This document shows positions 1-64,000 of a DNA stretch of 64,000 bases, in pieces; within the stretch, counting starts at the first letter, position 1; every line of letters begins with the position of its first letter. Below the pieces are notes generated by a model. The model saw nothing but the letters and a program-made list of their open reading frames with translations, did not search any database and was not told the origin of the DNA. The stretch is from NCBI GenBank assembly GCA_963737905.1, contig CAVTUQ010000038.1, positions 1 to 64,000 on the forward strand. Reading direction: 5' to 3'. The translations under genes and the position numbers were made by a program. Origin of the DNA: an uncultured delta proteobacterium. GTDB lineage: Bacteria > Desulfobacterota > Binatia > UBA9968.

Positions 1-220
1 TCGCGAACTGTGGCTTCCGCGGCTTCGAGTGGAAGCTTGTTTGCCTCTCAAATTGATTTCCTCCGCACGGAGGTGAAGCCGTTTGGCTTCCATGAAACAG
101 AGGGAACAAACAATCATATCAAGGAAAGTGATACCTTGATCTTCGCTTACAACCCGATAGGCGTTACCTACAATCGGCTCCCCGCAATGTTGACAAATAC
201 GATCCATGTTCTTCTAAAAA

Positions 221-236
221 GGCAAGGAACATGCCA
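221..236 (-). promoter_or_regulatory. Putative sigma54 (-24/-12) promoter facing out of the window's left end
   Basis: Minus strand reads TGGCATGTTCCTTGCC (GG-N10-GC) in an AT-rich intergenic region. Confidence 0.45.
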
Positions 237-649
237 TATCCTTGGGATTTGTCCAAGTGGCATCCAAGACATTGCGTTTCAACAGAAATTTTATCTGCAA
301 CCAAGAAATGAGTTCTGTTGATCCGTTCCCCTGGATGAAGGGATTTAAGGTCGTTTTACGAATTTTTGTAAGTGATTTTTCTACAACGCTCGCGTTGTTA
401 CCTTCATGGACTTGAGACGGACAGCAGTGAAAAATGACAAAGAAAAAGGTAGAAAATGGTCAGAGGTATCGAAGGATGCTCTCATCTACTTTTCTATTAC
501 CGAAAGGGTTTCAAAATACGTTAAGACGGCGGCGAGGGAAGATTCGGGTTGCCAAGGGTCAGAGAGATGACCTTATGAAGAGAGCAGATTTCAAGACCTC
601 GTCATGGTGTGTGTTTTGCTCCAATCACTCTAACCTAGAGGGCGAGTTG

Positions 650-817
650 ATGAAGAGTGCAATCCTGCGCCGAAAGTCGATCGAACTCCTCAAGGAACTA
701 ACCCAAATTCTCCAGGAGATTATCGGTTCCGGAGATGAAGAAAGGTTTCGCCGGTTAGAGGAAACGATTCGCAAGCTGGATGACAGTCGTCGAAAACCTG
801 CTCCTACACTTCATTGA
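650..817 (+). CDS. Small hypothetical helical protein (55 aa, MKSAILRRK...PTLH)
   Basis: 3' part of ORF 434..817; GAGGG upstream of ATG 650; no family recognised. Confidence 0.35.
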   Translation: MKSAILRRKSIELLKELTQILQEIIGSGDEERFRRLEETIRKLDDSRRKPAPTLH

Positions 818-871
818 TCGGGTTCCACTTGGACGCGCGAGAGCGCTTTAAATCGTCGCAAGGCTAGGTTC

Positions 872-2173
872 CTAGAACACCTTCGGTTCTTTCACGGGCG
901 TTTCTAGCGCAGTGAGGCCTTTGTCTATTAGGCCTACGCGCCAGCGCAGCTCTTCCTCCGGTGGCAGCTCCGGCTGTCCGACTGGATAGTGAAACTTACT
1001 TCCGCCGAGAATCCTTCCTACTCCGACTTGCGTTGCGACGTTGGAGAGGCAAGTGATTACGACCACCGGAATTCCCTTTTTCTCGATTTCTTTCCCGATC
1101 GTAGCGCCGCTACGTGTGCCGGTTCCTCAGGTGGCGGTTAATATCACCGCGCCAACGCCGGAGCCGGCGAGCTCTTGGGCAATGCCTGCGCCGATTTCTT
1201 CCATCTTGCTCGGCATCGCTCCCGTGCCAGTGGTGACGAAGTAGTGGCCGTGGAGTCTATTGAATCTCTTGGCTTTCTCCAGGACGCGCATGGCGTCCAG
1301 CGGCACGATCCGGTCCGGATCCTTGTCGACTGTAGAAGTATCGTAACCGGTATGCATGGCTTCGAATTCGCCCTGCCTGAGGTCCTCCCGCCCTTCGAGC
1401 GCATACTTGAAATATCTGGAGCCACGGGAGCTCTCCAGACGGTCAGGGTTTCCTTTCGGCACTAAACCGCCCTCGGTAACCAACGCAACAGTGACGTCCT
1501 TCAAACTGCCGGTCAAATTGGGAATAGGATGCTGCTTCGTTTCGACTTGAGGAATCTCGCTCTCATAGGGCTGGCCTTTGAGCTTTGCCAGCAACAGATC
1601 CACGGCGCGGACATAATCCGGCGCGCCCGATCTCACGGTAAATCGCCGTGGAATAGGCAGGCAATATTCAGCACGGAAATTGTCGATGGCATTTTCGTTA
1701 CCATTAAGCAGCCGCTCGATGAGCAGTGAGAAACGTCTTAGGCTTTCTTGCATCGACGCCGCAGAGACGCCGGTTTGAATAACGTAGACGTGCCGGCCGA
1801 TCTCCCTGGTTCCCGGGTTGTCTTCGTGCATTCCAGTGATTGCAGGTATCTGCCAGTTGTCTCGGACCCAGCTGCAGACTTTGGCGCAGGCCAGGCCGTA
1901 TCGGCCGGCATTGAAAGCCGGGCCGGCGAGGAAAACATCGGGTTGAAATTGCTCTAGTGCGGCTCGAATCGCTATCAAAGCTTTGTCTTCTTGTTCGTGA
2001 AAATAGTTGTCCCCGCAGGCGAGCGTTGTGTACTCAACCCCGCGGTCCTTCAACGCGTTTTCGATCACCGCGCCGGCGCCGACGGCGCCGGGTATGAAAA
2101 GAACCTCCTGACCGGCCTTGTCTTCACCGCCGATGCCGGCAAAGAACTGATTCATATAGTGGAGAACCTTCAT
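872..2173 (-). CDS. grdB: Glycine/sarcosine/betaine reductase selenoprotein B-like (GrdB family), 433 aa, Sec at codon 349 (TGA 1127-1129)
   Basis: ORF 1127..2173 (HYMNQFFAGIGGEDKA, AGPAFNAGRYG, LVTEGGLVPKGNPD) continues in frame through TGA as VILTAT-U-GTGTRSGATIGKEIEKKGIPVV into ORF 872..1066; SECIS-like hairpin follows. Confidence 0.9.
1100..1114 (-). promoter_or_regulatory. Bacterial SECIS-like hairpin of grdB copy 1
   Basis: CGUAGC-GGC-GCUACG stem-loop starting 12 nt after UGA; G-first loop 18 nt downstream of UGA. Confidence 0.75.
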
Positions 2174-2184
2174 GTGACTTCTCC

Positions 2185-3471
2185 TTACTGCTCGTAAACT
2201 GCCCGGAACCCGGTGTCGCCCATCTTGCTGTAGGAGCCAAAAAATATGGTGGGGTCAAAGAGGAATGGAAGGCGCGCATCGTGGGTCGCCTTTAGATGGA
2301 GATCGATATCGGCGCCACCGATCACGGTTGCCAGCGGAGGAATATATATTTTCTCCGAAACGTTGCCCCGGCTGATCATGCTATCCGCCTCTTTGGGATG
2401 GTCCACGAGAGGCCTCTCATATCCCTTGGGGCCATTGGACTCATGGAGCACGGCGACGGTCCTGATGCCTTCGTCTTCGCAGGCCTTCACGGTCTGCATG
2501 AAATCGACGGTTCCGTTCCCCGTTCCTTCCATGACCGCGACCGCTCCGTCGGCTCCGAGATTTCGCGCCAGGCGCGCTACCCACAACCCCATCTTCTTTT
2601 TCTGCTCGAAACTGTCATTGTAGCCACGGGAAAGAATGACGCCTAGAAAGTTAGCTGTCTTGCCGTGTCTCTCCAACAGCTCGGCGATGAACGGGTTGGT
2701 GCAGTGGAGAGACGTAGGGATCTTCCGCTCGCTCTTGTAATTCCCGCTGACCACCGCACCGTCGAAGAATTCCGCCGGATGAACAAAAGTCGGCAAAGTC
2801 TTCGAGACTTCTTCGCCGTAATAAAAAGTTCGCGCGCAAACGAGCTGGCTCTGCACCTGATAGATTAGAACGACTTTGGGTAGCCGTTCGTCGACGGGCT
2901 TCAAAGCGACGATCTTTCTTTCAGGCGCGGCCCCCGTTTTCTCCACCTGAGCCAGAAGGCGAGCGCATCGGAGTGTGATGTTTCTGAGCGCCTGGTCGAA
3001 GGCCGCATTGGAGACGGCGGGATCGGGGGTCAGCGAAAGAATCAAATGGAAGCAGTCTGAGCCGTAGGAGTATGAAGCGCCGACACCTGCCATGTCGATC
3101 ATCCCCTCGCGTGGCTTCTCAATTGGCGTCATAGCCTCAGGTTGGGGAAAGCGACCGGCGACGGTCACCAAAAGATTCTTGAGGCGCATTGTTTGCCCCG
3201 TGCCGACGAGTTGCGCCGGACCCTCGAACCCTGGGAAAGTGGAAGCTGAACGATTCAATTTTGCGATCGGGAGCACCGTGTCCAGAACGTGGACGATGCG
3301 TTTGGATTCCCCTGGGCGTGCCAGTTCATAATCGACGCGGATGTCGCGGGTTAGGTCCTTGATTTGTTCCTGAAGATCGGCAACGGAGACGGAAAGGGAC
3401 TTCCCGTCAAGAGCCGTGCGCTCGCTCCATTGGAGGTCTTCGAGAGCGTAGTCGAGAAGTTGCAGTTCCAC
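2185..3471 (-). CDS. Glycine/sarcosine/betaine reductase component B proprotein-like (GrdE/GrdI family)
   Basis: LARPGESKRIVHVLD, GMIDMAGVGA, HPAEFFDGAVVSGN, EGTGNGTVD, DSMISRGN motifs; 11 bp upstream of grdB; GTG 3471 has a GAGAGG RBS and aligns with the paralog's start. Confidence 0.85.
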   Translation of the reverse strand: MELQLLDYALEDLQWSERTALDGKSLSVSVADLQEQIKDLTRDIRVDYELARPGESKRIVHVLDTVLPIAKLNRSASTFPGFEGPAQLVGTGQTMRLKNLLVTVAGRFPQPEAMTPIEKPREGMIDMAGVGASYSYGSDCFHLILSLTPDPAVSNAAFDQALRNITLRCARLLAQVEKTGAAPERKIVALKPVDERLPKVVLIYQVQSQLVCARTFYYGEEVSKTLPTFVHPAEFFDGAVVSGNYKSERKIPTSLHCTNPFIAELLERHGKTANFLGVILSRGYNDSFEQKKKMGLWVARLARNLGADGAVAVMEGTGNGTVDFMQTVKACEDEGIRTVAVLHESNGPKGYERPLVDHPKEADSMISRGNVSEKIYIPPLATVIGGADIDLHLKATHDARLPFLFDPTIFFGSYSKMGDTGFRAVYEQ

Positions 3472-3721
3472 GCGATGGTCCTCTCTATCAGCGGAATAAC
3501 CGTTTCTCATGTACCGCGTTGGTTCTCAATGTGTCAAGTTGAGACGGATTCCGCTAGGCCTGGAGTTTAGCGCAGTCGACAGCTCCGCGGAAGTAGAAAG
3601 CTTTCTCCGCGCAGATTGACAGAATGGTTGACGATCGGATAGTCTCCGGTCCAAAATTGAGGATGCGCCAGTCGGTCTCCTCTAATGGACCTCTAGATTC
3701 TCGAAAGCTGTCGGAGGAAGG

Positions 3722-5321
3722 TTGTCGAGGACAATTTTGGGTGGCCAGTGGCTGAACCTCAAGAGCAAATTCCTATCATTAGATAAACGCCTGACTGCTT
3801 TTCTGCAGAATCAAGTGGGCACCCTGATCAGAGTTGCCTCGCCCGCCGTCATTGCGGTATTGGTACCGCTGTCTGTTAGCGCCGCGCCAGCGGGCCGCGA
3901 GTTCCTCTGGGCGGGCGACCCTGAGGGCGGGGCGCCGTTTGTTGAAGCGGACCCCGCCGAGCCGGACAAAATCGTCGGCTTCGATGTCGAAATCGCCGAT
4001 CTCATCGCGCGCGGCCTCGGGCGCAAGGCCGCCTTCATCAACGTTACGTTTACCTCCATCGATCAATCCATCGAGCGCGGCGACGCCGAGATCGGCCTGA
4101 GTGGCATCGAAGACACGCAGGCGCGGCGCGCCACGATGGCACCCACCGTTCCCTACTACCAGTTTCGCGAAGTGTTGAGTGTGCGCGACGCCGATGCATC
4201 GCGTTTCCTTACCCTTGCCAACCTTCGCGGCCGGCGGGTCGGTACCCTCGGCGGTACGATCGCCTACGAAATCCTGCTCCGCGCCGAACGCGACTTTGGC
4301 ATTCAGGCGATCTCTTACGATGACGATGTGCATCCGTACAGTGATCTCGTGATCGGCCGTCTGGACGCCGTACTGCTCGATAACGTTCTCGCCGAGCGTC
4401 GCCGGCGGGCGCTCCCGGGATTTACGATCCAGCCGCAGAGCGTCGCCGTGGGCCACTATGTCGGCGTGCTGGCGGCCCGGAACGCGGCGCTTCGTGACGC
4501 GATCGACGAAATTCTTCGCGGGGCGATGCAAGACGGTAGCTCTTGAGAGCATTTTTCGCAAATGGGGCGTTTGGAACGAGGATCAGCCGGCGCTCTACGC
4601 GAGGATTCTCGCCCGAGAAACCGTGCCTCCGGTCATCGGCGTCGATGCGCCTTCCGGCGCGACGACACTCTCCGGATGGGAAGCGGCGCGACGCTATCTG
4701 CCGTCGCTGCTGCAGGCGTCGCTGATTACCATTGTGCTGTCGTGCCTGTCCATGGGACTCGCAGTGGTGCTCGGCGTGGCCATCGCCAGCGGCCGCGTGT
4801 ACGGCAGGCGGCTCACGCGCGCGCTCCTCACCGGGTACGTGGAGATCATGCGCGGCACGCCGATCCTGCTCCAGCTCTTCGTTCTCTATTATGGGATCGC
4901 GGCGGCCATTCGCCTGCCGGCTTTCGCGGCGGCGTTGCTGGGATTGGCGCTCAACTACGCGGCCTATGAGAGCGAGATTTATCGAGGGGCGCTGGAAGCG
5001 GTGCCCACCGGCCAGCTCGAGGCGGCGCGGATCCTTGGCCTGAGCGAGCGCCAGGTTCTGACGCTCGTCCGCGGCCCGCAGGCGTTTCGCCTGGCGCTGG
5101 CGCCGATGACCAACGACTTTGTCGCGCTCCTCAAGGACTCATCGCTGGTTTCTGTGCTCACGGTCCTCGAACTGACGAAACAGACGCAGATCTTTGCCAC
5201 CAATATCGGTAGCTGGGTCATCCCCGGTCTGCTCTGTGCCGCGCTCTACCTCGCGATGTCGCTGCCCCTGGCGGCGCTCGCGCGACGTCTCGAACGGCGC
5301 TGGAAGAGGGCGACAGCGTGA
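3722..5321 (+). CDS. Polar amino acid ABC transporter, fused substrate-binding protein + permease (frame break near 4540)
   Basis: GGAPF/GFDVEIA SBP3 domain in 3722..4546 continues as LESIFRKWGVWN...RGTPILLQL...AAYESEIYRG permease in 4458..5321; start uncertain. Confidence 0.8.
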
Positions 5322-5999
5322 GCGGAGTAGTACTTCGTGTGCAGGCCTTGGGCCTTCGCCGTGGCACGCGCGGCGTCCTCGAGGGCGTCACCTTCGATGT
5401 GCCACGGGGCGAGCTGGTAGCATTGATGGGGCCATCCGGGGCCGGCAAAACCACTATTCTAAGAGTGGTCGCAGGGCTGGAGCCGTTTCAGTCGGGGACG
5501 GTCCAGGTCGAGGATTTAGCCATAGGCAGCGGCATGTCGACTCACGCCGCCGACGCTTCGAGCGCTGCGGCGGAAGGTCGGTATGGTGTTTCAGTTTCAT
5601 CATCTGTTCGAGCACCTGCCGGCGATCAAGAACGTGTGGCTTGCGCCGGTGCACGCGTACGGCGTGCCGTTGCGCGAAGCCGAGCGCCGGGCGCGCGAAT
5701 TGCTTGCCGCGCTGGGCGTGGAGCATCGCGCTGCAGCGCTGCCGCGCGAGTTGTCGGGTGGTGAATCGCAGCGGGTCGCCATCGCGCGGGCCCTCGCCGT
5801 CGATCCGCCGCTTCTGCTCATGGACGAGCCGACGGCGTCGCTGGATCAGGCGCGGCGCATGGAGCTCCGGGATCTGCTGCGGGGTCTGCTCCGCGATGGC
5901 CGCACCTTGATTGTGGCGACCCACGACGAAGAGTTCGCGCGCAGTTGCGCCACCCGCGTGCTGCGGGTTATAGAAGGCCGGGTATTTGAAGAAGGTTAG
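5318..5999 (+). CDS. Amino acid ABC transporter ATP-binding protein (frame break near 5540-5560)
   Basis: Walker A GPSGAGKT in 5318..5764; VFQFHHLF, LSGGESQRV, LLMDEPT in 5583..5999. Confidence 0.85.
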
Positions 6000-6023
6000 T
6001 GGCCCGCGAAAAAAAGGGACTGA

Positions 6024-7031
6024 ATGATGATAAAGCAATTCTTATTGCAACACCTTATCATGTCTTTGGTCTTTCTGGCGGCCGTAGGGCTGGCAGTGCA
6101 ACCGGTAGACGGTGCGGAGGCGCAGTTGAAAAGTCCGGTGCCCGGTACGAAAATCAAGCTTGCGGTCCCTTCGCCATCGCTTAGCTATCTGCCGATTCAC
6201 GTCGCGCTAAAGAAAGGCTTTTTCGCAAGGCGAGGCTTTGACATAGAAGTGATTCAGATGGCGGCGGGCTTGACGGCGCCGGCACTACTCAACCGCGCGA
6301 TTGATTACACCACCGTGCCCAGCGGCGTTGCCACGGCGGGCGCGAGAGGAGCTCCGTTGAAAGTCATCTGCTTTGCCTCGGTCAAGCTCCAACATCTGCT
6401 CATCAGCCGCCCCGAGATAATGACAGTGGCAGATCTGGCCGGCAAGAGAATAGGTGCCGGCGGATTTGGAACTCTCCCTGCTTATGAAGTTCGAGTTCTC
6501 ATCGATAGATATCGTTTGGGTCCCGACACAATCATCGTTCCTTTGAACTCCTCCAGCGACAGAATGATCGGCACGCAAAAAGGGACGATCGATGCCGGCA
6601 TCGTCCCCGCGCCGCTGGATTTGAGAGCTGAAGCGCTGGGTTTAAAACGACTGCTGCACATGGGAACGATACTGCCGATTCCACAAGCCGGGCTGGCCAC
6701 AACCGACGAAAAGCTAAAGACGGGACGGGGCGAAGTGATCGAAGTTCTCAAAGCTACGATAGAAGGGCTCGACTATACCTGGACTCAGCGCGAAGCGACC
6801 GTCGATATCATCGCAAGGTGGATGAATCTCAATGCAGCGCAAGCAGCAAAGGCTTACGATTCGGTCAAGGAAACGTTTTCAAAGAACTGTATTCCTTCCG
6901 AGGAGCAGGCCAAGGCGTATATCGCCATGCTTGGCGCCACGGCTGGTCTGAAGGCAGATTTTTCACCGGCATCGATATTCGATTTTTCTGCGGCAACGGA
7001 GGCAAGCAAAGAAATGCCGCTGAAAAGATAA
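6024..7031 (+). CDS. ABC substrate-binding protein, NMT1/THI5/SsuA-like
   Basis: Signal peptide; ALKKGFFARRGFDIE, ADLAGKRIG motifs. Confidence 0.8.
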   Translation: MMIKQFLLQHLIMSLVFLAAVGLAVQPVDGAEAQLKSPVPGTKIKLAVPSPSLSYLPIHVALKKGFFARRGFDIEVIQMAAGLTAPALLNRAIDYTTVPSGVATAGARGAPLKVICFASVKLQHLLISRPEIMTVADLAGKRIGAGGFGTLPAYEVRVLIDRYRLGPDTIIVPLNSSSDRMIGTQKGTIDAGIVPAPLDLRAEALGLKRLLHMGTILPIPQAGLATTDEKLKTGRGEVIEVLKATIEGLDYTWTQREATVDIIARWMNLNAAQAAKAYDSVKETFSKNCIPSEEQAKAYIAMLGATAGLKADFSPASIFDFSAATEASKEMPLKR

Positions 7032-7099
7032 GCTCGCTGTAACCCGGCTCACTTTGCCGGAGCTCCGTATACCTGATAATCGATGAAAGGAACCGAACC

Positions 7100-8170
7100 A
7101 TGCGGCGAATCATCAAAATCATTTTCGCTATCCTCACTCTACCTATGGCTCTCGCAGTGCTCCCCACGAGTGTCCGCGGGGCGACGGTTGCCGAAGTTGC
7201 GGAAAAAGTAAAATCACTCAAGCAAAAGGAAAAACTCGATTACCTCGCCAAAGGCGCTCAGGCGGAAGGCGAGCTGGTTTATTATGGGACGTTACCGATA
7301 GATGAATTTCTTCCTCTGGCGAAGGTATTTAATGCTCGTTATCGAGCTCTGGCTCTGCAGCATTATTTTTCCCCGCGGCAAGGAATCCTCAACCGCGCAT
7401 TGACCGAGGCCCGCGCGGGCCGGCATGCCGTCGATGTGATTCAAGTGGACCTCAGTTACGGCTATCAATTAATGAATGACAACTTGGTTCAACCTTACAT
7501 GATCTCCGGACGGGAACATTTTTACGACGGCACCTATGACCCGAGCGGGTATTGGCATAGCATGTATCACTTGACAACGGCGTTGATTTACAACACGAGC
7601 TCGGTCAAGGCGGAACAAGCGCCGAAAAGCTATCAGGATTTGCTTAGTCCTGCTTGGAAAGGAAAAATGCTATTCGATCCGGAAGCGGGGTATATTTTGG
7701 CTGCCTTGGAGGAAGCTTGGGGTAGAGAAAAGGCCGTCGATTACCTGACCAAGCTATCCAAGCAGGGTATAAGTTATCGGCGCGGCGGAACTTTGACGAC
7801 ACAGGTCGTGACCTCGGGTGAATATCCCATCGGTATCGCCATCAACGGCGAAACTTCGGCGGCCATACGCGACAAGGGAGCACCGTTGGGTTTTAGAGTT
7901 CTATCGCCGAAGATCGTCAAACCCGAAGGTTTGTTTTTGGCGAAAAATGCGCCGCACCCTCACGCCACGTTGCTTTTCGCCGAATGGGTGCTCTCGGACG
8001 AGGCGCAGACTTTTTTGGCGACGACGTTAGGCAAGGGTAGCGCTATGAAAGGGGTGCGCAGTAAGTATAAAGAATTTCAACTGCAGCCCGACTTCGTCGT
8101 GACCCCCAAACTTGGTCCCAAGCTGCAAGCCTACATCCAGGACTTCGCAAAGATCATGAACGTTCCTTAG
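7100..8170 (+). CDS. Extracellular solute-binding protein (Fe3+/thiamine/polyamine-like SBP family)
   Basis: Signal peptide; GAQAEGELVYY, YNTSSV..APKSYQDLLSPAWKGK, APHPHAT motifs; first gene before grdE/grdB copy 2. Confidence 0.8.
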   Translation: MRRIIKIIFAILTLPMALAVLPTSVRGATVAEVAEKVKSLKQKEKLDYLAKGAQAEGELVYYGTLPIDEFLPLAKVFNARYRALALQHYFSPRQGILNRALTEARAGRHAVDVIQVDLSYGYQLMNDNLVQPYMISGREHFYDGTYDPSGYWHSMYHLTTALIYNTSSVKAEQAPKSYQDLLSPAWKGKMLFDPEAGYILAALEEAWGREKAVDYLTKLSKQGISYRRGGTLTTQVVTSGEYPIGIAINGETSAAIRDKGAPLGFRVLSPKIVKPEGLFLAKNAPHPHATLLFAEWVLSDEAQTFLATTLGKGSAMKGVRSKYKEFQLQPDFVVTPKLGPKLQAYIQDFAKIMNVP

Positions 8171-8207
8171 TAGAGAAACTTGGCTGGTCTGAAATGCACC
8201 ACAGAAT

Positions 8208-9516
8208 ATGAAACTTGAAATCGCGGAATTCCCGGTAAAACAGATCCGCTTGGGTCGCCGCTTCAGTTATGAAAACCAGGTTCTTGAGGTTGATGAAACC
8301 GCGTTGATCGATCTGGTCCTTCAGGATCCGCAGGATCAGCGATGCATCCATCGCCGTGGCGATGCCTGGAGAAAAGACGCGCATCACTGGGATTCGAGAC
8401 ATCGTGGAGCCGCGACACAAAGTCTCAGGGAGCGGGCAAGTTTTCCCGGGTATTCTAGGACCCATCGAAGACGTGGGGGACGGACGGACTCACCGGCTGT
8501 CGGACATGACGGTGATTGCCGCGGCAGAATACGAAGGGACGATTCGGGCCGGCACCACGGTCCAAAGGAGCGCCATCCTCGACATGTCTGGCCCCGGAGC
8601 CGAAATCTCCCGATTCAGCTCGCTCCTCCACTTGGTCTTGAACTTTAGAATCGCTTCAGGGCTTGCCGAGTTGGAGGCTCATACCGCGATTCAATTAGCA
8701 GAGTATAAGATTGCGCACCGAGTTGCCCAGACTACCGCGGGACTCTCACCAGAAAAGATCGTTACGTATGACCTCGGCAAACAGGAACCCGATCTGCCAA
8801 ACGTGATGCTGCTGCAAGGTTGCATCACCGACCCTCAGCACGTGCATTCAGGGGTGGGCTATTATGGACTGTCGCTGCGGGATTCCATGGCGACATTTCT
8901 CCATCCCAACGAGCTTTTTGACGGGGCGGTTACCGTCGACACGACCCGTTCGGGTCGCGGCTATTACCCGACCACTTGGGATTGGCAAAACCACCCTTTG
9001 GTTCTAGGACTCTATGGGGCTCACGGACGGAGCTTGAACTTCGGCGGCGTCATCTTGCAGCGCATTCGCTTTGAGACTTCTCACGGCAAAGAAGTGGGCG
9101 CTCAAAATGCTGCCCGTCTCGCTGATGCCATGAAAGCTGACGGTGTGCTCGTTACCTGGATCGGCGGCGGCAACGCGTTCGTCGACGTTATGTTTACCAT
9201 CCGCGCCTGCGAGCGGAGAGGTATAAAGACGACGCTAGTCACCTATGAGAATGGTGGGAAAGAAGGCAAGGATAGCCCGGTGTTGTTCTATGTTTCGGAA
9301 GCGGACGCGATAGTGAGCACGGGGACTCTCGATCGACCTCTGGATTTGCCTGCGATGGACCGAGTGATTGGCCCCTACGAAGAAATCAAGATCTTTCCTT
9401 TTCCCGGCGCGGCACCGGTATCGGCGCGAGGACCTTTATCGCTGGAAGCGAGGGATGTATTGATAGGGGGAGCCGATATTTGGGGGCAGGGGACGTGGCG
9501 GTGTGCGGAATACTAG
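8208..9516 (+). CDS. GrdE/GrdI-like component B proprotein, copy 2 (frame break near 8330-8345)
   Basis: MKLEIAEFPVKQI in 8208 frame, then PGEKTRITGIRDIVEPR, ILDMSGPGA, HPNELFDGAV, GGGNAFVD, DAIVSTG in 8356..9516. Confidence 0.85.
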
Positions 9517-9538
9517 CTCGCATTATTCATGCAAGATC

Positions 9539-9712
9539 GGCCGACGAGCGAGCCTCTCCGGTCGCGGGCAATGGGCCTGTACCTTGAGGATGCCTGCAAA
9601 TTGGAGTGGCAGCCTGTTAAGTGAGGAAGAAACGAGAGCCTATGACCGAGTGCCCAAAAGTCATCGTAGCTTTACACTCCTGTGCCCGCTCGCTCGAGGC
9701 TCATCCTCGGCC
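9539..9712. repeat. Imperfect long inverted repeat (MITE/REP-like or structured RNA) between grdE2 and grdB2
   Basis: Nested pairs GGCCGA/TCGGCC, GAGCCTC/GAGGCTC, GCGGGCA/TGCCCGC enclosing ~110 nt. Confidence 0.5.
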
Positions 9713-9796
9713 AAGAGAATGCCGTTTCGGCTAGCTGGCTGCCCGGTTTAAACGAGTTCGGGAGGTTAAAAAGCTGAAACATAGGAGAAGATCACT

Positions 9797-11270
9797 ATGA
9801 CTACGATCGTTCATGTCGTTAACCAATTCTTTGCCGGCCTCGGCGGAGAGGATAAAGCGGGCATGCCTGTGGGTGTCATCGAAGGCAGCGCCGCGGCAGC
9901 CCGAGGCTTGCAGCTTCAGCTAGGCGACGAAGACGTGAAGATCGCACGCACAATTTATTATGGTGATAACTACTTTCATGAGCACAAAGAAGACGCCATG
10001 AAAGCGATCCTTGATGCGGTTCGCTCAGCAAAGCCGCAAGCGTTAGTCGCGGGGCCGGCCTTTAATTCCGGGCGTTACGGTCTCAGTTGTGTCGAAGTCT
10101 GCAATGCGGTTGCAAATGATCTAGGAATTTCTTGCGTGACGGCAATGCACGAGGAGAATCCGGGCATCGACACTTATCGCGATTGGGCTAACTCCCGGGT
10201 CTACTGCCTGCCGACGGCTGAGACCACCGCGGGCATGACCGATGCGCTGAAGCGCCTGGCCAAATTTGCCATGCGTGTGGCTCGCGATGAAACCGTCGGT
10301 TCCGCGCGGGAAGAAGGCTACATCTCTCGCGGTATTCGACGACTGGAGCCAACGGATCGTTCGGGAGTTGAGCGCGCCATCGAGATGTTGCTCAAGAAAA
10401 TCAAAAACGAGCCTGTCGAAAGCGAGTTGCCTTTGGAGGTATGGGATGATGCGCCGCCGGCGCCGCCGCTAAGTGCAAGTCGAGGAGCGCAGGCTCGCCT
10501 TGGTGACGACCAGTGGCGTCGTTCCCTGGGGTAACCCGGATCATTTCAAAACCTACCGAAATACCCACTGGCAAAAGTACAACATTGCCGAGCTCAAAGA
10601 GCTTGAGCCGGGAAAATGGGAAACGGTTCATGGGGGATACAATATCGCTTACATGAATCAGAACCCTCACTACGGCGTTCCTCTGGACGCGCTGCGCGCC
10701 CTGGAGTCGGAAGGAGCGATCGGTCCGGGCAAACTGTATCCCGCCTATTACGTTATTCCCGGAAACCAGGGATCGCCGACGGTGATGCGTCGCGTTGGCC
10801 AGGAGATTGCGGCGGACTTGAAAAAGGACAACGTCGAAGGCGTGCTTTTCGTCGCCACGTGAGGGACCTGCAGTCGCAGCGGCGCTGTGATGAGCAAAGA
10901 ACTTGAGAAGGCGGGGTTGCCGGTAGCTTTAGTGAGCGCGATGTTTCCAGTGGCGATGCAGGTGCGCGCTAATCGTATCGTCAAAGGGGTGAGCATCCCC
11001 CATCCGTGCGGCGATCCAAGCTTGCCGAAAGAACTGGATGCGCGTCTTCGCCGAGAAATCGTCCGAACAGCGCTCAAAGCACTCGAAGCCGAGGTTACAG
11101 GACCGACTGTGTTTACCCCGGCATACCGTGAGCGGATAAAAAATAGTTTGGCTCGGCGGCGGGGTGGAAACACCAGTCTTTGTGGGTCCTCGTCAGACGC
11201 GATGGACCCTAGCTTCGTCGATCGTGTTTTTGCCCTAGTAAAGTCACGCCGAACATCAAACAATCTCTAG
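9797..11270 (+). CDS. grdB: GrdB-family selenoprotein B, copy 2 (frame break near 10475; Sec TGA at 10860-10862; 3' end uncertain)
   Basis: VNQFFAGLGGEDKAG, AGPAFNSGRYG, LVTTSGVVPWGNPD, VHGGY, then VLFVAT-U-GTCSRSGAVMSKELEKAGLPV...RANRIV..IPHPCGDP in frame with ORF 10887..11270. Confidence 0.88.
10874..10890 (+). promoter_or_regulatory. Bacterial SECIS-like hairpin of grdB copy 2
   Basis: UCGCAGC-GGC-GCUGUGA stem-loop 11 nt after UGA; loop 18 nt downstream; same AGC-GGC-GCU apex as copy 1. Confidence 0.75.
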
Positions 11271-11276
11271 AGTTCC

Positions 11277-12370
11277 ATGCGCATTATCGTGCACGTCGAT
11301 ATGGATGCGTTCTACGCTGCGGTGGAGGAACGTTATAACCCTGACTTGAAGGGCCTTCCGGTGGCGGTGGGTGCCGATCCTAAAGAAGGCAAAGGTAGAG
11401 GCGTGATCACGACAGCTAACTACCTGGCGCGTAAGTATGGCATTCACTCGGCCTTGCCCATTGCGCGCGCGTGGCGACTTGCCGAAGCGGCGCGTCGAAG
11501 AGGCGAACCCGCGACGGTGTTCATTCGTCCCAACTTTACTTTGTATCGAGAAGTGTCAGCCCGTATCATGCAGATTTTCGAACGCTCTGCGGATGCTTTC
11601 GAGGAGGCAAGCATCGACGAAGCTTATCTGGATGTTTCGTCGCGGGAGAATTTCCCGGCCGCTATAGAGCACATGACAAAGCTCAAAGCCGAGATCCGAG
11701 AAAAGGAAGGACTCGGCTGTTCCTTTGGCATCGGGCCGAACAAGCTCATTGCCAAAATCGCTTCCGGCCATCAAAAGCCTGACGGCCTCACGGTGGTGAT
11801 CGCCGGACATGCGTTCAGCAGTTCCTCGATCCGCTTCCGATTCGAGTGATTCCCGGCATCGGCCCGAAGGGCGAAGCCTTTCTCCACCAACGAAATATCC
11901 GGACGATCAGAGATCTGCGCGAGATTCCTGAGGTCATTTTAACTGAGTGGTTCGGTAAGTGGGGACAGCGGCTGTTTGAAAAGGCGCGCGGCATCGATGA
12001 TTCGGTAGTGTCGAACGAGTGGACGCGAAAGTCGTTGGGAGAACAGGAAACTTTCGAGCAGGATACTTGGAACACCTCTGAGGTCACGGAGCGGCTCTAC
12101 AGCATGGCGGAGCGGATTATCGCAAAGCTGCGGGGAAAGGAGTTCTCGGGTTTTCGCACGGTAATCGTAACCGTGCGCTTTTCCGATTTTCAAACCAGTA
12201 ATCGCTCTCGTAGTATCAAGAACGGAATCAGGGTTGATAACAATGGAGAGGCGCTCCGGTTGCTCAAGCAGGAAGCGCTGGCCCTCCTCTCGCCGTTCTT
12301 CGACGCCCGGGAAAATCCGCGAGGAAAGGCGATCCGCCTCATCGGACTGCGCCTGGAGAAACTTTTCTGA
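11277..12370 (+). CDS. dinB: DNA polymerase IV (Y family), frame break near 11805-11825
   Basis: HVDMDAFYAAVE, ANYLARKYGIHSA, SIDEAYLD, NKLIAKIAS..KPDG; continues IPGIGPK...RKSLGEQETF. Confidence 0.9.
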
Positions 12371-12486
12371 TCCGCTGTCTGTTTCACCGGCAGGCTGGTT
12401 TCTCGCGACATTTCTATTTTCTTGACCTCAGTCCGCGATTAGACCTATGTTATGTGCAGCCGGAGAACTACTCGCGAAAGAGAGCG

Positions 12487-13449
12487 ATGTCGATGAATAA
12501 AACGATTTTACTTCTTTTCCTCATTTTTCTTCTCCCCGTATCGGTCCACGCGGCCGATAAGATTCGGATTGGTTATCCGGATCCTTCCGGCTCGTTTCTA
12601 ACACTTCCTTTAGGGGAGAAGGCCGGCTTTTTTCAAAAGGAAGGGTTTCAACCGGAGTTGATCAGAATAAGATCGACTGTTGCTTTGGCAGCATTGGTGA
12701 GCGGAGAAATCGATTATCAATCGGTGGTTGCTCCCGGGATTGCCGCAGCAATTCGGGGAGTACCGGTCAAAGTCGTTGCTTGTTACACGCCTGGTATTAC
12801 TGCCGCGCTCATCGCCCGGTCCGAATATAAATCCGTCCAAGATTTGAAGGGAAAGACCATCGGCCTGAACAGTTTCGGGGGCGGCCTTGAAAGCACTGCG
12901 AGGTTGATGTTCAAGCATTTGGGTCTTGACCCGGACAAGGATCTGAAATTTCTGGCGACGGGCGGGATAGAAACCCGCTTCGCTGCGATGAAGCAAGGAT
13001 TGACGGCCGCCACGTTGGGCTCGGCTCCATCGGACTTTCTCGGTAAGAAGATGGGCTTTGTGGTCCTGGCAAGAGCTCACGAGCTGTTCAGTTACCCGTC
13101 GAGCGGCATCGTCGTGAGTGTCAAACGGATCAAAGAGAGGCCGGACGAAGTCAAGCGAATGATCAAAGCGGGCATAAGAGCCAATCGCTATATTATTCAA
13201 AATCGCGAAAGTACGATTCAGACTATGATCGGATGGATGCGCATCGATAGAGAGATGGCTGCAGCTACCTACGATTCCGTCGTGAAGACTTACAGCGATG
13301 ATTTGAGCCTGCCCGAAGATGGGCTTCGGCTCTTGATTGAAGAGGGCAAGAGGGGTGCCAAGCTCGACCGTGACATCTCTTTCGATCAGGTCGTGGATTA
13401 CTCACTTCTCAGAGAGGCGCAAAGAGAGCTTGGAATCAAGGAAAAATAA
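12487..13449 (+). CDS. ABC substrate-binding protein, NMT1/THI5-like
   Basis: Signal peptide; AADKIRIGY, GFFQKEG, DLKGKTIG, GLDPDKD. Confidence 0.8.
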   Translation: MSMNKTILLLFLIFLLPVSVHAADKIRIGYPDPSGSFLTLPLGEKAGFFQKEGFQPELIRIRSTVALAALVSGEIDYQSVVAPGIAAAIRGVPVKVVACYTPGITAALIARSEYKSVQDLKGKTIGLNSFGGGLESTARLMFKHLGLDPDKDLKFLATGGIETRFAAMKQGLTAATLGSAPSDFLGKKMGFVVLARAHELFSYPSSGIVVSVKRIKERPDEVKRMIKAGIRANRYIIQNRESTIQTMIGWMRIDREMAAATYDSVVKTYSDDLSLPEDGLRLLIEEGKRGAKLDRDISFDQVVDYSLLREAQRELGIKEK

Positions 13450-13476
13450 AAAAGGTCGGGAACCGCATCCGCTATA

Positions 13477-14482
13477 TCAACGCGCTGCCTGAAGCTCCTT
13501 GCGCGCGCGGTCCAAAAAGCTGAAGTCAACGACCTGAGCGGCGCTGATGGGCTGCGTGATGTTTGAGGTCTCGCGGGTGAGGTCGATAAAATACTGCACG
13601 CCCTCGGGGCTGATCACGGCATCCTTGGCAAGGCCGCGTTTGAGATACCTCAACATTTCGTCGGCGAGTTTTGCGTCGCTCACTTTCCACTGCTTCATCA
13701 TGATATCGCGCACTTGATCGCGGGTGGCGTCGTCCATGACAAACGCCAAGCCGCGCAGGGTGGCACGGACCATTCGGTAGACCTCGTCGGGTTGTTGCTG
13801 GATCCGCTGCAGCGACGTGCCGAAGCCGTTTTGTGGGAAGGTCACGATGTCGCCCAAAAAAATCAACTCGTGATAGCCTTTTTGCGTGGCGATGATGTTT
13901 TCCGGCACAGAGAGTAAAGACGCATCGACCAGCCCCGACTCCAAGACGGCCAGACGGCCCGCACCGGAGCCGCCCATCGGCGTGACGGTAACGTCCTTTC
14001 CGGGTTCGAGCCCGAAGTGCCTGAGCGCCCGATAAGCGAGTATAGTCGCCGAGCCGCCGGGCGAGCTGCCGGCGACTTTTTTGCCCCGGAGATCGCGCGG
14101 CTCCTTGATCTCTTTGCGGCTGACGAATGACTGGAGCGGTTTGGCAACGGTAAAGATCAAGATCTTCGCGGGATAGTTTCGCACCGCGGCCAACGCCAAA
14201 CCTGTCAAACCCGCGCTGTAATCGATCTCGCCCTTGAAGAAGGCATTATTGGCGGCCGCAAGGGACATCAAAATGATTTCGAGGTCGATGCCTTCGTCTT
14301 TGTAAAAACCCCGATGATAGGCGGTATAAATCGGCAAGAAGCCGACGCTGGTTGCCGCAATGCCGAGCCTCACTTTCTTCAACGGCGCTTGAGCGGCTCG
14401 CGTCGGAATGCAAGAGAGTCGCGACGCTCGCCAAAATCCAAAAAACAAAAAGGAATCGGCGGGAACGGCCGTGTCTGCACAT
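13477..14482 (-). CDS. ABC substrate-binding protein, NMT1/THI5-like (probable frame break near 14400 in signal region)
   Basis: LKKVRLG, GFYKDEGIDLE, DLRGKKVAG, GLEPGKDV; signal-like MCRHGRSRRFLFVFWILASV in adjacent frame. Confidence 0.75.
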
Positions 14483-14557
14483 AGCTTGCCTCCCCGTTGA
14501 CTGGGTTAGTTCACCTCGGCTCGTAAAATAGAACATGCCACGTTTGGATTTACAGAA

Positions 14558-15730
14558 TCAGTTCGGGTTCCCATGATGGCCCTGTTCGTAATGCTGGCGC
14601 AGAAGGTCTTTGCCGTAGTCGTTGCCGTTGGGGGTGCGTACAACTACATGGATGTGATCTTTGTAAGGCTTTTCGTACTGGCGGAACGCAATGCCCCGTT
14701 GATGGTCGAACTCAATAATGATGACCGGGCTTTGCACGCGATAATAGAACACGCTGTCGTCTTCCATCCCGCCCATCCAGCAAAAGTGGGTATCTCGCAG
14801 ATGCCGCTTCACTTCCTGCATCCTTGTTTGGGCATGATCCGGCCGCATCCGTCCGACGTGCAGCTCAACCAGACCAAGCAGCAGGTCGTGCTGCGGACCT
14901 GACAGCTCTTCGTAACGGATGCCCGCGTACTTCAGCTCCAAGTTATCGCGAAAGGCTGAGGTGAATACTTCTCCCGACGGCTCCGGCGCGATAATCGCTT
15001 TGGCGCGCTGCTCTCCGGAAAACGCGCGGATCACCGCCAATCCCAGATCCTCGTCTGCTTTGAAGACCCTGGTTCCGGCGTATCTACCACTTTTGGCATG
15101 GACCGGCTCCGAGCCCAGAAAAAGCGGAGTCATGACCACTTGGTCGCCAAGGACGAAGTAGTTGATGATGAGATGATGGCCGTCGATTTGCCAGCCCCAG
15201 GGTTCGGTGGCGGAAGGTTGCCCCATAATGCTCATCCAATAAAGATCCTCACCGTATTCAGCGAGTCTCCCGGTCATTTCCATGACGGTCTCATTGAGAC
15301 GCATGACGTCGCGCGCCGTTTGAAAGCCCTCGGCGCTCAAGCTCTCTCTCAGCAGCGCAAAGGCACGGTCACGCTGGGTATCGCTCATTTCAAAGAGCGG
15401 CGTGCCATGGCGCATCAACGTGGGATGGATGTTGCTCCATCGACGCCACTCGACCGTATCTACCGGGAAGAGGGTCTTCGCACGCTGCTCGAGGCTGAGC
15501 GAGCCGAGAAAGTCTTCGGCGGCCTCTTTAATGGACTGTGTTGGCACGCCGGTCTTCTGAATCGAGAAAAGACCCGGAATCACGATTCCGTCGGTGGTTA
15601 TTCCCTTAAAGAGTTCGGCCGCTGCGGCTAGGGATTTCTCGAGGTACCCGGGCGAGCCACCTCGGGTATGTAATGGTCTTGCCGGGTCCCGGAAGACACC
15701 CGCTGTCTGGTTAACATCGCTCATGATCAA
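14558..15730 (-). CDS. DUF3500 domain protein
   Basis: WRRWSNIHP, PWGWQIDGHHL, TPLFLGSEP, YYRVQSPVIIIEFDH, HIHVVVRTPNGNDYGKDLL. Confidence 0.8.
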   Translation of the reverse strand: MIMSDVNQTAGVFRDPARPLHTRGGSPGYLEKSLAAAAELFKGITTDGIVIPGLFSIQKTGVPTQSIKEAAEDFLGSLSLEQRAKTLFPVDTVEWRRWSNIHPTLMRHGTPLFEMSDTQRDRAFALLRESLSAEGFQTARDVMRLNETVMEMTGRLAEYGEDLYWMSIMGQPSATEPWGWQIDGHHLIINYFVLGDQVVMTPLFLGSEPVHAKSGRYAGTRVFKADEDLGLAVIRAFSGEQRAKAIIAPEPSGEVFTSAFRDNLELKYAGIRYEELSGPQHDLLLGLVELHVGRMRPDHAQTRMQEVKRHLRDTHFCWMGGMEDDSVFYYRVQSPVIIIEFDHQRGIAFRQYEKPYKDHIHVVVRTPNGNDYGKDLLRQHYEQGHHGNPN

Positions 15731-15916
15731 TCTCCTCTTACGTTTGCTTCACGATTCACGCGGGAATGTGGAGTCTTTTTTCTTCTATAAGTCTGGAGAA
15801 GTCAAGATGCTTGGTCCCTCTGTGAGAATGCGGCGAACAAGATTGTAGGTTGAAAAATTATCCAGTTCTTGACACAGTTGGGCCGACTTTCCAAGTCTCC
15901 CAGAAAGGACTCCCCA

Positions 15917-17662
15917 ATGGCCGAAAAAAACAAGACCGTTCGGGTAAGCACTGGCGCCGAAGCTTTCTTAGAGCAGGTGAGAGCGCTTGGCGTGGTGCGC
16001 TATCTCTTTGCAAATACGGGAACGGACCATGGTCCTCTCATCGAGGCGCTGGCCAGCTCGGCCAAGGAAGATCCCAACGACATTCAGCCTATCGTCGTGC
16101 CCCACGAGCTGGCGGCGGTCTCCATGGCCCACGGTTACTACAACGTCACGCAAAAGCCGCAAATGGTGCTGGTGCATACCTTGCCAGGGACCGCCAACGC
16201 ACTGGGGGGAATCATCAACGCCAATTCCTCCAATGTGCCGCTCTTTCTGATCGCGGGGCGAACGCCGATCACGGAAGGAGAGCTGCGCGGCGGCAAGAGC
16301 CAGAATATCCACTGGCGCCAGGAATCGCGGGATCAGGGAAATATAGTCCGCGAGTTCGTCAAGTGGGATTACGAGGTGAGAACCAATCAGAATCTCGCGG
16401 CGGTGGTTTCACGGGCCTACAAGATCGCCATGACCGAACCCCGCGGTCCGGTGTATCTCAACTTGCCCCGCGAGTGGCTATGCGAGCAGCTGGAATCCAC
16501 CCAGATTTTCTCCGAGTCTCCAGCGCCGGCAACAAAAATGCAGGCGGATCAAGCGTCGCTAGAAAAATCCGCAGACCTGCTCATGGCGGCCGAGAACCCG
16601 CTCATCGTAACGAAATATCTCGGGCGCAATCCTGAGGCGGTGGCGTATCTGGTGGAGCTGGCCGAATTGCTTTCGATCCCGGTGGTGCAGCAGCTTGACT
16701 ATGTGAATTTCCCCACGGATCATCCGCTCTACGTGGGCTACCAAACCGTAAAACACGCCAGGAACGCCGACGTTTTGTTTTTTATCGACATCGATGTGCC
16801 ATGGGAACCGCCGAACCGCAACGTGCTTCGGTCCGACGTGAAAATCATCCATCTCGAGCGGGACCCGTTGTTTACCGCCGTTCCCGGCTGGGGTTTTCCG
16901 GCCGACCTGGCGGTGACGGGATGTTCGGAAATCGCTCTGCCGGTACTGAATTCGATGCTCAAAGCGAAACTGAGCGCACGCACTGACATGAAATCGAAAC
17001 TTGACGAGCGCCGCAGGAAGACCGAAGGCGAACATAAGGCGATGATGCGCGAGATCGAAGCACGGATCGAGTCGGCCAAAAATGAAAAAGCCATTAGCCC
17101 GGCATGGCTTTCCAAGTGTATCGGCGACGTCGTTGACGATAAGACGATTCTGATCAATGAGACTATTACGTCGCGCCTGACTGAATCGATTTCCCTAAGC
17201 CGCGCGGGTTCTCTTTTCAGCACACCCCCATCCGGCCATCTGGGTTGGGGACTCGGCGCCGCCATCGGAACCAAGCTCGGCGCGCCTGACGCGACGGTCA
17301 TCGCTGCCGAAGGCGACGGCTCCTATATTTTCAGCGCGCCGACGGCCTGCCATTTCACGGCGCAGAAATATCGCATCCCATTTCTCACGGTGATCTATAA
17401 TAACCAGGCCTGGAACGCGAGCATCAACGCCGCGCGGGGACTCTATCCCGATGGAGTCGCGCAAAGGACGCGCAATTTTCCCGGCTGCGATTTGAGCCCG
17501 TCGCCGCACTTTGAACTGACGGCCCAAGCCTGTGGTGCCTACGCGGAGCGGGTCGAGGAACCGGATGAAGTTCCGAGGGCTTTGCAACGGGCGCTCACGG
17601 CCGTGAAAGAAGAGAGACGGCAAGCCTTGCTCAACGTGATCTGCAAAAGTCCGTTGGCTTAG
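15917..17662 (+). CDS. Thiamine pyrophosphate-dependent enzyme (acetolactate synthase/benzoylformate decarboxylase-like)
   Basis: FANTGTD, PHELAAVSMAHGY, PRGPVYLNLP, GDGSY...NN TPP-binding motif. Confidence 0.85.
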   Translation: MAEKNKTVRVSTGAEAFLEQVRALGVVRYLFANTGTDHGPLIEALASSAKEDPNDIQPIVVPHELAAVSMAHGYYNVTQKPQMVLVHTLPGTANALGGIINANSSNVPLFLIAGRTPITEGELRGGKSQNIHWRQESRDQGNIVREFVKWDYEVRTNQNLAAVVSRAYKIAMTEPRGPVYLNLPREWLCEQLESTQIFSESPAPATKMQADQASLEKSADLLMAAENPLIVTKYLGRNPEAVAYLVELAELLSIPVVQQLDYVNFPTDHPLYVGYQTVKHARNADVLFFIDIDVPWEPPNRNVLRSDVKIIHLERDPLFTAVPGWGFPADLAVTGCSEIALPVLNSMLKAKLSARTDMKSKLDERRRKTEGEHKAMMREIEARIESAKNEKAISPAWLSKCIGDVVDDKTILINETITSRLTESISLSRAGSLFSTPPSGHLGWGLGAAIGTKLGAPDATVIAAEGDGSYIFSAPTACHFTAQKYRIPFLTVIYNNQAWNASINAARGLYPDGVAQRTRNFPGCDLSPSPHFELTAQACGAYAERVEEPDEVPRALQRALTAVKEERRQALLNVICKSPLA

Positions 17663-17946
17663 TCTCGCTCACAGGACTCTTCGCTCTCACTTCGACGGAG
17701 TGACCTCGCAAGCATTTTCATGCTTCGAGGATTGCGACTAATCATACGACACTTTTTTTAGCGCTTCTTCGCGCGAGTGCTTAGAAGAGTTTTTCTTTCT
17801 CATTCGGCCATCTCTGGCCAATTCCTCGACATCCGGCTGTAAGGGGTTTTCTGTAGGGAATTCACTGCACAGTGAAAATCTCGTCGTCTCTGTTGCTCGC
17901 CAAAAAACGCCTATCAATTAGTAGCTTAGACCGATTTTACGTCGCA

Positions 17947-17962
17947 AGGCATGGCTCTTGCG
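17947..17962 (+). promoter_or_regulatory. Putative sigma54 promoter upstream of rlpA
   Basis: AGGCATGGCTCTTGCG (GG-N10-GC), ~60 nt before ATG 18022. Confidence 0.55.
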
Positions 17963-18021
17963 GAAACCCTTATCTAGCTTGTGAATTATTCGGCATTGAT
18001 AAGAAAGCGAGGAAGACAGCG

Positions 18022-18588
18022 ATGTTTTTATTTCGCACATTATCAGTACCCAGGACTGGACTGAAAACACAGATAAGCGGGCTCGTTCTTGTCTCGTTCG
18101 TGGCACAAAGCTGCAGCGCAATCTCGACTCTATCGCAGAGAAACGATCAATCTTTTGCGCTCCCGGACACCGGCAACGAAACTATTTCCAGCGAAGCCAA
18201 TCTACAAAAAGCGAGTATTGAACCGAATACTCGAAAAAACTCATCCAGGCCAGCCACCAAGCATGCTCTCAATGGTACGGCCTCGTGGTACGGTCCGGGA
18301 TTTCATGGCAAGAAAACAGCAAGCGGAGAGATCTACGATCAGAATAAGCTCACGGCGGCACACAAAACTGTTCCCCTAGGAAGCAAGGCGCGAGTGACCA
18401 ACTTGGAGAATGGGAACAGTGTCGAGGTGGAAATCAACGACCGAGGCCCGTTTGTGAAAGGTCGCATCATCGATCTATCGCGTGCTGCGGCCGGCGCTCT
18501 GGGTATCGTCGAATCTGGCACTGCGCCCGTGCACATTGAGTTAATTCGAGACTCGACAGGGGTGACAGAGACGGCCAGTAACAACTAG
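18022..18588 (+). CDS. rlpA: Septal ring lytic transglycosylase RlpA family lipoprotein
   Basis: GTASWYGPGFHGKKTASGE, AAHKTVPLG, INDRGPF..RIIDLS; lipobox-like AQSC. Confidence 0.85.
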   Translation: MFLFRTLSVPRTGLKTQISGLVLVSFVAQSCSAISTLSQRNDQSFALPDTGNETISSEANLQKASIEPNTRKNSSRPATKHALNGTASWYGPGFHGKKTASGEIYDQNKLTAAHKTVPLGSKARVTNLENGNSVEVEINDRGPFVKGRIIDLSRAAAGALGIVESGTAPVHIELIRDSTGVTETASNN

Positions 18589-18661
18589 GTGTTGAGAGAC
18601 TTTGTCGTCAGTATCGCAACCGAGCAAACCGATCTCAGTTGCTTAGAAGGAGGGAGATATC

Positions 18662-18826
18662 ATGTTGAGCTGGAGTATTACTTTTCTTGTCGTCGGATTG
18701 ATCGCAGGCCTTTTAGGATTAAGCGGCATCGCCGGCGCAGCGACCCAAATCGCATGGATTCTGTTCGTGGTCTTTCTGGTTCTGTTTTTGGTCAGCTTTG
18801 TTATGGGCCGCCGCCCGCCGATTTAG
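18662..18826 (+). CDS. DUF1328 (UPF0391/YtjA) small membrane protein, 54 aa, absent from ORF track
   Basis: [54 protein letters not shown]; GGAGGGAG RBS. Confidence 0.85.
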
Positions 18827-18881
18827 GAGGCCGTGACCTGGATAGGATAGTTCCAGTTGGAGGTGAGCGGCGAGGAGTCTC

Positions 18882-19022
18882 TCAATGATCGGTTCCGTGA
18901 GGTTTATAGGAAGCCTGCTCGTTGTGATGGCTTTGCTGATTGTTGCGCGCTTCATTTGACGTGGGTCTATAACTGATAGCTACGTAGACGATAACGACCA
19001 CAAGCAATAAAAATTCATTCAT
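18882..19022 (-). CDS. Possible 46-aa single-TM small protein
   Basis: MNEFLLLVVVIVYVAISYRPTSNE...; directly downstream of a sigma54-like promoter. Confidence 0.3.
   Translation of the reverse strand: MNEFLLLVVVIVYVAISYRPTSNEARNNQQSHHNEQASYKPHGTDH
18885..18959 (+). CDS. Possible 24-aa hydrophobic peptide
   Basis: MIGSVRFIGSLLVVMALLIVARFI with GAGGAG RBS upstream. Confidence 0.3.
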   Translation: MIGSVRFIGSLLVVMALLIVARFI

Positions 19023-19058
19023 AAGGCTTCTTTCTATCCTCTTCTATCGCTTATAGAA

Positions 19059-19074
19059 CGCAACCGGCATGCCA
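19059..19074 (-). promoter_or_regulatory. Putative sigma54 promoter
   Basis: TGGCATGCCGGTTGCG on minus strand, close to TGGCACG-N4-TTGC. Confidence 0.6.
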
Positions 19075-19260
19075 ATCGGGGTTGGATTGGTGAAACAATC
19101 AAGATAAGCGGCTCAATCCAAGCAAAATCTTCTTTGGAGATTACCACGGGACGACACAAAAAGATTCGCGTGTATCTAAGTAGATAACCCAGTCCATCGC
19201 TCTACGACTCCATCTTATATTAGTAGGTTGAAGCCAGGGGATTGAACGCAACGGGTAGAG

Positions 19261-20538
19261 CTAGGGGAGCACTCGAAGGTTGGAAGGACCTTCTGGCGGC
19301 GGTTGCGACGCCAGTGAAAATTCATCAGCCCCGATATCGGGGGCGGTTCCTTGCGGCCGAGTTTCGACGTCATAATCGGTGGGGACGCTGGGGTGGGCTG
19401 CCGCTTTATCGATCGCAGCGGTGGCAATGGCCGCAAGGTGGAGGTCTCCGGCCGCCCCATTAACAAACCAGCTTGGTTGAGCATTGGTCACGTTGTTCGA
19501 CACGGTGCCGGTTGCGCCATCTCTGCTTTGGACGACGCTGTCCGTCAAGTTATACCGAATCTCCAGCCCCGTGGTTGCCGGAAAACGGTATTCGATGGCG
19601 TTGGGGTAGGTACCGCTGAGAATGACGGTATTATGCAAGACCTTGGTGTTCGCCGAGTTGTTAATGGTGATTCCGACGTCTCCGCTTTGCGAGCTGCTGC
19701 GATGGAAAAAATTATTTCGGACGATGCCGCCTGAATGGTCATCAACTTTGCTGCCGTTCAGTCCCAGGGCGATGCCGTACTGGACATTGAGAAAAAGATT
19801 ATTTTCGACGATTGAGTCTCGACTGCCGTTCCACATCAACACGGCGGGCCCTGCCAGTTGTCCCGCGGGCGCTCTGATATTGCGAAACAGGTTGTGGCGG
19901 AGGATCCAGTTGGCTCCCTGATGGACATCAACGCCGTTGGTGTAATTTGAGCGAGCGGTGGTCGTATATTCCATAACCGAGTACTCGACGATGCCGTTGT
20001 TCACCCCGCTTGTTCCACTCGTCCTGGCGCTCGATTTCACGAATTGCTCTCCGGCATTTACCAGGCGCACGTTGTAAATGCGCGGCGCCTGAGCCCCGGC
20101 ATTGGGATCCAACTGGATGGGATGATAATAGACATCGCGAATAGTGAGGTTGGCGACCAATACGTTGCGAGCGTTCCCAATCCAGATCCCGTGGGGAACG
20201 TTGCCGTAGTTTGCATTGCTCATGCCGCGACCAATAAGGACGACATCATCGCAGGAATTCGTGCTGCCGCGGATAGCGACATTATCGACGTTGCGATTTA
20301 GCCATAGAGTGCTGGTCATGTTGTACGTCCCTGGCTGGACTATGATGGTGGTCCCTGAGGTTATGGAATTGACCGCCGCCTGAAGGGCGCTTTCCGTAGA
20401 GACCGTTATGACCGTGCCACTAGGCGAGGGCAAGGGTGGAGCATTACAGGCGCGTTGCAAGGGAGGGGCAGCGTCCGCGCAGTTGAGTAAGAGCGACAGA
20501 AAGGTCGTAACGATCGGTATTATGAAAAATTTGACCAT
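19261..20538 (-). CDS. Secreted right-handed parallel beta-helix protein (pectin lyase-like fold)
   Basis: Signal peptide; LQAAVN..GTTIIVQPGTY, repeated N/G-rich strands, C-terminal DYDVETRPQGTAPDIGADEF. Confidence 0.75.
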   Translation of the reverse strand: MVKFFIIPIVTTFLSLLLNCADAAPPLQRACNAPPLPSPSGTVITVSTESALQAAVNSITSGTTIIVQPGTYNMTSTLWLNRNVDNVAIRGSTNSCDDVVLIGRGMSNANYGNVPHGIWIGNARNVLVANLTIRDVYYHPIQLDPNAGAQAPRIYNVRLVNAGEQFVKSSARTSGTSGVNNGIVEYSVMEYTTTARSNYTNGVDVHQGANWILRHNLFRNIRAPAGQLAGPAVLMWNGSRDSIVENNLFLNVQYGIALGLNGSKVDDHSGGIVRNNFFHRSSSQSGDVGITINNSANTKVLHNTVILSGTYPNAIEYRFPATTGLEIRYNLTDSVVQSRDGATGTVSNNVTNAQPSWFVNGAAGDLHLAAIATAAIDKAAAHPSVPTDYDVETRPQGTAPDIGADEFSLASQPPPEGPSNLRVLP

Positions 20539-20554
20539 TACAAATGCGCATGCC

Positions 20555-20570
20555 AGCAATTCCTATGCCT
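20555..20570 (-). promoter_or_regulatory. Putative sigma54 promoter of the beta-helix gene
   Basis: AGGCATAGGAATTGCT (GG-N10-GC). Confidence 0.5.
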
Positions 20571-20973
20571 CTCTCGATGTTAAACCGGTCATTCTTCCCA
20601 GAGCCTTTTCCCATTGATCTAATATCGAAGCATCGCTGCGTCTGTCTTGGATAAAAAATTTCCATTTCTCCTTTGCCGCTACCTGGCCGATGAGCTGCCA
20701 CTGTGGGATCACCCAATGCGTCAAGGTCCTCGCAGGACTTTCTCGGCTCAGGATCTCCTGAAGAGCTTTGTTCTTGTTGTTCTCAAAAACGCCTTGGGGT
20801 TTCCTATACGTCGCTTCCGTTCATTTTTGTTGTGGGGATCGCTTGAAAGAGCAAAATGGGGAAAATGCAGGTTAGATATGACGGGGTGGATCTTCGTTTT
20901 CCGAGGAGGTTGTCCGTTCGCCACTTGATAAACTCAGGGCAAGGTCTGACCTTTCTTCGCCGCCATTTAAATT

Positions 20974-21954
20974 CTATTGATAGAGTTGTTCCACAAATCC
21001 GGAACGGCGGATCTCTTCGACCAGGCTTGGATCCCAAAATTCCTTTGCAGAAAACTTTGCGGCCCGCGGATCATCGAGGGCGGCCATCTCATAATGGAAA
21101 CTGATGGATTCGGTATTGGGGCGGAGATCTTTTTCCAGGCGCCGGGTGGTCTCATCATATAGATAGCTCATAGCGGCGGTGTCAGAGTTTTGAAAGTATT
21201 TGTACAACACCTTCAGGCTCTCATCTTTGCGCCGCAACATGTAATGGATGCCCTCCATGTATCCCTTGAGGAAGTTGACGACCAGGCTCCGATTCTGCTT
21301 CAGGTAGGCCGTGGTAACGTTAATCCCTCCGCCGGGAGTCGGCACATCGAATTTCGCCAAGACCTTGAGTCCTTCGTTCTTGCCTAACAGGTCCAGAGGC
21401 GGAAATAGCATCGTCCCCTGAATCACGCCGGCCTTTAGGGCCGATAGGCGGCCGCCTTCGCCTCCGCCGATCGATAAGAATTTCACGTCCTCATTAGGAT
21501 TGAGCCCATTGTCACGAAGCAACTTTGCCAAACGGATGTAGCTGGCGTCTCGCCCTCGTGAAATACCGAGCACTTTTCCCTTTAAGTCTTTAACGGATTG
21601 AATCGCTGGCTGTGTTAGCAACGAAGAGCCCAGGGTGTTCATGGTCACGCCCAGCCGGGTCAATGGAATCCCCTGGAGCATCGCGGTGGTAACGCCGGTA
21701 TCCGATCCGATCAGGAACTGGACGCTCTGGCTCACCAAGGCTGGCACCGCCCGTGCTCCGCCGCTGACTAGAACGGGTTCCGCATCGAAGCCGTATTTTT
21801 GCCAGATGCCCTTTTCCGCAGTCACCCAAGATGGCGTCGATCCTGGCGCCACCGCCGGGTAAGCAATGCGGATCTTTTCGGCGGCATGGATTGCGCTTGC
21901 GGAAAACGCCAGATAAAGAACCAGAAGCAAAGGAAAACAATATCGCTTCATCAA
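20974..21954 (-). CDS. ABC substrate-binding protein, NMT1/THI5-like
   Basis: Signal peptide; AAEKIRIAY, KGIWQKYG, DLKGKVLG, GLNPNEDV. Confidence 0.8.
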   Translation of the reverse strand: MMKRYCFPLLLVLYLAFSASAIHAAEKIRIAYPAVAPGSTPSWVTAEKGIWQKYGFDAEPVLVSGGARAVPALVSQSVQFLIGSDTGVTTAMLQGIPLTRLGVTMNTLGSSLLTQPAIQSVKDLKGKVLGISRGRDASYIRLAKLLRDNGLNPNEDVKFLSIGGGEGGRLSALKAGVIQGTMLFPPLDLLGKNEGLKVLAKFDVPTPGGGINVTTAYLKQNRSLVVNFLKGYMEGIHYMLRRKDESLKVLYKYFQNSDTAAMSYLYDETTRRLEKDLRPNTESISFHYEMAALDDPRAAKFSAKEFWDPSLVEEIRRSGFVEQLYQ

Positions 21955-22246
21955 TCTCGTGGGTCCAAACGATTAGAACTGACCTCGAGCTTAGTTAGTC
22001 GATGATTCCAGCCTTGTCAAGGAACGACCTTCACGAGCAGAGTCGGGTGGCGCTGGTGGGCGAGCACGGAGTCTTGACGATGAGGAATCCAATACCACGA
22101 CGCTGGTGCGAAGGACGGTCGTGCCGACTTCTGGTGGGGCAGCCGGATTATCCGCTCCCGCAGGCCCTAGTGGAAAGCTGTCGCTTGTAGCAAGCGGCCT
22201 GAAGCGCCGAGCCTTAGTAGGTGCCGGGCCCCCGTGATGCTGTTGC

Positions 22247-22567
22247 CTAGGCCCCAGGCGGTCGATAGCTCACGGATTTTTTTGCGGCCTCATCGATTTG
22301 CTCGGGCGTCAGCAGGACTGTCGTCGACACGCGAGCCCCAGCCGTCGCGTTGATCGCCAAGCTAATCGCCGCGACGTTCACGATGTCCGGGACATCGACG
22401 ATCGCAAAAGCATCTGGCTCGCCAAAACTATAGTAAAAGCATTCCAGCCGACCACCTAAACCTTCGATTGTCTTTTGCACCGCTGCACGACGAGCAGAAC
22501 CACCCTCCTTGATCAGCCCTTTCGTGCCATCGACGGTGTATGACGCCTTCACCATATACTTAGCCAT
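22247..22567 (-). CDS. GYD domain protein
   Basis: MAKYMVKASYTVDG..GLIKEGGSARR..LGGRLECFYYSFGEPD; AGGAGG RBS. Confidence 0.85.
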   Translation of the reverse strand: MAKYMVKASYTVDGTKGLIKEGGSARRAAVQKTIEGLGGRLECFYYSFGEPDAFAIVDVPDIVNVAAISLAINATAGARVSTTVLLTPEQIDEAAKKSVSYRPPGA

Positions 22568-22814
22568 TTGATACCTCCTTTGCTATGGAATCATACTTTC
22601 CCCACACCAGGACTCGGTCAGAAGCTAATAAAGTTGAATTACACTCACCTCGGACTTCAGCCTAAGTTTGGCAATATATACCCTGTGATACTTTCCATCA
22701 TACGTCGTAAGATGACGCAGAATATCGCCCAACTAAGCAAAGTCTGTCAAAAATATTAATTCCGAGAATCCGCCAGATCGAAGCCAGATATTTTTGATAT
22801 TGCTGCCCTGATGA

Positions 22815-23339
22815 TCAGCGCGGCACCACGAGGTCCGCGACCGAAACTTTGAGCGCTTTAGCGATTCTTTCCAGAGTCTCAAGGGTGGGGCGATGTTTTG
22901 CCGCCTCGATGCGCGAGATATTGCTGCGCATCATTCCAACGGCACCCGCGAGTTGGTCTTGGGTGAATCCTTTTGCCTCGCGCAGCTTTCGAATCGTGGA
23001 AGCTACCTCGCCGGTTGTTCTTGTTCGAACCTCACGGCTCCGAAAATAACCGTATGAAGGCTCGGCCTCGTGCAGCACTCGATCCCAGGGTACTTCGTAA
23101 CGGTTGCCTGATGCTTGTCTCACCCGAAAGAAAAACCGCCTCCGATCGACTTGTATATTTATCAGTTCGCTGCCGTCATCAACCTCCAGCGATGATCGTG
23201 GAAAACTGTACTCTTTGCCGCTGTCGAATGTGACGATGAAGCGATCTTCGCCGACTAAATAACGCGCGTCGCGAATCTTTCGGCCAAACTCTGGTGCCGA
23301 TAGACGTTCGGTGGTCCTTACGGCTGCAGCTCGTACCAT
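22815..23339 (-). CDS. XRE/Cro-C1 HTH protein with uncharacterised N-terminal domain (putative antitoxin)
   Basis: C-terminal IRKLREAKGFTQDQLA...NISRIEAAKHRPTLETLERIAKAL. Confidence 0.8.
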   Translation of the reverse strand: MVRAAAVRTTERLSAPEFGRKIRDARYLVGEDRFIVTFDSGKEYSFPRSSLEVDDGSELINIQVDRRRFFFRVRQASGNRYEVPWDRVLHEAEPSYGYFRSREVRTRTTGEVASTIRKLREAKGFTQDQLAGAVGMMRSNISRIEAAKHRPTLETLERIAKALKVSVADLVVPR

Positions 23340-23540
23340 GGGCTATTCCCCTTCGAAGATTTCTTGTATCCCAGTTCTTCCAGATACTTTACAACCTGTC
23401 TTGAGAGATCACCGTCCATGGCTATTTGGTTTTCGATATCAAATCGGCCGATAAACTCGGCACCGCGGTAGATATGTACGTGTCGGGTGATCGCCGGAAT
23501 AGGTCTCAAAAATGTAACCGCCGCGCGTTCTTCGACCCAC
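23318..23540 (-). CDS. DUF4160-like small protein (putative toxin), frame break near 23480
   Basis: GTG start MGRRTRGGYIFETYSGDHP, then shifted frame HVHIYRGAEFIGRFDIENQ; overlaps HTH gene start. Confidence 0.6.
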
Positions 23541-23547
23541 TGCTCAA

Positions 23548-23576
23548 ATAGTATCACTCTTGATACATCCCGGCAA
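23548..23576 (-). promoter_or_regulatory. sigma70 promoter with embedded palindromic operator
   Basis: TTGCCG-N17-TACTAT with TGn extension; GTATCA-N4-TGATAC palindrome at 23551-23566; GTG 7 nt after the -10. Confidence 0.65.
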
Positions 23577-23624
23577 GAAGTGAGACAGTAAGAGTTAATC
23601 GTTTGACAAGAAGGAAGTTGCCAG

Positions 23625-24452
23625 CTACCAGCGCTGGGCCCAGGCGGGTGCAGGGGCGGGGTTTGGTTCGAGAAGAGAAAGATCTTGTTCGAACAGAATT
23701 TTGAGGCCATCGCCATCGAGATTCCAGACTTGCAGCTTTCCGGAGCGAGTGGCGACCAGCAGTTGCCCTTCCCAGTCCCAGTCCGCCCATTGGAGATCGT
23801 CCAGCAGCTCGACGTCTCCATTGAATTCCAGTGAGTAGTGGGTGCGCAGGCCGTCTATCGCCTGTTGAGTGCTGAACTCGCCTTCCGCCCAGCCCAGGCT
23901 TTCCACACAGAGCCGGTGGTCGCCACCGGGCTGGCGTTTCTGCATGCGGGCGTTGCGACGCTGGTCCCAAAAATCTTTGGGATCGCGTTGCGGGGAGTCC
24001 GGCGCTTCCTCCCAGCCGCGGCGCCGTTCGTTCGCGAATTGAACCACAGGAATTGAGCGCAGTCCGTAAGGGATCGGAAGCTTCACATGCTCGGGCTTGT
24101 CCCAGCCTCCATCGTCAGTGAAATAATAGCCGCGGGTCCAAGTGCCGCACGTGCGGAAGGCGTAGAGAGCCGTGAGCCAGGGCAACTTCGAAAGAGCGAC
24201 GTAGGCCTCGCCGTGCTCCCAGGTCGCGCTGGGCTTGTGGGCGAAGTAGCAGAGCGTGCGACCGTCGGGGGAGAGATCAGAACGGCGTGGAAAAATGCGT
24301 CCACCCAGCCATGCTCCAGGCTCGTACCGTCTCTGCGCGAGATCCCAGCGACCCACATGGGACCAATTTGTCGGCCCGCGCCGAAACACCGCTACTACCG
24401 GTGCCTCAGCCGCTGGAATGCAGTAGATCCGTGGTGGAGTCTTTCGCTTCAT
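23625..24452 (-). CDS. Hypothetical Trp-rich protein
   Basis: 275-aa ORF with VFRRGP, GAWLGGRIFPRRSDLSPDG, QWADWD; function unknown. Confidence 0.7.
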   Translation of the reverse strand: MKRKTPPRIYCIPAAEAPVVAVFRRGPTNWSHVGRWDLAQRRYEPGAWLGGRIFPRRSDLSPDGRTLCYFAHKPSATWEHGEAYVALSKLPWLTALYAFRTCGTWTRGYYFTDDGGWDKPEHVKLPIPYGLRSIPVVQFANERRRGWEEAPDSPQRDPKDFWDQRRNARMQKRQPGGDHRLCVESLGWAEGEFSTQQAIDGLRTHYSLEFNGDVELLDDLQWADWDWEGQLLVATRSGKLQVWNLDGDGLKILFEQDLSLLEPNPAPAPAWAQRW

Positions 24453-24546
24453 CCACTAATCCTGGCCGCCAAACAGTGATTGACGGTTCTTATAGCTCAT
24501 AAATAAACAAGCAGAAAACGGAGGAACCCCATAGGAAGGAAGAAGA

Positions 24547-24847
24547 TTATTGCTGCGGCTCAGGCTGCGGAGGAGAGGTAATGTCTTCTTCGGCTACTTC
24601 GTCGTAGGGCCAGGGACGGCCCAAATTGAGAAATTGCTCTTTGAGAAGGCGAATCATCTCGATTTTGGAGGAAAGCTGCCGCCCTGAAATACCCCCTCGA
24701 TGGCAGTGATAGTTTTGTTTGGTCTTTATCGTAGTGACACCCGTAGGAATCCAATTCGCCATCATGCGAGTAAGTGGGACGCGGGACAACGAGTGACAAA
24801 AAAAGACTTAGCGTCAAAACAAGTAAAACTCTGGTCGTCGTTGGCAT
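24547..24847 (-). CDS. YHYH-like small secreted protein (frame break near 24722)
   Basis: Signal peptide then SHDGELDSYGCH..., continuing NYHCHRG in adjacent frame. Confidence 0.6.
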
Positions 24848-25099
24848 ATCTAGGCCCCTTTCCTTCAGCAATTTAACGCAACATTATATGTCATTACGAA
24901 GATGGCGAGAATGTGCGGATCGTGGGGATCGGAGAGTGGGCCGGTTCACTAAATATAGATGGCTAGCGCGAGAGCAAGAAAACAAACAGGCGTTTGACGT
25001 GTGGTTCGTGAAGGATGTGTCGGAGAATATACCGTCAACGTACTAACAAGCGCGAACGTGTCCGTGAGTTAGCGTTAGACGAATAGGGAAACACGCGGG

Positions 25100-25432
25100 T
25101 TAAAGAGGTTTCCTCAACATTCGGAAGACGAGTTCCTTGAGGTCGTTGCTGACGTTTGCCGATAGCTCGGATATCTCCTCGCCTCTCAGAATCGACTGGA
25201 TCACGCAGCTCTGCCGCTCCGGCATCACCATCGAGTACCACAGGCGGTCCGGGAAGACCGCTATGTTTGGCGAGGCAGTACAGGCGCCGAAGCATATAAA
25301 TGGGACTACCCTGAAGGTTTGTTCCCCCGCCAATGCCGTCCGAATTCGACCTAGGAGCTCCGCCGATCCTTTGGTAAGGCAATTCTTTCCTTGACAGACA
25401 AAGACGTAGTGAGTGTCGCTGGGTATTTCCAT
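25100..25432 (-). CDS. Thioredoxin-like [2Fe-2S] ferredoxin
   Basis: VFVCQGKNC...CFGAC..SPNIAVFPDRLWY (CX4C...CX3C). Confidence 0.8.
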   Translation of the reverse strand: MEIPSDTHYVFVCQGKNCLTKGSAELLGRIRTALAGEQTFRVVPFICFGACTASPNIAVFPDRLWYSMVMPERQSCVIQSILRGEEISELSANVSNDLKELVFRMLRKPL

Positions 25433-25465
25433 CCAACTGCCTTCAGTACTTCGTCTCTGAGTTGC

Positions 25466-25903
25466 TCAAGTAGCCGCCATCGAGACGATTCGATTCAGAA
25501 TGATTGCAAGGAGCTTGCGTACGAAGCGAAAGCCGGCTGCCGGCTGACCCTCAAGGAGATTCATTAGCTCCACGCCATCGACGATGATGAGTCGCGTTTC
25601 CTGAAAAGCCATCGCGTTAATGAGTCTGTAATTCCCCTCTCCCGCCAGGGCTCCCCATCCAAAGAACGCTCCGGGCTCTCGGATCGTGCCGGGTTTTGAA
25701 TCCTCGGCCGAAATCAATCCGTAACCGAGCTCCACCGAGCCTTCCACGAGAATATAAACATTCCTACTCGGGTCGCCGACGCGAAAGACGACTTCCCCTT
25801 TTGAGACTTTAACCTCGCGACAAATGCCGGCGATATCGTTCAAAACCAGAGCAGGAAGCTCGCAGAAAAGCTCAGAACGGCTTAAGAGGTCTGCGATAGC
25901 CAT
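25466..25903 (-). CDS. Stand-alone cyclic nucleotide-binding domain protein
   Basis: LFCELP, GEVVFRVGDPS..YILVEGSVEL, PGAFFGWGAL; no HTH. Confidence 0.8.
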   Translation of the reverse strand: MAIADLLSRSELFCELPALVLNDIAGICREVKVSKGEVVFRVGDPSRNVYILVEGSVELGYGLISAEDSKPGTIREPGAFFGWGALAGEGNYRLINAMAFQETRLIIVDGVELMNLLEGQPAAGFRFVRKLLAIILNRIVSMAAT

Positions 25904-25912
25904 TAGATTACC

Positions 25913-26344
25913 TCATTGAGTCAGGCCGACCAATCGCTGGAGAGCATTAGCGTGGTCCGTTCCGTCGGCGATCATTTCTTCAAGCCGGATTTTAAGACCG
26001 ATGTCACCGTAACTTTCAGCCTGCCTAGCCCGCTCTCGAAGACGGTCGACTATTTTCCACTCTGTCGCAATATCCTCGTCGATCATCTTCCCTACATCGA
26101 CGGGAAGCGCGACCTCCGCGATTGAAGTCGTAGGGTTCCCGCCAAGGATAGCTATTTTGTCCGAAAGGAATTGAGCGTGCTGCAGTTCCACAGGTAACTC
26201 TTTTTCCAACAGCTCCCGCAGCTCATGGCCGAGCAACCCTCCCGCGGTGCTCGCCTGATATATCGCGCGGACAATCCCAGCAAGCTCGAGAGCCAGATCA
26301 TCGTTTAGACAGGCAATCAGTTTTTCTTTCGCCTCGTTTGCCAT
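25913..26344 (-). CDS. Ferritin-like (bacterioferritin-related) protein
   Basis: LNDDLALEL, ELQHAQFLSDKIAILGGNP, GLKIRLEEMIAD..DH. Confidence 0.75.
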   Translation of the reverse strand: MANEAKEKLIACLNDDLALELAGIVRAIYQASTAGGLLGHELRELLEKELPVELQHAQFLSDKIAILGGNPTTSIAEVALPVDVGKMIDEDIATEWKIVDRLRERARQAESYGDIGLKIRLEEMIADGTDHANALQRLVGLTQ

Positions 26345-26443
26345 TGTGCGCTCCTCCTATTGTTTTTCTATAGACATGCGGAACGTAACATTACAGCACG
26401 AACCGAATCAACAGTGATTCCCAATATACAGATTCCCTAGCCA

Positions 26444-27475
26444 TTATTTATTCCAGAGATTATCGAAGAACCCGGATTTTTTCAGCTCTTCGACGTAGCT
26501 GTTGTCGAAGAAAGCGGAGGTGGGAGTGCTCTGGAGCGCCTTGGCATCGACCAGATTCATCTGCGCGAGTTGTTGGGCCATCCATTGCATCGCTCCCGGC
26601 GGAACCGCGGGTTCCCGGGCGAAGTTTTCGACCACGTAAAGATAACTCTGCTGCAGCAACTCTGGATCGTCGATGTAGAGGTACTTGGAGATCAGCTTTT
26701 TCGTCAAACCTTCGTTGGTTGTCATCAGCTTTGTCCCCTCCGCGGTGGCTTTGATCATGCGCACGACAATATCTCGATTAGCGGCGGCATAAGATCGTCT
26801 GGCGACCACGCCATTGGTCAAAAAGCCGATGCCCAATTTTCTTAAATCCTTAGGCGAGACAAGCTCGCGGAACCCCTGCTTTAATAGAGTAAAGGTATGT
26901 GGAGGAGAAACCATGGAGCCATCCACCGAGCCTTTAGAAAGCCCCGCCATTGTTTCCGCAAGCCCGCCCATCTGCAGGATGGTGACATCCTTAATATTGT
27001 TCCGCTCCAAAAGGGCTCGCAGGGCAAGGTCAGTAACCGCTCCGAATCTGGTGATCCCGACTTTTTTTCCTCTTAGGCCGCCCAGCTCTGTGATCTGTGG
27101 GCGAACCATTAGAGACTGGGTGAAATAGGGTACCGTCGCCGCGACCTGGATGATGTCTCCGCCTCTCAGGACGTTCGAAACGACGGACGGTCCACCAAGG
27201 CCCGCGATATTGGCGGATCCGGAGAGCATGGATTGAACCATGACCGTGGACACTCCGACAAAAATCATGTCCACGTTTAGCCCGTTCTTTTCAAAGAGGT
27301 TGGCTTCCTTGGCCACAATCCACGGCATGCTGTTGAGGCCCATGGGACCATAGGGAAATGGAATCTTTGGCGACTGCTGGGTCGACGCAGCAAAAGGAAC
27401 AATAAGAGTGAAGAAAAAAGTCAATAACGGGATGTGGCTGAAACGAACTTTGCGTGTGAAAAACCGCTGGACCAT
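26444..27475 (-). CDS. ABC substrate-binding protein, NMT1/THI5-like
   Basis: VAKEANLFEKNGLNVD, LRGKKVGITRFGAVTD, FFDNSYVEELKKSGF. Confidence 0.8.
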   Translation of the reverse strand: MVQRFFTRKVRFSHIPLLTFFFTLIVPFAASTQQSPKIPFPYGPMGLNSMPWIVAKEANLFEKNGLNVDMIFVGVSTVMVQSMLSGSANIAGLGGPSVVSNVLRGGDIIQVAATVPYFTQSLMVRPQITELGGLRGKKVGITRFGAVTDLALRALLERNNIKDVTILQMGGLAETMAGLSKGSVDGSMVSPPHTFTLLKQGFRELVSPKDLRKLGIGFLTNGVVARRSYAAANRDIVVRMIKATAEGTKLMTTNEGLTKKLISKYLYIDDPELLQQSYLYVVENFAREPAVPPGAMQWMAQQLAQMNLVDAKALQSTPTSAFFDNSYVEELKKSGFFDNLWNK

Positions 27476-27640
27476 GGTTCCCTCCTCGATCTTGCGAAGT
27501 CGTCGACAAGAGTCACCGACTGAAATATCGCTTGGATCGTGCCCGGTCAAGCTCAAACAACATCGGTCTCTTGTCAAGAAACACATCCTGGTCTATGAAC
27601 CGGTAAGGCAACAGAAAGAAATAAGTTTGGAGGATTAGAA

Positions 27641-28447
27641 ATGCCATTTCTGCAGTTGAAGGATACGGAACTTTATTATGAGGTCCACGGCCGGGGCCAA
27701 CCGATGGTTTTTCTCAGTGAAACGGCCTGCGACGGTGAGGTGTGGAAAATATATCAAGTGGAGGAATTTTCCCGCGACCATCAAGTCATCCTGCACGATT
27801 ACCGGGGGACGGGCCGCTCCGGGAAGCCCTCCATCGACTATTCAACCAAGATGTTTTGTGACGATGCGGCTGCACTGATGGATCATCTCGGCGCCGAAAA
27901 GGCCATCGTCGTCGGTCATTCCATGGGCGGGAGGATCGCCCAGGTGCTGGCGCTGGAGTATCCCGAAAGAGTGGGCAAGTTAATCCTCGCCTCCACCGGC
28001 GCCGCTTTCCCGGCAACTAAAGGGCTTCCGCTTAAGATTTGCCAAGAGATGATCGAATGGGGTTATGAAAAGTATGTGCGGGATCATTCCATTCTCGTTG
28101 GTTTTACCGACGAGTTCGCGAAGAACCACCCCGAGCGAGTAGAGAAATATCTCCAGGTAAGAATGGCGAATCTCTGCCCGGTAGAATTCTATCTGCGTCA
28201 TCTGATCGCGCGCCAGAGTCACGATACCACCGGCCGTCTCAAAGATATCCAAATCCCCACGCTCATCTTGGTGGGGGAAGATGACCGCAACGTAACCAGC
28301 GATATCAACCACCGGAGCTCTTCCGAGATTCTGACCCAAATTCCGAATTCAAAGCTTGTGGTGCTCTCCGGAGAGAGACACAGTTATTTCTTCGCCAACC
28401 CGGATGCGGCTCATAAAACGATCCGCGAGTTCCTAGGACGCTCATAA
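27641..28447 (+). CDS. Alpha/beta hydrolase (paralog 1)
   Basis: DYRGTGRS, GHSMGG nucleophile elbow, PTLILVGEDD, ERH. Confidence 0.85.
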   Translation: MPFLQLKDTELYYEVHGRGQPMVFLSETACDGEVWKIYQVEEFSRDHQVILHDYRGTGRSGKPSIDYSTKMFCDDAAALMDHLGAEKAIVVGHSMGGRIAQVLALEYPERVGKLILASTGAAFPATKGLPLKICQEMIEWGYEKYVRDHSILVGFTDEFAKNHPERVEKYLQVRMANLCPVEFYLRHLIARQSHDTTGRLKDIQIPTLILVGEDDRNVTSDINHRSSSEILTQIPNSKLVVLSGERHSYFFANPDAAHKTIREFLGRS

Positions 28448-28466
28448 CCGATGATGGAGGTTTTTC

Positions 28467-29279
28467 ATGCCCTATGTGAAAACAAGAGACGGCGTGGACA
28501 TTTATTACGAGACGTTTGGCGAAGGGAGGCCTTTTCTTTTTCTCAGCGAAACCGCCTGTGACGGCGCGGTTTGGAAGATCTACCAGGTCCCGGAGTTCTC
28601 CCGCGATCACCGCGTGATCATTTTTGATTATCGTGGTACCGGCTTGTCCGGTAAACCCTCCGCGAATTACAGCACGGACATGTTTGCTGATGATGCGGCC
28701 GCGGTTATGGATCACCTGGGTCTTGAAGGCGCCGTTGTGTGTGGTCATTCCATGGGCGGACGGGTGGCCCAGCTGCTGGCGATCGATCATCCCCGTAAGG
28801 TGAGCACGCTAATTCTCGCATCCAGCGGTGCAGCGCATCCCGGGGAGACGGGGATTCCGCTAAGAATCGCTAAAGAGATGGTTGAGATGGGTTATGAAAA
28901 ATATGTCAGGGAGCACACCATCGTCGTGGGCTGGACAGAGACGTACGCAAAGCAGCATATGGACCTCATCGAGAAATACCTCAAAGTGCGGATGGCCAAC
29001 CTCTGTCCCGTGGAGTTTTATTTTCGCCATGTCTTGGCACGGCAGGCCCATGATACGCGCGGGCGCTTAAAGGACATCAAAGTACCGACCTTGGTCTTTG
29101 TAGGCGACGACGATCATTTTGTCGTCAGTGACATGTCTCACCGCGCCGGCGCCGACATCTTGGCTAAGGGAATTTCCAATTCCAAGTTAGTCGTTATCCC
29201 GGGGGAGCGTCATAGCTACTTTTACGCCGAGCCGGAAAAAGTTCACGGCATCATGAGAGATTTCTTGAAATCCAAATGA
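28467..29279 (+). CDS. Alpha/beta hydrolase (paralog 2)
   Basis: DYRGTGLS, GHSMGG, PTLVFVGDDD, ERH; closely similar to upstream gene. Confidence 0.85.
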   Translation: MPYVKTRDGVDIYYETFGEGRPFLFLSETACDGAVWKIYQVPEFSRDHRVIIFDYRGTGLSGKPSANYSTDMFADDAAAVMDHLGLEGAVVCGHSMGGRVAQLLAIDHPRKVSTLILASSGAAHPGETGIPLRIAKEMVEMGYEKYVREHTIVVGWTETYAKQHMDLIEKYLKVRMANLCPVEFYFRHVLARQAHDTRGRLKDIKVPTLVFVGDDDHFVVSDMSHRAGADILAKGISNSKLVVIPGERHSYFYAEPEKVHGIMRDFLKSK

Positions 29280-29374
29280 TGCAAGTGATTAAGAGCATCA
29301 TGACGGGGCTGTGTTGACGTCGCGGGCCTGCAGGGAATATTAAATGGCAATTCAAGTCAAAGGGAGATTAGTTT

Positions 29375-30694
29375 ATGTCATACAAAGCTAGGGGTCGCAA
29401 AAAGAATTTTCCAGTCTTTGATTGTGACAGCCACATCTATGAACCGCCGGAGATTTGGGACAAATACATTCCGCAGAAGCAGCAGGAATTCGCCAAGACT
29501 CACTTCTACCGGGACGCCGACCGCCTCATTTTGGTGCGCAATTCGAAGATCAGCTTTAGAAGCCCGGACCAATGGAAATACCCTGGAGAAACCTGGCATC
29601 CCGGACTCACCAAGAAGATCATTGGCGCGACGCAGCCCGGCACAAAGGATTGGGATGAAAAGATCGGCAGAAACGCCAGCGCCAGAGATCCCCATGCGCG
29701 GCTGAAAGATATGGACGCCGCCGGCATCGATCAGGTGATGATATTTCCGTCCACGTTTGTCTATCTCCCTCTCGTGGATAACGCCGCAGCCGCGCAAATC
29801 TGCGCAAGAGCGTACAATGACTGGGTCTATGATTATTGTGCTGCGGATCCCGAGAGACTTTATCCCGCGGCGGTTCTGCCGATACAAAACGTGGACTATG
29901 CGATAGAGGAGTTGCGCCGCGTGGCAAAGCGCGGATTCAAGTCCGCCCTTGTGCGTCCGATCATTGCTCACAACAAGTATCCGACCTTCCCGGAGTTCGA
30001 TCCTCTGTGGCGGGAGTTTGAAGAATTGGGCATGGTGCTCGGGATGCATACGTTTCCGTCGCGGGGCGAGGCCATGTCTCCCGGACTGGGAGAACGCATG
30101 GGGTCGAACCGAAAACGCTTGTTTGCGGACGAAGACACTTTGGTTTATTCACCGGGACAATTCGTTGCCAACATCATGCAGATCATGGGCTCCAAGCAAG
30201 CCGGAGATGCGGCCTACGGTTTCATCGCCGAGGCGATGACCTGGACCGGGATCGTATTGATGACCGGTTGGCTCGAGAAATTTCCGCGTCTCAAAGTCGC
30301 GATCCTCGAATCTAACTCGAGCTGGCTGCCGTTGGTGTTGGAGAAAGCCGAGACCTATCTCGAGCTTTACCGGCATACGGAAGAGAAAATCGGCGATCCA
30401 CACGAAGTCTTCTATAAGAGTTGTTACATCGCCTTCGAGAGCGACGAGGAGATGACATTCCGTCTTTGGGATCTGTTTGAGAACATCGCCCTGTGGTCTT
30501 CGGATATGCCGCATCTCGATGCTTCCGACGTTTGGGAGGCCATCGATCACATGAACAAATGGAAGGTGCCGCAAGAGGTTCAAGAAAAAATGCTCGGCGG
30601 GAATGCCCGAAAGCTGTACGGCATTGAGTCGCGTCTCTTTGTGACCCAGGCCCCCGATGAATATGCGCCGGTCACCATGTCGCGCTATGCGTAA
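29375..30694 (+). CDS. Amidohydrolase_2 family protein
   Basis: DCDSHIYEP, RLKDMDAAGID, AYNDW, LESNSSW, WSSDMPHLD, GGNARKLY. Confidence 0.85.
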   Translation: MSYKARGRKKNFPVFDCDSHIYEPPEIWDKYIPQKQQEFAKTHFYRDADRLILVRNSKISFRSPDQWKYPGETWHPGLTKKIIGATQPGTKDWDEKIGRNASARDPHARLKDMDAAGIDQVMIFPSTFVYLPLVDNAAAAQICARAYNDWVYDYCAADPERLYPAAVLPIQNVDYAIEELRRVAKRGFKSALVRPIIAHNKYPTFPEFDPLWREFEELGMVLGMHTFPSRGEAMSPGLGERMGSNRKRLFADEDTLVYSPGQFVANIMQIMGSKQAGDAAYGFIAEAMTWTGIVLMTGWLEKFPRLKVAILESNSSWLPLVLEKAETYLELYRHTEEKIGDPHEVFYKSCYIAFESDEEMTFRLWDLFENIALWSSDMPHLDASDVWEAIDHMNKWKVPQEVQEKMLGGNARKLYGIESRLFVTQAPDEYAPVTMSRYA

Positions 30695-30769
30695 GAATAG
30701 CCTTCTGTCTCCGCTGGGTCTGTTTTTTGTAGAGGCACGTCAAGCGCGTCAAATTGGCTAGGTAAGATT

Positions 30770-31850
30770 TTACTTCGGACGGGGCTCTTGAACCGACGCG
30801 TCGGGCTGCTTTAACTCCCCCCGGCGGAGAAGGCGTACTGCGCGCGTCAGGCTCCGGGCCGCATTGCGCACTTCCTCCTGAAAGTCTTCGTCCTCGTCCA
30901 GTTCATCATGGCTGGTTGCGTAGGGCTTATAGTAACCGACATAGCCGTCGACCAGAGCGGCGTGCCCCGCCGCTATCAATCCCATGTCCGTTAACCAGTC
31001 CGTGAGACTCCGTCTGAGGGTTTCCGCGCCCACGGTATCTCCGTGCACGACGATCGAGAAAACGCGTCCGGCGAGATGACGCGGGTAGTGCCATCCCTGG
31101 AGCTCCACTTCCTTCGCCCGCTGCGGATTCTTTCCTCCGGTCAAAGTTGGGTCCGGATTTCCGCCGTCGGCGCAGACCAAGCGATCAATCATTAGCTTCA
31201 ATGAGCTGGGCGCCTGGTACCAGTGGACCGGGCATAGGATCATCACTCCATGTGCTGCGGCCCAACGCGGGTAAATTTCCGCCATCCAATCATTGACCTG
31301 TCCCATGGCATGGTTGGGATAGCAGGAGCAGGGCCAGTTGCACAATGGCATCGCTGTCGAGACGCAGGCCTTGCACGGATAAATGATCCGACCATACTCC
31401 GACGCGAGCCGGCTGAGATCCAGAAAGTCCACTTCGAAACCTCTGTTCCCTGAGATAAGTTTTTCGGCTATTTTCGCCAGACGAAAAGTTTTCGACATTT
31501 CTCCGGGACAAGTTTGATCGCTGCGGGTGGAGCCGTTGATGAGAAGAATGCGCGAATTGGATTTCGGAATCTTCTGACGTTTTTCCGCCTGCTGGATGGC
31601 TTTGCGTGTTTCGAGCCATTCGATGGGCAGCGGAAATTCAGGATCGCTGAAGCCACGTCCTGCCCGGCGCTTGCGCGGGTTCCTATGGTATTCGATGTAA
31701 TTCTTCCACGCCACGGCAATGACTCTTTCGATTTCCGGAGCGACCGCGTCGAAGGTCGGATCATAGAACCTCTCGCGGGCAGCGGTTGGAGAATTCCTCC
31801 TGTGTCAGCTGGACACTGGGCATTCCCTTGCGAACCTTTGGTTTCGGCAT
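30770..31850 (-). CDS. Flavodoxin-like / NADPH-dependent FMN reductase family protein with Cys cluster (frame break near 31780)
   Basis: MPKPKVRKGMPSVQL start, then RFYDPTF...INGSTR..TCPGEMSKT, PCKACVSTAMPLCNWPCSCYP, PVHWYQAPSSLKLMIDRL. Confidence 0.8.
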
Positions 31851-31951
31851 CGTACCTCCTGTGAAAGCAACGGCTGAATAACACGGATCCTATTTGAATA
31901 TGTGTCAGGCTCTTTCTATACTTTTTCTTGGATAGAGGGTAAAGGAAACAG

Positions 31952-32713
31952 ATGCCTCCTTTGAAGATCGCCACCTGGAACGTTAACGGGATTCGCGCGC
32001 GTGAATCCCAGGTTCTCGAATGGGTCGAGCGCGAGCGACCCGATGTCGTTTGCCTGCAAGAGCTCAAATCGACCGTGGCCCAGGTGCCGTCCTCGCTATG
32101 CGAGCTGCAGGGATACCGATGCTATTGGCACGGCGCGCGGGCCTATTCAGGAGTCGGCCTCCACATCAGGCGGGACGCGTTTCTGGAGGAACCGCGCTTC
32201 GTGCACCCACCGTTCGACTATGAGACCCGTATCGTGACCGCACAGATGGGCGATCTGAGCTTCGTCTCCGTCTACGTTCCCAACGGCGGCAAAGATTTTC
32301 CTGCCAAAATGCAATTTCTGGGCGAGATGGAGCGTTACGTTGCGGAGCTTCATGCGAACGGCCGGCGACTCGTTCTCTGTGGAGACATCAATATTGCCCG
32401 CACCGAGCGTGACGTTCATCCGAAGGAACGCAACCCCGCGCTCGTGGGTCAGCGGCCGGAGGAGAGAGAGATACTCGAGCGCATTTTGGCTCAGGGACTC
32501 GTAGATGTGGGGCGCGCGCTGGACCCCGATAACGAGAATCTTTTCACCTGGTGGGCACCCTGGCGTAACATGCGTCAGCGCAATATCGGCTGGCGGCTCG
32601 ATTACGTTCTGGCGACCGAATCTTTCGCTTCGAAGGCGGCGCAGTGTTCGGTCTATCGTGAAATTGGAACCAGCGACCATGCGCCCGTAGTGGCCGTATT
32701 CGACGTGAATTGA
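31952..32713 (+). CDS. xth: Exodeoxyribonuclease III / AP endonuclease
   Basis: ATWNVNGIRAR, LQELK, YVPNG, GDINIA, GWRLDY, SDHAPV. Confidence 0.9.
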   Translation: MPPLKIATWNVNGIRARESQVLEWVERERPDVVCLQELKSTVAQVPSSLCELQGYRCYWHGARAYSGVGLHIRRDAFLEEPRFVHPPFDYETRIVTAQMGDLSFVSVYVPNGGKDFPAKMQFLGEMERYVAELHANGRRLVLCGDINIARTERDVHPKERNPALVGQRPEEREILERILAQGLVDVGRALDPDNENLFTWWAPWRNMRQRNIGWRLDYVLATESFASKAAQCSVYREIGTSDHAPVVAVFDVN

Positions 32714-32741
32714 CTGGGAGGCTCCCCGTGCGAGTACCGTC

Positions 32742-33401
32742 ATGAAGAAATCACGTTCACAATCGTCCGATCTCAGTAAATTCGGCAGGCTCGCCGAATA
32801 TAACCGGCGGCGGCGCTTCGATGTAACCCCGGAACCCGCTGGCAAGATGGGACGAGCGAAAAAAAAGAAACTGGAATTTGTTGTCCAGAAACACCGTGCA
32901 AGCAGTCTCCACTACGATTTTCGCCTGGAGCACGACGGTGTCATGCTTTCCTGGGCAGTTCCGAAGGGCCCGTCCCTCGATCCCGCAAACAAGCGCTTTG
33001 CCATGCAGACCGAGAACCACCCCATCGAGTACAACCGATTCGAAGGCGTCATCCCGGAAGGAGAGTATGGCGGCGGGACCGTCATGATCTGGGATCGTGG
33101 CACGTGGGAGCCCGAAGTGGAAGATGTCGATCGCGCGCTGGCGAAAGGCGATCTCAAATTCGCGCTCCACGGCCAAAAACTCCGCGGCTCATGGGTGCTT
33201 GTGCGGATGCGAGAACGACAATGGCTTTTGATCAAGCACCGCGACAAAGTAGCTTCAAGCATCGACGTCACCGCCGCCAGGCCACGCTCGGCGGTCTCCC
33301 GCCGAACTCTGGCGGGCATCGCCCGCAGCGCCGGCGCCAGCCCGCGGCAGTTAGCGCTAGCCAAGGAAGCCGATGCTTCGTCGACCGGCCCGGCTGGCTA
33401 G
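32742..33401 (+). CDS. LigD 3'-phosphoesterase domain protein (stand-alone)
   Basis: FVVQKHRASSLHYDFRLE, SWAVPKGPSLDP, FEGVIPEGEYGGGTVMIWDRG. Confidence 0.88.
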   Translation: MKKSRSQSSDLSKFGRLAEYNRRRRFDVTPEPAGKMGRAKKKKLEFVVQKHRASSLHYDFRLEHDGVMLSWAVPKGPSLDPANKRFAMQTENHPIEYNRFEGVIPEGEYGGGTVMIWDRGTWEPEVEDVDRALAKGDLKFALHGQKLRGSWVLVRMRERQWLLIKHRDKVASSIDVTAARPRSAVSRRTLAGIARSAGASPRQLALAKEADASSTGPAG

Positions 33402-33520
33402 ATTGCTATCGTCGAGTTTGGGCCGCTCCTAAACCGCGTCACGGATCAATTCGAAGTACACAACGTGGTGGAAAACTCCACCCCATGTACACCGCGGCCG
33501 TAAAAAGACTCCGTTAGAAC

Positions 33521-35083
33521 ATGGCCAATATTTTCAAACAACCGTGTGATGAGGGCGTAGTCTTATCGAGCCCTGCCGCTATTCCGTGCACACGGGAAGC
33601 CGAGCCGTGGATCCTGGCTGCGACTATACTGGGATCGAGCATGGCTTTCATTGATGGGACAGCCGTCAATGTGGCTCTGCCGGCGTTGCAAGGGGGCTTT
33701 CAGGCAACGGTTTTGGACGTGCAATGGGTCGTTGAGTCGTATTCGCTGTTTCTCGCCGCACTGCTTTTGGTCGGCGGTGCAATGGGCGATCGCTTTGGCA
33801 GGCGGCTGGTCTTCTGCTGGGGCGTTGCTTTATTCGCCGCGGCATCCATTGTATGTGGGCTAGCGGATACCGTCGGTCAACTGATCATCGCGCGCGGGAT
33901 GCAAGGAGTGGGTGGGGCGCTGCTTCTGCCAGGAAGCCTCGCCATCATTAGCGAATCATTTGATGAAGAGAGGCGGGGGCAGGCCATCGGTACTTGGTCG
34001 GCGTTCACGGCCATTACCGCAGGCATCGGTCCAGTCATGGGCGGCTGGCTGATTGAGCATATCTCCTGGCGCGCGGTATTTTTTATCAATGTGCCTCTGG
34101 CGCTTGTGGTGCTGGCAATCTCTTTTTTGCGCGTGCCAGAGAGCCGGGATGGCGGTGAAAGCAAAAGCTTGGACTGGCTGGGCTCAGGGCTTGGCACACT
34201 GGCCCTGGGAACGCTGGTCTACGGTCTGATCGAATCATCACGCTTCGGCTTCGGTCATCCGCTCGTGATCAGCACCCTGGTTGTTGGCGTGCTCTCGCTG
34301 GCAATCTTTCTGCTGGTCGAGGCGCATGCCCGTAACGCGATGCTGCCGCTGACATTGTTTCGTTCGCGTGATTTTAGCGGTGCCAATTTAATGACTTTCT
34401 TTCTATACACGGCGCTGGGTGGAAGTCTTTTCTTTGTTCCGCTCAACCTGATTCAGGTTCAAGGGTATTCGGCGACAGCGGCGGGTGCCGCCTGGATCCC
34501 CTTTATTCTCATCTTGTTTTTTCTCTCACGCTGGGCCGGGGGGCTCGTGCAAAAGCACGGTGCGAAATTGCCGCTGGTAGTCGGCCCGACCATTGCGGCT
34601 TTAGGGTATGGATTGTTTACAATCCTAGGCATCGGCGGCAGTTACTGGACCACTTTCTTTCCGCCGGTGGTGGTGCTGGGTTTAGGGATGGCGGTGAGCG
34701 TCGCGCCCTTAACGACAACGGTCATGAACGCGGTGCCGAAAAATAGGGCGGGCATCGCCTCCGGTATCAACAATGCGGTTTCACGTATCGGCGGTCTCCT
34801 TGGCATTGCGGTGCTAGGCATCGTGGTTCTGCATGCTTTCAACCGTGGGCTAGATCAGCGTTTGGCTCGGCTGGATATAACTCCAGAAGTGCGTCGCTCC
34901 GTCGATGAGCAACGCGTCCGGCTTGCTGGCGCGGAACTACCTCCCGGTATAGACGATCAGACACAGTTGGCGCTGAGGCAAGCGATCGATGAATCATTCG
35001 TTGTCGGGTTTCGAGTCGTAATGATGACGGCTGTTGCGCTAGCGCTGGTCAGCGCGATGTGCGCATTGATAATGATCGGATAG
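33521..35083 (+). CDS. MFS transporter, DHA2 (EmrB/QacA-like)
   Basis: DGTAVNVALP, GDRFGRR, WRAVFFINVP; many TM segments. Confidence 0.88.
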   Translation: MANIFKQPCDEGVVLSSPAAIPCTREAEPWILAATILGSSMAFIDGTAVNVALPALQGGFQATVLDVQWVVESYSLFLAALLLVGGAMGDRFGRRLVFCWGVALFAAASIVCGLADTVGQLIIARGMQGVGGALLLPGSLAIISESFDEERRGQAIGTWSAFTAITAGIGPVMGGWLIEHISWRAVFFINVPLALVVLAISFLRVPESRDGGESKSLDWLGSGLGTLALGTLVYGLIESSRFGFGHPLVISTLVVGVLSLAIFLLVEAHARNAMLPLTLFRSRDFSGANLMTFFLYTALGGSLFFVPLNLIQVQGYSATAAGAAWIPFILILFFLSRWAGGLVQKHGAKLPLVVGPTIAALGYGLFTILGIGGSYWTTFFPPVVVLGLGMAVSVAPLTTTVMNAVPKNRAGIASGINNAVSRIGGLLGIAVLGIVVLHAFNRGLDQRLARLDITPEVRRSVDEQRVRLAGAELPPGIDDQTQLALRQAIDESFVVGFRVVMMTAVALALVSAMCALIMIG

Positions 35084-35210
35084 ATCGGTAGATAACGCCG
35101 CAGCTCTGCGCAAAACCCTCGCACAATTCTGTCGTCATGGATTTCTCTTTTTTTCCTCCTTCACTACGACAACTCTGCAAAAACGACGAGCAAACCGTCG
35201 TTTTCGCCCG

Positions 35211-35226
35211 CGGCATAAATCATGCG
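35211..35226 (+). promoter_or_regulatory. Possible sigma54 promoter of the GH44 gene
   Basis: CGGCATAAATCATGCG (GG-N10-GC). Confidence 0.4.
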
Positions 35227-35240
35227 TGAAAGAACTGTCG

Positions 35241-36932
35241 ATGTGCCCGCGAAGCTATCGCCTGATTTTTAGCCTGGCTTTCTGTTTCGTTCTCTACTCT
35301 TCGATTTCGGCCAACGCCCAGAATCCTGCGGTCACGGTCAACGTCGATGCCAATGCGAATCGCCATCCTATCAATCCGAACATTTACGGGATTGCCCATG
35401 CGACGACGGCGCAATTGAACGACCTGAACAGCCCGCTCAACCGCAACGGCGGCAATAACACCACGCGGTACAACTGGCAACTCAATGCCGACAACCGCGG
35501 CAACGATTGGTATTACCAGAGCATCGGGGAGGGCAGCGCGACTGCCGGGGAGCGGGGCGATACGTTTTTCACGAACGCACGGGCAGCCAATGCCCAGGCC
35601 ATGCTTACCATCCCCATGATCGACTGGGTGGCAAAACTCGGCTCCAATCGCGGCAAGCTGGCGAGTTTTTCTATCGCCAAATATGGACCGCAAACCGGCA
35701 ACGACTGGCAATGGTTTCCCGATGCCGGGAATGGCATTTTGACGAACGGCCAATATGTCACGGGCAATGATGCGAACGATGCCAACGAGCCATCGAATTC
35801 GCTCTTTCAGCAAGGCTGGGTGCAGCACCTGGTCAGCCGCTGGGGCACGAGCGCCAGCGGTGGGTTGCGGTATTATATCCTCGATAACGAGCCGAGCATC
35901 TGGCACGGGACTCATCGCGATGTCCACCCGACGGGCGCGACCATGGACGAGATCAAAAACAAGATTCTCGACTACGCCGGGAAGATCAAAGCAGTGGATC
36001 CTTCGTCGCTCGTGGTTGGACCCGAGGAGTGGGGTTGGAGCGGATACCTATTCAGCGGTTACGATCAGCAGTATGGGAGCACCCACGGGTGGAGCTCTCT
36101 TCCTGATCGCAACAATCATGGCGGAGCTGATTATTTACCGTGGCTCCTCGATCAGCTGCGCCAGAACAACATAGCGACGGGAAAGCGCCTGCTGGATATC
36201 TTTACGGTGCACTACTATCCGCAGAGCGGTGAATTCGGCAACGATGTCTCGAGCAACATGCAGCTACGGCGCAACCGCTCGACCCGTTCGCTATGGGACC
36301 CTAACTATGTTGATGAATCTTGGATCAACGATCGAGTCCGGTTGATTCCACGCCTGAGAACCTGGGTGAATACTTATTACCCGGGCACGCTCACCGGTGT
36401 TACCGAATATAACTGGGGCGCGGAGAGCCACATCAACGGGGCTACGGCACAGGCTGACATCCTGGGGATTTTTGGACGCGAAGGACTGGACATGGCGGCT
36501 CGCTGGACCACGCCGGCGTCGAACACGCCGACGTACAAAGCGATGAAGATGTATCGCAACTACGACGGCAACAAGTCCACTTTCGGTGATACCAGTGTCG
36601 CCGCCGCAATGTCCAATCCCGATACCGTCGCCGCCTTTGCAGCCCAACGTGCGACGGATGGAGCTCTGACGGTGATCGTTATTAGTAAGTATCTATCGGG
36701 GAATACAGCGGTGACTATCAATCTCGCCAATTTCGCGCACAATGGCACGGCGCAGGTCTGGCAGCTGACGGCGGCGAATAGCATCAATCGCCTCGCGGAT
36801 ACCGGCTCTAGTGGCAATAACTTCGTAGTCACGCTGCCGCCTCAGAGCATTACTCTGTTGGTGGTTGCCAAGAACTCAAATGTGCCGAGCCTGCCCAACG
36901 CGCCGAGCAATGTGACCGTCACGACAGAATGA
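35241..36932 (+). CDS. Secreted glycoside hydrolase family 44 (endoglucanase/xyloglucanase-like)
   Basis: INPNIYG, RNGGNNTTRYNW, LDNEPSIW..THRDVHP, HYYPQ, TEYNWG. Confidence 0.85.
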   Translation: MCPRSYRLIFSLAFCFVLYSSISANAQNPAVTVNVDANANRHPINPNIYGIAHATTAQLNDLNSPLNRNGGNNTTRYNWQLNADNRGNDWYYQSIGEGSATAGERGDTFFTNARAANAQAMLTIPMIDWVAKLGSNRGKLASFSIAKYGPQTGNDWQWFPDAGNGILTNGQYVTGNDANDANEPSNSLFQQGWVQHLVSRWGTSASGGLRYYILDNEPSIWHGTHRDVHPTGATMDEIKNKILDYAGKIKAVDPSSLVVGPEEWGWSGYLFSGYDQQYGSTHGWSSLPDRNNHGGADYLPWLLDQLRQNNIATGKRLLDIFTVHYYPQSGEFGNDVSSNMQLRRNRSTRSLWDPNYVDESWINDRVRLIPRLRTWVNTYYPGTLTGVTEYNWGAESHINGATAQADILGIFGREGLDMAARWTTPASNTPTYKAMKMYRNYDGNKSTFGDTSVAAAMSNPDTVAAFAAQRATDGALTVIVISKYLSGNTAVTINLANFAHNGTAQVWQLTAANSINRLADTGSSGNNFVVTLPPQSITLLVVAKNSNVPSLPNAPSNVTVTTE

Positions 36933-37093
36933 GTCGGCCGGTTTAGTTTAGTCTCTCCTTCGCCGGTGAGAACCACTAACGTCGCTTGACAAAATTTCCG
37001 CAACGGCGCGATAGTGTGCAGCAGTTCTTCAAAAATCGTCGCAGCGCAGTGATTCTGCCAACGCGGGGTCATCACGAAACGTCAGGAGGCATT

Positions 37094-37777
37094 ATGGCGA
37101 TCAGTCATCTCACATTGCGACAAGCGGTCGTCGATGGAGCAAATTTTCTCGTAAGGGTGGGGGCGATCTCTATGAGCCACCACGGTAACTTCAGCGTGCG
37201 TGTGCCCAACACCGACACGATCCTGTTAACCGCCACCAGCTCCTTCGATAATCTGAAACCCGAGAGCTTGGCGCTCCTCGATCTTGAAGGCCGGCTTTTG
37301 GAAGGGGAGATCAATCCGACCAACGCGGAGATCGTGCATATGCACGCTGTGGTTTACAAGCAACGGCCTGAGACGGGGGCCGTGGTCCATACCCACTCGA
37401 CCTATGCGACGAGCTTCGCGCTGGCGAGCCGCTCCATCGGTTGCTCGTACGAGGCGCTCGTGCGCTCGGAAATGATCGACGGCGTGCCCCTGGCGCGCTA
37501 TGGGCCGCGCGGTTCCGCTGCGTCAGTCGATAACATCGCCGTGGCTCTGTCCAACGCGAAGAACACCAAGGCAGTGCTGCTGGAAAATCACGGCGTGCTG
37601 GCTTTTGGCGCGGATCCCGCCGCCGCGGCGCGGGCCAATCTCATCGTGGAGGAGGCAGCTCAGATGGCTATCTATGCCGAGGTTTTGGGAGGCGCGAAAC
37701 CCATACCGTCTGAGATGCTGAGAGCAACGGTTGGTCGTAGAGACGAATTTGCTCGGGCGGGTACTCAGCGGGCGTGA
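37094..37777 (+). CDS. Class II aldolase/adducin family protein
   Basis: GNFSVR, HMHAVVY, VHTHSTYAT, LLENHGVL. Confidence 0.85.
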   Translation: MAISHLTLRQAVVDGANFLVRVGAISMSHHGNFSVRVPNTDTILLTATSSFDNLKPESLALLDLEGRLLEGEINPTNAEIVHMHAVVYKQRPETGAVVHTHSTYATSFALASRSIGCSYEALVRSEMIDGVPLARYGPRGSAASVDNIAVALSNAKNTKAVLLENHGVLAFGADPAAAARANLIVEEAAQMAIYAEVLGGAKPIPSEMLRATVGRRDEFARAGTQRA

Positions 37778-37881
37778 TACGAGCGAGCGCACGGTATCAT
37801 ACCGTGCAGGATTTGATCTTCAGTGGGCGGCTGCCATGCGATCCGATGAAGCCAGGCGAGAACCGACAATGATGTCTCTTC

Positions 37882-38139
37882 TTAGTGGTACACTCGAGAC
37901 AGTCTGATTGCCTTTTCGATCTGCGGCACAGCTTGTGGGGAAAGATTCGCGGCAAGAGTGCGAAGCATTCTTGCATGAAACTTATCGCAAAGGATCTCGA
38001 TCATCTTGGACCCTGCGCCTGCTTTGGTGGGGTAAGTAACGACGCCATTTTTGAGGACGCCGTACAAAGGAGACTTCTCGGAAACCCCACTTAGCAGGCG
38101 ATCATAGTGTTCAGGTGAAATCTCAAGCAGTATCTTCAT
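37882..38139 (-). CDS. Hypothetical protein (85 aa)
   Basis: Compact ORF MKILLEISPEHYD...LKNG...ILCD; no family recognised. Confidence 0.55.
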   Translation of the reverse strand: MKILLEISPEHYDRLLSGVSEKSPLYGVLKNGVVTYPTKAGAGSKMIEILCDKFHARMLRTLAANLSPQAVPQIEKAIRLSRVYH

Positions 38140-38356
38140 CCGCCAACTTTAAGTTATTCCGTCGATGGAAATCAAGGGATAAAGATGGCATTTTGGGCCG
38201 CGTTCGTGGAAAAAATTGCAATCAGTGGTTGGTGATCGTTTGGTTAAAACGCCTATCTATTTTGTAGACACGAAAGTGGGGGGAATGATCGAAGTCGCAC
38301 TCTATCGCGGCGGCGGGCCGCGTTTCATGCGAGCTTTTCGAGGTTCGTTTAGGGCG

Positions 38357-39403
38357 CTAATCAGCGAGCAGTTTTTTCACCCGGTCAGTGACCTCTCGAG
38401 GCTGATCCATAATCTCCCTCAGTAGAGCTTGGAGGTCTTCGCCGGTTGACGGATCCATATCCATTCGGCCTTTATTGGCCTCCGCTATCAGCTCAGGATC
38501 TCTCATAGCCTTTGCGTAGGCCTCGCGCAGAACCCTTACTCGATCCGCTGGAGTTCCGGGAGCAGCAACCATGGGGCGACCAAAGTCTCCGGCGGCCAGG
38601 ATGACACGTGTCAGCCGGCGCCCCACATCGGGAGTTTTGTATTGATCCATCAATTCGAAAAGCGTAGGCGTATCTGCCAATCTCGGGTCCCGTTTTGGAC
38701 CGCCTTGAAGGATATGGCGGTCAAAACCATTCTTGTGCCAAGTATCAAACGGTTCGCGGCCGAAGTGGGGTGGAATGTCCATGCCCCGGCATACGATCTC
38801 GCCGCGTTCCACGGCCACATCGATCTCACTGCCGCCTGGATAACCGGTCACCGTCTGGAGCTTGGCCTTTAAATTTTCTTCCATAAGTTTGGCCAAGAGA
38901 TAGCCGGTGCTGGCGGTTCCCGTTGCCCCACACTTGGGCGGCTCACTCGCCTTGATGATATCGCCGATAGATTTATAGGGCGAGTCCGCTCGAAAATAGA
39001 GCATGACCGGAGCTTTTTCCTGGGTGCCGATCCATTCGAATTTGCGCACATCGAATTGGACTTCTTTCCGTTCTACGAGTTGATCCAGATACAGGCTGTT
39101 GATCGGTACGAGCAACGTCAATCCATCTCCCTTGGAAACGTTGTAGACATAGTTCGCTGCAATCACAGAGCTGGCTCCCGGCATATTCTGCACGATGATC
39201 TCCGGATTACCCGGGATATATTTCGGCATATAGCGGGCAAGCAGGCGCGCCCAGCGGTCATAAAAACCTCCGGGCGTAAAACCCACTACGATACGAATGG
39301 TTTTGCCCTGATAGAAGGCTTGCGCTTGGGCGTTTGCTGCGGGCTCGCCGGCGAGGGAGATGACGAGCACAGCGATCAGGATCGACAAACCTCTTTGCCA
39401 CAT
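38357..39403 (-). CDS. Bug/TctC tripartite tricarboxylate transporter substrate-binding protein
   Basis: FYQGKTIRIVVGFTPGGFYD, QNMPGAS, GYPGGSE..AVERGE, PGTPADRV. Confidence 0.88.
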   Translation of the reverse strand: MWQRGLSILIAVLVISLAGEPAANAQAQAFYQGKTIRIVVGFTPGGFYDRWARLLARYMPKYIPGNPEIIVQNMPGASSVIAANYVYNVSKGDGLTLLVPINSLYLDQLVERKEVQFDVRKFEWIGTQEKAPVMLYFRADSPYKSIGDIIKASEPPKCGATGTASTGYLLAKLMEENLKAKLQTVTGYPGGSEIDVAVERGEIVCRGMDIPPHFGREPFDTWHKNGFDRHILQGGPKRDPRLADTPTLFELMDQYKTPDVGRRLTRVILAAGDFGRPMVAAPGTPADRVRVLREAYAKAMRDPELIAEANKGRMDMDPSTGEDLQALLREIMDQPREVTDRVKKLLAD

Positions 39404-39539
39404 AACGGTCTCCTTGCGAGTTGTTCAGGGCTTCTTACAACAGCCCGTGATCAGAACGCAACGGCCCAAAAAAATCCGAAGTCGGAAGCCCCAGCCCATC
39501 GAAATTTTCGATTTGTCGTCGCTGTTGTGGTTCCCTGAT

Positions 39540-40115
39540 TCAATCCTCGATATACTCCGGCACAGCTTGCTTTTTAGCGACCGCGCCCGCCATGTTGGCA
39601 AGTCTGACCGGGCTGGGTCGTCGCTGCGCCATTTTCGATTGGAATCTCCACCGAACGATTCCCTCCGCGTCGAGGAGGTACGTCGTTGCGTGCACCATCG
39701 GACCGCTCCAGTGATGCTCGCGAGCCGCTCCGACTTTTTCGCTCAATGTACACTCGGGATCGCTGATGAGCCGCAACGGAAAGACGCTCTTGGGATCTTG
39801 CCAAAAAGCGTCGTGTGCCTTGTGAGCGATCTGATCGAATTGGGCATCGCGAATAATCCGTTCGCGGAGTTGCCGGCCATTTTCCGCTGATTGCGGGCTA
39901 ATCCCGAAGATGGCGACGTTGTGTTCCCTGAATCTTTCGTACTCATAGATAAAGGCCGCGACCTGGGCCCGACACCAAGGTCACCATTGTCCCCGGTAGA
40001 AGAAAACGATGGAGGCCGGCGCCTTATTAAAGACCGATGGAAACTCGATCGCATCTCCATCGATATCCCGCAGGGTTACGGCGGGAAATTTTGCTCCGAT
40101 ATCTAAAAGTGCCAT
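39540..40115 (-). CDS. AhpC/TSA (peroxiredoxin-like) selenoprotein, 191 aa, Sec45 (TGA 39981-39983)
   Basis: ATG 40115 with AAGGAAG RBS: MALLDIGAKFPAVTLRDIDG...VFFYRGQW-U-PWCRAQV...AIFGISPQ...LISDPE...ATTYLLDAEGIVRW; single in-frame TGA at first position of CxxC. Confidence 0.85.
39954..39969 (-). promoter_or_regulatory. SECIS-like hairpin of the AhpC-like gene
   Basis: GGCCC-AGGUC-GCGGCC starting 11 nt after UGA; CAGGUC core resembles the E. coli fdhF SECIS apex. Confidence 0.55.
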
Positions 40116-40425
40116 TGTTTCTTCCTTTCACTCAGTCCGCCGTTGAGATTTGAGGCACGAGCTCTTCTCTTCATCATTTTCTGACCAGGAGACCCAGCCG
40201 CAACGCATTGAGGTTAAAATAGGGCAGGGCAAGCACGGACGTCAAGCCAGATTCGCAGGAGTTCCAATGCGATAGTTAAAAATAAAGCACCTAACCCCCG
40301 CCGGTTCATCGGCAATCACCCGCTTCAGAAAGCCTGGATTGATGACAAATACCTTGTGTCCGACGGGTTCCACCCTTCTTCAGCCAGGAATTGACAAGGA
40401 AAAATATTATGATATTGGATAGCTC

Positions 40426-40761
40426 ATGGTTTTAGCTCGAAAGAATGCAGTGGTTGGTTTTAAAATAGTTTTATTTTTAGTTTTTGCCATTTTCGCTCTG
40501 TCGCTGCAGTTTGAACCTAACGGGTTTCCCGTATCGACCGGGATTTTTTCCGTCAAGCAGATCAATCTAACAACGGTTTTGCCGCAGCAAAAATCCAGGG
40601 TCGAACTTGCTTCAATCGCCGACGCGAAAAATCAAAGCCCAAAACTTAAGCCGTATTTTTTGCGGATTGATTACAAGCAAAACCTTTTGGTCTGGCCCGT
40701 CGTGGCCGGTAATCTAACCCGCTCACCGCCATACATCGCTCCTTTCCAGTCGCTTTCATAA
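40426..40761 (+). CDS. Putative exported leader protein ending in RSPP motif
   Basis: N-terminal hydrophobic segment VVGFKIVLFLVFAIFAL; C-terminal NLTRSPP. Confidence 0.5.
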   Translation: MVLARKNAVVGFKIVLFLVFAIFALSLQFEPNGFPVSTGIFSVKQINLTTVLPQQKSRVELASIADAKNQSPKLKPYFLRIDYKQNLLVWPVVAGNLTRSPPYIAPFQSLS

Positions 40762-40777
40762 ACATAGCTTTCCGGCG

Positions 40778-40876
40778 GCTTGGTTTTTTCCGATAGCCCG
40801 CGCGGGAGGTCTACCCCACGCTTATTTGTGCGGCGGGAACCTCACACGCGTTTGAAAGATCGGGAACGCATCAGGC
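40778..40876 (+). other. Long imperfect rod-like hairpin (candidate structured RNA)
   Basis: Nested pairs GCTTGGT/ATCAGGC, TTCCGAT/ATCGGGA, CGCG/CGCG, GAGGT/ACCTC, CCC/GGG, CGC/GCG. Confidence 0.4.
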
Positions 40877-40966
40877 AATTTGCCTTTATTCAAAACACGA
40901 CAGGCGTGTGGCACTTTGGATCAATGGACCGCATATAGTGGACAGGAATTTCAAGGGGGTGCAATC

Positions 40967-41380
40967 GTGCTTCGTCGAAGTGAACTAAGCTTAGAAGAAC
41001 ATGGAAATTCTTTGCTCCAACTGGATCATCTTATGCCGAGTCAGTTCTCTGACACGTTGCGCAGGAATACTTATCTAGAGCCGGAGAGGGTGCTTATGCT
41101 TGCGGTTCTGGAAGACGCAATCTACTGCGTGCAGAAGCACGCGACATGCGCACGAGGAAGAAACCGGAGATTGTTTGATGAGACGATCAATTGGGTGCGA
41201 GCGGAAAATGATGAGTGGTTCTTTTCGTTCGAGAACGTGTGCGACACGGTCGGTTTGAATGCCAGCCGTCTCCGTCACAGCTTGCTCGAAATGGTCGCCG
41301 GCAGATATCCGGTCAAGCGGATCACTTTATACTCACCGGCGCATGGTCATCGATCCGGAGAGCTTCGAGCCAGAGGATAG
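40967..41380 (+). CDS. Hypothetical protein (EPERVLMLAVLEDA...FSFENVC type)
   Basis: GTG start with AAGGGGG RBS; conserved-looking motifs, function unknown. Confidence 0.65.
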   Translation: MLRRSELSLEEHGNSLLQLDHLMPSQFSDTLRRNTYLEPERVLMLAVLEDAIYCVQKHATCARGRNRRLFDETINWVRAENDEWFFSFENVCDTVGLNASRLRHSLLEMVAGRYPVKRITLYSPAHGHRSGELRARG

Positions 41381-41411
41381 ATGGCGCGCCGGTTGAAGTT
41401 TACAGGCCGGC

Positions 41412-43343
41412 TTGGTTGGGGCATCGGCACGCGCCCAACTCCATGAGCATATAGTGACGCCTTTCGCTCCCATCCGCTACCTCGAAGGTTATCTGCCGAT
41501 TGAAGACCACGGTTTGATCGGTGACGGTACCACGGCTGCGCTGATTGGCCGTGATGGAGCGATCGCGTGGCTGTGCGTTCCACGGTTCGATTCGGCTCCT
41601 TTGTTCTGCCGAATTCTGGATTTCAAACGCGGCGGCGCTTTCACTCTGGCGCCCAAGGGTTTGAGTGAATCCCGCCAATTTTACGAACCCGATACGGGAG
41701 TGCTGGTCACTGAGATGCGCTGCCCGTCGGGAGTCGTTCGTTTGACCGACGCGTTGTCACTGCGCTCCGGAGCAGATCTGAGCGAGGACGTTCCAGCGGG
41801 CCGATCTGAACTGGCGCGCTCGGCGCGGGTGGTGGAAGGTCGCGTGCGCCTAAGGATCGAGATCGAGCCCAGGGGTGGCGCGCGCGTGGGCGCTCATGGG
41901 GAAGGGTTTCGGTTACGTTGTCCGTCGCGTCCCGACGTTGAGCTGCACCTTCATGCCAAGGGTCCCCGACCCGTGCCAAGTTTGAAGGATCTGATTGAGC
42001 TAAACGCCGGCGAGCGATTCGAATTGACCCTGCGGTGGGGCGCTCGGCTTTCCAGTCATAGCTATATTTTCCCGGAAGAGCTGCTGCGCGAAACCATCGA
42101 GGCGTGGCATCGTTGGATGCGCCAGTTCCATTATGAAGGCCCCGAAGAAGCGCTTGTGCGCCGGTCGGCGATCACCCTTAAGCTCCTCGATTATACTCCC
42201 AACGGAGCGATTGTAGCGGCGCCGACTTCGTCGCTTCCCGAAGTGATCGGCGGTTCGCGCAACTGGGATTATCGCTATGCATGGATTCGTGATGCCGCAT
42301 TTTCCGTCTACGCGCTGCGGCGCATCGGCTTTAACCAGGAAGCGGACCGTTTTCTCGGTTGGGTTCTCGACGCTGTCGAGCGGGGAGGAGCACCGAAGGT
42401 GCTTTATGATTTGGATGGACAGCAGCCCCGGCCCGAGCGGATAGATCCGGAACTCGAAGGTTATCGACGTTCTGCTCCCGTCCGCTGGGGTAATGCGGCG
42501 GTAGAGCAATTGCAGCATGATGTCTATGGAGAGATTCTCGACTGCGCGTATCAATGGGGCGCTCATGGAGGCGCAATCGACAGTGTCTTATGGCAAAGGC
42601 TGAGAACGCTCGCCGAAGGCTCGCGGCTGGCATGGAGCAAACCGGATCATGGCATCTGGGAGGTTCGCACAGCGGCCAGGCCGTTTACCTATTCTGCGGC
42701 GCTCTGCCAGGTGGCGCTGGATCGGGGCGCGCGCCTGGCCGAGCGCTTCAGCCTGCCGGGAGACGTCAAAGTTTGGCAAGCGGCATCGAATCAAATTCGC
42801 AACGCGATCCTTAACGAAGCTTGGGACGAGTGTCTGCAATCTCTGACCGAACATCTCGGCGGCGGCAAGCTCGACGCAAGTTTGCTGTCGTTGCCGATTC
42901 GCCGGGTCATCCCCGCGACACATCCCAGGATGGTCGCCACCGCGTCCGCTATTGCGAGCGGGTTGAGCGCAGGCAAGGGGCTGCTGTACCGCTATCTGCC
43001 CGAGGAGTCGCCGGACGGACTCCCCGGGCATGACGGCGCATTCCTGCTATGCAGTTTTTGGTTGGTCGATAATCTAGCCCACCAGGGCCGGTTGGATGAG
43101 GCGTTGGCGCTGTACGGCTCGCTGTGCGCTCGCACCGGCTCGTTGGGATTGCTTCCTGAAGAAATCGATCCCGGCAGCGGGGCTTTTCTCGGCAACTATC
43201 CACAGGCATTCAGCCATATCGGAGTCATTTCGAGCGGCGTTCACCTTGCTCGACTGATGAAGAAAGCGACTGCGGAGATGCGGTGGGCTCCACAGGGCCT
43301 CAATAAAGCGCTTGCTGGCGGCCAAAATGTGCGCGCCCAGTAA
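41412..43343 (+). CDS. Glycoside hydrolase family 15 (glucoamylase/trehalase-like)
   Basis: IEDHGLIGD, AAPTSSLPE..RNWDYRYAWIRD, DHGIWEVR, LGNYPQAFSH; start uncertain. Confidence 0.9.
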   Translation: MVGASARAQLHEHIVTPFAPIRYLEGYLPIEDHGLIGDGTTAALIGRDGAIAWLCVPRFDSAPLFCRILDFKRGGAFTLAPKGLSESRQFYEPDTGVLVTEMRCPSGVVRLTDALSLRSGADLSEDVPAGRSELARSARVVEGRVRLRIEIEPRGGARVGAHGEGFRLRCPSRPDVELHLHAKGPRPVPSLKDLIELNAGERFELTLRWGARLSSHSYIFPEELLRETIEAWHRWMRQFHYEGPEEALVRRSAITLKLLDYTPNGAIVAAPTSSLPEVIGGSRNWDYRYAWIRDAAFSVYALRRIGFNQEADRFLGWVLDAVERGGAPKVLYDLDGQQPRPERIDPELEGYRRSAPVRWGNAAVEQLQHDVYGEILDCAYQWGAHGGAIDSVLWQRLRTLAEGSRLAWSKPDHGIWEVRTAARPFTYSAALCQVALDRGARLAERFSLPGDVKVWQAASNQIRNAILNEAWDECLQSLTEHLGGGKLDASLLSLPIRRVIPATHPRMVATASAIASGLSAGKGLLYRYLPEESPDGLPGHDGAFLLCSFWLVDNLAHQGRLDEALALYGSLCARTGSLGLLPEEIDPGSGAFLGNYPQAFSHIGVISSGVHLARLMKKATAEMRWAPQGLNKALAGGQNVRAQ

Positions 43344-43364
43344 ACATAGCCTCCAGGAGGAACA

Positions 43365-44513
43365 ATGCACTCGCTAATTAATGATTACGCGGCGGGACTA
43401 TTGGACGCTCATGAGAATCCATGCCTTTCGCTCTACCAACCTACTCATAGGTGCTATCCGGAAAATCAGCAGGACCCGATCCGCTTTCGCAACCTGGTAA
43501 AATCGATGGAGCAATCGTTGCGACAGAAATGTACGGCGCGCGCAGTGGAAGCGCTTCTCGATCCCTTTCTGGCTCTGGCCGATGATCGCGACTTTTGGAA
43601 TCACACGCTTGACGGCTTGGCTGTTTTGGCTGCACCCGGATTGTTCCGAGTCTACCGGCTACAGAGGCTGGTCCCGGAGTTGGTTGTGGTGGCCGACACC
43701 TTCCATATCAAGCCGCTGATGCGCATCCTTCAGTCCGCCGATAGATATCAAGTCCTTGGTTTGAACCGGCGGGAGATCCAGCTCTACGAGGGCAATCGTG
43801 ATGTCCTTGATGAGATCGAGCTGGCGCAAGAGGTGCCGCGGACTATAACCGACGCGCTCGGCGAGGAGTTGACCGAGCCGCACTTGACGGTCGCTTCCTA
43901 TGGTAAGGGCGCCGGCGGGCCGCCGATGCGCCATGGCCACGGCTCAAAGAAGGATGAAGTCGATATTGACTCCGAGCGATTCTTCCGTGCCGTCGATCGC
44001 GCGATTCTTGAGCATCATTCGCGACTGTCAGGCCTGCCCCTGATTTTGGCCGCGCTGCCGCAATACCACAATCTGTTTCGCCAGGTGAGCCAGAATCCCT
44101 TTCTGATGGCCGACGGAATCGACATTCATCCGGACGCCCTGCCAGGCGATGCGCTCCGCCACCGCGCCTGGCGGGTTGTCGAGCCTCAGTATCTTGCACG
44201 GCTCGCGGGTCTGGTTGAGGAATTTGGCAGAGCAAAATCCAAGGGACTCGGCTCTGATGAACTGGCGCCGGTCGCCGAGGCCACCGTTACCGGGCGGGTT
44301 GCGACTCTGCTGATCGAAGCTGACCGTCACATCCCCGGACGGATCGACTACGGCTCCGGGCGGATTGAGCACGGCGATCTTGCACACCCGGAAGTTGACG
44401 ACGTGCTCGACGACCTTGGAGAACTGGTCCTCAAGAAGGGCGGCCAAATCGTGATCGTCTCAGCCGAGCGCATGCCAACTGAGACCGGAATCGCCGCGAT
44501 CTATCGGTTTTGA
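43365..44513 (+). CDS. Bacterial archaeo-eukaryotic release factor family 3 (baeRF3)-like protein
   Basis: PCLSLYQPTHR..QDPIRFRNL, FHIKPLMR, FFRAVD, GRVATLL, GGQIVIV..MPTETGIAAIYRF. Confidence 0.7.
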   Translation: MHSLINDYAAGLLDAHENPCLSLYQPTHRCYPENQQDPIRFRNLVKSMEQSLRQKCTARAVEALLDPFLALADDRDFWNHTLDGLAVLAAPGLFRVYRLQRLVPELVVVADTFHIKPLMRILQSADRYQVLGLNRREIQLYEGNRDVLDEIELAQEVPRTITDALGEELTEPHLTVASYGKGAGGPPMRHGHGSKKDEVDIDSERFFRAVDRAILEHHSRLSGLPLILAALPQYHNLFRQVSQNPFLMADGIDIHPDALPGDALRHRAWRVVEPQYLARLAGLVEEFGRAKSKGLGSDELAPVAEATVTGRVATLLIEADRHIPGRIDYGSGRIEHGDLAHPEVDDVLDDLGELVLKKGGQIVIVSAERMPTETGIAAIYRF

Positions 44514-44850
44514 GCTGCAGTCATTCGTTGAGGAAATATCGATTTCATTAAAAGCATAGCTAGAGTCTGGATGTCGCGGCGGCTACGCGTCTCATGAACT
44601 CGGCGAGGAGCGTTTTCTCGATGAGATCGAACGTAAAGCTCTTCGTCGGAGATCAGCCCACAGGGTATTGTCATTATACCCTACAACTCCGCGGTCATAG
44701 ATAAACCCAGCCAGAAAAACCCATGGAAACGAGCTGGATTGCTATTGTATGGACATACAATCGGAAGTGGAGTACGGCTAGCCGGGGAACCTTTGCATGT
44801 CCGTGGATCAAGCGATTTATGACGGCCCTAATCGCACGGGCGCCGTAAGA

Positions 44851-46200
44851 ATGGCGCTGCTTGGTTTCGTGTTTTTGACCACTGTGGTCCTGAGCGGACC
44901 TTCCTTCGCTCAGAAAACTCAGTGGTTTATGTCGCGCCCATCGAGGGCATGATCGATTTGGGTCTTGCGCCGTTCGTTGATCGCGTTCTGCGCGAGGCCA
45001 CCGATGCCGGCGCAGCGGCGGTTATTCTCGAAATCAATACCTTCGGTGGAAGGGTGGACGCGGCGGTTCTCATACGCGACGCCCTGCTCAACGCCAAGGT
45101 TCCGACCGTGGCGTTCGTCAATAAGCGGGCGATTTCCGCCGGCGCTCTTATTGCGCTCGCCGCGGAGAAGATCCTCATGGGCGACGGGGGCACGATCGGC
45201 GCCGCAACTCCGGTGCAAGCCGGACAGCCCGGCGGCCCGGCGCGACCGGTGGAGGAAAAAACCGTTTCCTACGTGAGAAAAGAGTTTCGCGCCACCGCAG
45301 AAGCGCGCAAGCGGCCTCCGCTTGTCGCCGAAGCCATGGTGGACGCGGACGTGGAGATCCCCGGTCTCATTCAAAAAGGAAAACTTTTGACCCTTACCAC
45401 CGATGAGGCCCTGAAGCATAAGGTGGCGGATTTCCGCGCCGACACAATCGAGGGGGTGCTGAAGCAGTTGGGTCTTGCGGGGGGCGAGTTGCGGCGCGCG
45501 TTTCCCAACTGGGCAGAGAATCTTGTCCGCTTTCTCACCCATCCCATTGTCAGTTCTCTTCTCATCACCATCGGCATGCTTGGGATCATCCTGGAAATGC
45601 GCACGCCCGGTTTTGGTGTTCCTGGAGTTCTCGGAATTTCGAGTATCGCGTTTTTCTTCTGGGGGCACTGGCTGGTCCAGCTCGCCGGCTGGGAGGAGAT
45701 GCTGCTGGTGGGTTCGGGCCTGGTCCTCTTAGCTGTGGAGATCTTTGTCACTCCTGGTTTTGGTCTTGCCGGAGTCCTCGGCATTGCGGCGCTTCTTTCA
45801 GGCCTGAGCCTTAGCCTCATCGGCGGCGGCGCCACCTGGGATTTCATCCTCAAAGCGGTGGGTCGGGTAATTTTTTCTCTGCTGCTGGCAGTGGTTGGAA
45901 GTCTAGTCCTGCTGCGCTTTCTACCGCGCCTGCCGTTTGGCAAGCGGCTGATTTTGGAGACCGGCCTTGCCGCGGGAGGAAGGGTACGCTTCGTCACCGG
46001 AGACGGACAAGCAGTGGCTGGGTAAAGGCGGTACAGTGGTTTCGCCGCTGCGCCCGTCCGGTATTGCAGATGTCGAAGGCGAACGAGTGGATGTTGTCTC
46101 CGATGGGGAATTCATTGAGGCGGGTGCGCAGATTGTGGTAAGTCGCGTCGATGCAACCGCATCGTTGTGCGGCGCCAGCGCGCGTAGCAGAAAGGGGTGA
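44851..46200 (+). CDS. nfeD: NfeD family membrane serine protease (ClpP class), frame breaks near 44915, 45975 and probably 46155
   Basis: INTFGGRVD, AISAGALIAL, TIGAATPV, LLTLT, PGFG; C-terminal LRPSGIADVEGERVDVVSDGEFI OB domain. Confidence 0.85.
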
Positions 46201-46203
46201 AAA

Positions 46204-47183
46204 ATGTTCGGAGCTGAGACCGGCATAGCGGGAGGCTTCGCGTTGCTAGTGCTGCTGTTGGTGGGGTTGGTTTTTATCTTGTATCTGGTCCCCCTCCCGC
46301 TCTGGATTGCTGCCTGGGCATCGGGCGCGTATGTGGGGCTCTTCACGCTCATCGGAATGCGCCTGCGCCGAGTGCCCCCCGGCACAGTAGTCACGGCGCG
46401 GATCAGTGCGGTCAAAGCGGGGCTGGATATTCCGCTTAACGATCTGGAGGCGCACTACCTGGCGGGGGGAAACGTTGTCAGGCTGGTCAACGCCATGATC
46501 TCGGCAGACAAGGCCAACATCGCTTTGCCCTTCAAACGAGCCGCTGCCATCGATCTGGCCGGGCGGGATGTTCTCGAAGCGGTGAAGATGTCGGTCATCC
46601 CGAAGGTGATCGAAACGCCGAAAATCGCCGCGGTGGCGAAAGACGGAATCCAGCTCATCGCGGTCTCTCGCGTGACTGTTCGCACCAACATCGACCGGTT
46701 GGTGGGCGGCGCAGGCGAGGAGACGGTCATTGCGCGGGTGGGCGAGGGCATGGTGAGCACCATCGGATCGGCCGCCACACACAAGGCTGTACTGGAAAAT
46801 CCCGATCATATCTCAAAAAATATCCTGAGCAAAGGACTGGATGCAGGAACGGCTACGAGATTCTCTCTATCGACATCGCCGATGTGGACGTGGGTCAGAA
46901 CATCGGCGCGAAGTTGCAAATCGACCAAGCCGATGCCGACAAGCAGATCGCTCAGGCCAAAGCCGAGGAGCGGCGGGCGATGGCAGTCGCTCTGGAACAG
47001 GAAATGCGGGCGCGTGTGGTCGAGGCCGAGGCGGAAGTCCCGCGCGCCATGGCCGAGGCGTTTCGACAGGGCAACCTCGGAATCATGGACTACTATAAAA
47101 TGAAAAACGTGCAGGCGGACACGGCCATGCGCGACGCGATCGCCGAGACGGGAGACGAGCCGACTCCAAGCCAGAGGCGATAG
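46204..47183 (+). CDS. floA: Flotillin-like protein FloA (UPF0365/YqfA), frame break near 46855
   Basis: [42 protein letters not shown], then [27 protein letters not shown]. Confidence 0.88.
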
Positions 47184-47191
47184 GAGGAGAG

Positions 47192-47551
47192 TTGAAGAAC
47201 GTTACCGTCGAACAACTCCTTCTTCTGATTATTTTTGTTTTGTTGCCGCTGCTCAATTGGCTGTTGCGCCGATTAGGCCAGCGCCGTGAACGCCAACATC
47301 CGCTACCGCCCTATATGCCCGAACCGCGCCAACGGGTGAGCGAGCCACGTTCCCGAGCGCCGCAGCCTGCACGAGATCGAATTCAGGCCCGGGAAGCGCC
47401 GCCGGCGCCCGTCGCAGTTCGACGTCGCAGAATTTCCAGAAGCTCGTTTTTCCGTACCAGAGCCGAGATGCGCCGGGCGATAATTCTCATGACGATTGTG
47501 GGACCTTGCCGCGCTTCGGATCCGATAAGGGAGAATGATCCATACAGGTAG
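47192..47551 (+). CDS. Hypothetical membrane-anchored protein downstream of floA
   Basis: AGGAG RBS; N-terminal TM; C-terminal MRRAIILMTIVGPCRA. Confidence 0.6.
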   Translation: MKNVTVEQLLLLIIFVLLPLLNWLLRRLGQRRERQHPLPPYMPEPRQRVSEPRSRAPQPARDRIQAREAPPAPVAVRRRRISRSSFFRTRAEMRRAIILMTIVGPCRASDPIRENDPYR

Positions 47552-47566
47552 CCTTCCCAGCCTCCA

Positions 47567-48195
47567 CTACGCAAGATCCTTTCCGACAATGCCGCCTGAA
47601 ACAATGAACTTGAAGGCGTCCTCGACTGAGAAATCCAGGTCGACAACATCTTCGGGGGAGACGATGACCAGGTAGCCTGAGGTGGGATTGGGGGTCGTCG
47701 GAACAAACACCGAGAGCACTCTGTTTCCCGGCACGAGATTGAGATTATCAGCACGCTCGGTCGCGACCAAGCCTATACTCCAGAGACCCTGGCGAGGGTA
47801 CTGCAGGAGAACCACGCGCTGAAAGCTGCGGCTGGGTCCTGGAAAGTTTCGATCATTTGTTTAGCGCTGCTATAAATTGTCTTCACCAGCGGCAATCTCA
47901 GGAGCAATACTTCAAAGGCTGCTAGCAGCCGCTGCCCCAGGATATTGGTTCCGACCAGGCCCAGCAAAAAGATTACGGCGAGGGAAAGCAGAAAGTTGAC
48001 AGCGAGCACCAGAGGGTAGGCCAGATCTTCCAGCCCAAAGAGTCGCAACAAGCCGGTCACCAGCGGCGCCCCGACACAGGTAAAAATGTTAACCAAGAAA
48101 GCAATCAGAACGTAGGTGATGAACAGGGGCAGAAGAATCAACAGCCCTGCGATTAATGTCCGCCGAATAAAGTGAGGCCTTTTGTCATCCGGCAT
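47567..48195 (-). CDS. DUF502 membrane protein (frame break near 47830)
   Basis: IAGLLILLPLFIT, LPLVKTIYSSAKQ, then VFVPTTPNPTSGYL. Confidence 0.85.
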
Positions 48196-48390
48196 CCGTA
48201 ATTTTCTCCGCTGCGTATCTCTGCTAAGTACGGCAAAGCAAGCCGGTTGAGTCGCTTGACGCCGTGAGATACTGATCGCCTTCGTGCAAAAACATTATCC
48301 CGACAGCCTGCCCAGAGTCAGGGCCGAACTAGAATCTCGTGGAGACAAGAATCCATTATGAACCGCAGCCGCTTTCTCCTCGGGTTAGTT

Positions 48391-48808
48391 TTACTTCGAA
48401 GGAAGCCTGTTCGCCATCTCGTTAAAAGCCTTTTTCCCAATTCCCTGAAGAAAGCTCAGAAACGGCTCGGGCTTGGCGCTCTTCGCTTGCGGCATCGGCG
48501 GCGCTGGCAAACCGCGCGAAGGCTCTATCCTATGAGCAAGTGGCAAAGTGCCATTCTTTCTTCCTTTCACTCAGCACGCCGTTGCGGCCAGGGCCTGCGT
48601 TGCCACTGCCCACCGCGTAAAAAAACCGGGTCCACGTCGAGTCCGTGCTTTTGAACAACCATTCTTCTTTAGCCACCCAAATATGGCTCTGCGTGAAAGC
48701 CAAGGAAGGATAGACCAAGCTGATTTTCTTAGCCTCCTGGCTGACGACGGAAGCGGTTGGACTTAAAAAAGCAGAACCAGAGCAAGGATCAGCGCGCTCT
48801 TTAAACAT
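48391..48808 (-). pseudogene. Internally deleted NMT1-type substrate-binding protein remnant
   Basis: Fragments KKISLVYPSLAFTQSHIWVAKEE, HGLDVDPVF, RGGQ and a C-terminal PQAKSAKPEPFLSFLQ in different frames within ~420 nt. Confidence 0.6.
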
Positions 48809-48810
48809 CG

Positions 48811-50169
48811 TTATCCCATTAGCAGCTGGCACAATGGGCGGATATCTTTCAAAGTTTCCAGCCGGTCCAAGTCATCCAAGACGCGGTTTGTCTCGCTTTC
48901 GCTGAGAGTTTGGCGCGCGCAATCCGTAAATTTGCCTTTGAGCTCGTCTGCGGTCATCGGATCTTCGGGACCTCCCTTTGAATGCTGGACTTCACGCGAA
49001 TAGGTCTGACCGTTTTTCAAGCGCAGCGTTACTCTACAAGGCCGGCTTCCCAGGTTGTGGGACGGAAGATTGTTGTCCAGCCTCATTTGGACTCTTTCGG
49101 CCAGTTTCAACACATGCGGGTCCCTGACGGCTGATTCGGTGAAAGCGTCGATAAAGACTCGGCCGTCGATCATCGCCCGGGCCAAAAGATAGGGCATGCA
49201 GAACTTCCCTTGAATTCCGGTTTGAGGAATTTTGAAAACGATTCTGTCAAAGGTGTGGCGCATGACATCGACATCGATGGACTCAACCATCTCGGGTGTG
49301 ATGCCATGTTTCGCCCGGAAGTCCAGTACCGTGTCGATGGCTTGATGCGTCAGACCGCCGCAAGGATAGGGTTTTATTCTGATGCCATCACTCTCCAGTG
49401 CGTAAGACCGTCCTAGTTCTTCTACAGCCTCGTTATGGATGGTCGTTCCGCCATGAAACACGTTGTAGAAGCCCATCCCCGCTTCGATCGCTTGTGCGTT
49501 TGCGGTGTAACCGGATTGCGCGAGTTTCGCCGCCAGGACGCCGTTTCTCGCGCCGAGGCCCACATGCAAGGGTTTGGTCATGGTGCCGAAGTTGCCCACG
49601 ATCCCGCTGGCCATGGAGGCCGCGATCCCTAACGCCATCTCGATTTGAGAAGCACTGAGTCCGAGGAGCTTCGCGCATCCGGCCGCGGCCCCAAAAGATC
49701 CCAAAGTGCTCGGGGCATGCCAAGCGTCATGCTTGCTGTCGCGCAGTGAGTAAGCGAGTTTTCCTGTGACTTCGAATCCTGTCGTATAGGCCTCGAGAAT
49801 CTGGCGGCCGCTGGTGCTCAGGGATTCACCCAAGGCGAAAACAGCCGGGATGATAGGAGCCGTCGGCTGGCCCATAAGCGTAAAACTGTGATCGAAGTCC
49901 ATGGCATGGGCGGCGGTGCCGTTGGCAAACGCCGCCTGCAACGCGGAAGATCTAAATCCCTGACCGATGACCGTGGCTTCCTCCTTCGCGCCTTCCTGGC
50001 GGGCGATTTCAGCGCAGATTTTGGCGTCCTCTTCCTTACTGCCCGCCAGCGCGACTCCAAGGCAGTCCCGCACCGCGATCTTCGCCGTCTCTACAGCCTT
50101 CAGGGGGATCCTCTCATACTTGGTATCAACTACGAACTTAGCAATCTTTTTGGTTACGTCCATAAACAC
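48811..50169 (-). CDS. MmgE/PrpD family protein
   Basis: DCLGVALAG, NGTAAHAMDFD, NFGTMTKPLHVG, KPYPCG. Confidence 0.88.
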   Translation of the reverse strand: MFMDVTKKIAKFVVDTKYERIPLKAVETAKIAVRDCLGVALAGSKEEDAKICAEIARQEGAKEEATVIGQGFRSSALQAAFANGTAAHAMDFDHSFTLMGQPTAPIIPAVFALGESLSTSGRQILEAYTTGFEVTGKLAYSLRDSKHDAWHAPSTLGSFGAAAGCAKLLGLSASQIEMALGIAASMASGIVGNFGTMTKPLHVGLGARNGVLAAKLAQSGYTANAQAIEAGMGFYNVFHGGTTIHNEAVEELGRSYALESDGIRIKPYPCGGLTHQAIDTVLDFRAKHGITPEMVESIDVDVMRHTFDRIVFKIPQTGIQGKFCMPYLLARAMIDGRVFIDAFTESAVRDPHVLKLAERVQMRLDNNLPSHNLGSRPCRVTLRLKNGQTYSREVQHSKGGPEDPMTADELKGKFTDCARQTLSESETNRVLDDLDRLETLKDIRPLCQLLMG

Positions 50170-50297
50170 CTCTCTCTTCGAAACGTGTTAACGAGTTAAT
50201 GTGAAGGCCAATCGACGATTCCATGTTACATCTCAGAGCGAAGAACCGAAGTCAGTTTTGAGAATAGCCTTCTGAACCTGAAAAAGTAGACGGTCGG

Positions 50298-50681
50298 TCA
50301 GTTAGGCTTCTTGTATCTTGCCGTTGGAACGATTTCGGCGACGGTACCGCCGGGAGCTCGGAATTTGACCGGCACCACGCCCGGGTCGCTGATAATTTCG
50401 CAGCCCAGTTTGCCGATCTCCGCCACTGACTGGTCGAAATCCTCGACCTCAATCGCAAAGTGGTGAATGCACGGCCCCGATCCTGCGGCCAATGATTCCG
50501 CGGACTCTTCGCTGTCATATTTAATGAGTGCCAGGTCGATGGCACCGTCGCTCAGGTGACGCGATGTATGGTCTCTGACCTTGCTGGTTTCGACGGGCTG
50601 GAAACCAAATACTTTCTCGTAGAACTGGCTGCTCTTTTCCAAATCATCCACTTTTAGCGCAATATGAACGATGCGTGCCAT
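50298..50681 (-). CDS. VOC/glyoxalase family protein
   Basis: MARIVHIALKVDDLEKSSQFYEKVFG, HHFAIEVED. Confidence 0.85.
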   Translation of the reverse strand: MARIVHIALKVDDLEKSSQFYEKVFGFQPVETSKVRDHTSRHLSDGAIDLALIKYDSEESAESLAAGSGPCIHHFAIEVEDFDQSVAEIGKLGCEIISDPGVVPVKFRAPGGTVAEIVPTARYKKPN

Positions 50682-50854
50682 GTTTCCTCCTTTAGTTTTT
50701 TCCAGAGGTTTCTCGAATTTATGTCGCTCTAGAAATCGCAGCGTCGGGAGAGTCGAATGCATCTCTTCTATCAAGACCTGGGCAAAGGATGTCAAATCCC
50801 TCACGCGGCTCAGTCGTCGGAACTAACAGAGGCTGACGTACCGAGTATCAATGT

Positions 50855-51196
50855 TTAAAAAGTTACGACTCGCTTCTCGCTTGATAGACGCTTGAGCCCC
50901 CATTCATGCAACCCATCGATGATCGGCTTCAGGGTTTTCCCCGAAGCGGTCAGTGAATATTCCACCTTCGGCGGCACCTCCGGATAGATTCTCCGAGCAA
51001 TAATCCCGTCGCTTTCAAGCTCCCGCAGGTGCTGGGCGAGCATCTTTTCCGATATGCCGCTCAAGCGGCGGCGCAACTCGCTAAAGCGGCTCGCGCCGGA
51101 GAGCAGCTCGCGTAAAATCAAAAGCTTCCATTTCCCGCCGATAATCCCGAGGGTGGTTTCCGCCGGACAACGGGTGTCTTTTTTTCCACGCGCCAT
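50855..51196 (-). CDS. HxlR family winged-helix regulator
   Basis: CPAETTLGIIGGKWK, RFSEL, L.ELESDGII.R..YPEVPPKVEYSLT; divergent from pirin. Confidence 0.9.
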   Translation of the reverse strand: MARGKKDTRCPAETTLGIIGGKWKLLILRELLSGASRFSELRRRLSGISEKMLAQHLRELESDGIIARRIYPEVPPKVEYSLTASGKTLKPIIDGLHEWGLKRLSSEKRVVTF

Positions 51197-51349
51197 ACTT
51201 ACCTTGAGGTTAGACCATTACTTCAAAGTGTGTACTTTACAAGTTCAAAGACGTGGTTACACTGTTTTTAACGTCCTGCGCAAGAGAATCTCACTGCGGG
51301 ATTCCGGGGCACAAGGTATTGGAGTTTGGAGAGCAAGAAGGAGGCCGTC

Positions 51350-52207
51350 ATGAAGTCATTACCAAGACGCATCGAGAAAATCATTGAGCCGCAGGCAGTC
51401 GTAGAAGGGGCGGGCGTTAGGCTCAAAAGAAGCATCGGAACGCAAACTCTGGATTATCTCGATCCGTTTCTTTTGTTAGATCACTTTGCTTCCACGGATC
51501 GGCGCGACTACGAGGCCGGATTCCCCTTGCATCCTCATCGCGGCATTGAAACCGTGACGTATATTCTTTCTGGCGCCGTGCGCCACAAGGACACACTGGG
51601 CAATGCCGGAAGTATCGGCTCCGGCGACGTTCAATGGATGACGGCCGGTCGCGGTATCATGCATGAGGAAATGCCTCAGGTGCGCCCCGAGGGCATCGCG
51701 GGGTTTCAGTTGTGGGTTAATTTGCCGGCACATCTTAAAATGACCGTGCCGAAGTATCAAAATATTCTCGCCGCTGAAGTCCCCGAGATCAAAAGAGAAG
51801 ACGGTACCCTGATTCGGGTGATCACCGGGGAAGTCGACGGCACGCAGGGTCCCGTGAGCGGAATTGCGGCAAATCCGACGTATATGGATGTCTCCATCCC
51901 GCCGCACAGTAGGTTCACTCAGGTCATTGCCAGCGGCAACACGGCGTTCGCCTACCTGTTCCAGGGTGAGGCGAAATTTTTCGGCAGTGAGGACGAGAAA
52001 AAAGTTCTGATTCAGTCTCCCAAGCTGGTGGTTTGGGGCGACGGCGACTTCGTTGACATACTCACCAACGAAAACTCCGCGCGCTTCTTGCTGGTCTCCG
52101 GCAAACCATTGAACGAACCGGTGGCGCGCTACGGTCCTTTCGTCATGAACACGCGGGAAGAGATCGAGCAGGCGCTGCGCGATCTGCGCCAAGGGACCTT
52201 CGTATAG
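51350..52207 (+). CDS. Pirin family protein
   Basis: DPFLLLD, HPHRGIETVTY, QWMTAGRGIMHEE, QLWVNLP, GPFVMNT. Confidence 0.92.
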   Translation: MKSLPRRIEKIIEPQAVVEGAGVRLKRSIGTQTLDYLDPFLLLDHFASTDRRDYEAGFPLHPHRGIETVTYILSGAVRHKDTLGNAGSIGSGDVQWMTAGRGIMHEEMPQVRPEGIAGFQLWVNLPAHLKMTVPKYQNILAAEVPEIKREDGTLIRVITGEVDGTQGPVSGIAANPTYMDVSIPPHSRFTQVIASGNTAFAYLFQGEAKFFGSEDEKKVLIQSPKLVVWGDGDFVDILTNENSARFLLVSGKPLNEPVARYGPFVMNTREEIEQALRDLRQGTFV

Positions 52208-52316
52208 GCGACGACGCTACGGTCGCCGAGAGCTTGCCCGGCTTGGCAGAAGTGTGGTACGCATCTCGTTAGCTCCAATGAAGAGTCTCTCTGCCAAAGA
52301 ATAGGAGGAATGAATT

Positions 52317-52565
52317 ATGAGTATAATCGGGTGGATCATATTCGGTTTGATTGTTGGAATCATCGCCAAATTTCTTATGCCGGGCCGCGACCCCGGCGGA
52401 TTTATCATTACAACTCTACTCGGTATTGCCGGTGCTCTCGTGGGTGGATTCCTGGGTCGCTTTTTGGGGCTCTATGGCGAAGGGGATCAGGCTGGATACA
52501 TTATGGCAGTCGTGGGATCGATCGTCTTGCTTTTGATTTATCGCATGGCGTCGCGCCACGCATGA
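52317..52565 (+). CDS. GlsB/YeaQ/YmgE (transglycosylase-associated) membrane protein
   Basis: MSIIGWIIFGLIVGIIAKFLMPGRDPGG..LGIAGALVGG. Confidence 0.88.
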   Translation: MSIIGWIIFGLIVGIIAKFLMPGRDPGGFIITTLLGIAGALVGGFLGRFLGLYGEGDQAGYIMAVVGSIVLLLIYRMASRHA

Positions 52566-52598
52566 TTTCGACGCAATTTTTCCACTGCAAGAGGGGAG

Positions 52599-53327
52599 TT
52601 ACGGCTGTTTTATCAAACCGTTTAGCGGAGTCTGTGATACCTCGACCTTGCCGTGTACACATAGTCGAACAACGTTAACAGTCCCGGCGTACTCCGGCGA
52701 ACCCGAATAATAGGCGCTCACGTCGCCATTTCCTACCGGCGTCGCCTGATTCCAATGCCCAAGGGCGATATAATCGGAGCCGGTTGCAATCAGTTCTTCG
52801 CGATGAATGAGCCAAGAGCCGATCAACCGGTTCGGGTCCCTTGCTTCGTCGACATAATGACCGTGGGCGGCGGCGAGCTGCCATCGGGTGGATCGCGGCC
52901 TTGGATCCGCGAGCGGCGACATGTCGGCATAGTCGAGATGGGCCCGCCCCCAGATCTCGAGTTCAAATTCGGAAAAAGTCACGGCTCCATCGACATTGAG
53001 TCCTAAGATTCGGACATTCGGAATATTGGCGAGTCCGCCTCTTCGATACACTGAGTCAGGAGTGAGCGGGTCATGGTTTCCGGGGAGAATGACAATGGAA
53101 TTCCGGTAGTCGCGCATCATTTGAGCGGCGCGCTCCAGCAATTCGAGAGGTTGGCGATGATTGTCGAATGTATCCCCCGCTAACAGGACAACGTCAGCAC
53201 GTACCGCCTTTGCCGTAGCCAAAACCTTAGGAAGCACTGCAAGAGAATCGGAGTTGCTGAAGCTGTCATCTACGCCGAGGTGCAGATCCGAGCTGTGAAC
53301 GATAACCGCTTCTGGGTAAGGAGTCAT
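52599..53327 (-). CDS. Metallophosphoesterase (SbcD/Mre11-like)
   Basis: HSSDLHLG, AGDTFD, PGNHD, AHGH, DYIALGHW. Confidence 0.8.
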   Translation of the reverse strand: MTPYPEAVIVHSSDLHLGVDDSFSNSDSLAVLPKVLATAKAVRADVVLLAGDTFDNHRQPLELLERAAQMMRDYRNSIVILPGNHDPLTPDSVYRRGGLANIPNVRILGLNVDGAVTFSEFELEIWGRAHLDYADMSPLADPRPRSTRWQLAAAHGHYVDEARDPNRLIGSWLIHREELIATGSDYIALGHWNQATPVGNGDVSAYYSGSPEYAGTVNVVRLCVHGKVEVSQTPLNGLIKQP

Positions 53328-53402
53328 GGTCAATGGATCCCGGAGCAAGTGGGCTTAAGCTAGCAAATGTGCCCACAAAAGGAAAGCCGAACTAAGAAAC
53401 AG

Positions 53403-53432
53403 AAAAGGGCCGTTGGGAACGGCCCTTTTTTT
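53403..53432. terminator. Rho-independent terminator (potentially bidirectional)
   Basis: AAAAGGGCCGTT-GGG-AACGGCCCTTTTTTT. Confidence 0.8.
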
Positions 53433-53473
53433 CGAGCCTTGGCGGGAAAGAGCTCGAAAAGCCCTGTGGCGAA

Positions 53474-53770
53474 TTATTTGGTCTTCGTCTTAGTGGCGGC
53501 TTTCGTTTTTCCGGCGTCTTTGACTTCGACGCTGGACGCGGTCATCTTGTAATGGACAGTAACCTTGGAGCCTTTCTTGAGTTCGCCGTCAACTTTAGTG
53601 TTTTTATCGCGGCCGATCTCCCATTTCTCTTTGCCCTTCTCAACAGTAATCATATCATCGGCTACGTCGAGAACAGGGCCGGTAACTTGATAGTCCTTGG
53701 GTCCGGCAGCGATGGCTACCGAAGTCAGTAAGAAAACAGCCGCAAACATGCTCAGAATACGCTGCGTCAT
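53474..53770 (-). CDS. Small secreted OB-fold-like hypothetical protein
   Basis: AGGAGG RBS; signal peptide; YQVTGPVL..VEKGKEKWEI..KVTVHYKMTA. Confidence 0.75.
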   Translation of the reverse strand: MTQRILSMFAAVFLLTSVAIAAGPKDYQVTGPVLDVADDMITVEKGKEKWEIGRDKNTKVDGELKKGSKVTVHYKMTASSVEVKDAGKTKAATKTKTK

Positions 53771-54148
53771 AAATCCTCCTTTAAAAAAATTGATTTTCCC
53801 TGGCAAAGAATCGTCCCGCCTGTCCACCACGACCCGATTGCTTGGTTCTTGAAAATTTGGCCGAACGCTGCCGATGCTACTTCAAATGGGGTCCTATTTA
53901 CAAACACGAATTTCTGCAAATTAAATTAGGTACGGTTCTTTAACGCTGAAGGGAGTGAATCTGTTGAGATCGGATTTTGTACCGCCCTCCGCTCGACACC
54001 ATGCCTCGTTCGTTCCTGATGCCTTAGACATGTGAAGTTTGGCTTTAATTCACGCTGCGCCTGGTTTATATATTAACTACTTGATTTTATCGACTATTTT
54101 CTAAGCGCTGCAAAGGACTGAGTTATTGATAAATAAAGGAGGGTGCCT

Positions 54149-55600
54149 ATGCCAGAAGGGCTGCCCATCGCAAAAGGAAACCTAGATCACCTGTTACTGC
54201 CGCGAATGGTCAATCGCCACGGTCTCATTGCCGGTGCCACCGGAACAGGAAAGACCGTCACCTTGCGGATCATCGCGGAGAATCTAAGCCGTATCGGAGT
54301 TCCGGTTTTCATGGCTGACGTGAAGGGAGACCTATCGGGCATCGCCCATCCAGGGCAAGAGAGCCCAAAAATCGCGGAACGTGTCTCAAAGCTCGGAGTC
54401 GAGAACTTCCAGTACGCGGGCTACCCGACCGTTTTTTGGGATCTTTACGGCCAGCAGGGCCATCCCGTGCGGACGACTATTTCTGACATGGGGCCCCTGC
54501 TGATGGCGCGGTTACTCAATCTCAATGAAACGCAAAGCGGGGTACTGACTCTGGCTTTTAAGATTGCCGACGACAATGGTCTCTTGCTTCTCGATCTCAA
54601 AGACCTGCGCGCGATGCTGCAGCATGTCGGCGACAACGCGGCTCAATTCAAAACCCAATACGGCAACGTCTCGACGGCCAGCATCGGCGCTATCCAGCGC
54701 GCGTTGTTGGCGCTCGAAGAGCAGGGAGCGGATAACTTCTTTGGCGAACCAGCGCTCGATCTCGACGACATGATGCAGACGGATACGAAGGGACGCGGTG
54801 TCGTCAACATTCTCGTCGCCGATAAACTCATCAATGCGCCTAAACTCTACGCCACGTTCCTGCTTTGGATGCTGGCCGAGCTCTTCGAGCGCTTGCCGGA
54901 GGTCGGCGATCCGGAGAAACCCAAGCTGGTGTTCTTTTTCGATGAAGCGCACTTGCTTTTCGACGATGCGCCCAAAGCTTTGCTGGAAAAAATTGAACAG
55001 GTGGTGAGGTTAATCCGTTCCAAGGGAATCGGCGTTTATTTCGTCACGCAAAACCCGCTCGACGTGCCGGATGTGGTTCTTGGACAGCTGGGCAACCGCG
55101 TACAGCACGCACTCCGCGCCTTCACGCCGCGTGATCAGAAGGCCGTCAAAGCGGCGGCGCAAACGTTCCGACAGAATCCAAAACTTGATGTCGAAGCGGC
55201 CATCACTGAGCTCGGTGTCGGCGAAGCGCTGGTTTCGTTCCTCGACGAGAAGGGACGGCCGAGTATCGTTGACCGCGCGTTGATCTATCCGCCGCAAAGC
55301 CAACTGCCGCCGCTCTCACCGGCGGAGCGCGAGAACATCATCAAACAGTCGAGCATCTTCGGCCATTACGAAAAAGTCGTCGATCGGGAATCAGCCTACG
55401 AAATGTTGAAGGGGCGTGCGCCGCAAGCAGAGAAATCGACAACACCAGCAGGAAAGACCTGGCAGTCGGAAGTCGCAGGCACTCTCAGTGCTGTAGGCAA
55501 AAGCGCGGCGCGCGCTATGGGAACTCAGGTCGGGCGGGAGATCATGCGCGGCGTTTTAGGGTCGATATTTGGAAGCACTACGACACGGCGAAGGCGTTAG
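54149..55600 (+). CDS. HerA-like ATPase, DUF853/YjgR family
   Basis: [46 protein letters not shown]. Confidence 0.9.
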
Positions 55601-55626
55601 CTGCATGTTGTCTCGCGGTTGTACGT

Positions 55627-56799
55627 TTACGGTCGCTCCAGTGATAGCGACTCGTAGGTTGTGTCCCCGCGAACAGCATATACGGGAACCAGCGCTTGTC
55701 GCGCCTGAATCGTTCCTTTTTGAGAATCCACGGCTTTCCACTCGCGCTCTTCGAGGCGCAAAACAGAAATATCAGCAGGGCAACCGACGCGGATAAAACC
55801 AAGTTCGGCGCTTCGGCCCAGGAGCTTGGCTGCATTCACCGTTGCCATCTCGACCACTTGGTTCAACGAAAACCCGAGAGCCATCAACTTAGCCATCGTT
55901 GTCGGCAAATCGTAGACAGGACCCGCTCGGTTACCTCGGTGGCCGTCGGTGGAGACGCCGTCCGGGAAAAGTTCTTGATCGAGAACTTTTCGCGCGACGT
56001 CGAAATTTAGATTGTGCAGTCCGTGGCCCACGTCCATAAGGACGCCGGACTCCTTGGCATCGCGCACCTGCGGCCAGAGCTTGCCGTTCGGATCCAGCAA
56101 CCCGCCAGGGTGAGCAGTAAACATATGGGTTACGATATCTCCCTCCCGCAAATATTTGAGCACGTCGCCGATCGGGGGCGGTGTTGCGTCTTTGGTCCAG
56201 CTCTCGCCGATATGGACCAGGAGCGGGATCTTCAGGTTGTCGCCGAGCTTTCGTGCCCGTGCTAGCGGTGTCAGCCCTTCTCCGCCCAGCGCCCCGCCGG
56301 TGGCCATGATCTTGATGCCGACGATGATGTCGCGATTGGCGTCCACAGCTTTTTCGATCTTATCTTCGTCGATCAGGCGCGGGTCGGCGAGGATGCTATA
56401 ACCCGGCCCGGTCACGCCGCCCAACGTGGAAAGATTGACGTAGTTGAGCACCCGTGTCTTGGCGTTTTTCGTGACGTAATTGCGAAACACTTGAAGGAGA
56501 CTATGGCCTGCGCTGCCGGCGTCCACGACCGTCGTAACCCCGGAACCGACGCCAAAAATATCGGGGTCCACACCGAAAGCGCCGAGACCGTTCATCAAAT
56601 GCAGATGAACATCGATTAGGCCCGGCGTCACAATGCAATCTTTGACGTCAACAACTGTCGCGCCTTCGGCCTTGAGATCCGCTCCAATGGCCTCCACAAC
56701 GCCGTCGCGGACATGAATGTCCTGCTCTCTGTCTAGGCCGCTGGCGGGGTCGAGGAGCCGGCCACGTTTGAGGATGAAGTTTCTTGATTGCCTATCCAT
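55627..56799 (-). CDS. Amidohydrolase/deacetylase (dihydroorotase-like) metallohydrolase
   Basis: PGLIDVHLH, GVTTVVDAGSAG, GDIVTH, DVGHG, STD. Confidence 0.85.
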   Translation of the reverse strand: MDRQSRNFILKRGRLLDPASGLDREQDIHVRDGVVEAIGADLKAEGATVVDVKDCIVTPGLIDVHLHLMNGLGAFGVDPDIFGVGSGVTTVVDAGSAGHSLLQVFRNYVTKNAKTRVLNYVNLSTLGGVTGPGYSILADPRLIDEDKIEKAVDANRDIIVGIKIMATGGALGGEGLTPLARARKLGDNLKIPLLVHIGESWTKDATPPPIGDVLKYLREGDIVTHMFTAHPGGLLDPNGKLWPQVRDAKESGVLMDVGHGLHNLNFDVARKVLDQELFPDGVSTDGHRGNRAGPVYDLPTTMAKLMALGFSLNQVVEMATVNAAKLLGRSAELGFIRVGCPADISVLRLEEREWKAVDSQKGTIQARQALVPVYAVRGDTTYESLSLERP

Positions 56800-56883
56800 G
56801 TTCGTATTCCCAATAACTTGACTTGCTCAAGGTGTGCAAAGCCTAGGTCGACGGGCGGTGTGACCCATTTGTTTGATCAGCAG

Positions 56884-58146
56884 CTACCCCAGAGTCCGCT
56901 TCCCGACCCATTTCTGAAGTACCTCTGGCACTGCCACAGTCCCGTCAGCCCGCTGATTTTGTTCCAGGATTGCGGGGAGTAGCCGGCTCGTTGCCAGCCC
57001 AGATGCATTCAGCGTGTGCAGATATTCCGGTCGTCCAGTGCTGCCGCGGCGAAAGCGAATACTACCGCGGCGTGCCTGATAATCCCTAGCATTGGAAGCC
57101 GAGCTCACCTCCTTGAATTCGTGCATGCTCGGTATCCATATTTCGATATCGTAAGTTCTAGCCATCGAAGCGCTCGTGTCCCCCGCTGCCAGTTTGCTCA
57201 CTCGATGATAGAGTCCCAATCCCTCAACCAATTTTTGTGCTTTGCCAACCAGTTCCTCAAAGGCCGAGTCCGATTCCTCCGGCCTTGTGAAGGCAAACAT
57301 CTCCACTTTGTTGAATTGATGTCCCCGGACACTGCCTCTCTCCTCCGTACGATAGCTTCCAGCCTCCCGCCGGTAACAAGGGGTGTAAGCAAAATATCGC
57401 TTCGGCAGTTCGTCCTCGCTCAAAATTTCGTCCCGGTGGAGGTTTATGATCGCGGTTTCGGCTGTCGGTAAAAGGAAGCTATCCTGACCCTTCAAGTGAA
57501 ACACGTCGTCAGCGAATTTGGGAAACTGGCCGGCTGTGTAGCCGCACTGATCGGTAAGAATGTGCGGCGGCAATATAAACTCGTAACCATCCGAGAGGTG
57601 TGTCTCGACGAAGTAATTAAGCAAGGCCCATTCGAGACGCGCGCCATCGCCGCGATATAACCAATATCCGCTTCCCCCGAGTTTCACGCCGCGCTCATAA
57701 TCTATTAGCCCGAGGTTCGTAGCCAACGCCACGTGATCCTCAGGTTTGAAGTCAAACTTCGGCTCTGTGCCCCAGACCGTCAATACTTGGTTACACTCCT
57801 TGCCCCCGGCAGGAACGTCCGGATCTGGGATATTCGGGAGTGCCTCCAGAAAAGACCGAATCCTTCCCTCTATGTCTTCGAGCGACCCCTCCAGCTCTTT
57901 AATCTTGCGCGACAGCTCTTTCATTTGCGCCTGGAGCTCAGTCGTATCTTCTTTTCTTTGCTTCATCGCGCCGATACGAGATGAAGTGCTGTTCCGCGTC
58001 TCGCGCAGGGTATCAATTTCGGTAATCAGGGATCGCCGATCCCGGTCCCAGGACAGGAGATCGTGAAAATCGACTTCGTCCATCCGCTTGAGCAAGGACT
58101 GACGGACTTCTTCGGGCCTTTCGCGGATCGATCGAATGTCTAGCAT
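56884..58146 (-). CDS. serS: Serine--tRNA ligase
   Basis: MLDI..IR, LPNIP, LLPTAE, CYRREAG, RGHQFNKVE, EVSSASN..DYQARR, HTLNASGLA. Confidence 0.95.
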   Translation of the reverse strand: MLDIRSIRERPEEVRQSLLKRMDEVDFHDLLSWDRDRRSLITEIDTLRETRNSTSSRIGAMKQRKEDTTELQAQMKELSRKIKELEGSLEDIEGRIRSFLEALPNIPDPDVPAGGKECNQVLTVWGTEPKFDFKPEDHVALATNLGLIDYERGVKLGGSGYWLYRGDGARLEWALLNYFVETHLSDGYEFILPPHILTDQCGYTAGQFPKFADDVFHLKGQDSFLLPTAETAIINLHRDEILSEDELPKRYFAYTPCYRREAGSYRTEERGSVRGHQFNKVEMFAFTRPEESDSAFEELVGKAQKLVEGLGLYHRVSKLAAGDTSASMARTYDIEIWIPSMHEFKEVSSASNARDYQARRGSIRFRRGSTGRPEYLHTLNASGLATSRLLPAILEQNQRADGTVAVPEVLQKWVGKRTLG

Positions 58147-58160
58147 GCTGGTCTTTCCCT

Positions 58161-58286
58161 TTACTTTTTCAGTCGTGGGAAATAGTGGATCATCACATCT
58201 GCCTGCACCATTTCCAACGCAAAACCGCCGTGTGACTTAGCATTCACATACGGAATCGCTGTTGATACGAATGCTGTTTGTGACAT
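58161..58286 (-). pseudogene. 41-aa ORF resembling the N-terminus of methionyl-tRNA synthetase
   Basis: MSQTAFVSTAIPYVNAKSHGGFALEMVQADVMIHYFPRLKK resembles MetRS TTAIPYVN-x-x-PHIG-x-ALE-x-x-QAD; not in ORF track. Confidence 0.65.
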
Positions 58287-58343
58287 GGTTCACTTGCGTC
58301 TTATTACCGGATGTAATGCGGCGACACGAACTTTATAGCAACT

Positions 58344-59096
58344 TTACCTCTTGCACACGAAATATAACCGGTTCGATTTACCGGATGGTTTCCCGCCTAG
58401 GACATCAATTACTTTAACGTTAGTGAATTGTTTTTGAAGCGCGTCTCTTACCTGCTCCACAGGAAAGGAGATTTGCTTGAGATCCTCCTCGAAGAGTTTG
58501 TACCTGCTACCGCTCTGATGTTCAAAGACCTTAACGTTCCAATTAGCGATACTCCGCCCGCCATCGGTGACTTTTACAAGCTCCAAGTTCTGGCCAAATT
58601 TACTCACCCACGTCGGCGCGTTTATCAGACGTTCCAGCTTCGGTTCGGTATTGATATCGAAAAGAAACAACCCATCCTCTTCAAGATGTCGCGCAGCGTT
58701 GCCGAATATTTTCTTCCAATCAGCAAACCTTAACACGTGGTTGATGGAGTCGAACACACAAATGATCACATCAAACTGTCTCCCAAAGTCGAAATTGATC
58801 ATGTCCTTGCGATAGAACCGCACGTGAGGCAACTTCTTGCGGGCGATCGCAAGCATCTGGTGCGATAGGTCGAGCCCGACCACGTCATAGTATTTCGCAA
58901 GAAACTTGAGAATAGCGCCGGTGCCGCAGGCTAGCTCCAACAGTGTTCTTGCCTTGGGCCTGTGCTGACGGATGAGGCGGTGAATGTAGGCTGCCATCTC
59001 CCTCCTATCTCCCATGGCGGCGTCATAGAATCTGGCTAATTTCTCGTGATTTTTCGTTGACGATTGTTTGGCTGAGGCCGAGATCTTCACTAACAC
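58344..59096 (-). CDS. Class I SAM-dependent methyltransferase
   Basis: LLELACGTG, GLDLSHQML, FDVIICVFDSINH. Confidence 0.88.
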   Translation of the reverse strand: MLVKISASAKQSSTKNHEKLARFYDAAMGDRREMAAYIHRLIRQHRPKARTLLELACGTGAILKFLAKYYDVVGLDLSHQMLAIARKKLPHVRFYRKDMINFDFGRQFDVIICVFDSINHVLRFADWKKIFGNAARHLEEDGLFLFDINTEPKLERLINAPTWVSKFGQNLELVKVTDGGRSIANWNVKVFEHQSGSRYKLFEEDLKQISFPVEQVRDALQKQFTNVKVIDVLGGKPSGKSNRLYFVCKR

Positions 59097-59109
59097 CCGG
59101 AGCCTCTTC

Positions 59110-60315
59110 TCAGTCGTCGAGCAGCCGGAGCGCCACGGCCGCGTGAAGAGCTATGCCAACGGCCATTGCATCCTCGTTTAGAATCATCTGGGGCGAGTGA
59201 ACATCTGCGACGGGACCCTGCCCCTCAGGCTGCGCTCCCAGAAAGGCCATGGCACCGGGGACACGCTGTAGGATATAGGAAAAATCTTCGCTGGGCATGA
59301 TGGGCGTCGGCAACAGTAGGAAATGATCTTTGCCCAATAGGTTCCGGCTTACCTCACCGACCGCCGTGACAACGCCGGGGTCGTTGACGACAGGAGGATA
59401 ACCAGGCTCTACGATGACTTCCGCTTCCGCTCCATGTGCGGAGGCAATGTTCGCTGCGAGTTCCCGGACCGCGCTGAATAGTTGTAAACGCGTCTCTTCC
59501 GATACTGCTCTAATCGTCCCTGTCAAAGTCGCCGCCTCCGGGATCGCGCCTAAGTCATGTGATCCGGCCTGAATAGCCGTGACTGTAACCACCGCGGGCT
59601 CGAAGGCCTTGACGCGCCGGGTGACATAGGTCTGCAGCGCAATTACGACTTCCGAGGCGATCGGAATCGGATCAACAGCATGGTGAGGCTCAGCTGGATG
59701 TCCGGCGCGCCCTTTGATAACGATCCTGAACGTGCCTGCCCCGGCCATGGTAGGTCCGGGTCGGCTAAAGACCGCGCCGCTCGGCTGCCTTGGTGTGATG
59801 TGAATAGCGAATGCGGCGTCAGGAGCGCCGTAGCGGTCGAGCAAACCTTCCTCGATCATGAGTCGTGCTCCGGCGTATCCCTCTTCTCCAGGTTGAAATG
59901 CGAAGATGACTTTGCCGACGATGTGGTCTCGATGCATGGCGAGCAGACGCGCGGCGCCAACGAGCATTGCCGTGTGAGCATCGTGACCGCACGCATGCAT
60001 CGCTCCGTCGATTTCAGAAGCGTAATCGAGACCCGTCGCTTCCAGGAGTTTCAGTGCATCCATGTCGCCCCGGAGCAGCACCGTGCGTCCGGGCGCACAA
60101 CCCTCGAGAAGGGCGATAACGGACGACAGTTGTTTTCCCGTTGCGATTTGGAGATTTAGGCCACCAAGCGCATCGATAATCGCACTTTGCGTGTGCGGGA
60201 GTGTGAGGCCTATCTCCGGACGCCGGTGGATCCGACGCCGAAGCTGGATCACATCGGGAAGAATTCTTTGTGCTTCATGGAGAAGAAGTTTAGGATCGTC
60301 CGACATTTCACTCAT
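59110..60315 (-). CDS. M20 family amidohydrolase (hippurate hydrolase-like)
   Basis: RRRIHRRPE, LRGDMDAL, MHACGHDAH, FQPGEEG, SEDF. Confidence 0.9.
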   Translation of the reverse strand: MSEMSDDPKLLLHEAQRILPDVIQLRRRIHRRPEIGLTLPHTQSAIIDALGGLNLQIATGKQLSSVIALLEGCAPGRTVLLRGDMDALKLLEATGLDYASEIDGAMHACGHDAHTAMLVGAARLLAMHRDHIVGKVIFAFQPGEEGYAGARLMIEEGLLDRYGAPDAAFAIHITPRQPSGAVFSRPGPTMAGAGTFRIVIKGRAGHPAEPHHAVDPIPIASEVVIALQTYVTRRVKAFEPAVVTVTAIQAGSHDLGAIPEAATLTGTIRAVSEETRLQLFSAVRELAANIASAHGAEAEVIVEPGYPPVVNDPGVVTAVGEVSRNLLGKDHFLLLPTPIMPSEDFSYILQRVPGAMAFLGAQPEGQGPVADVHSPQMILNEDAMAVGIALHAAVALRLLDD

Positions 60316-60405
60316 CGCGTATCAACTTTGAATAAACATCCTCGTACTTCAGAAGCGTGATGTGGTCAATTTGATTTCACTGGCCTCTCGCGACCACTCA
60401 CACTC

Positions 60406-61167
60406 TTAGGAATTCAAAATCTGTAGTACCTGAGGATGCAGCGCCTTATTTGCCGCGACACAGGAATTGCCTTGGGATGCGTCGGTCCCAGACCATGTCG
60501 TAATCACGCCGTTTGCCCCTTGTATGACGGGAACCAACGGCAGGATATCCCATGGCTTCATCATGGGATCGAGCATGATGTCCGCCCCGCCGGAGGCAAC
60601 CAACAAATAGCCGTAACAATCCCCCCACGTGCGAAACAAGCGCGTCCGCCTCACCAGTTCTTCGAAGCCGTTTCTTTTATGGTTCCCGATATTTGCAATA
60701 TCGGTTGTTAGAAGCATTGCTTCGGATAAATGATCGATCTCTCGCAGCCGCACGATCCGACCGTTTATCGTGGTCTCCGTATTATTCCCGATACACAACT
60801 GACTGAGCACAGGATGGTGAATGGCGCCCAAAATGGGTGTCCCGCCGTGGAGCAGGCCAATCAGAGTTCCGAATAGCGGGCACCCTCTGGCAAATGAGAT
60901 AGTCCCGTCTATGGGATCCAGTGTCCAGACAAATTCCGCTGAGGCATTCTCTGGCCCAAATTCCTCGCCGAGAATTCCATGCTGCGGATACCTCTTCCGG
61001 ATCAGGTCGCGCATCACAGCTTCAGCCTGTCGATCGGCCTGAGTGACGAGGGTTTGGTCTTCCTTGATTTCTATCGCGAGGTCAGCTCTAGCAAAATAGG
61101 GTTTGATGACCTTGCCGCTTTTTTCCGCCAGTGTACAGATGAACTCAGTAAATTCTTTCGTTTGCAA
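60406..61167 (-). CDS. hisN: Histidinol-phosphatase, inositol monophosphatase family
   Basis: VTQADRQAE, GEEFG, WTLDPIDGTISF..PLFGTLI, WGDCYGY, WD. Confidence 0.75.
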   Translation of the reverse strand: MQTKEFTEFICTLAEKSGKVIKPYFARADLAIEIKEDQTLVTQADRQAEAVMRDLIRKRYPQHGILGEEFGPENASAEFVWTLDPIDGTISFARGCPLFGTLIGLLHGGTPILGAIHHPVLSQLCIGNNTETTINGRIVRLREIDHLSEAMLLTTDIANIGNHKRNGFEELVRRTRLFRTWGDCYGYLLVASGGADIMLDPMMKPWDILPLVPVIQGANGVITTWSGTDASQGNSCVAANKALHPQVLQILNS

Positions 61168-61278
61168 AAGGAAGCCCCAGAAAAATCCTGATGGCGGCAG
61201 GCCAAGCGAAAGGCAGCCTCAGTGCGGCATCTGGCTCCCCATACTTTCGCGGGACAGTGTTTCTGCCCGGATCGGGAG

Positions 61279-61995
61279 TCAATTTCGACGGCCGCCAAGC
61301 ACCCTTAGAAGCATCAGAAACAAGTTAATGAAGTTAAGATAGAGAGAGAGGGCACCGACGACGGCATACGAACCCACGCGGTCTTCCGGCACCGTCACGG
61401 CCATCTGTTTGAGGCGCTGTGCGTCCCACGCCGTCAATCCTGTGAACACGATCACGCCGATAACGGTGATAAGGAATTGCAGAGCATCGTTGTGCCAGAA
61501 CATCCCGACGATCGAGGCGAGTATAAGACCGATCAATCCCATGAAAAAGAATTGCCCGGCGCCGGCCAGGCTGCGCTCGGTTGTCGAGCCATAGAGGGCC
61601 ATCGCACCGAACATGCCGGCGGTTACCAGGAAGGTGGTCCCAATGGACTCTCCCGTATAGAGTAAGAGGATGAAAGAGAAGATCACGCCATTCAACGCGG
61701 CGTAGACAAGGAAGAGCGTCATCGCCACGTTCGGCGCGAGCGTCTGAACCCTGGCCGAAAGATAGAAGACGAGACCAAGTTGCGCCAGGATTAGACCGAA
61801 ATAAAGCAATTGATTGGAGAAGATGTGCTGAACAAGCGCCGGCGAGCCCGCCACCGTAGACGCGACGACTGCGGTGACCGCAAGGCCGGCAAACATCCAG
61901 CCGTAGACTTTCCGAAGAAAGGCAGTAACACGCTCGGCCGAGGCCTCGGCCGTTGTCGGAAATGCCGAAGATGATCGCATATCAAACTGTGCCAT
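61279..61995 (-). CDS. Bax inhibitor-1/YccA family membrane protein
   Basis: FLRKVYGWM, FTGLTAWDAQRLK, GALSLYLNFINLF. Confidence 0.9.
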   Translation of the reverse strand: MAQFDMRSSSAFPTTAEASAERVTAFLRKVYGWMFAGLAVTAVVASTVAGSPALVQHIFSNQLLYFGLILAQLGLVFYLSARVQTLAPNVAMTLFLVYAALNGVIFSFILLLYTGESIGTTFLVTAGMFGAMALYGSTTERSLAGAGQFFFMGLIGLILASIVGMFWHNDALQFLITVIGVIVFTGLTAWDAQRLKQMAVTVPEDRVGSYAVVGALSLYLNFINLFLMLLRVLGGRRN

Positions 61996-62148
61996 CTCAA
62001 ACCCTCCTTTTTGAAGGTGCAATGTACCCTACGTTGCACTCAACCAAGGAACGAACAACCGATATGAAAGATGCCTAGCACAGGATCACTGCTGGAACAA
62101 GCATGGCGTCCAACTCCACCTCTGCGAGCTCTCACGGGACGAGGTGTG

Positions 62149-63321
62149 TCATGTCGTATAGTAAGCGTTTTCCTTTATGTAGCCCTCCGTCAGATCGCAG
62201 CCCCAAACACGGGCAGAAGCTTTGCCGATGCTGAGGTCAACACTGATCATGACTTCGGACTGGCCGAGATATTTTCGCAATTCTTCGAGGTCGCAATCCA
62301 CAGGCGAGCCTTTTTTGAAAACATGGGTGTCGCCGAAACGAATCGTTACCTTGCGAGGCTCAATGCTCGGGTCAAAACTCTTCCCCACCGCCATGATCAC
62401 GCGGCCCCAATTCGGATCGCAGCCGTAGACGGCAGTCTTTACGAGCGGCGAATTAACCACCAACTTGGCGATACGTTTCGCTTGCGCGGTAGTCTTTGCA
62501 CTGTTGACGTCGACCGTGATGAGCTTGGTAGCGCCTTCGCCGCTTCGGGCAATCTCCCGCGTCAGATATTCGCTCACTTTGAGGAGCGCAGCTTCGAACT
62601 CACGCTGATTTACGGCGCCGGCAAGACCGTTCGCCATCAGAACGACGGTGTCGCTTGTGCTCGTGTCGGTGTCGATGCTCACGGCGTTGAAGGTTCGGTC
62701 AACGACTCGTTTGAGCATCGGACTCAACGACATAGCAGGTAGTTCTGCATCCGTCATGAGGTAGACAAGCATCGTCGCCATATTGGGTTCGATCATCCCG
62801 GCACCCTTGGCTATGCCTGCGATCGTCGCCGGGCCGACTTGACAAGAAAAGTATTTCGGATATTTGTCGGTGGTCATGATCGCTTCGGCAGCGAGCTTCA
62901 AATTGTTTGGCTTGAGCTCGCTTCGAATTTCCTTTAACCCAGCGCGGATTTTTTCCATCGGCAGCGGCCGACCGATAACCCCCGTAGAAAATGGCAGGAC
63001 GTCGTAGGGGCTGATGCCCAACTCCTTGCCCGCAATGCGGCAGGTCTCAATTGCGTTGTCGAGCCCCAGCTTTCCCATCGCCACGTTGGCGTTCTTGCTG
63101 TTGATCACCAGCGCCTGCACGTAACCATTGGCGATATGCTTCCGTCCAATGATGACCGGCGCGCCGGGGAAACGGTTTTTGGTAAACATCGCCGCCGCGC
63201 GAGCGCGCACGGTGGAATAGACAACGGCGAGATCGAGCGTATCGTCTTTGATGCCGACGTTTTTGGCTAGAGACAGAAAGCCTTGAGGGTGATAAGATTG
63301 GACTGATGATGTCTGCTCCAT
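62149..63321 (-). CDS. argJ: Ornithine acetyltransferase / N-acetylglutamate synthase ArgJ
   Basis: INSKNANV, STGVIG, IMTTD, KGAGMIEPNMATML, DTDTSTSD, GEGATK, DPNWGR. Confidence 0.92.
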   Translation of the reverse strand: MEQTSSVQSYHPQGFLSLAKNVGIKDDTLDLAVVYSTVRARAAAMFTKNRFPGAPVIIGRKHIANGYVQALVINSKNANVAMGKLGLDNAIETCRIAGKELGISPYDVLPFSTGVIGRPLPMEKIRAGLKEIRSELKPNNLKLAAEAIMTTDKYPKYFSCQVGPATIAGIAKGAGMIEPNMATMLVYLMTDAELPAMSLSPMLKRVVDRTFNAVSIDTDTSTSDTVVLMANGLAGAVNQREFEAALLKVSEYLTREIARSGEGATKLITVDVNSAKTTAQAKRIAKLVVNSPLVKTAVYGCDPNWGRVIMAVGKSFDPSIEPRKVTIRFGDTHVFKKGSPVDCDLEELRKYLGQSEVMISVDLSIGKASARVWGCDLTEGYIKENAYYTT

Positions 63322-63422
63322 TTTCTTCTTGTACTCCAAAACGGATGATGGTTTGTTTGGATATTAGCACATACCGAGAGGCTAGCGGTTTAGTCACCTA
63401 AGCAATTGCTTGCATAGCTATG

Positions 63423-63886
63423 CTAAACTCCCCACGCCTTCCAGCCTGGGGGCAGGTCCTTTCCCATAAGCCGCGCATAGAGGATCCACTGTCCGTGATG
63501 GAGAGTCTCGTGCGCAAGCATGCGCATCAGGTGTTGAAAGACGCCGGCCATTTCATCTCCCCACTCGATGGTCGCATTCCAATCCACTCGCTCCACAGCC
63601 TGCACCAATTCTCGGTCCAGTGCTCGTAGATAAGCTTTTAACGCATTTTTGGAACAACCGCCTCGATAGCGCTTGTTTTTGTAGTCGAACCTGATCTTTT
63701 TACTATTCAAAGCTTCCTGGAAGCACTCCTGAAGACGGCCGACGTGGCGGAATTGCTTCCAGAAGGGCCCAACATCTGGACCGGGAATTTCGGCCTAACT
63801 CATCATCGGTGAGCGAGTCGAGAAGCTCAAGGGTTAGTCCCGCGCGTAAATTTCCATTCAGTTTTAAAGAGATCCAAGTCGGTCAT
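63423..63886 (-). CDS. DinB/YfiT-like four-helix protein (two frame breaks near 63840 and 63795)
   Basis: MTDLDLFKTEWKFTR..LELLDSLTDDEL..FWKQFRHVGR...LAHETLHHGQW. Confidence 0.65.
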
Positions 63887-64000
63887 TTGTCTTCCCGCGC
63901 TTAGCCTTTACCAGCTGCAACACCTCGACCAAACTTGCGATCGTGGCTCCCTGCCATTCCCTGGCTTCTTGATGCAACCGGCCATCATTTTTTTGTGACG
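63864..64000 (-). CDS. 3' end of a gene entering from the right edge (possibly HAD-like)
   Basis: Open frame ...EWQGATIASLVEVLQLV... overlapping next gene start. Confidence 0.3.
   Translation of the reverse strand, partial: SQKNDGRLHQEAREWQGATIASLVEVLQLVKAKRGKTNDRLGSL

Follow-up and report, generated by a model that had tools for sequence, protein, structure and literature searches.

The window, a 64-kb stretch of DNA from a soil bacterium of the Binatia, contains two divergently oriented grdE/grdB pairs, between which lie an ABC importer and two solute-binding proteins (SBPs), and every gene described in the original prediction was found by Pfam scans. Pair 1 lies on the minus strand. It consists of grdB1 (872-2173; 433 amino acids [aa]; PF07355, 363.9 bits), which contains a single in-frame TGA (1127-1129), and grdE1 (2185-3510; 441 aa as called; PF09338, 317.7 bits), which encodes a GrdE/GrdI-like protein whose translation probably starts near residue 14, the point at which many of 80 related matches begin. 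The importer genes, all on the plus strand, comprise an SBP_bac_3 solute-binding domain (3722-4546) and an ABC permease (4458-5321), both assigned by Pfam, and an ABC transporter ATPase (5318-5999) with two ABC_tran halves and a frameshift near 5530-5580 in the assembly. They are followed on the same strand by an NMT1/SsuA-like SBP (6024-7031; PF09084, 44.4 bits), an SBP_bac_8-type SBP (7100-8170; PF13416, 66.3 bits) and pair 2. In this pair, grdE2 (8208..9516; about 435 aa after removal of base 8332; PF09338 halves of 20.3 and 265.9 bits) is separated by a 280-nt spacer (9517..9796), which carries a dispersed repeat of about 190 nt, from grdB2 (9797..11131; PF07355 halves of 240.6 and 118.2 bits), with a TGA at 10860-10862. 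The 37-nt gap between the stop of the SBP_bac_8-type SBP and the grdE2 start at 8208 was confirmed. The strong divergence claimed for the paralogues was borne out, with 38-39% identity between GrdB1 and GrdB2 and, for GrdE1 and GrdE2, 27% over the alignment and 34% in the local match. As predicted, no GrdA, GrdC, GrdD or thioredoxin family was detected in the 64 kb by two Pfam scans, one of 56 open reading frames (ORFs) of at least 80 aa outside 900-12300 and one of 16 chosen ORFs within 434-12370.

In both grdB genes a conserved hairpin lies downstream of the in-frame TGA, as in verified clostridial grdB, in agreement with the selenocysteine (Sec)-type GrdB originally proposed. The SECIS-like hairpin of grdB1 (1100..1114, minus strand) has a 6-bp stem and a GGC loop and starts 12 nt past the TGA, and that of grdB2 (10873..10891, plus strand) has an 8-bp stem and a GGC loop and starts 10 nt past the TGA. 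The grdB1 hairpin recurs at the same offset, with paired stem changes, in two Binatia relatives and in the verified grdB of C. fallax. The 68-nt hairpin stretch of grdB1 and the 69-nt stretch of grdB2 did not differ significantly from shuffled sequence (z of 0.28 and 0.33, respectively). After the Sec residue, GrdB1 has neither cysteine of the classical motif U-x-x-C-x-x-C, and GrdB2, with U-G-T-C-S-R-S, keeps the first cysteine and not the second.

On the NCBIfam models for GrdB, GrdF and GrdH, GrdB1 and GrdB2 scored 176-378 bits against cut-offs of 602-800 bits, with nearly equal scores across the three models (for GrdB1, GrdH 378 versus 775, GrdF 374 versus 800 and GrdB 328 versus 602). The only subfamily model passed by GrdB1 was TIGR01918 (371 bits), which was likewise the only one passed by GrdB2. 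In the GrdB tree, whose rows include no verified FarB sequence, GrdB1 belongs to a 3-row clade (support, 100) and GrdB2 to a 9-row Binatia clade (support, 99). Four verified GrdB and two verified GrdH proteins form separate branches (support, 99), and GrdB1 and GrdB2 lie outside both. The nearest relative of GrdB2 in the tree is the GrdB of relative G105, whose gene adjoins grdC-grdA. The sequences thus support the assignment of both pairs to Sec-type protein-B modules outside the characterised clades.

The residue that gives rise to the pyruvoyl group of C. difficile GrdE is Cys242 (PMC9908766). In the alignments, the corresponding column holds Tyr in GrdE1 and Thr in GrdE2. In the first alignment, both GrdE proteins from verified grd operons (C. 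fallax and Fonticella) have the cysteine and none of the 32 GrdE-like rows from Binatia does; three further GrdE rows added later also have it. Three GrdI-type proteins, one of which adjoins a GrdH scoring 817 bits versus 775, have Phe in this column. GrdE1 scored 205 bits on the NCBIfam GrdG model (cut-off, 780) and 118 bits on the FarE model (cut-off, 675), on which GrdE2 scored 101 bits. Both GrdE-like subunits are predicted to be of the non-pyruvoyl type, like GrdI of betaine reductase and FarE of fluoroacetate reductase. The absence of Cys242 indicates that the substrate is probably not bound as a Schiff base. The earlier suggestion of substrates other than the classical ones is therefore plausible, given the position of both pairs outside the verified GrdB and GrdH clades, the lack of Cys242 in both GrdE proteins and the lack of CxxC in GrdB1.

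A whole-genome family search yielded five GrdB and five GrdE genes and a single grdC-grdA unit on contig C27 (44332-46100), with one GrdA (190.6 bits; cut-off, 130) and one GrdC (492.5 bits; cut-off, 450). A selA-selB-selD cluster, in which selD itself contains Sec, is located on contig C29. No tRNA-Sec was detected in the assembly, which is 87% complete. No GrdD was detected in the source genome by tblastn with a verified GrdD query, and in 11 Binatia genomes that have GrdA no match reached the GrdD cut-off, indicating that the classical pathway is incomplete. The sampled genomes are kin, so that the co-occurrence counts are not independent: in a first sample of 121 Binatia-class genomes, 12 had a full-length GrdB, and GrdA plus GrdC occurred in 11 of these 12 and in none of the 109 others, and in a second sample of 401 genomes, 75 had GrdA and 21 had the pair-1 clade, with GrdA in 19 of the 21. 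The two pair-1-clade genomes without GrdA are both fragmented (G329, 84% complete; G385, 93% complete in 670 contigs). In G081, GrdB was present and neither GrdA nor GrdC was found. The genes are contiguous in two relatives, with the order grdE-grdB-grdE'-grdC-grdA in G105, whose GrdB belongs to the pair-2 clade, and grdC-grdA-grdE-grdB in G047.

These results do not agree with the original description of the pairs as orphan, stand-alone enzymes, since the same genome carries the grdC-grdA unit and the selA-selB-selD cluster, GrdA and GrdC accompany GrdB across the sampled genomes, and a pair of the pair-2 clade directly adjoins grdC-grdA. That description had been opposed to one in which both pairs nest in characterised clades and grdA, grdC and grdD lie elsewhere in the genome; grdA and grdC do lie elsewhere, but neither pair nests in such a clade and grdD was not found. 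The partner search across the genome recovered grdA, grdC, selA, selB and selD but neither grdD nor tRNA-Sec. The statement about the lineage stands: the organism belongs to the Binatia, and "glycine reductase" was paired with Binatia or Binatota in no paper of the searched literature.

The link between solute-binding genes and the pairs also recurs in synteny, in some cases in operon-like positions. The whole window arrangement is repeated in locus L124 at 85-89% identity. An 88%-identical copy of the NMT1-type SBP occupies the same position there, and the SBP_bac_8-type SBP has copies of 89-90% identity in L124 and L127, where the genes are arranged alike; its paralogues with 28-36% identity adjoin other grd loci. 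Among the evaluable pair-1-clade loci, an SBP-family gene was present within 2.5 kb in 30 of 58, a same-strand SBP started within 300 nt of the grdB end in 8 of 38, and SBP_bac_3 orthologues (>70% identity) were divergently upstream of grdE in 8 of 52. The NMT1-type SBP scored 47 bits against 163.5 on the SsuA subfamily model TIGR01728, and no PDB relative of it was found. The SBP_bac_8-type SBP only weakly resembled PhnS2 (57.7 versus 392.75) and the PDB entries for Fe3+-binding proteins (47 bits). Because SBP genes are so numerous in the source genome (at least 151 NMT1 matches; about 200 merged tblastn matches), adjacency in this genome alone is weak evidence. The adjacent ABC importer and SBPs probably supply the substrates.

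The best explanation, and on balance a probable one, is that both pairs are substrate-specific, non-pyruvoyl protein-B modules of a Grd-type selenoprotein reductase, most likely feeding a shared GrdA and GrdC. For this partnership, the substrate type and the end product, we infer the following scheme. Each module, of which the window would hold two of the five in the genome, would combine a GrdE-like subunit with a selenocysteine GrdB-like subunit, and both modules would most likely pass their product to one common selenoprotein A (GrdA) and to GrdC, whose genes lie on contig C27. The GrdB selenolate would attack the alpha-carbon of X-CH2-COO(-), in which X would be a good leaving group, such as a betaine-type quaternary ammonium. 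The carboxymethyl group would then move to the selenocysteine of GrdA, from which GrdC would take the group over as an acetyl thioester. That it leaves as acetyl-CoA or acetate is conjecture. With no GrdD in the tested Binatia genomes, the pathway cannot end in the classical way, with acetyl phosphate formed through GrdD.

Two observations run against a shared partner. Neither grdA nor grdC was present in the flanks (up to 6 kb) of any of 80 pair-1-clade loci, and GrdB1 has no UxxCxxC, the motif that a review (PMC13188914) names as a likely site of interaction with GrdA. Both would fit stand-alone selenoenzymes, in which each pair is complete, receives electrons from a thiol or thioredoxin-like donor and releases its own product without GrdA or GrdC. 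The lack of grdA and grdC in the 64-kb window, the presence of a single GrdA against five B modules and a thioredoxin-domain DUF255 protein that divergently adjoins pairs of another clade (L003:7114-8733 and L016:11701-13200) point in the same direction. This is nevertheless considered unlikely in view of the distribution of GrdA and GrdC in both genome samples and the contiguity of a pair-2-clade pair with grdC-grdA in G105. Furthermore, FarB also lacks the CxxC, yet up-regulation of grdA and a common reductase are reported for that system in PMC10838667.

The pairs might also be no more than divergent orthologues of GrdBE, GrdFG or GrdHI in another phylum, with glycine, sarcosine or betaine as their substrates, as in the ordinary modules of these reductases. 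The JGI and NCBI names of close relatives ("glycine reductase," "betaine reductase" or the family name) favor this, and so does the absence of Cys242, which is common to GrdI; glycine betaine is for that reason still a candidate substrate. Glycine and sarcosine, however, require a carbonyl group, and the cysteine from which it is made is missing here; verified GrdH keeps UxxCxxC, of which GrdB1 has neither cysteine. Together with the low and nearly equal scores on the three subfamily models and the positions outside the verified GrdB and GrdH branches, this makes ordinary modules quite improbable.

A frameshift interrupts each of grdE2 and grdB2 in the assembly, and the ABC ATPase gene and the neighbouring dinB are split as well. 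Public Logan contigs have one base fewer at 8332, 10475, 11812 (where dinB is split) and 4539 and an extra G after 11116. All three runs that cover position 8332 and both that cover 10475 lack the base there, and these changes restore grdE2 and grdB2, respectively. The extra G is present in three runs and places the end of grdB2 near 11131 instead of 11270. Base 4539 is missing in the contigs of 4 of 4 runs, and its removal joins the SBP_bac_3 frame to that of the permease in one protein of 532 aa (read-through, with an X at the break). The C terminus of GrdE2 agrees with that of its relatives. With blastn, the spacer repeat matched 29 other places in the genome, about 20 of these over 150-210 nt with 70-84% identity, and other strains differ or break at the spacer, where public contigs show loose ends and skips (9516-9795). 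Since public contigs lack or contain exactly the bases concerned, the breaks in pair 2 result from indels in the assembly, and the pair is intact in nature. That pair 2 is a decaying pseudogene pair and pair 1 alone is functional, as the two frameshifts, the aberrant grdB2 tail and the intervening repeat of the assembly might suggest, is very improbable indeed, because splits in dinB, the ATPase gene, grdC, a Macro-domain gene and the grdB on contig C28 indicate indel errors across the assembly and because pair 2 retains its Sec codon, hairpin and conserved residues.

Among known systems, betaine reductase (GrdH plus GrdI) of Eubacterium/Peptoclostridium acidaminophilum is a two-gene module with Sec at the same B-subunit position as in the window pairs, and it works through a shared GrdA, as proposed here for both pairs. 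A verified representative from a Halanaerobiales metagenome-assembled genome (MAG) has GrdH at L111:10858-12186 (817 versus 775 bits) and a GrdI-type subunit at L111:9522-10847. In the Cys242 column, GrdI has Phe and GrdE1 has Tyr, both aromatic, and neither is a pyruvoyl proprotein. The window proteins differ in lying outside the GrdH clade and far below its cut-off of 775 bits (176-378 bits) and in lacking cysteines of UxxCxxC, which GrdH keeps (both in GrdB1 and the second in GrdB2). Moreover, the Binatia genomes lack grdD, and their modules are unlinked from grdA.

In the fluoroacetate reductase system of Cloacibacillus porcorum MFA1, multiple protein-B complexes feed a common reductase, FarB has no CxxC after Sec and FarE has no processing cysteines, as described in PMC10838667. 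Both departures from the canon thus occur together, as in GrdB1 and GrdE1. The scores of GrdE1 and GrdE2 on the FarE model (NCBIfam NF053623), 118 and 101 bits, are nonetheless far below its cut-off of 675, and phylum and habitat differ.

Glycine reductase (Clostridium sticklandii, C. difficile) shares the Pfam families and a Sec residue with a SECIS-like hairpin at the same position. Unlike the window pairs, which lack Cys242 and one or both cysteines, it combines Cys242 in GrdE with U-G-T-C-T-R-C-G in GrdB. Its operon also encodes thioredoxin, thioredoxin reductase, GrdA, GrdC and GrdD, as in the verified locus L099 of C. fallax DSM 2631 (grdX-trxB-trxA-grdE-grdA-grdB-grdC-grdD), whereas the window pairs are unlinked from partners and their genome has no GrdD. 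Uncharacterised loci of Gaiellales/Thermoleophilia (Actinomycetota) and of a Nitrospinota MAG (n = 12) have the order grdE-grdB-grdC-grdA. The GrdB motif is U-G-T-G-T-R-C-G in the two of these loci that were read (L058 and L102). Like the Binatia unit, they have grdC upstream of grdA and no grdD, but a single B pair is contiguous with grdC-grdA there, whereas Binatia of the family studied here have up to five unlinked B pairs.

The two GrdE/GrdB pairs of the window are real and probably functional. They are most likely two uncharacterized, non-pyruvoyl protein-B modules (GrdB selenoprotein plus GrdE-like subunit) of a GrdD-less Grd system, sharing one core of selenoprotein A (GrdA) and the protein C subunit GrdC. 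The window's open reading frames were listed with TGA read as selenocysteine and then assigned by Pfam. On the reverse strand lie grdB1 (872-2173; 433 amino acids, a single in-frame TGA at 1127-1129) and grdE1 (2185-3510). The forward strand carries a polar-amino-acid-type ABC importer, comprising SBP_bac_3 (3722-4546), a permease (4458-5321) and an ATPase (5318-5999, frameshift-split in the assembly), followed by an NMT1/SsuA-like solute-binding protein (SBP; 6024-7031), an SBP_bac_8-type SBP (7100-8170), grdE2 (8208-9516) and grdB2 (from 9797; TGA at 10860-10862). The ORF listing and Pfam thus confirmed the predicted layout of two pairs around an importer and SBPs, with one SBP 37 nt before grdE2. 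The predicted strong divergence of the paralogs was also found, the B subunits being 38-39% and the E subunits 27-34% identical. NCBI annotation already gives these proteins their family-level name, and the NCBI label Candidatus Binatia is attached to a GrdA locus at 85% identity and to a close relative of GrdB1. In the literature searched, no pairing of "glycine reductase" with Binatia or Binatota was found.

Rfam gave no match over the window at gathering scores, and neither a glycine nor any other riboswitch was detected. The sequencing runs listed included no RNA run. In the spacer between grdE2 and grdB2 (9517-9796), blastn matched an element of about 190 nt to 29 other places in the genome; about 20 of these matches span 150 to 210 nt and share 70-84% identity. 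The element resembles dispersed intergenic repeats of the MITE/REP kind, and the contigs of other strains break or skip at this place. The G+C content is 65% in the segment 4001-6000 versus 52-57% in its flanks.

Several genes are split in the assembly: grdE2, grdB2, the ABC ATPase gene and dinB in the window, and grdC, a Macro-domain gene and a third grdB (on contig C28) on other contigs. The places outside the window in this metagenome-assembled genome (MAG) are L001:7592-8168 and L001:8226-9724, in the genome's own grdC-grdA locus, and L004:9887-11213. Positions 800-12500 of the window were compared with Logan contigs from three studies, covering four public runs. Most pieces were 95-99% alike; the contigs are possibly from related strains, and one run is possibly the sample of origin. 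One-base differences were seen at five places, four of them at gene breaks, the ATPase site not being among the differences listed. Base 8332 was absent in all three covering runs, bases 10475 and 11812 in both of two runs each, and base 4539 in all four, and a G was added after 11116 in three runs. Correction at 8332 and 10475 brings grdE2 and grdB2 back into frame, 11812 lies at the dinB split, and the added G puts the end of GrdB2 near 11131, as in its relatives. The frameshifts in the window are most likely assembly errors. Because single-base indels are frequent in this MAG, any pseudogene call in it needs a check against public contigs. Dropping base 4539 joins SBP_bac_3 to the permease (3722-5321) in one 532-amino-acid protein, a binding-domain-permease fusion that would resemble GlnPQ-type importers.

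Both GrdB proteins belong to the selenoprotein B family. GrdB1 scored 363.9 on PF07355 (cut-off, 22) and 371 on TIGR01918 (cut-off, 65), and the two halves of GrdB2 scored 240.6 and 118.2 on the former and 211 and 212 on the latter. On the models of characterized enzymes, GrdB1 remained below the cut-offs for glycine reductase GrdB (TIGR01917; 328 versus 602), sarcosine reductase GrdF (NF040794; 374 versus 800), betaine reductase GrdH (NF040795; 378 versus 775) and D-proline reductase PrdB (TIGR04483; 84 versus 300). Each half of GrdB2 reached 176-208 on the models for GrdB, GrdF and GrdH; on PrdB, the C-terminal one reached 73. TIGR01918 was the sole model passed by the five GrdB homologs of the genome, whose GrdB, GrdF and GrdH scores were far under the cut-offs and nearly equal. 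A phmmer search of the PDB returned no match for GrdB1 or GrdE1.

The in-frame TGA codons at 1127-1129 and 10860-10862 fall in the selenocysteine column of verified C. fallax and clostridial GrdB. A short SECIS-like hairpin with a GGN loop was found to begin 10-12 nt after the TGA in all five genes folded (both window genes, C. fallax grdB and two Binatia relatives), with paired stem changes across these genes. The whole stretches after the TGA folded no better than shuffles (z, 0.28 for grdB1 and 0.33 for grdB2). Classical GrdB continues after selenocysteine as U-G-T-C-T-R-C-G. The motif is U-G-T-G-T-R-S-G in GrdB1, which has neither cysteine of U-x-x-C-x-x-C, and U-G-T-C-S-R-S-G in GrdB2, which has the first cysteine only.

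Reference loci were obtained by scanning genome contigs with a GrdA alignment, keeping the best 80 of 298 relatives and checking these with NCBIfam. Verified GrdB came from C. fallax (726) and Fonticella (713; cut-off, 602), with grdC and grdD at both loci and grdX, trxB and trxA also at the former. Verified GrdH came from Halanaerobiales (817; cut-off, 775) with a GrdI-type neighbor. In a "quick" LG+G4 tree of 120 rows including these references, the four verified GrdB formed one branch and the two verified GrdH another (support, 99 each); a similar tree was built without references. GrdB1 fell in a clade of three rows (the pair-1 clade; support, 100) with a long stem, and GrdB2 fell in a Binatia clade of nine rows (the pair-2 clade; support, 99), neither of them inside the verified GrdB (four rows) or GrdH (two rows) clade. 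The predicted placement outside the characterized clades was therefore upheld by both the sub-cut-off equivalog scores and the tree.

A profile of seven Binatia GrdB sequences matched 2907 representatives (50% clustering) at E ≤ 0.001 and 540 clusters (50% identity) at E ≤ 1e-30. About 80 of the best 150 representatives were near full length; the NCBIfam scan covered 80 of the 150, and the 70 omitted were all those under 335 amino acids plus three longer partial matches. GrdE-GrdB fusions of 774-798 amino acids, truncated at the selenocysteine codon, were seen among the representatives (P0142, P0164, P0185 and P0205), and the N-terminal half of P0164 scored 359 bits on the FarE model.

Both GrdE-like proteins matched PF09338 (cut-off, 22.2), with 317.7 for GrdE1 and 20.3 and 265.9 for the halves of GrdE2. 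Their scores on the FarE model NF053623 were below the cut-off of 675 (117.6 and 101.4 bits, respectively). According to PMC9908766, the pyruvoyl group of C. difficile GrdE is formed from Cys242. Residue 242 of C. fallax GrdE is likewise a cysteine, preceded by S-G-N. In this column, GrdE1 has tyrosine (S-G-N-Tyr) and GrdE2 threonine, and cysteine was found in none of the 32 Binatia GrdE-like rows versus both reference GrdE, which come from verified operons of C. fallax and Fonticella. The residue is also cysteine in three additional GrdE rows, and it is phenylalanine in three GrdI-type proteins. PMC10838667 describes FarB as having no CxxC motif and one reductase as being fed by several protein-B complexes. 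The loss of the motif cysteines and the loss of Cys242 both have precedents and argue for substrates that would need no Schiff base. The pair-2-clade loci of two related genomes, G056 and G105, contain two GrdE paralogs each (L022:8557-9861 and 10946-12250; L023:8987-10363 and 11806-13110), one with a cysteine two residues past the Cys242 column and the other without it. The window has GrdE of the latter type only.

GrdA, GrdC and the thioredoxin system are absent from the 64-kb window, as predicted. In the genome as a whole, the family search found five GrdB and five GrdE genes, those of the window included, together with a single GrdA and a single GrdC on contig C27. GrdA (C27:45666-46100) has one TGA in a C-x-x-U motif and scored 190.6 on NF040748 (cut-off, 130). 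GrdC (C27:44332-45549) lies directly upstream, scored 492.5 (cut-off, 450) and is split by assembly frameshifts. A TGA inside grdC was considered as selenocysteine and rejected because the match continues in another frame, as at a frameshift. The genes selA (606.9), selB (409.8) and selD (381.4) lie together at C29:71024-75669, and selD itself has an in-frame TGA read as selenocysteine. No tRNA-Sec was detected in the 87%-complete MAG; the best RF01852 match (46.6 versus 47) is a tRNA-Leu by ARAGORN.

In a sample of 121 genomes of the class, full-length GrdB was found in 12; another 32 genomes, in which a stretch of only about 130 residues matched the C-terminal part of the model, were not counted. 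GrdA and GrdC were present in the same 11 of these 12 genomes and in none of the other 109. The exception, with GrdB but without GrdA and GrdC, is G081 (95% complete, 80 contigs). Across 401 class genomes, the pair-1 clade was confined to 21 members of the window's own family. GrdA was present in 19 of these 21, both exceptions being fragmented MAGs, and in 75 of the 401 overall. Two genomes with an unpublished flag, G341 and G393, are part of this tally; both lack the pair-1 clade. Because the genomes are kin, such counts overstate independence. In relatives, a B pair may adjoin the grdC-grdA core. In G047, grdC-grdA-grdE-grdB are contiguous, with a GrdB of a clade other than those of the two pairs, and in G105 the order is grdE-grdB-grdE'-grdC-grdA, with the nearest relative of GrdB2. 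The pair-1 clade differs in that neither grdA nor grdC was found in the flanks of 80 of its metagenome loci (69-91% identity). The description of the pairs as orphans, and as stand-alone component-B enzymes, in the original prediction was not supported, given GrdA and GrdC on C27, their co-occurrence with GrdB in the class and their contiguity with grdE and grdB in relatives.

The grdC-grdA neighborhood is conserved in three loci of the Binatia family (L001:7592-15029, L033:2263-11288 and L036:56-6073), from the window genome, G056 and a Binatia MAG. Besides grdC and grdA, it comprises genes for a Macro-domain protein, a HAD hydrolase, an SthA-like flavoprotein disulfide reductase and, on the opposite strand, an NMT1 SBP; L001 and L033 also contain an ornithine-cyclodeaminase-like gene. 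A protein of 500-540 amino acids with a thioredoxin-like DUF255 domain is encoded on contig C9 of the window genome (L003:7114-8733) and in G047 (L016:11701-13200), divergent beside GrdE/GrdB pairs of another clade or beside grdC. This protein may serve the Grd system as a reductant. Classical GrdE was sought in locus L024 of G055, which holds a truncated grdB, thioredoxin, grdC and grdA, and none was found.

GrdD was found neither in the window genome (87% complete; best NF040747 score, 22.4 bits versus 350) nor, at cut-off, in 10 further GrdA-bearing Binatia genomes, three of them single-contig; no score exceeded 27 bits over all 11. A tblastn search with verified C. fallax GrdD gave no match in the window genome. 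Among the GrdA-centered loci (best 80 of 298 relatives), 60 had a grdD match, all with grdA before grdC. The 20 loci without a grdD match included 7 without grdC, 1 cut inside grdC and 12 with grdC before grdA. These 12 were from Binatia-like sequences (two), Gaiellales/Thermoleophilia/Actinomycetes (nine) and Nitrospinota (one), and six of them had 9-kb flanks on both sides. The GrdD-less order of grdC before grdA is a distinct arrangement. The order grdE-grdB-grdC-grdA without grdD was seen in nine Actinomycetota loci (L058, L076, L087, L095, L101, L102, L106, L113 and L114) and one Nitrospinota locus (L103), as read in loci long enough, L095 and L103 being cut upstream. Two Gaiellales loci have an IclR regulator upstream, and two loci have an amino-acid permease nearby.

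The genome has undergone a massive expansion of orphan solute-binding proteins. At least 151 NMT1-type matches were found (346 candidates, 150 scored), with about 200 merged tblastn hits. The window itself holds four more NMT1 SBPs and a TctC-type receptor (12454-13449, 13477-14448, 20974-21954, 26444-27586 and 38357-39403), mostly without adjacent permeases. An NMT1-type SBP lies within 3.5 kb of five of six grd loci against a random expectation of 0.22, both window pairs sharing the same SBPs. Because NMT1-type SBPs are so numerous, adjacency in one genome means little, and synteny over relatives is the stronger evidence. Locus L124 repeats the arrangement at 85-89% identity, with pair 1, the divergent ABC importer, an NMT1 SBP, an SBP_bac_8 and a pair-2-type grdE. 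The divergent SBP_bac_3 ortholog is kept in 8 of 52 evaluable pair-1-clade loci, and an SBP-family gene lies within 2.5 kb in 30 of 58. In a more distant subclade (69-72% identity), a same-strand NMT1 SBP, often followed by an SBP_bac_8, begins less than 300 nt after grdB in 8 of 38 evaluable loci. At the G056 pair-2-clade locus, two NMT1 SBPs are interleaved with grdB and two grdE. For the NMT1 SBP beside the pairs, neither its own genome nor the other Binatia grd loci contain a relative above 28% identity, so the evidence for a link to SBPs is the recurrence at family level together with the close relatives in L124 and L127. The NMT1-type SBP had no match in the PDB, and the matches of the SBP_bac_8 to Fe3+-binding and P5PA proteins were weak (at most 47 bits) and name no ligand. 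The window SBP_bac_3 has no paralog in the genome.

Among the genomes sampled, soil Binatia have up to five modules per genome, and the pyruvoyl precursor is absent from the modules and GrdD from the genomes. A wider proposal, which we regard as tentative and rather doubtful, is that a distinct GrdD-less form of Grd exists in Binatia, Gaiellales/Thermoleophilia and some Nitrospinota. In this form, up to five non-pyruvoyl B modules would share a single GrdA-GrdC core. Each module would receive its substrate from separate periplasmic binding proteins and would cleave a different X-CH2-COO(-) compound, with GrdC releasing acetyl-CoA or acetate, not acetyl phosphate. Betaines would be candidate substrates. 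Sulfoacetate or phosphonoacetate may be substrates as well, given the SsuA-like and PhnS-like SBPs beside the pairs, assignments that are far under the family cut-offs. Soil bacteria would then have in this system a selenium-dependent hub of catabolism or assimilation, not a fermentative energy-conserving reductase. The operon-like linkage to SBPs offers a practical handle, as ligand screens of these proteins could name the substrates.

To our knowledge, substrates in the protein-B family, which is a large radiation, are established only for the glycine, sarcosine, betaine, proline and fluoroacetate enzymes. If the window pairs do work with GrdA and GrdC, these abundant uncultured soil bacteria rely on selenium to cleave bonds in small acids reductively, and their pathway must end in a step other than the acetyl-phosphate formation of the textbooks.
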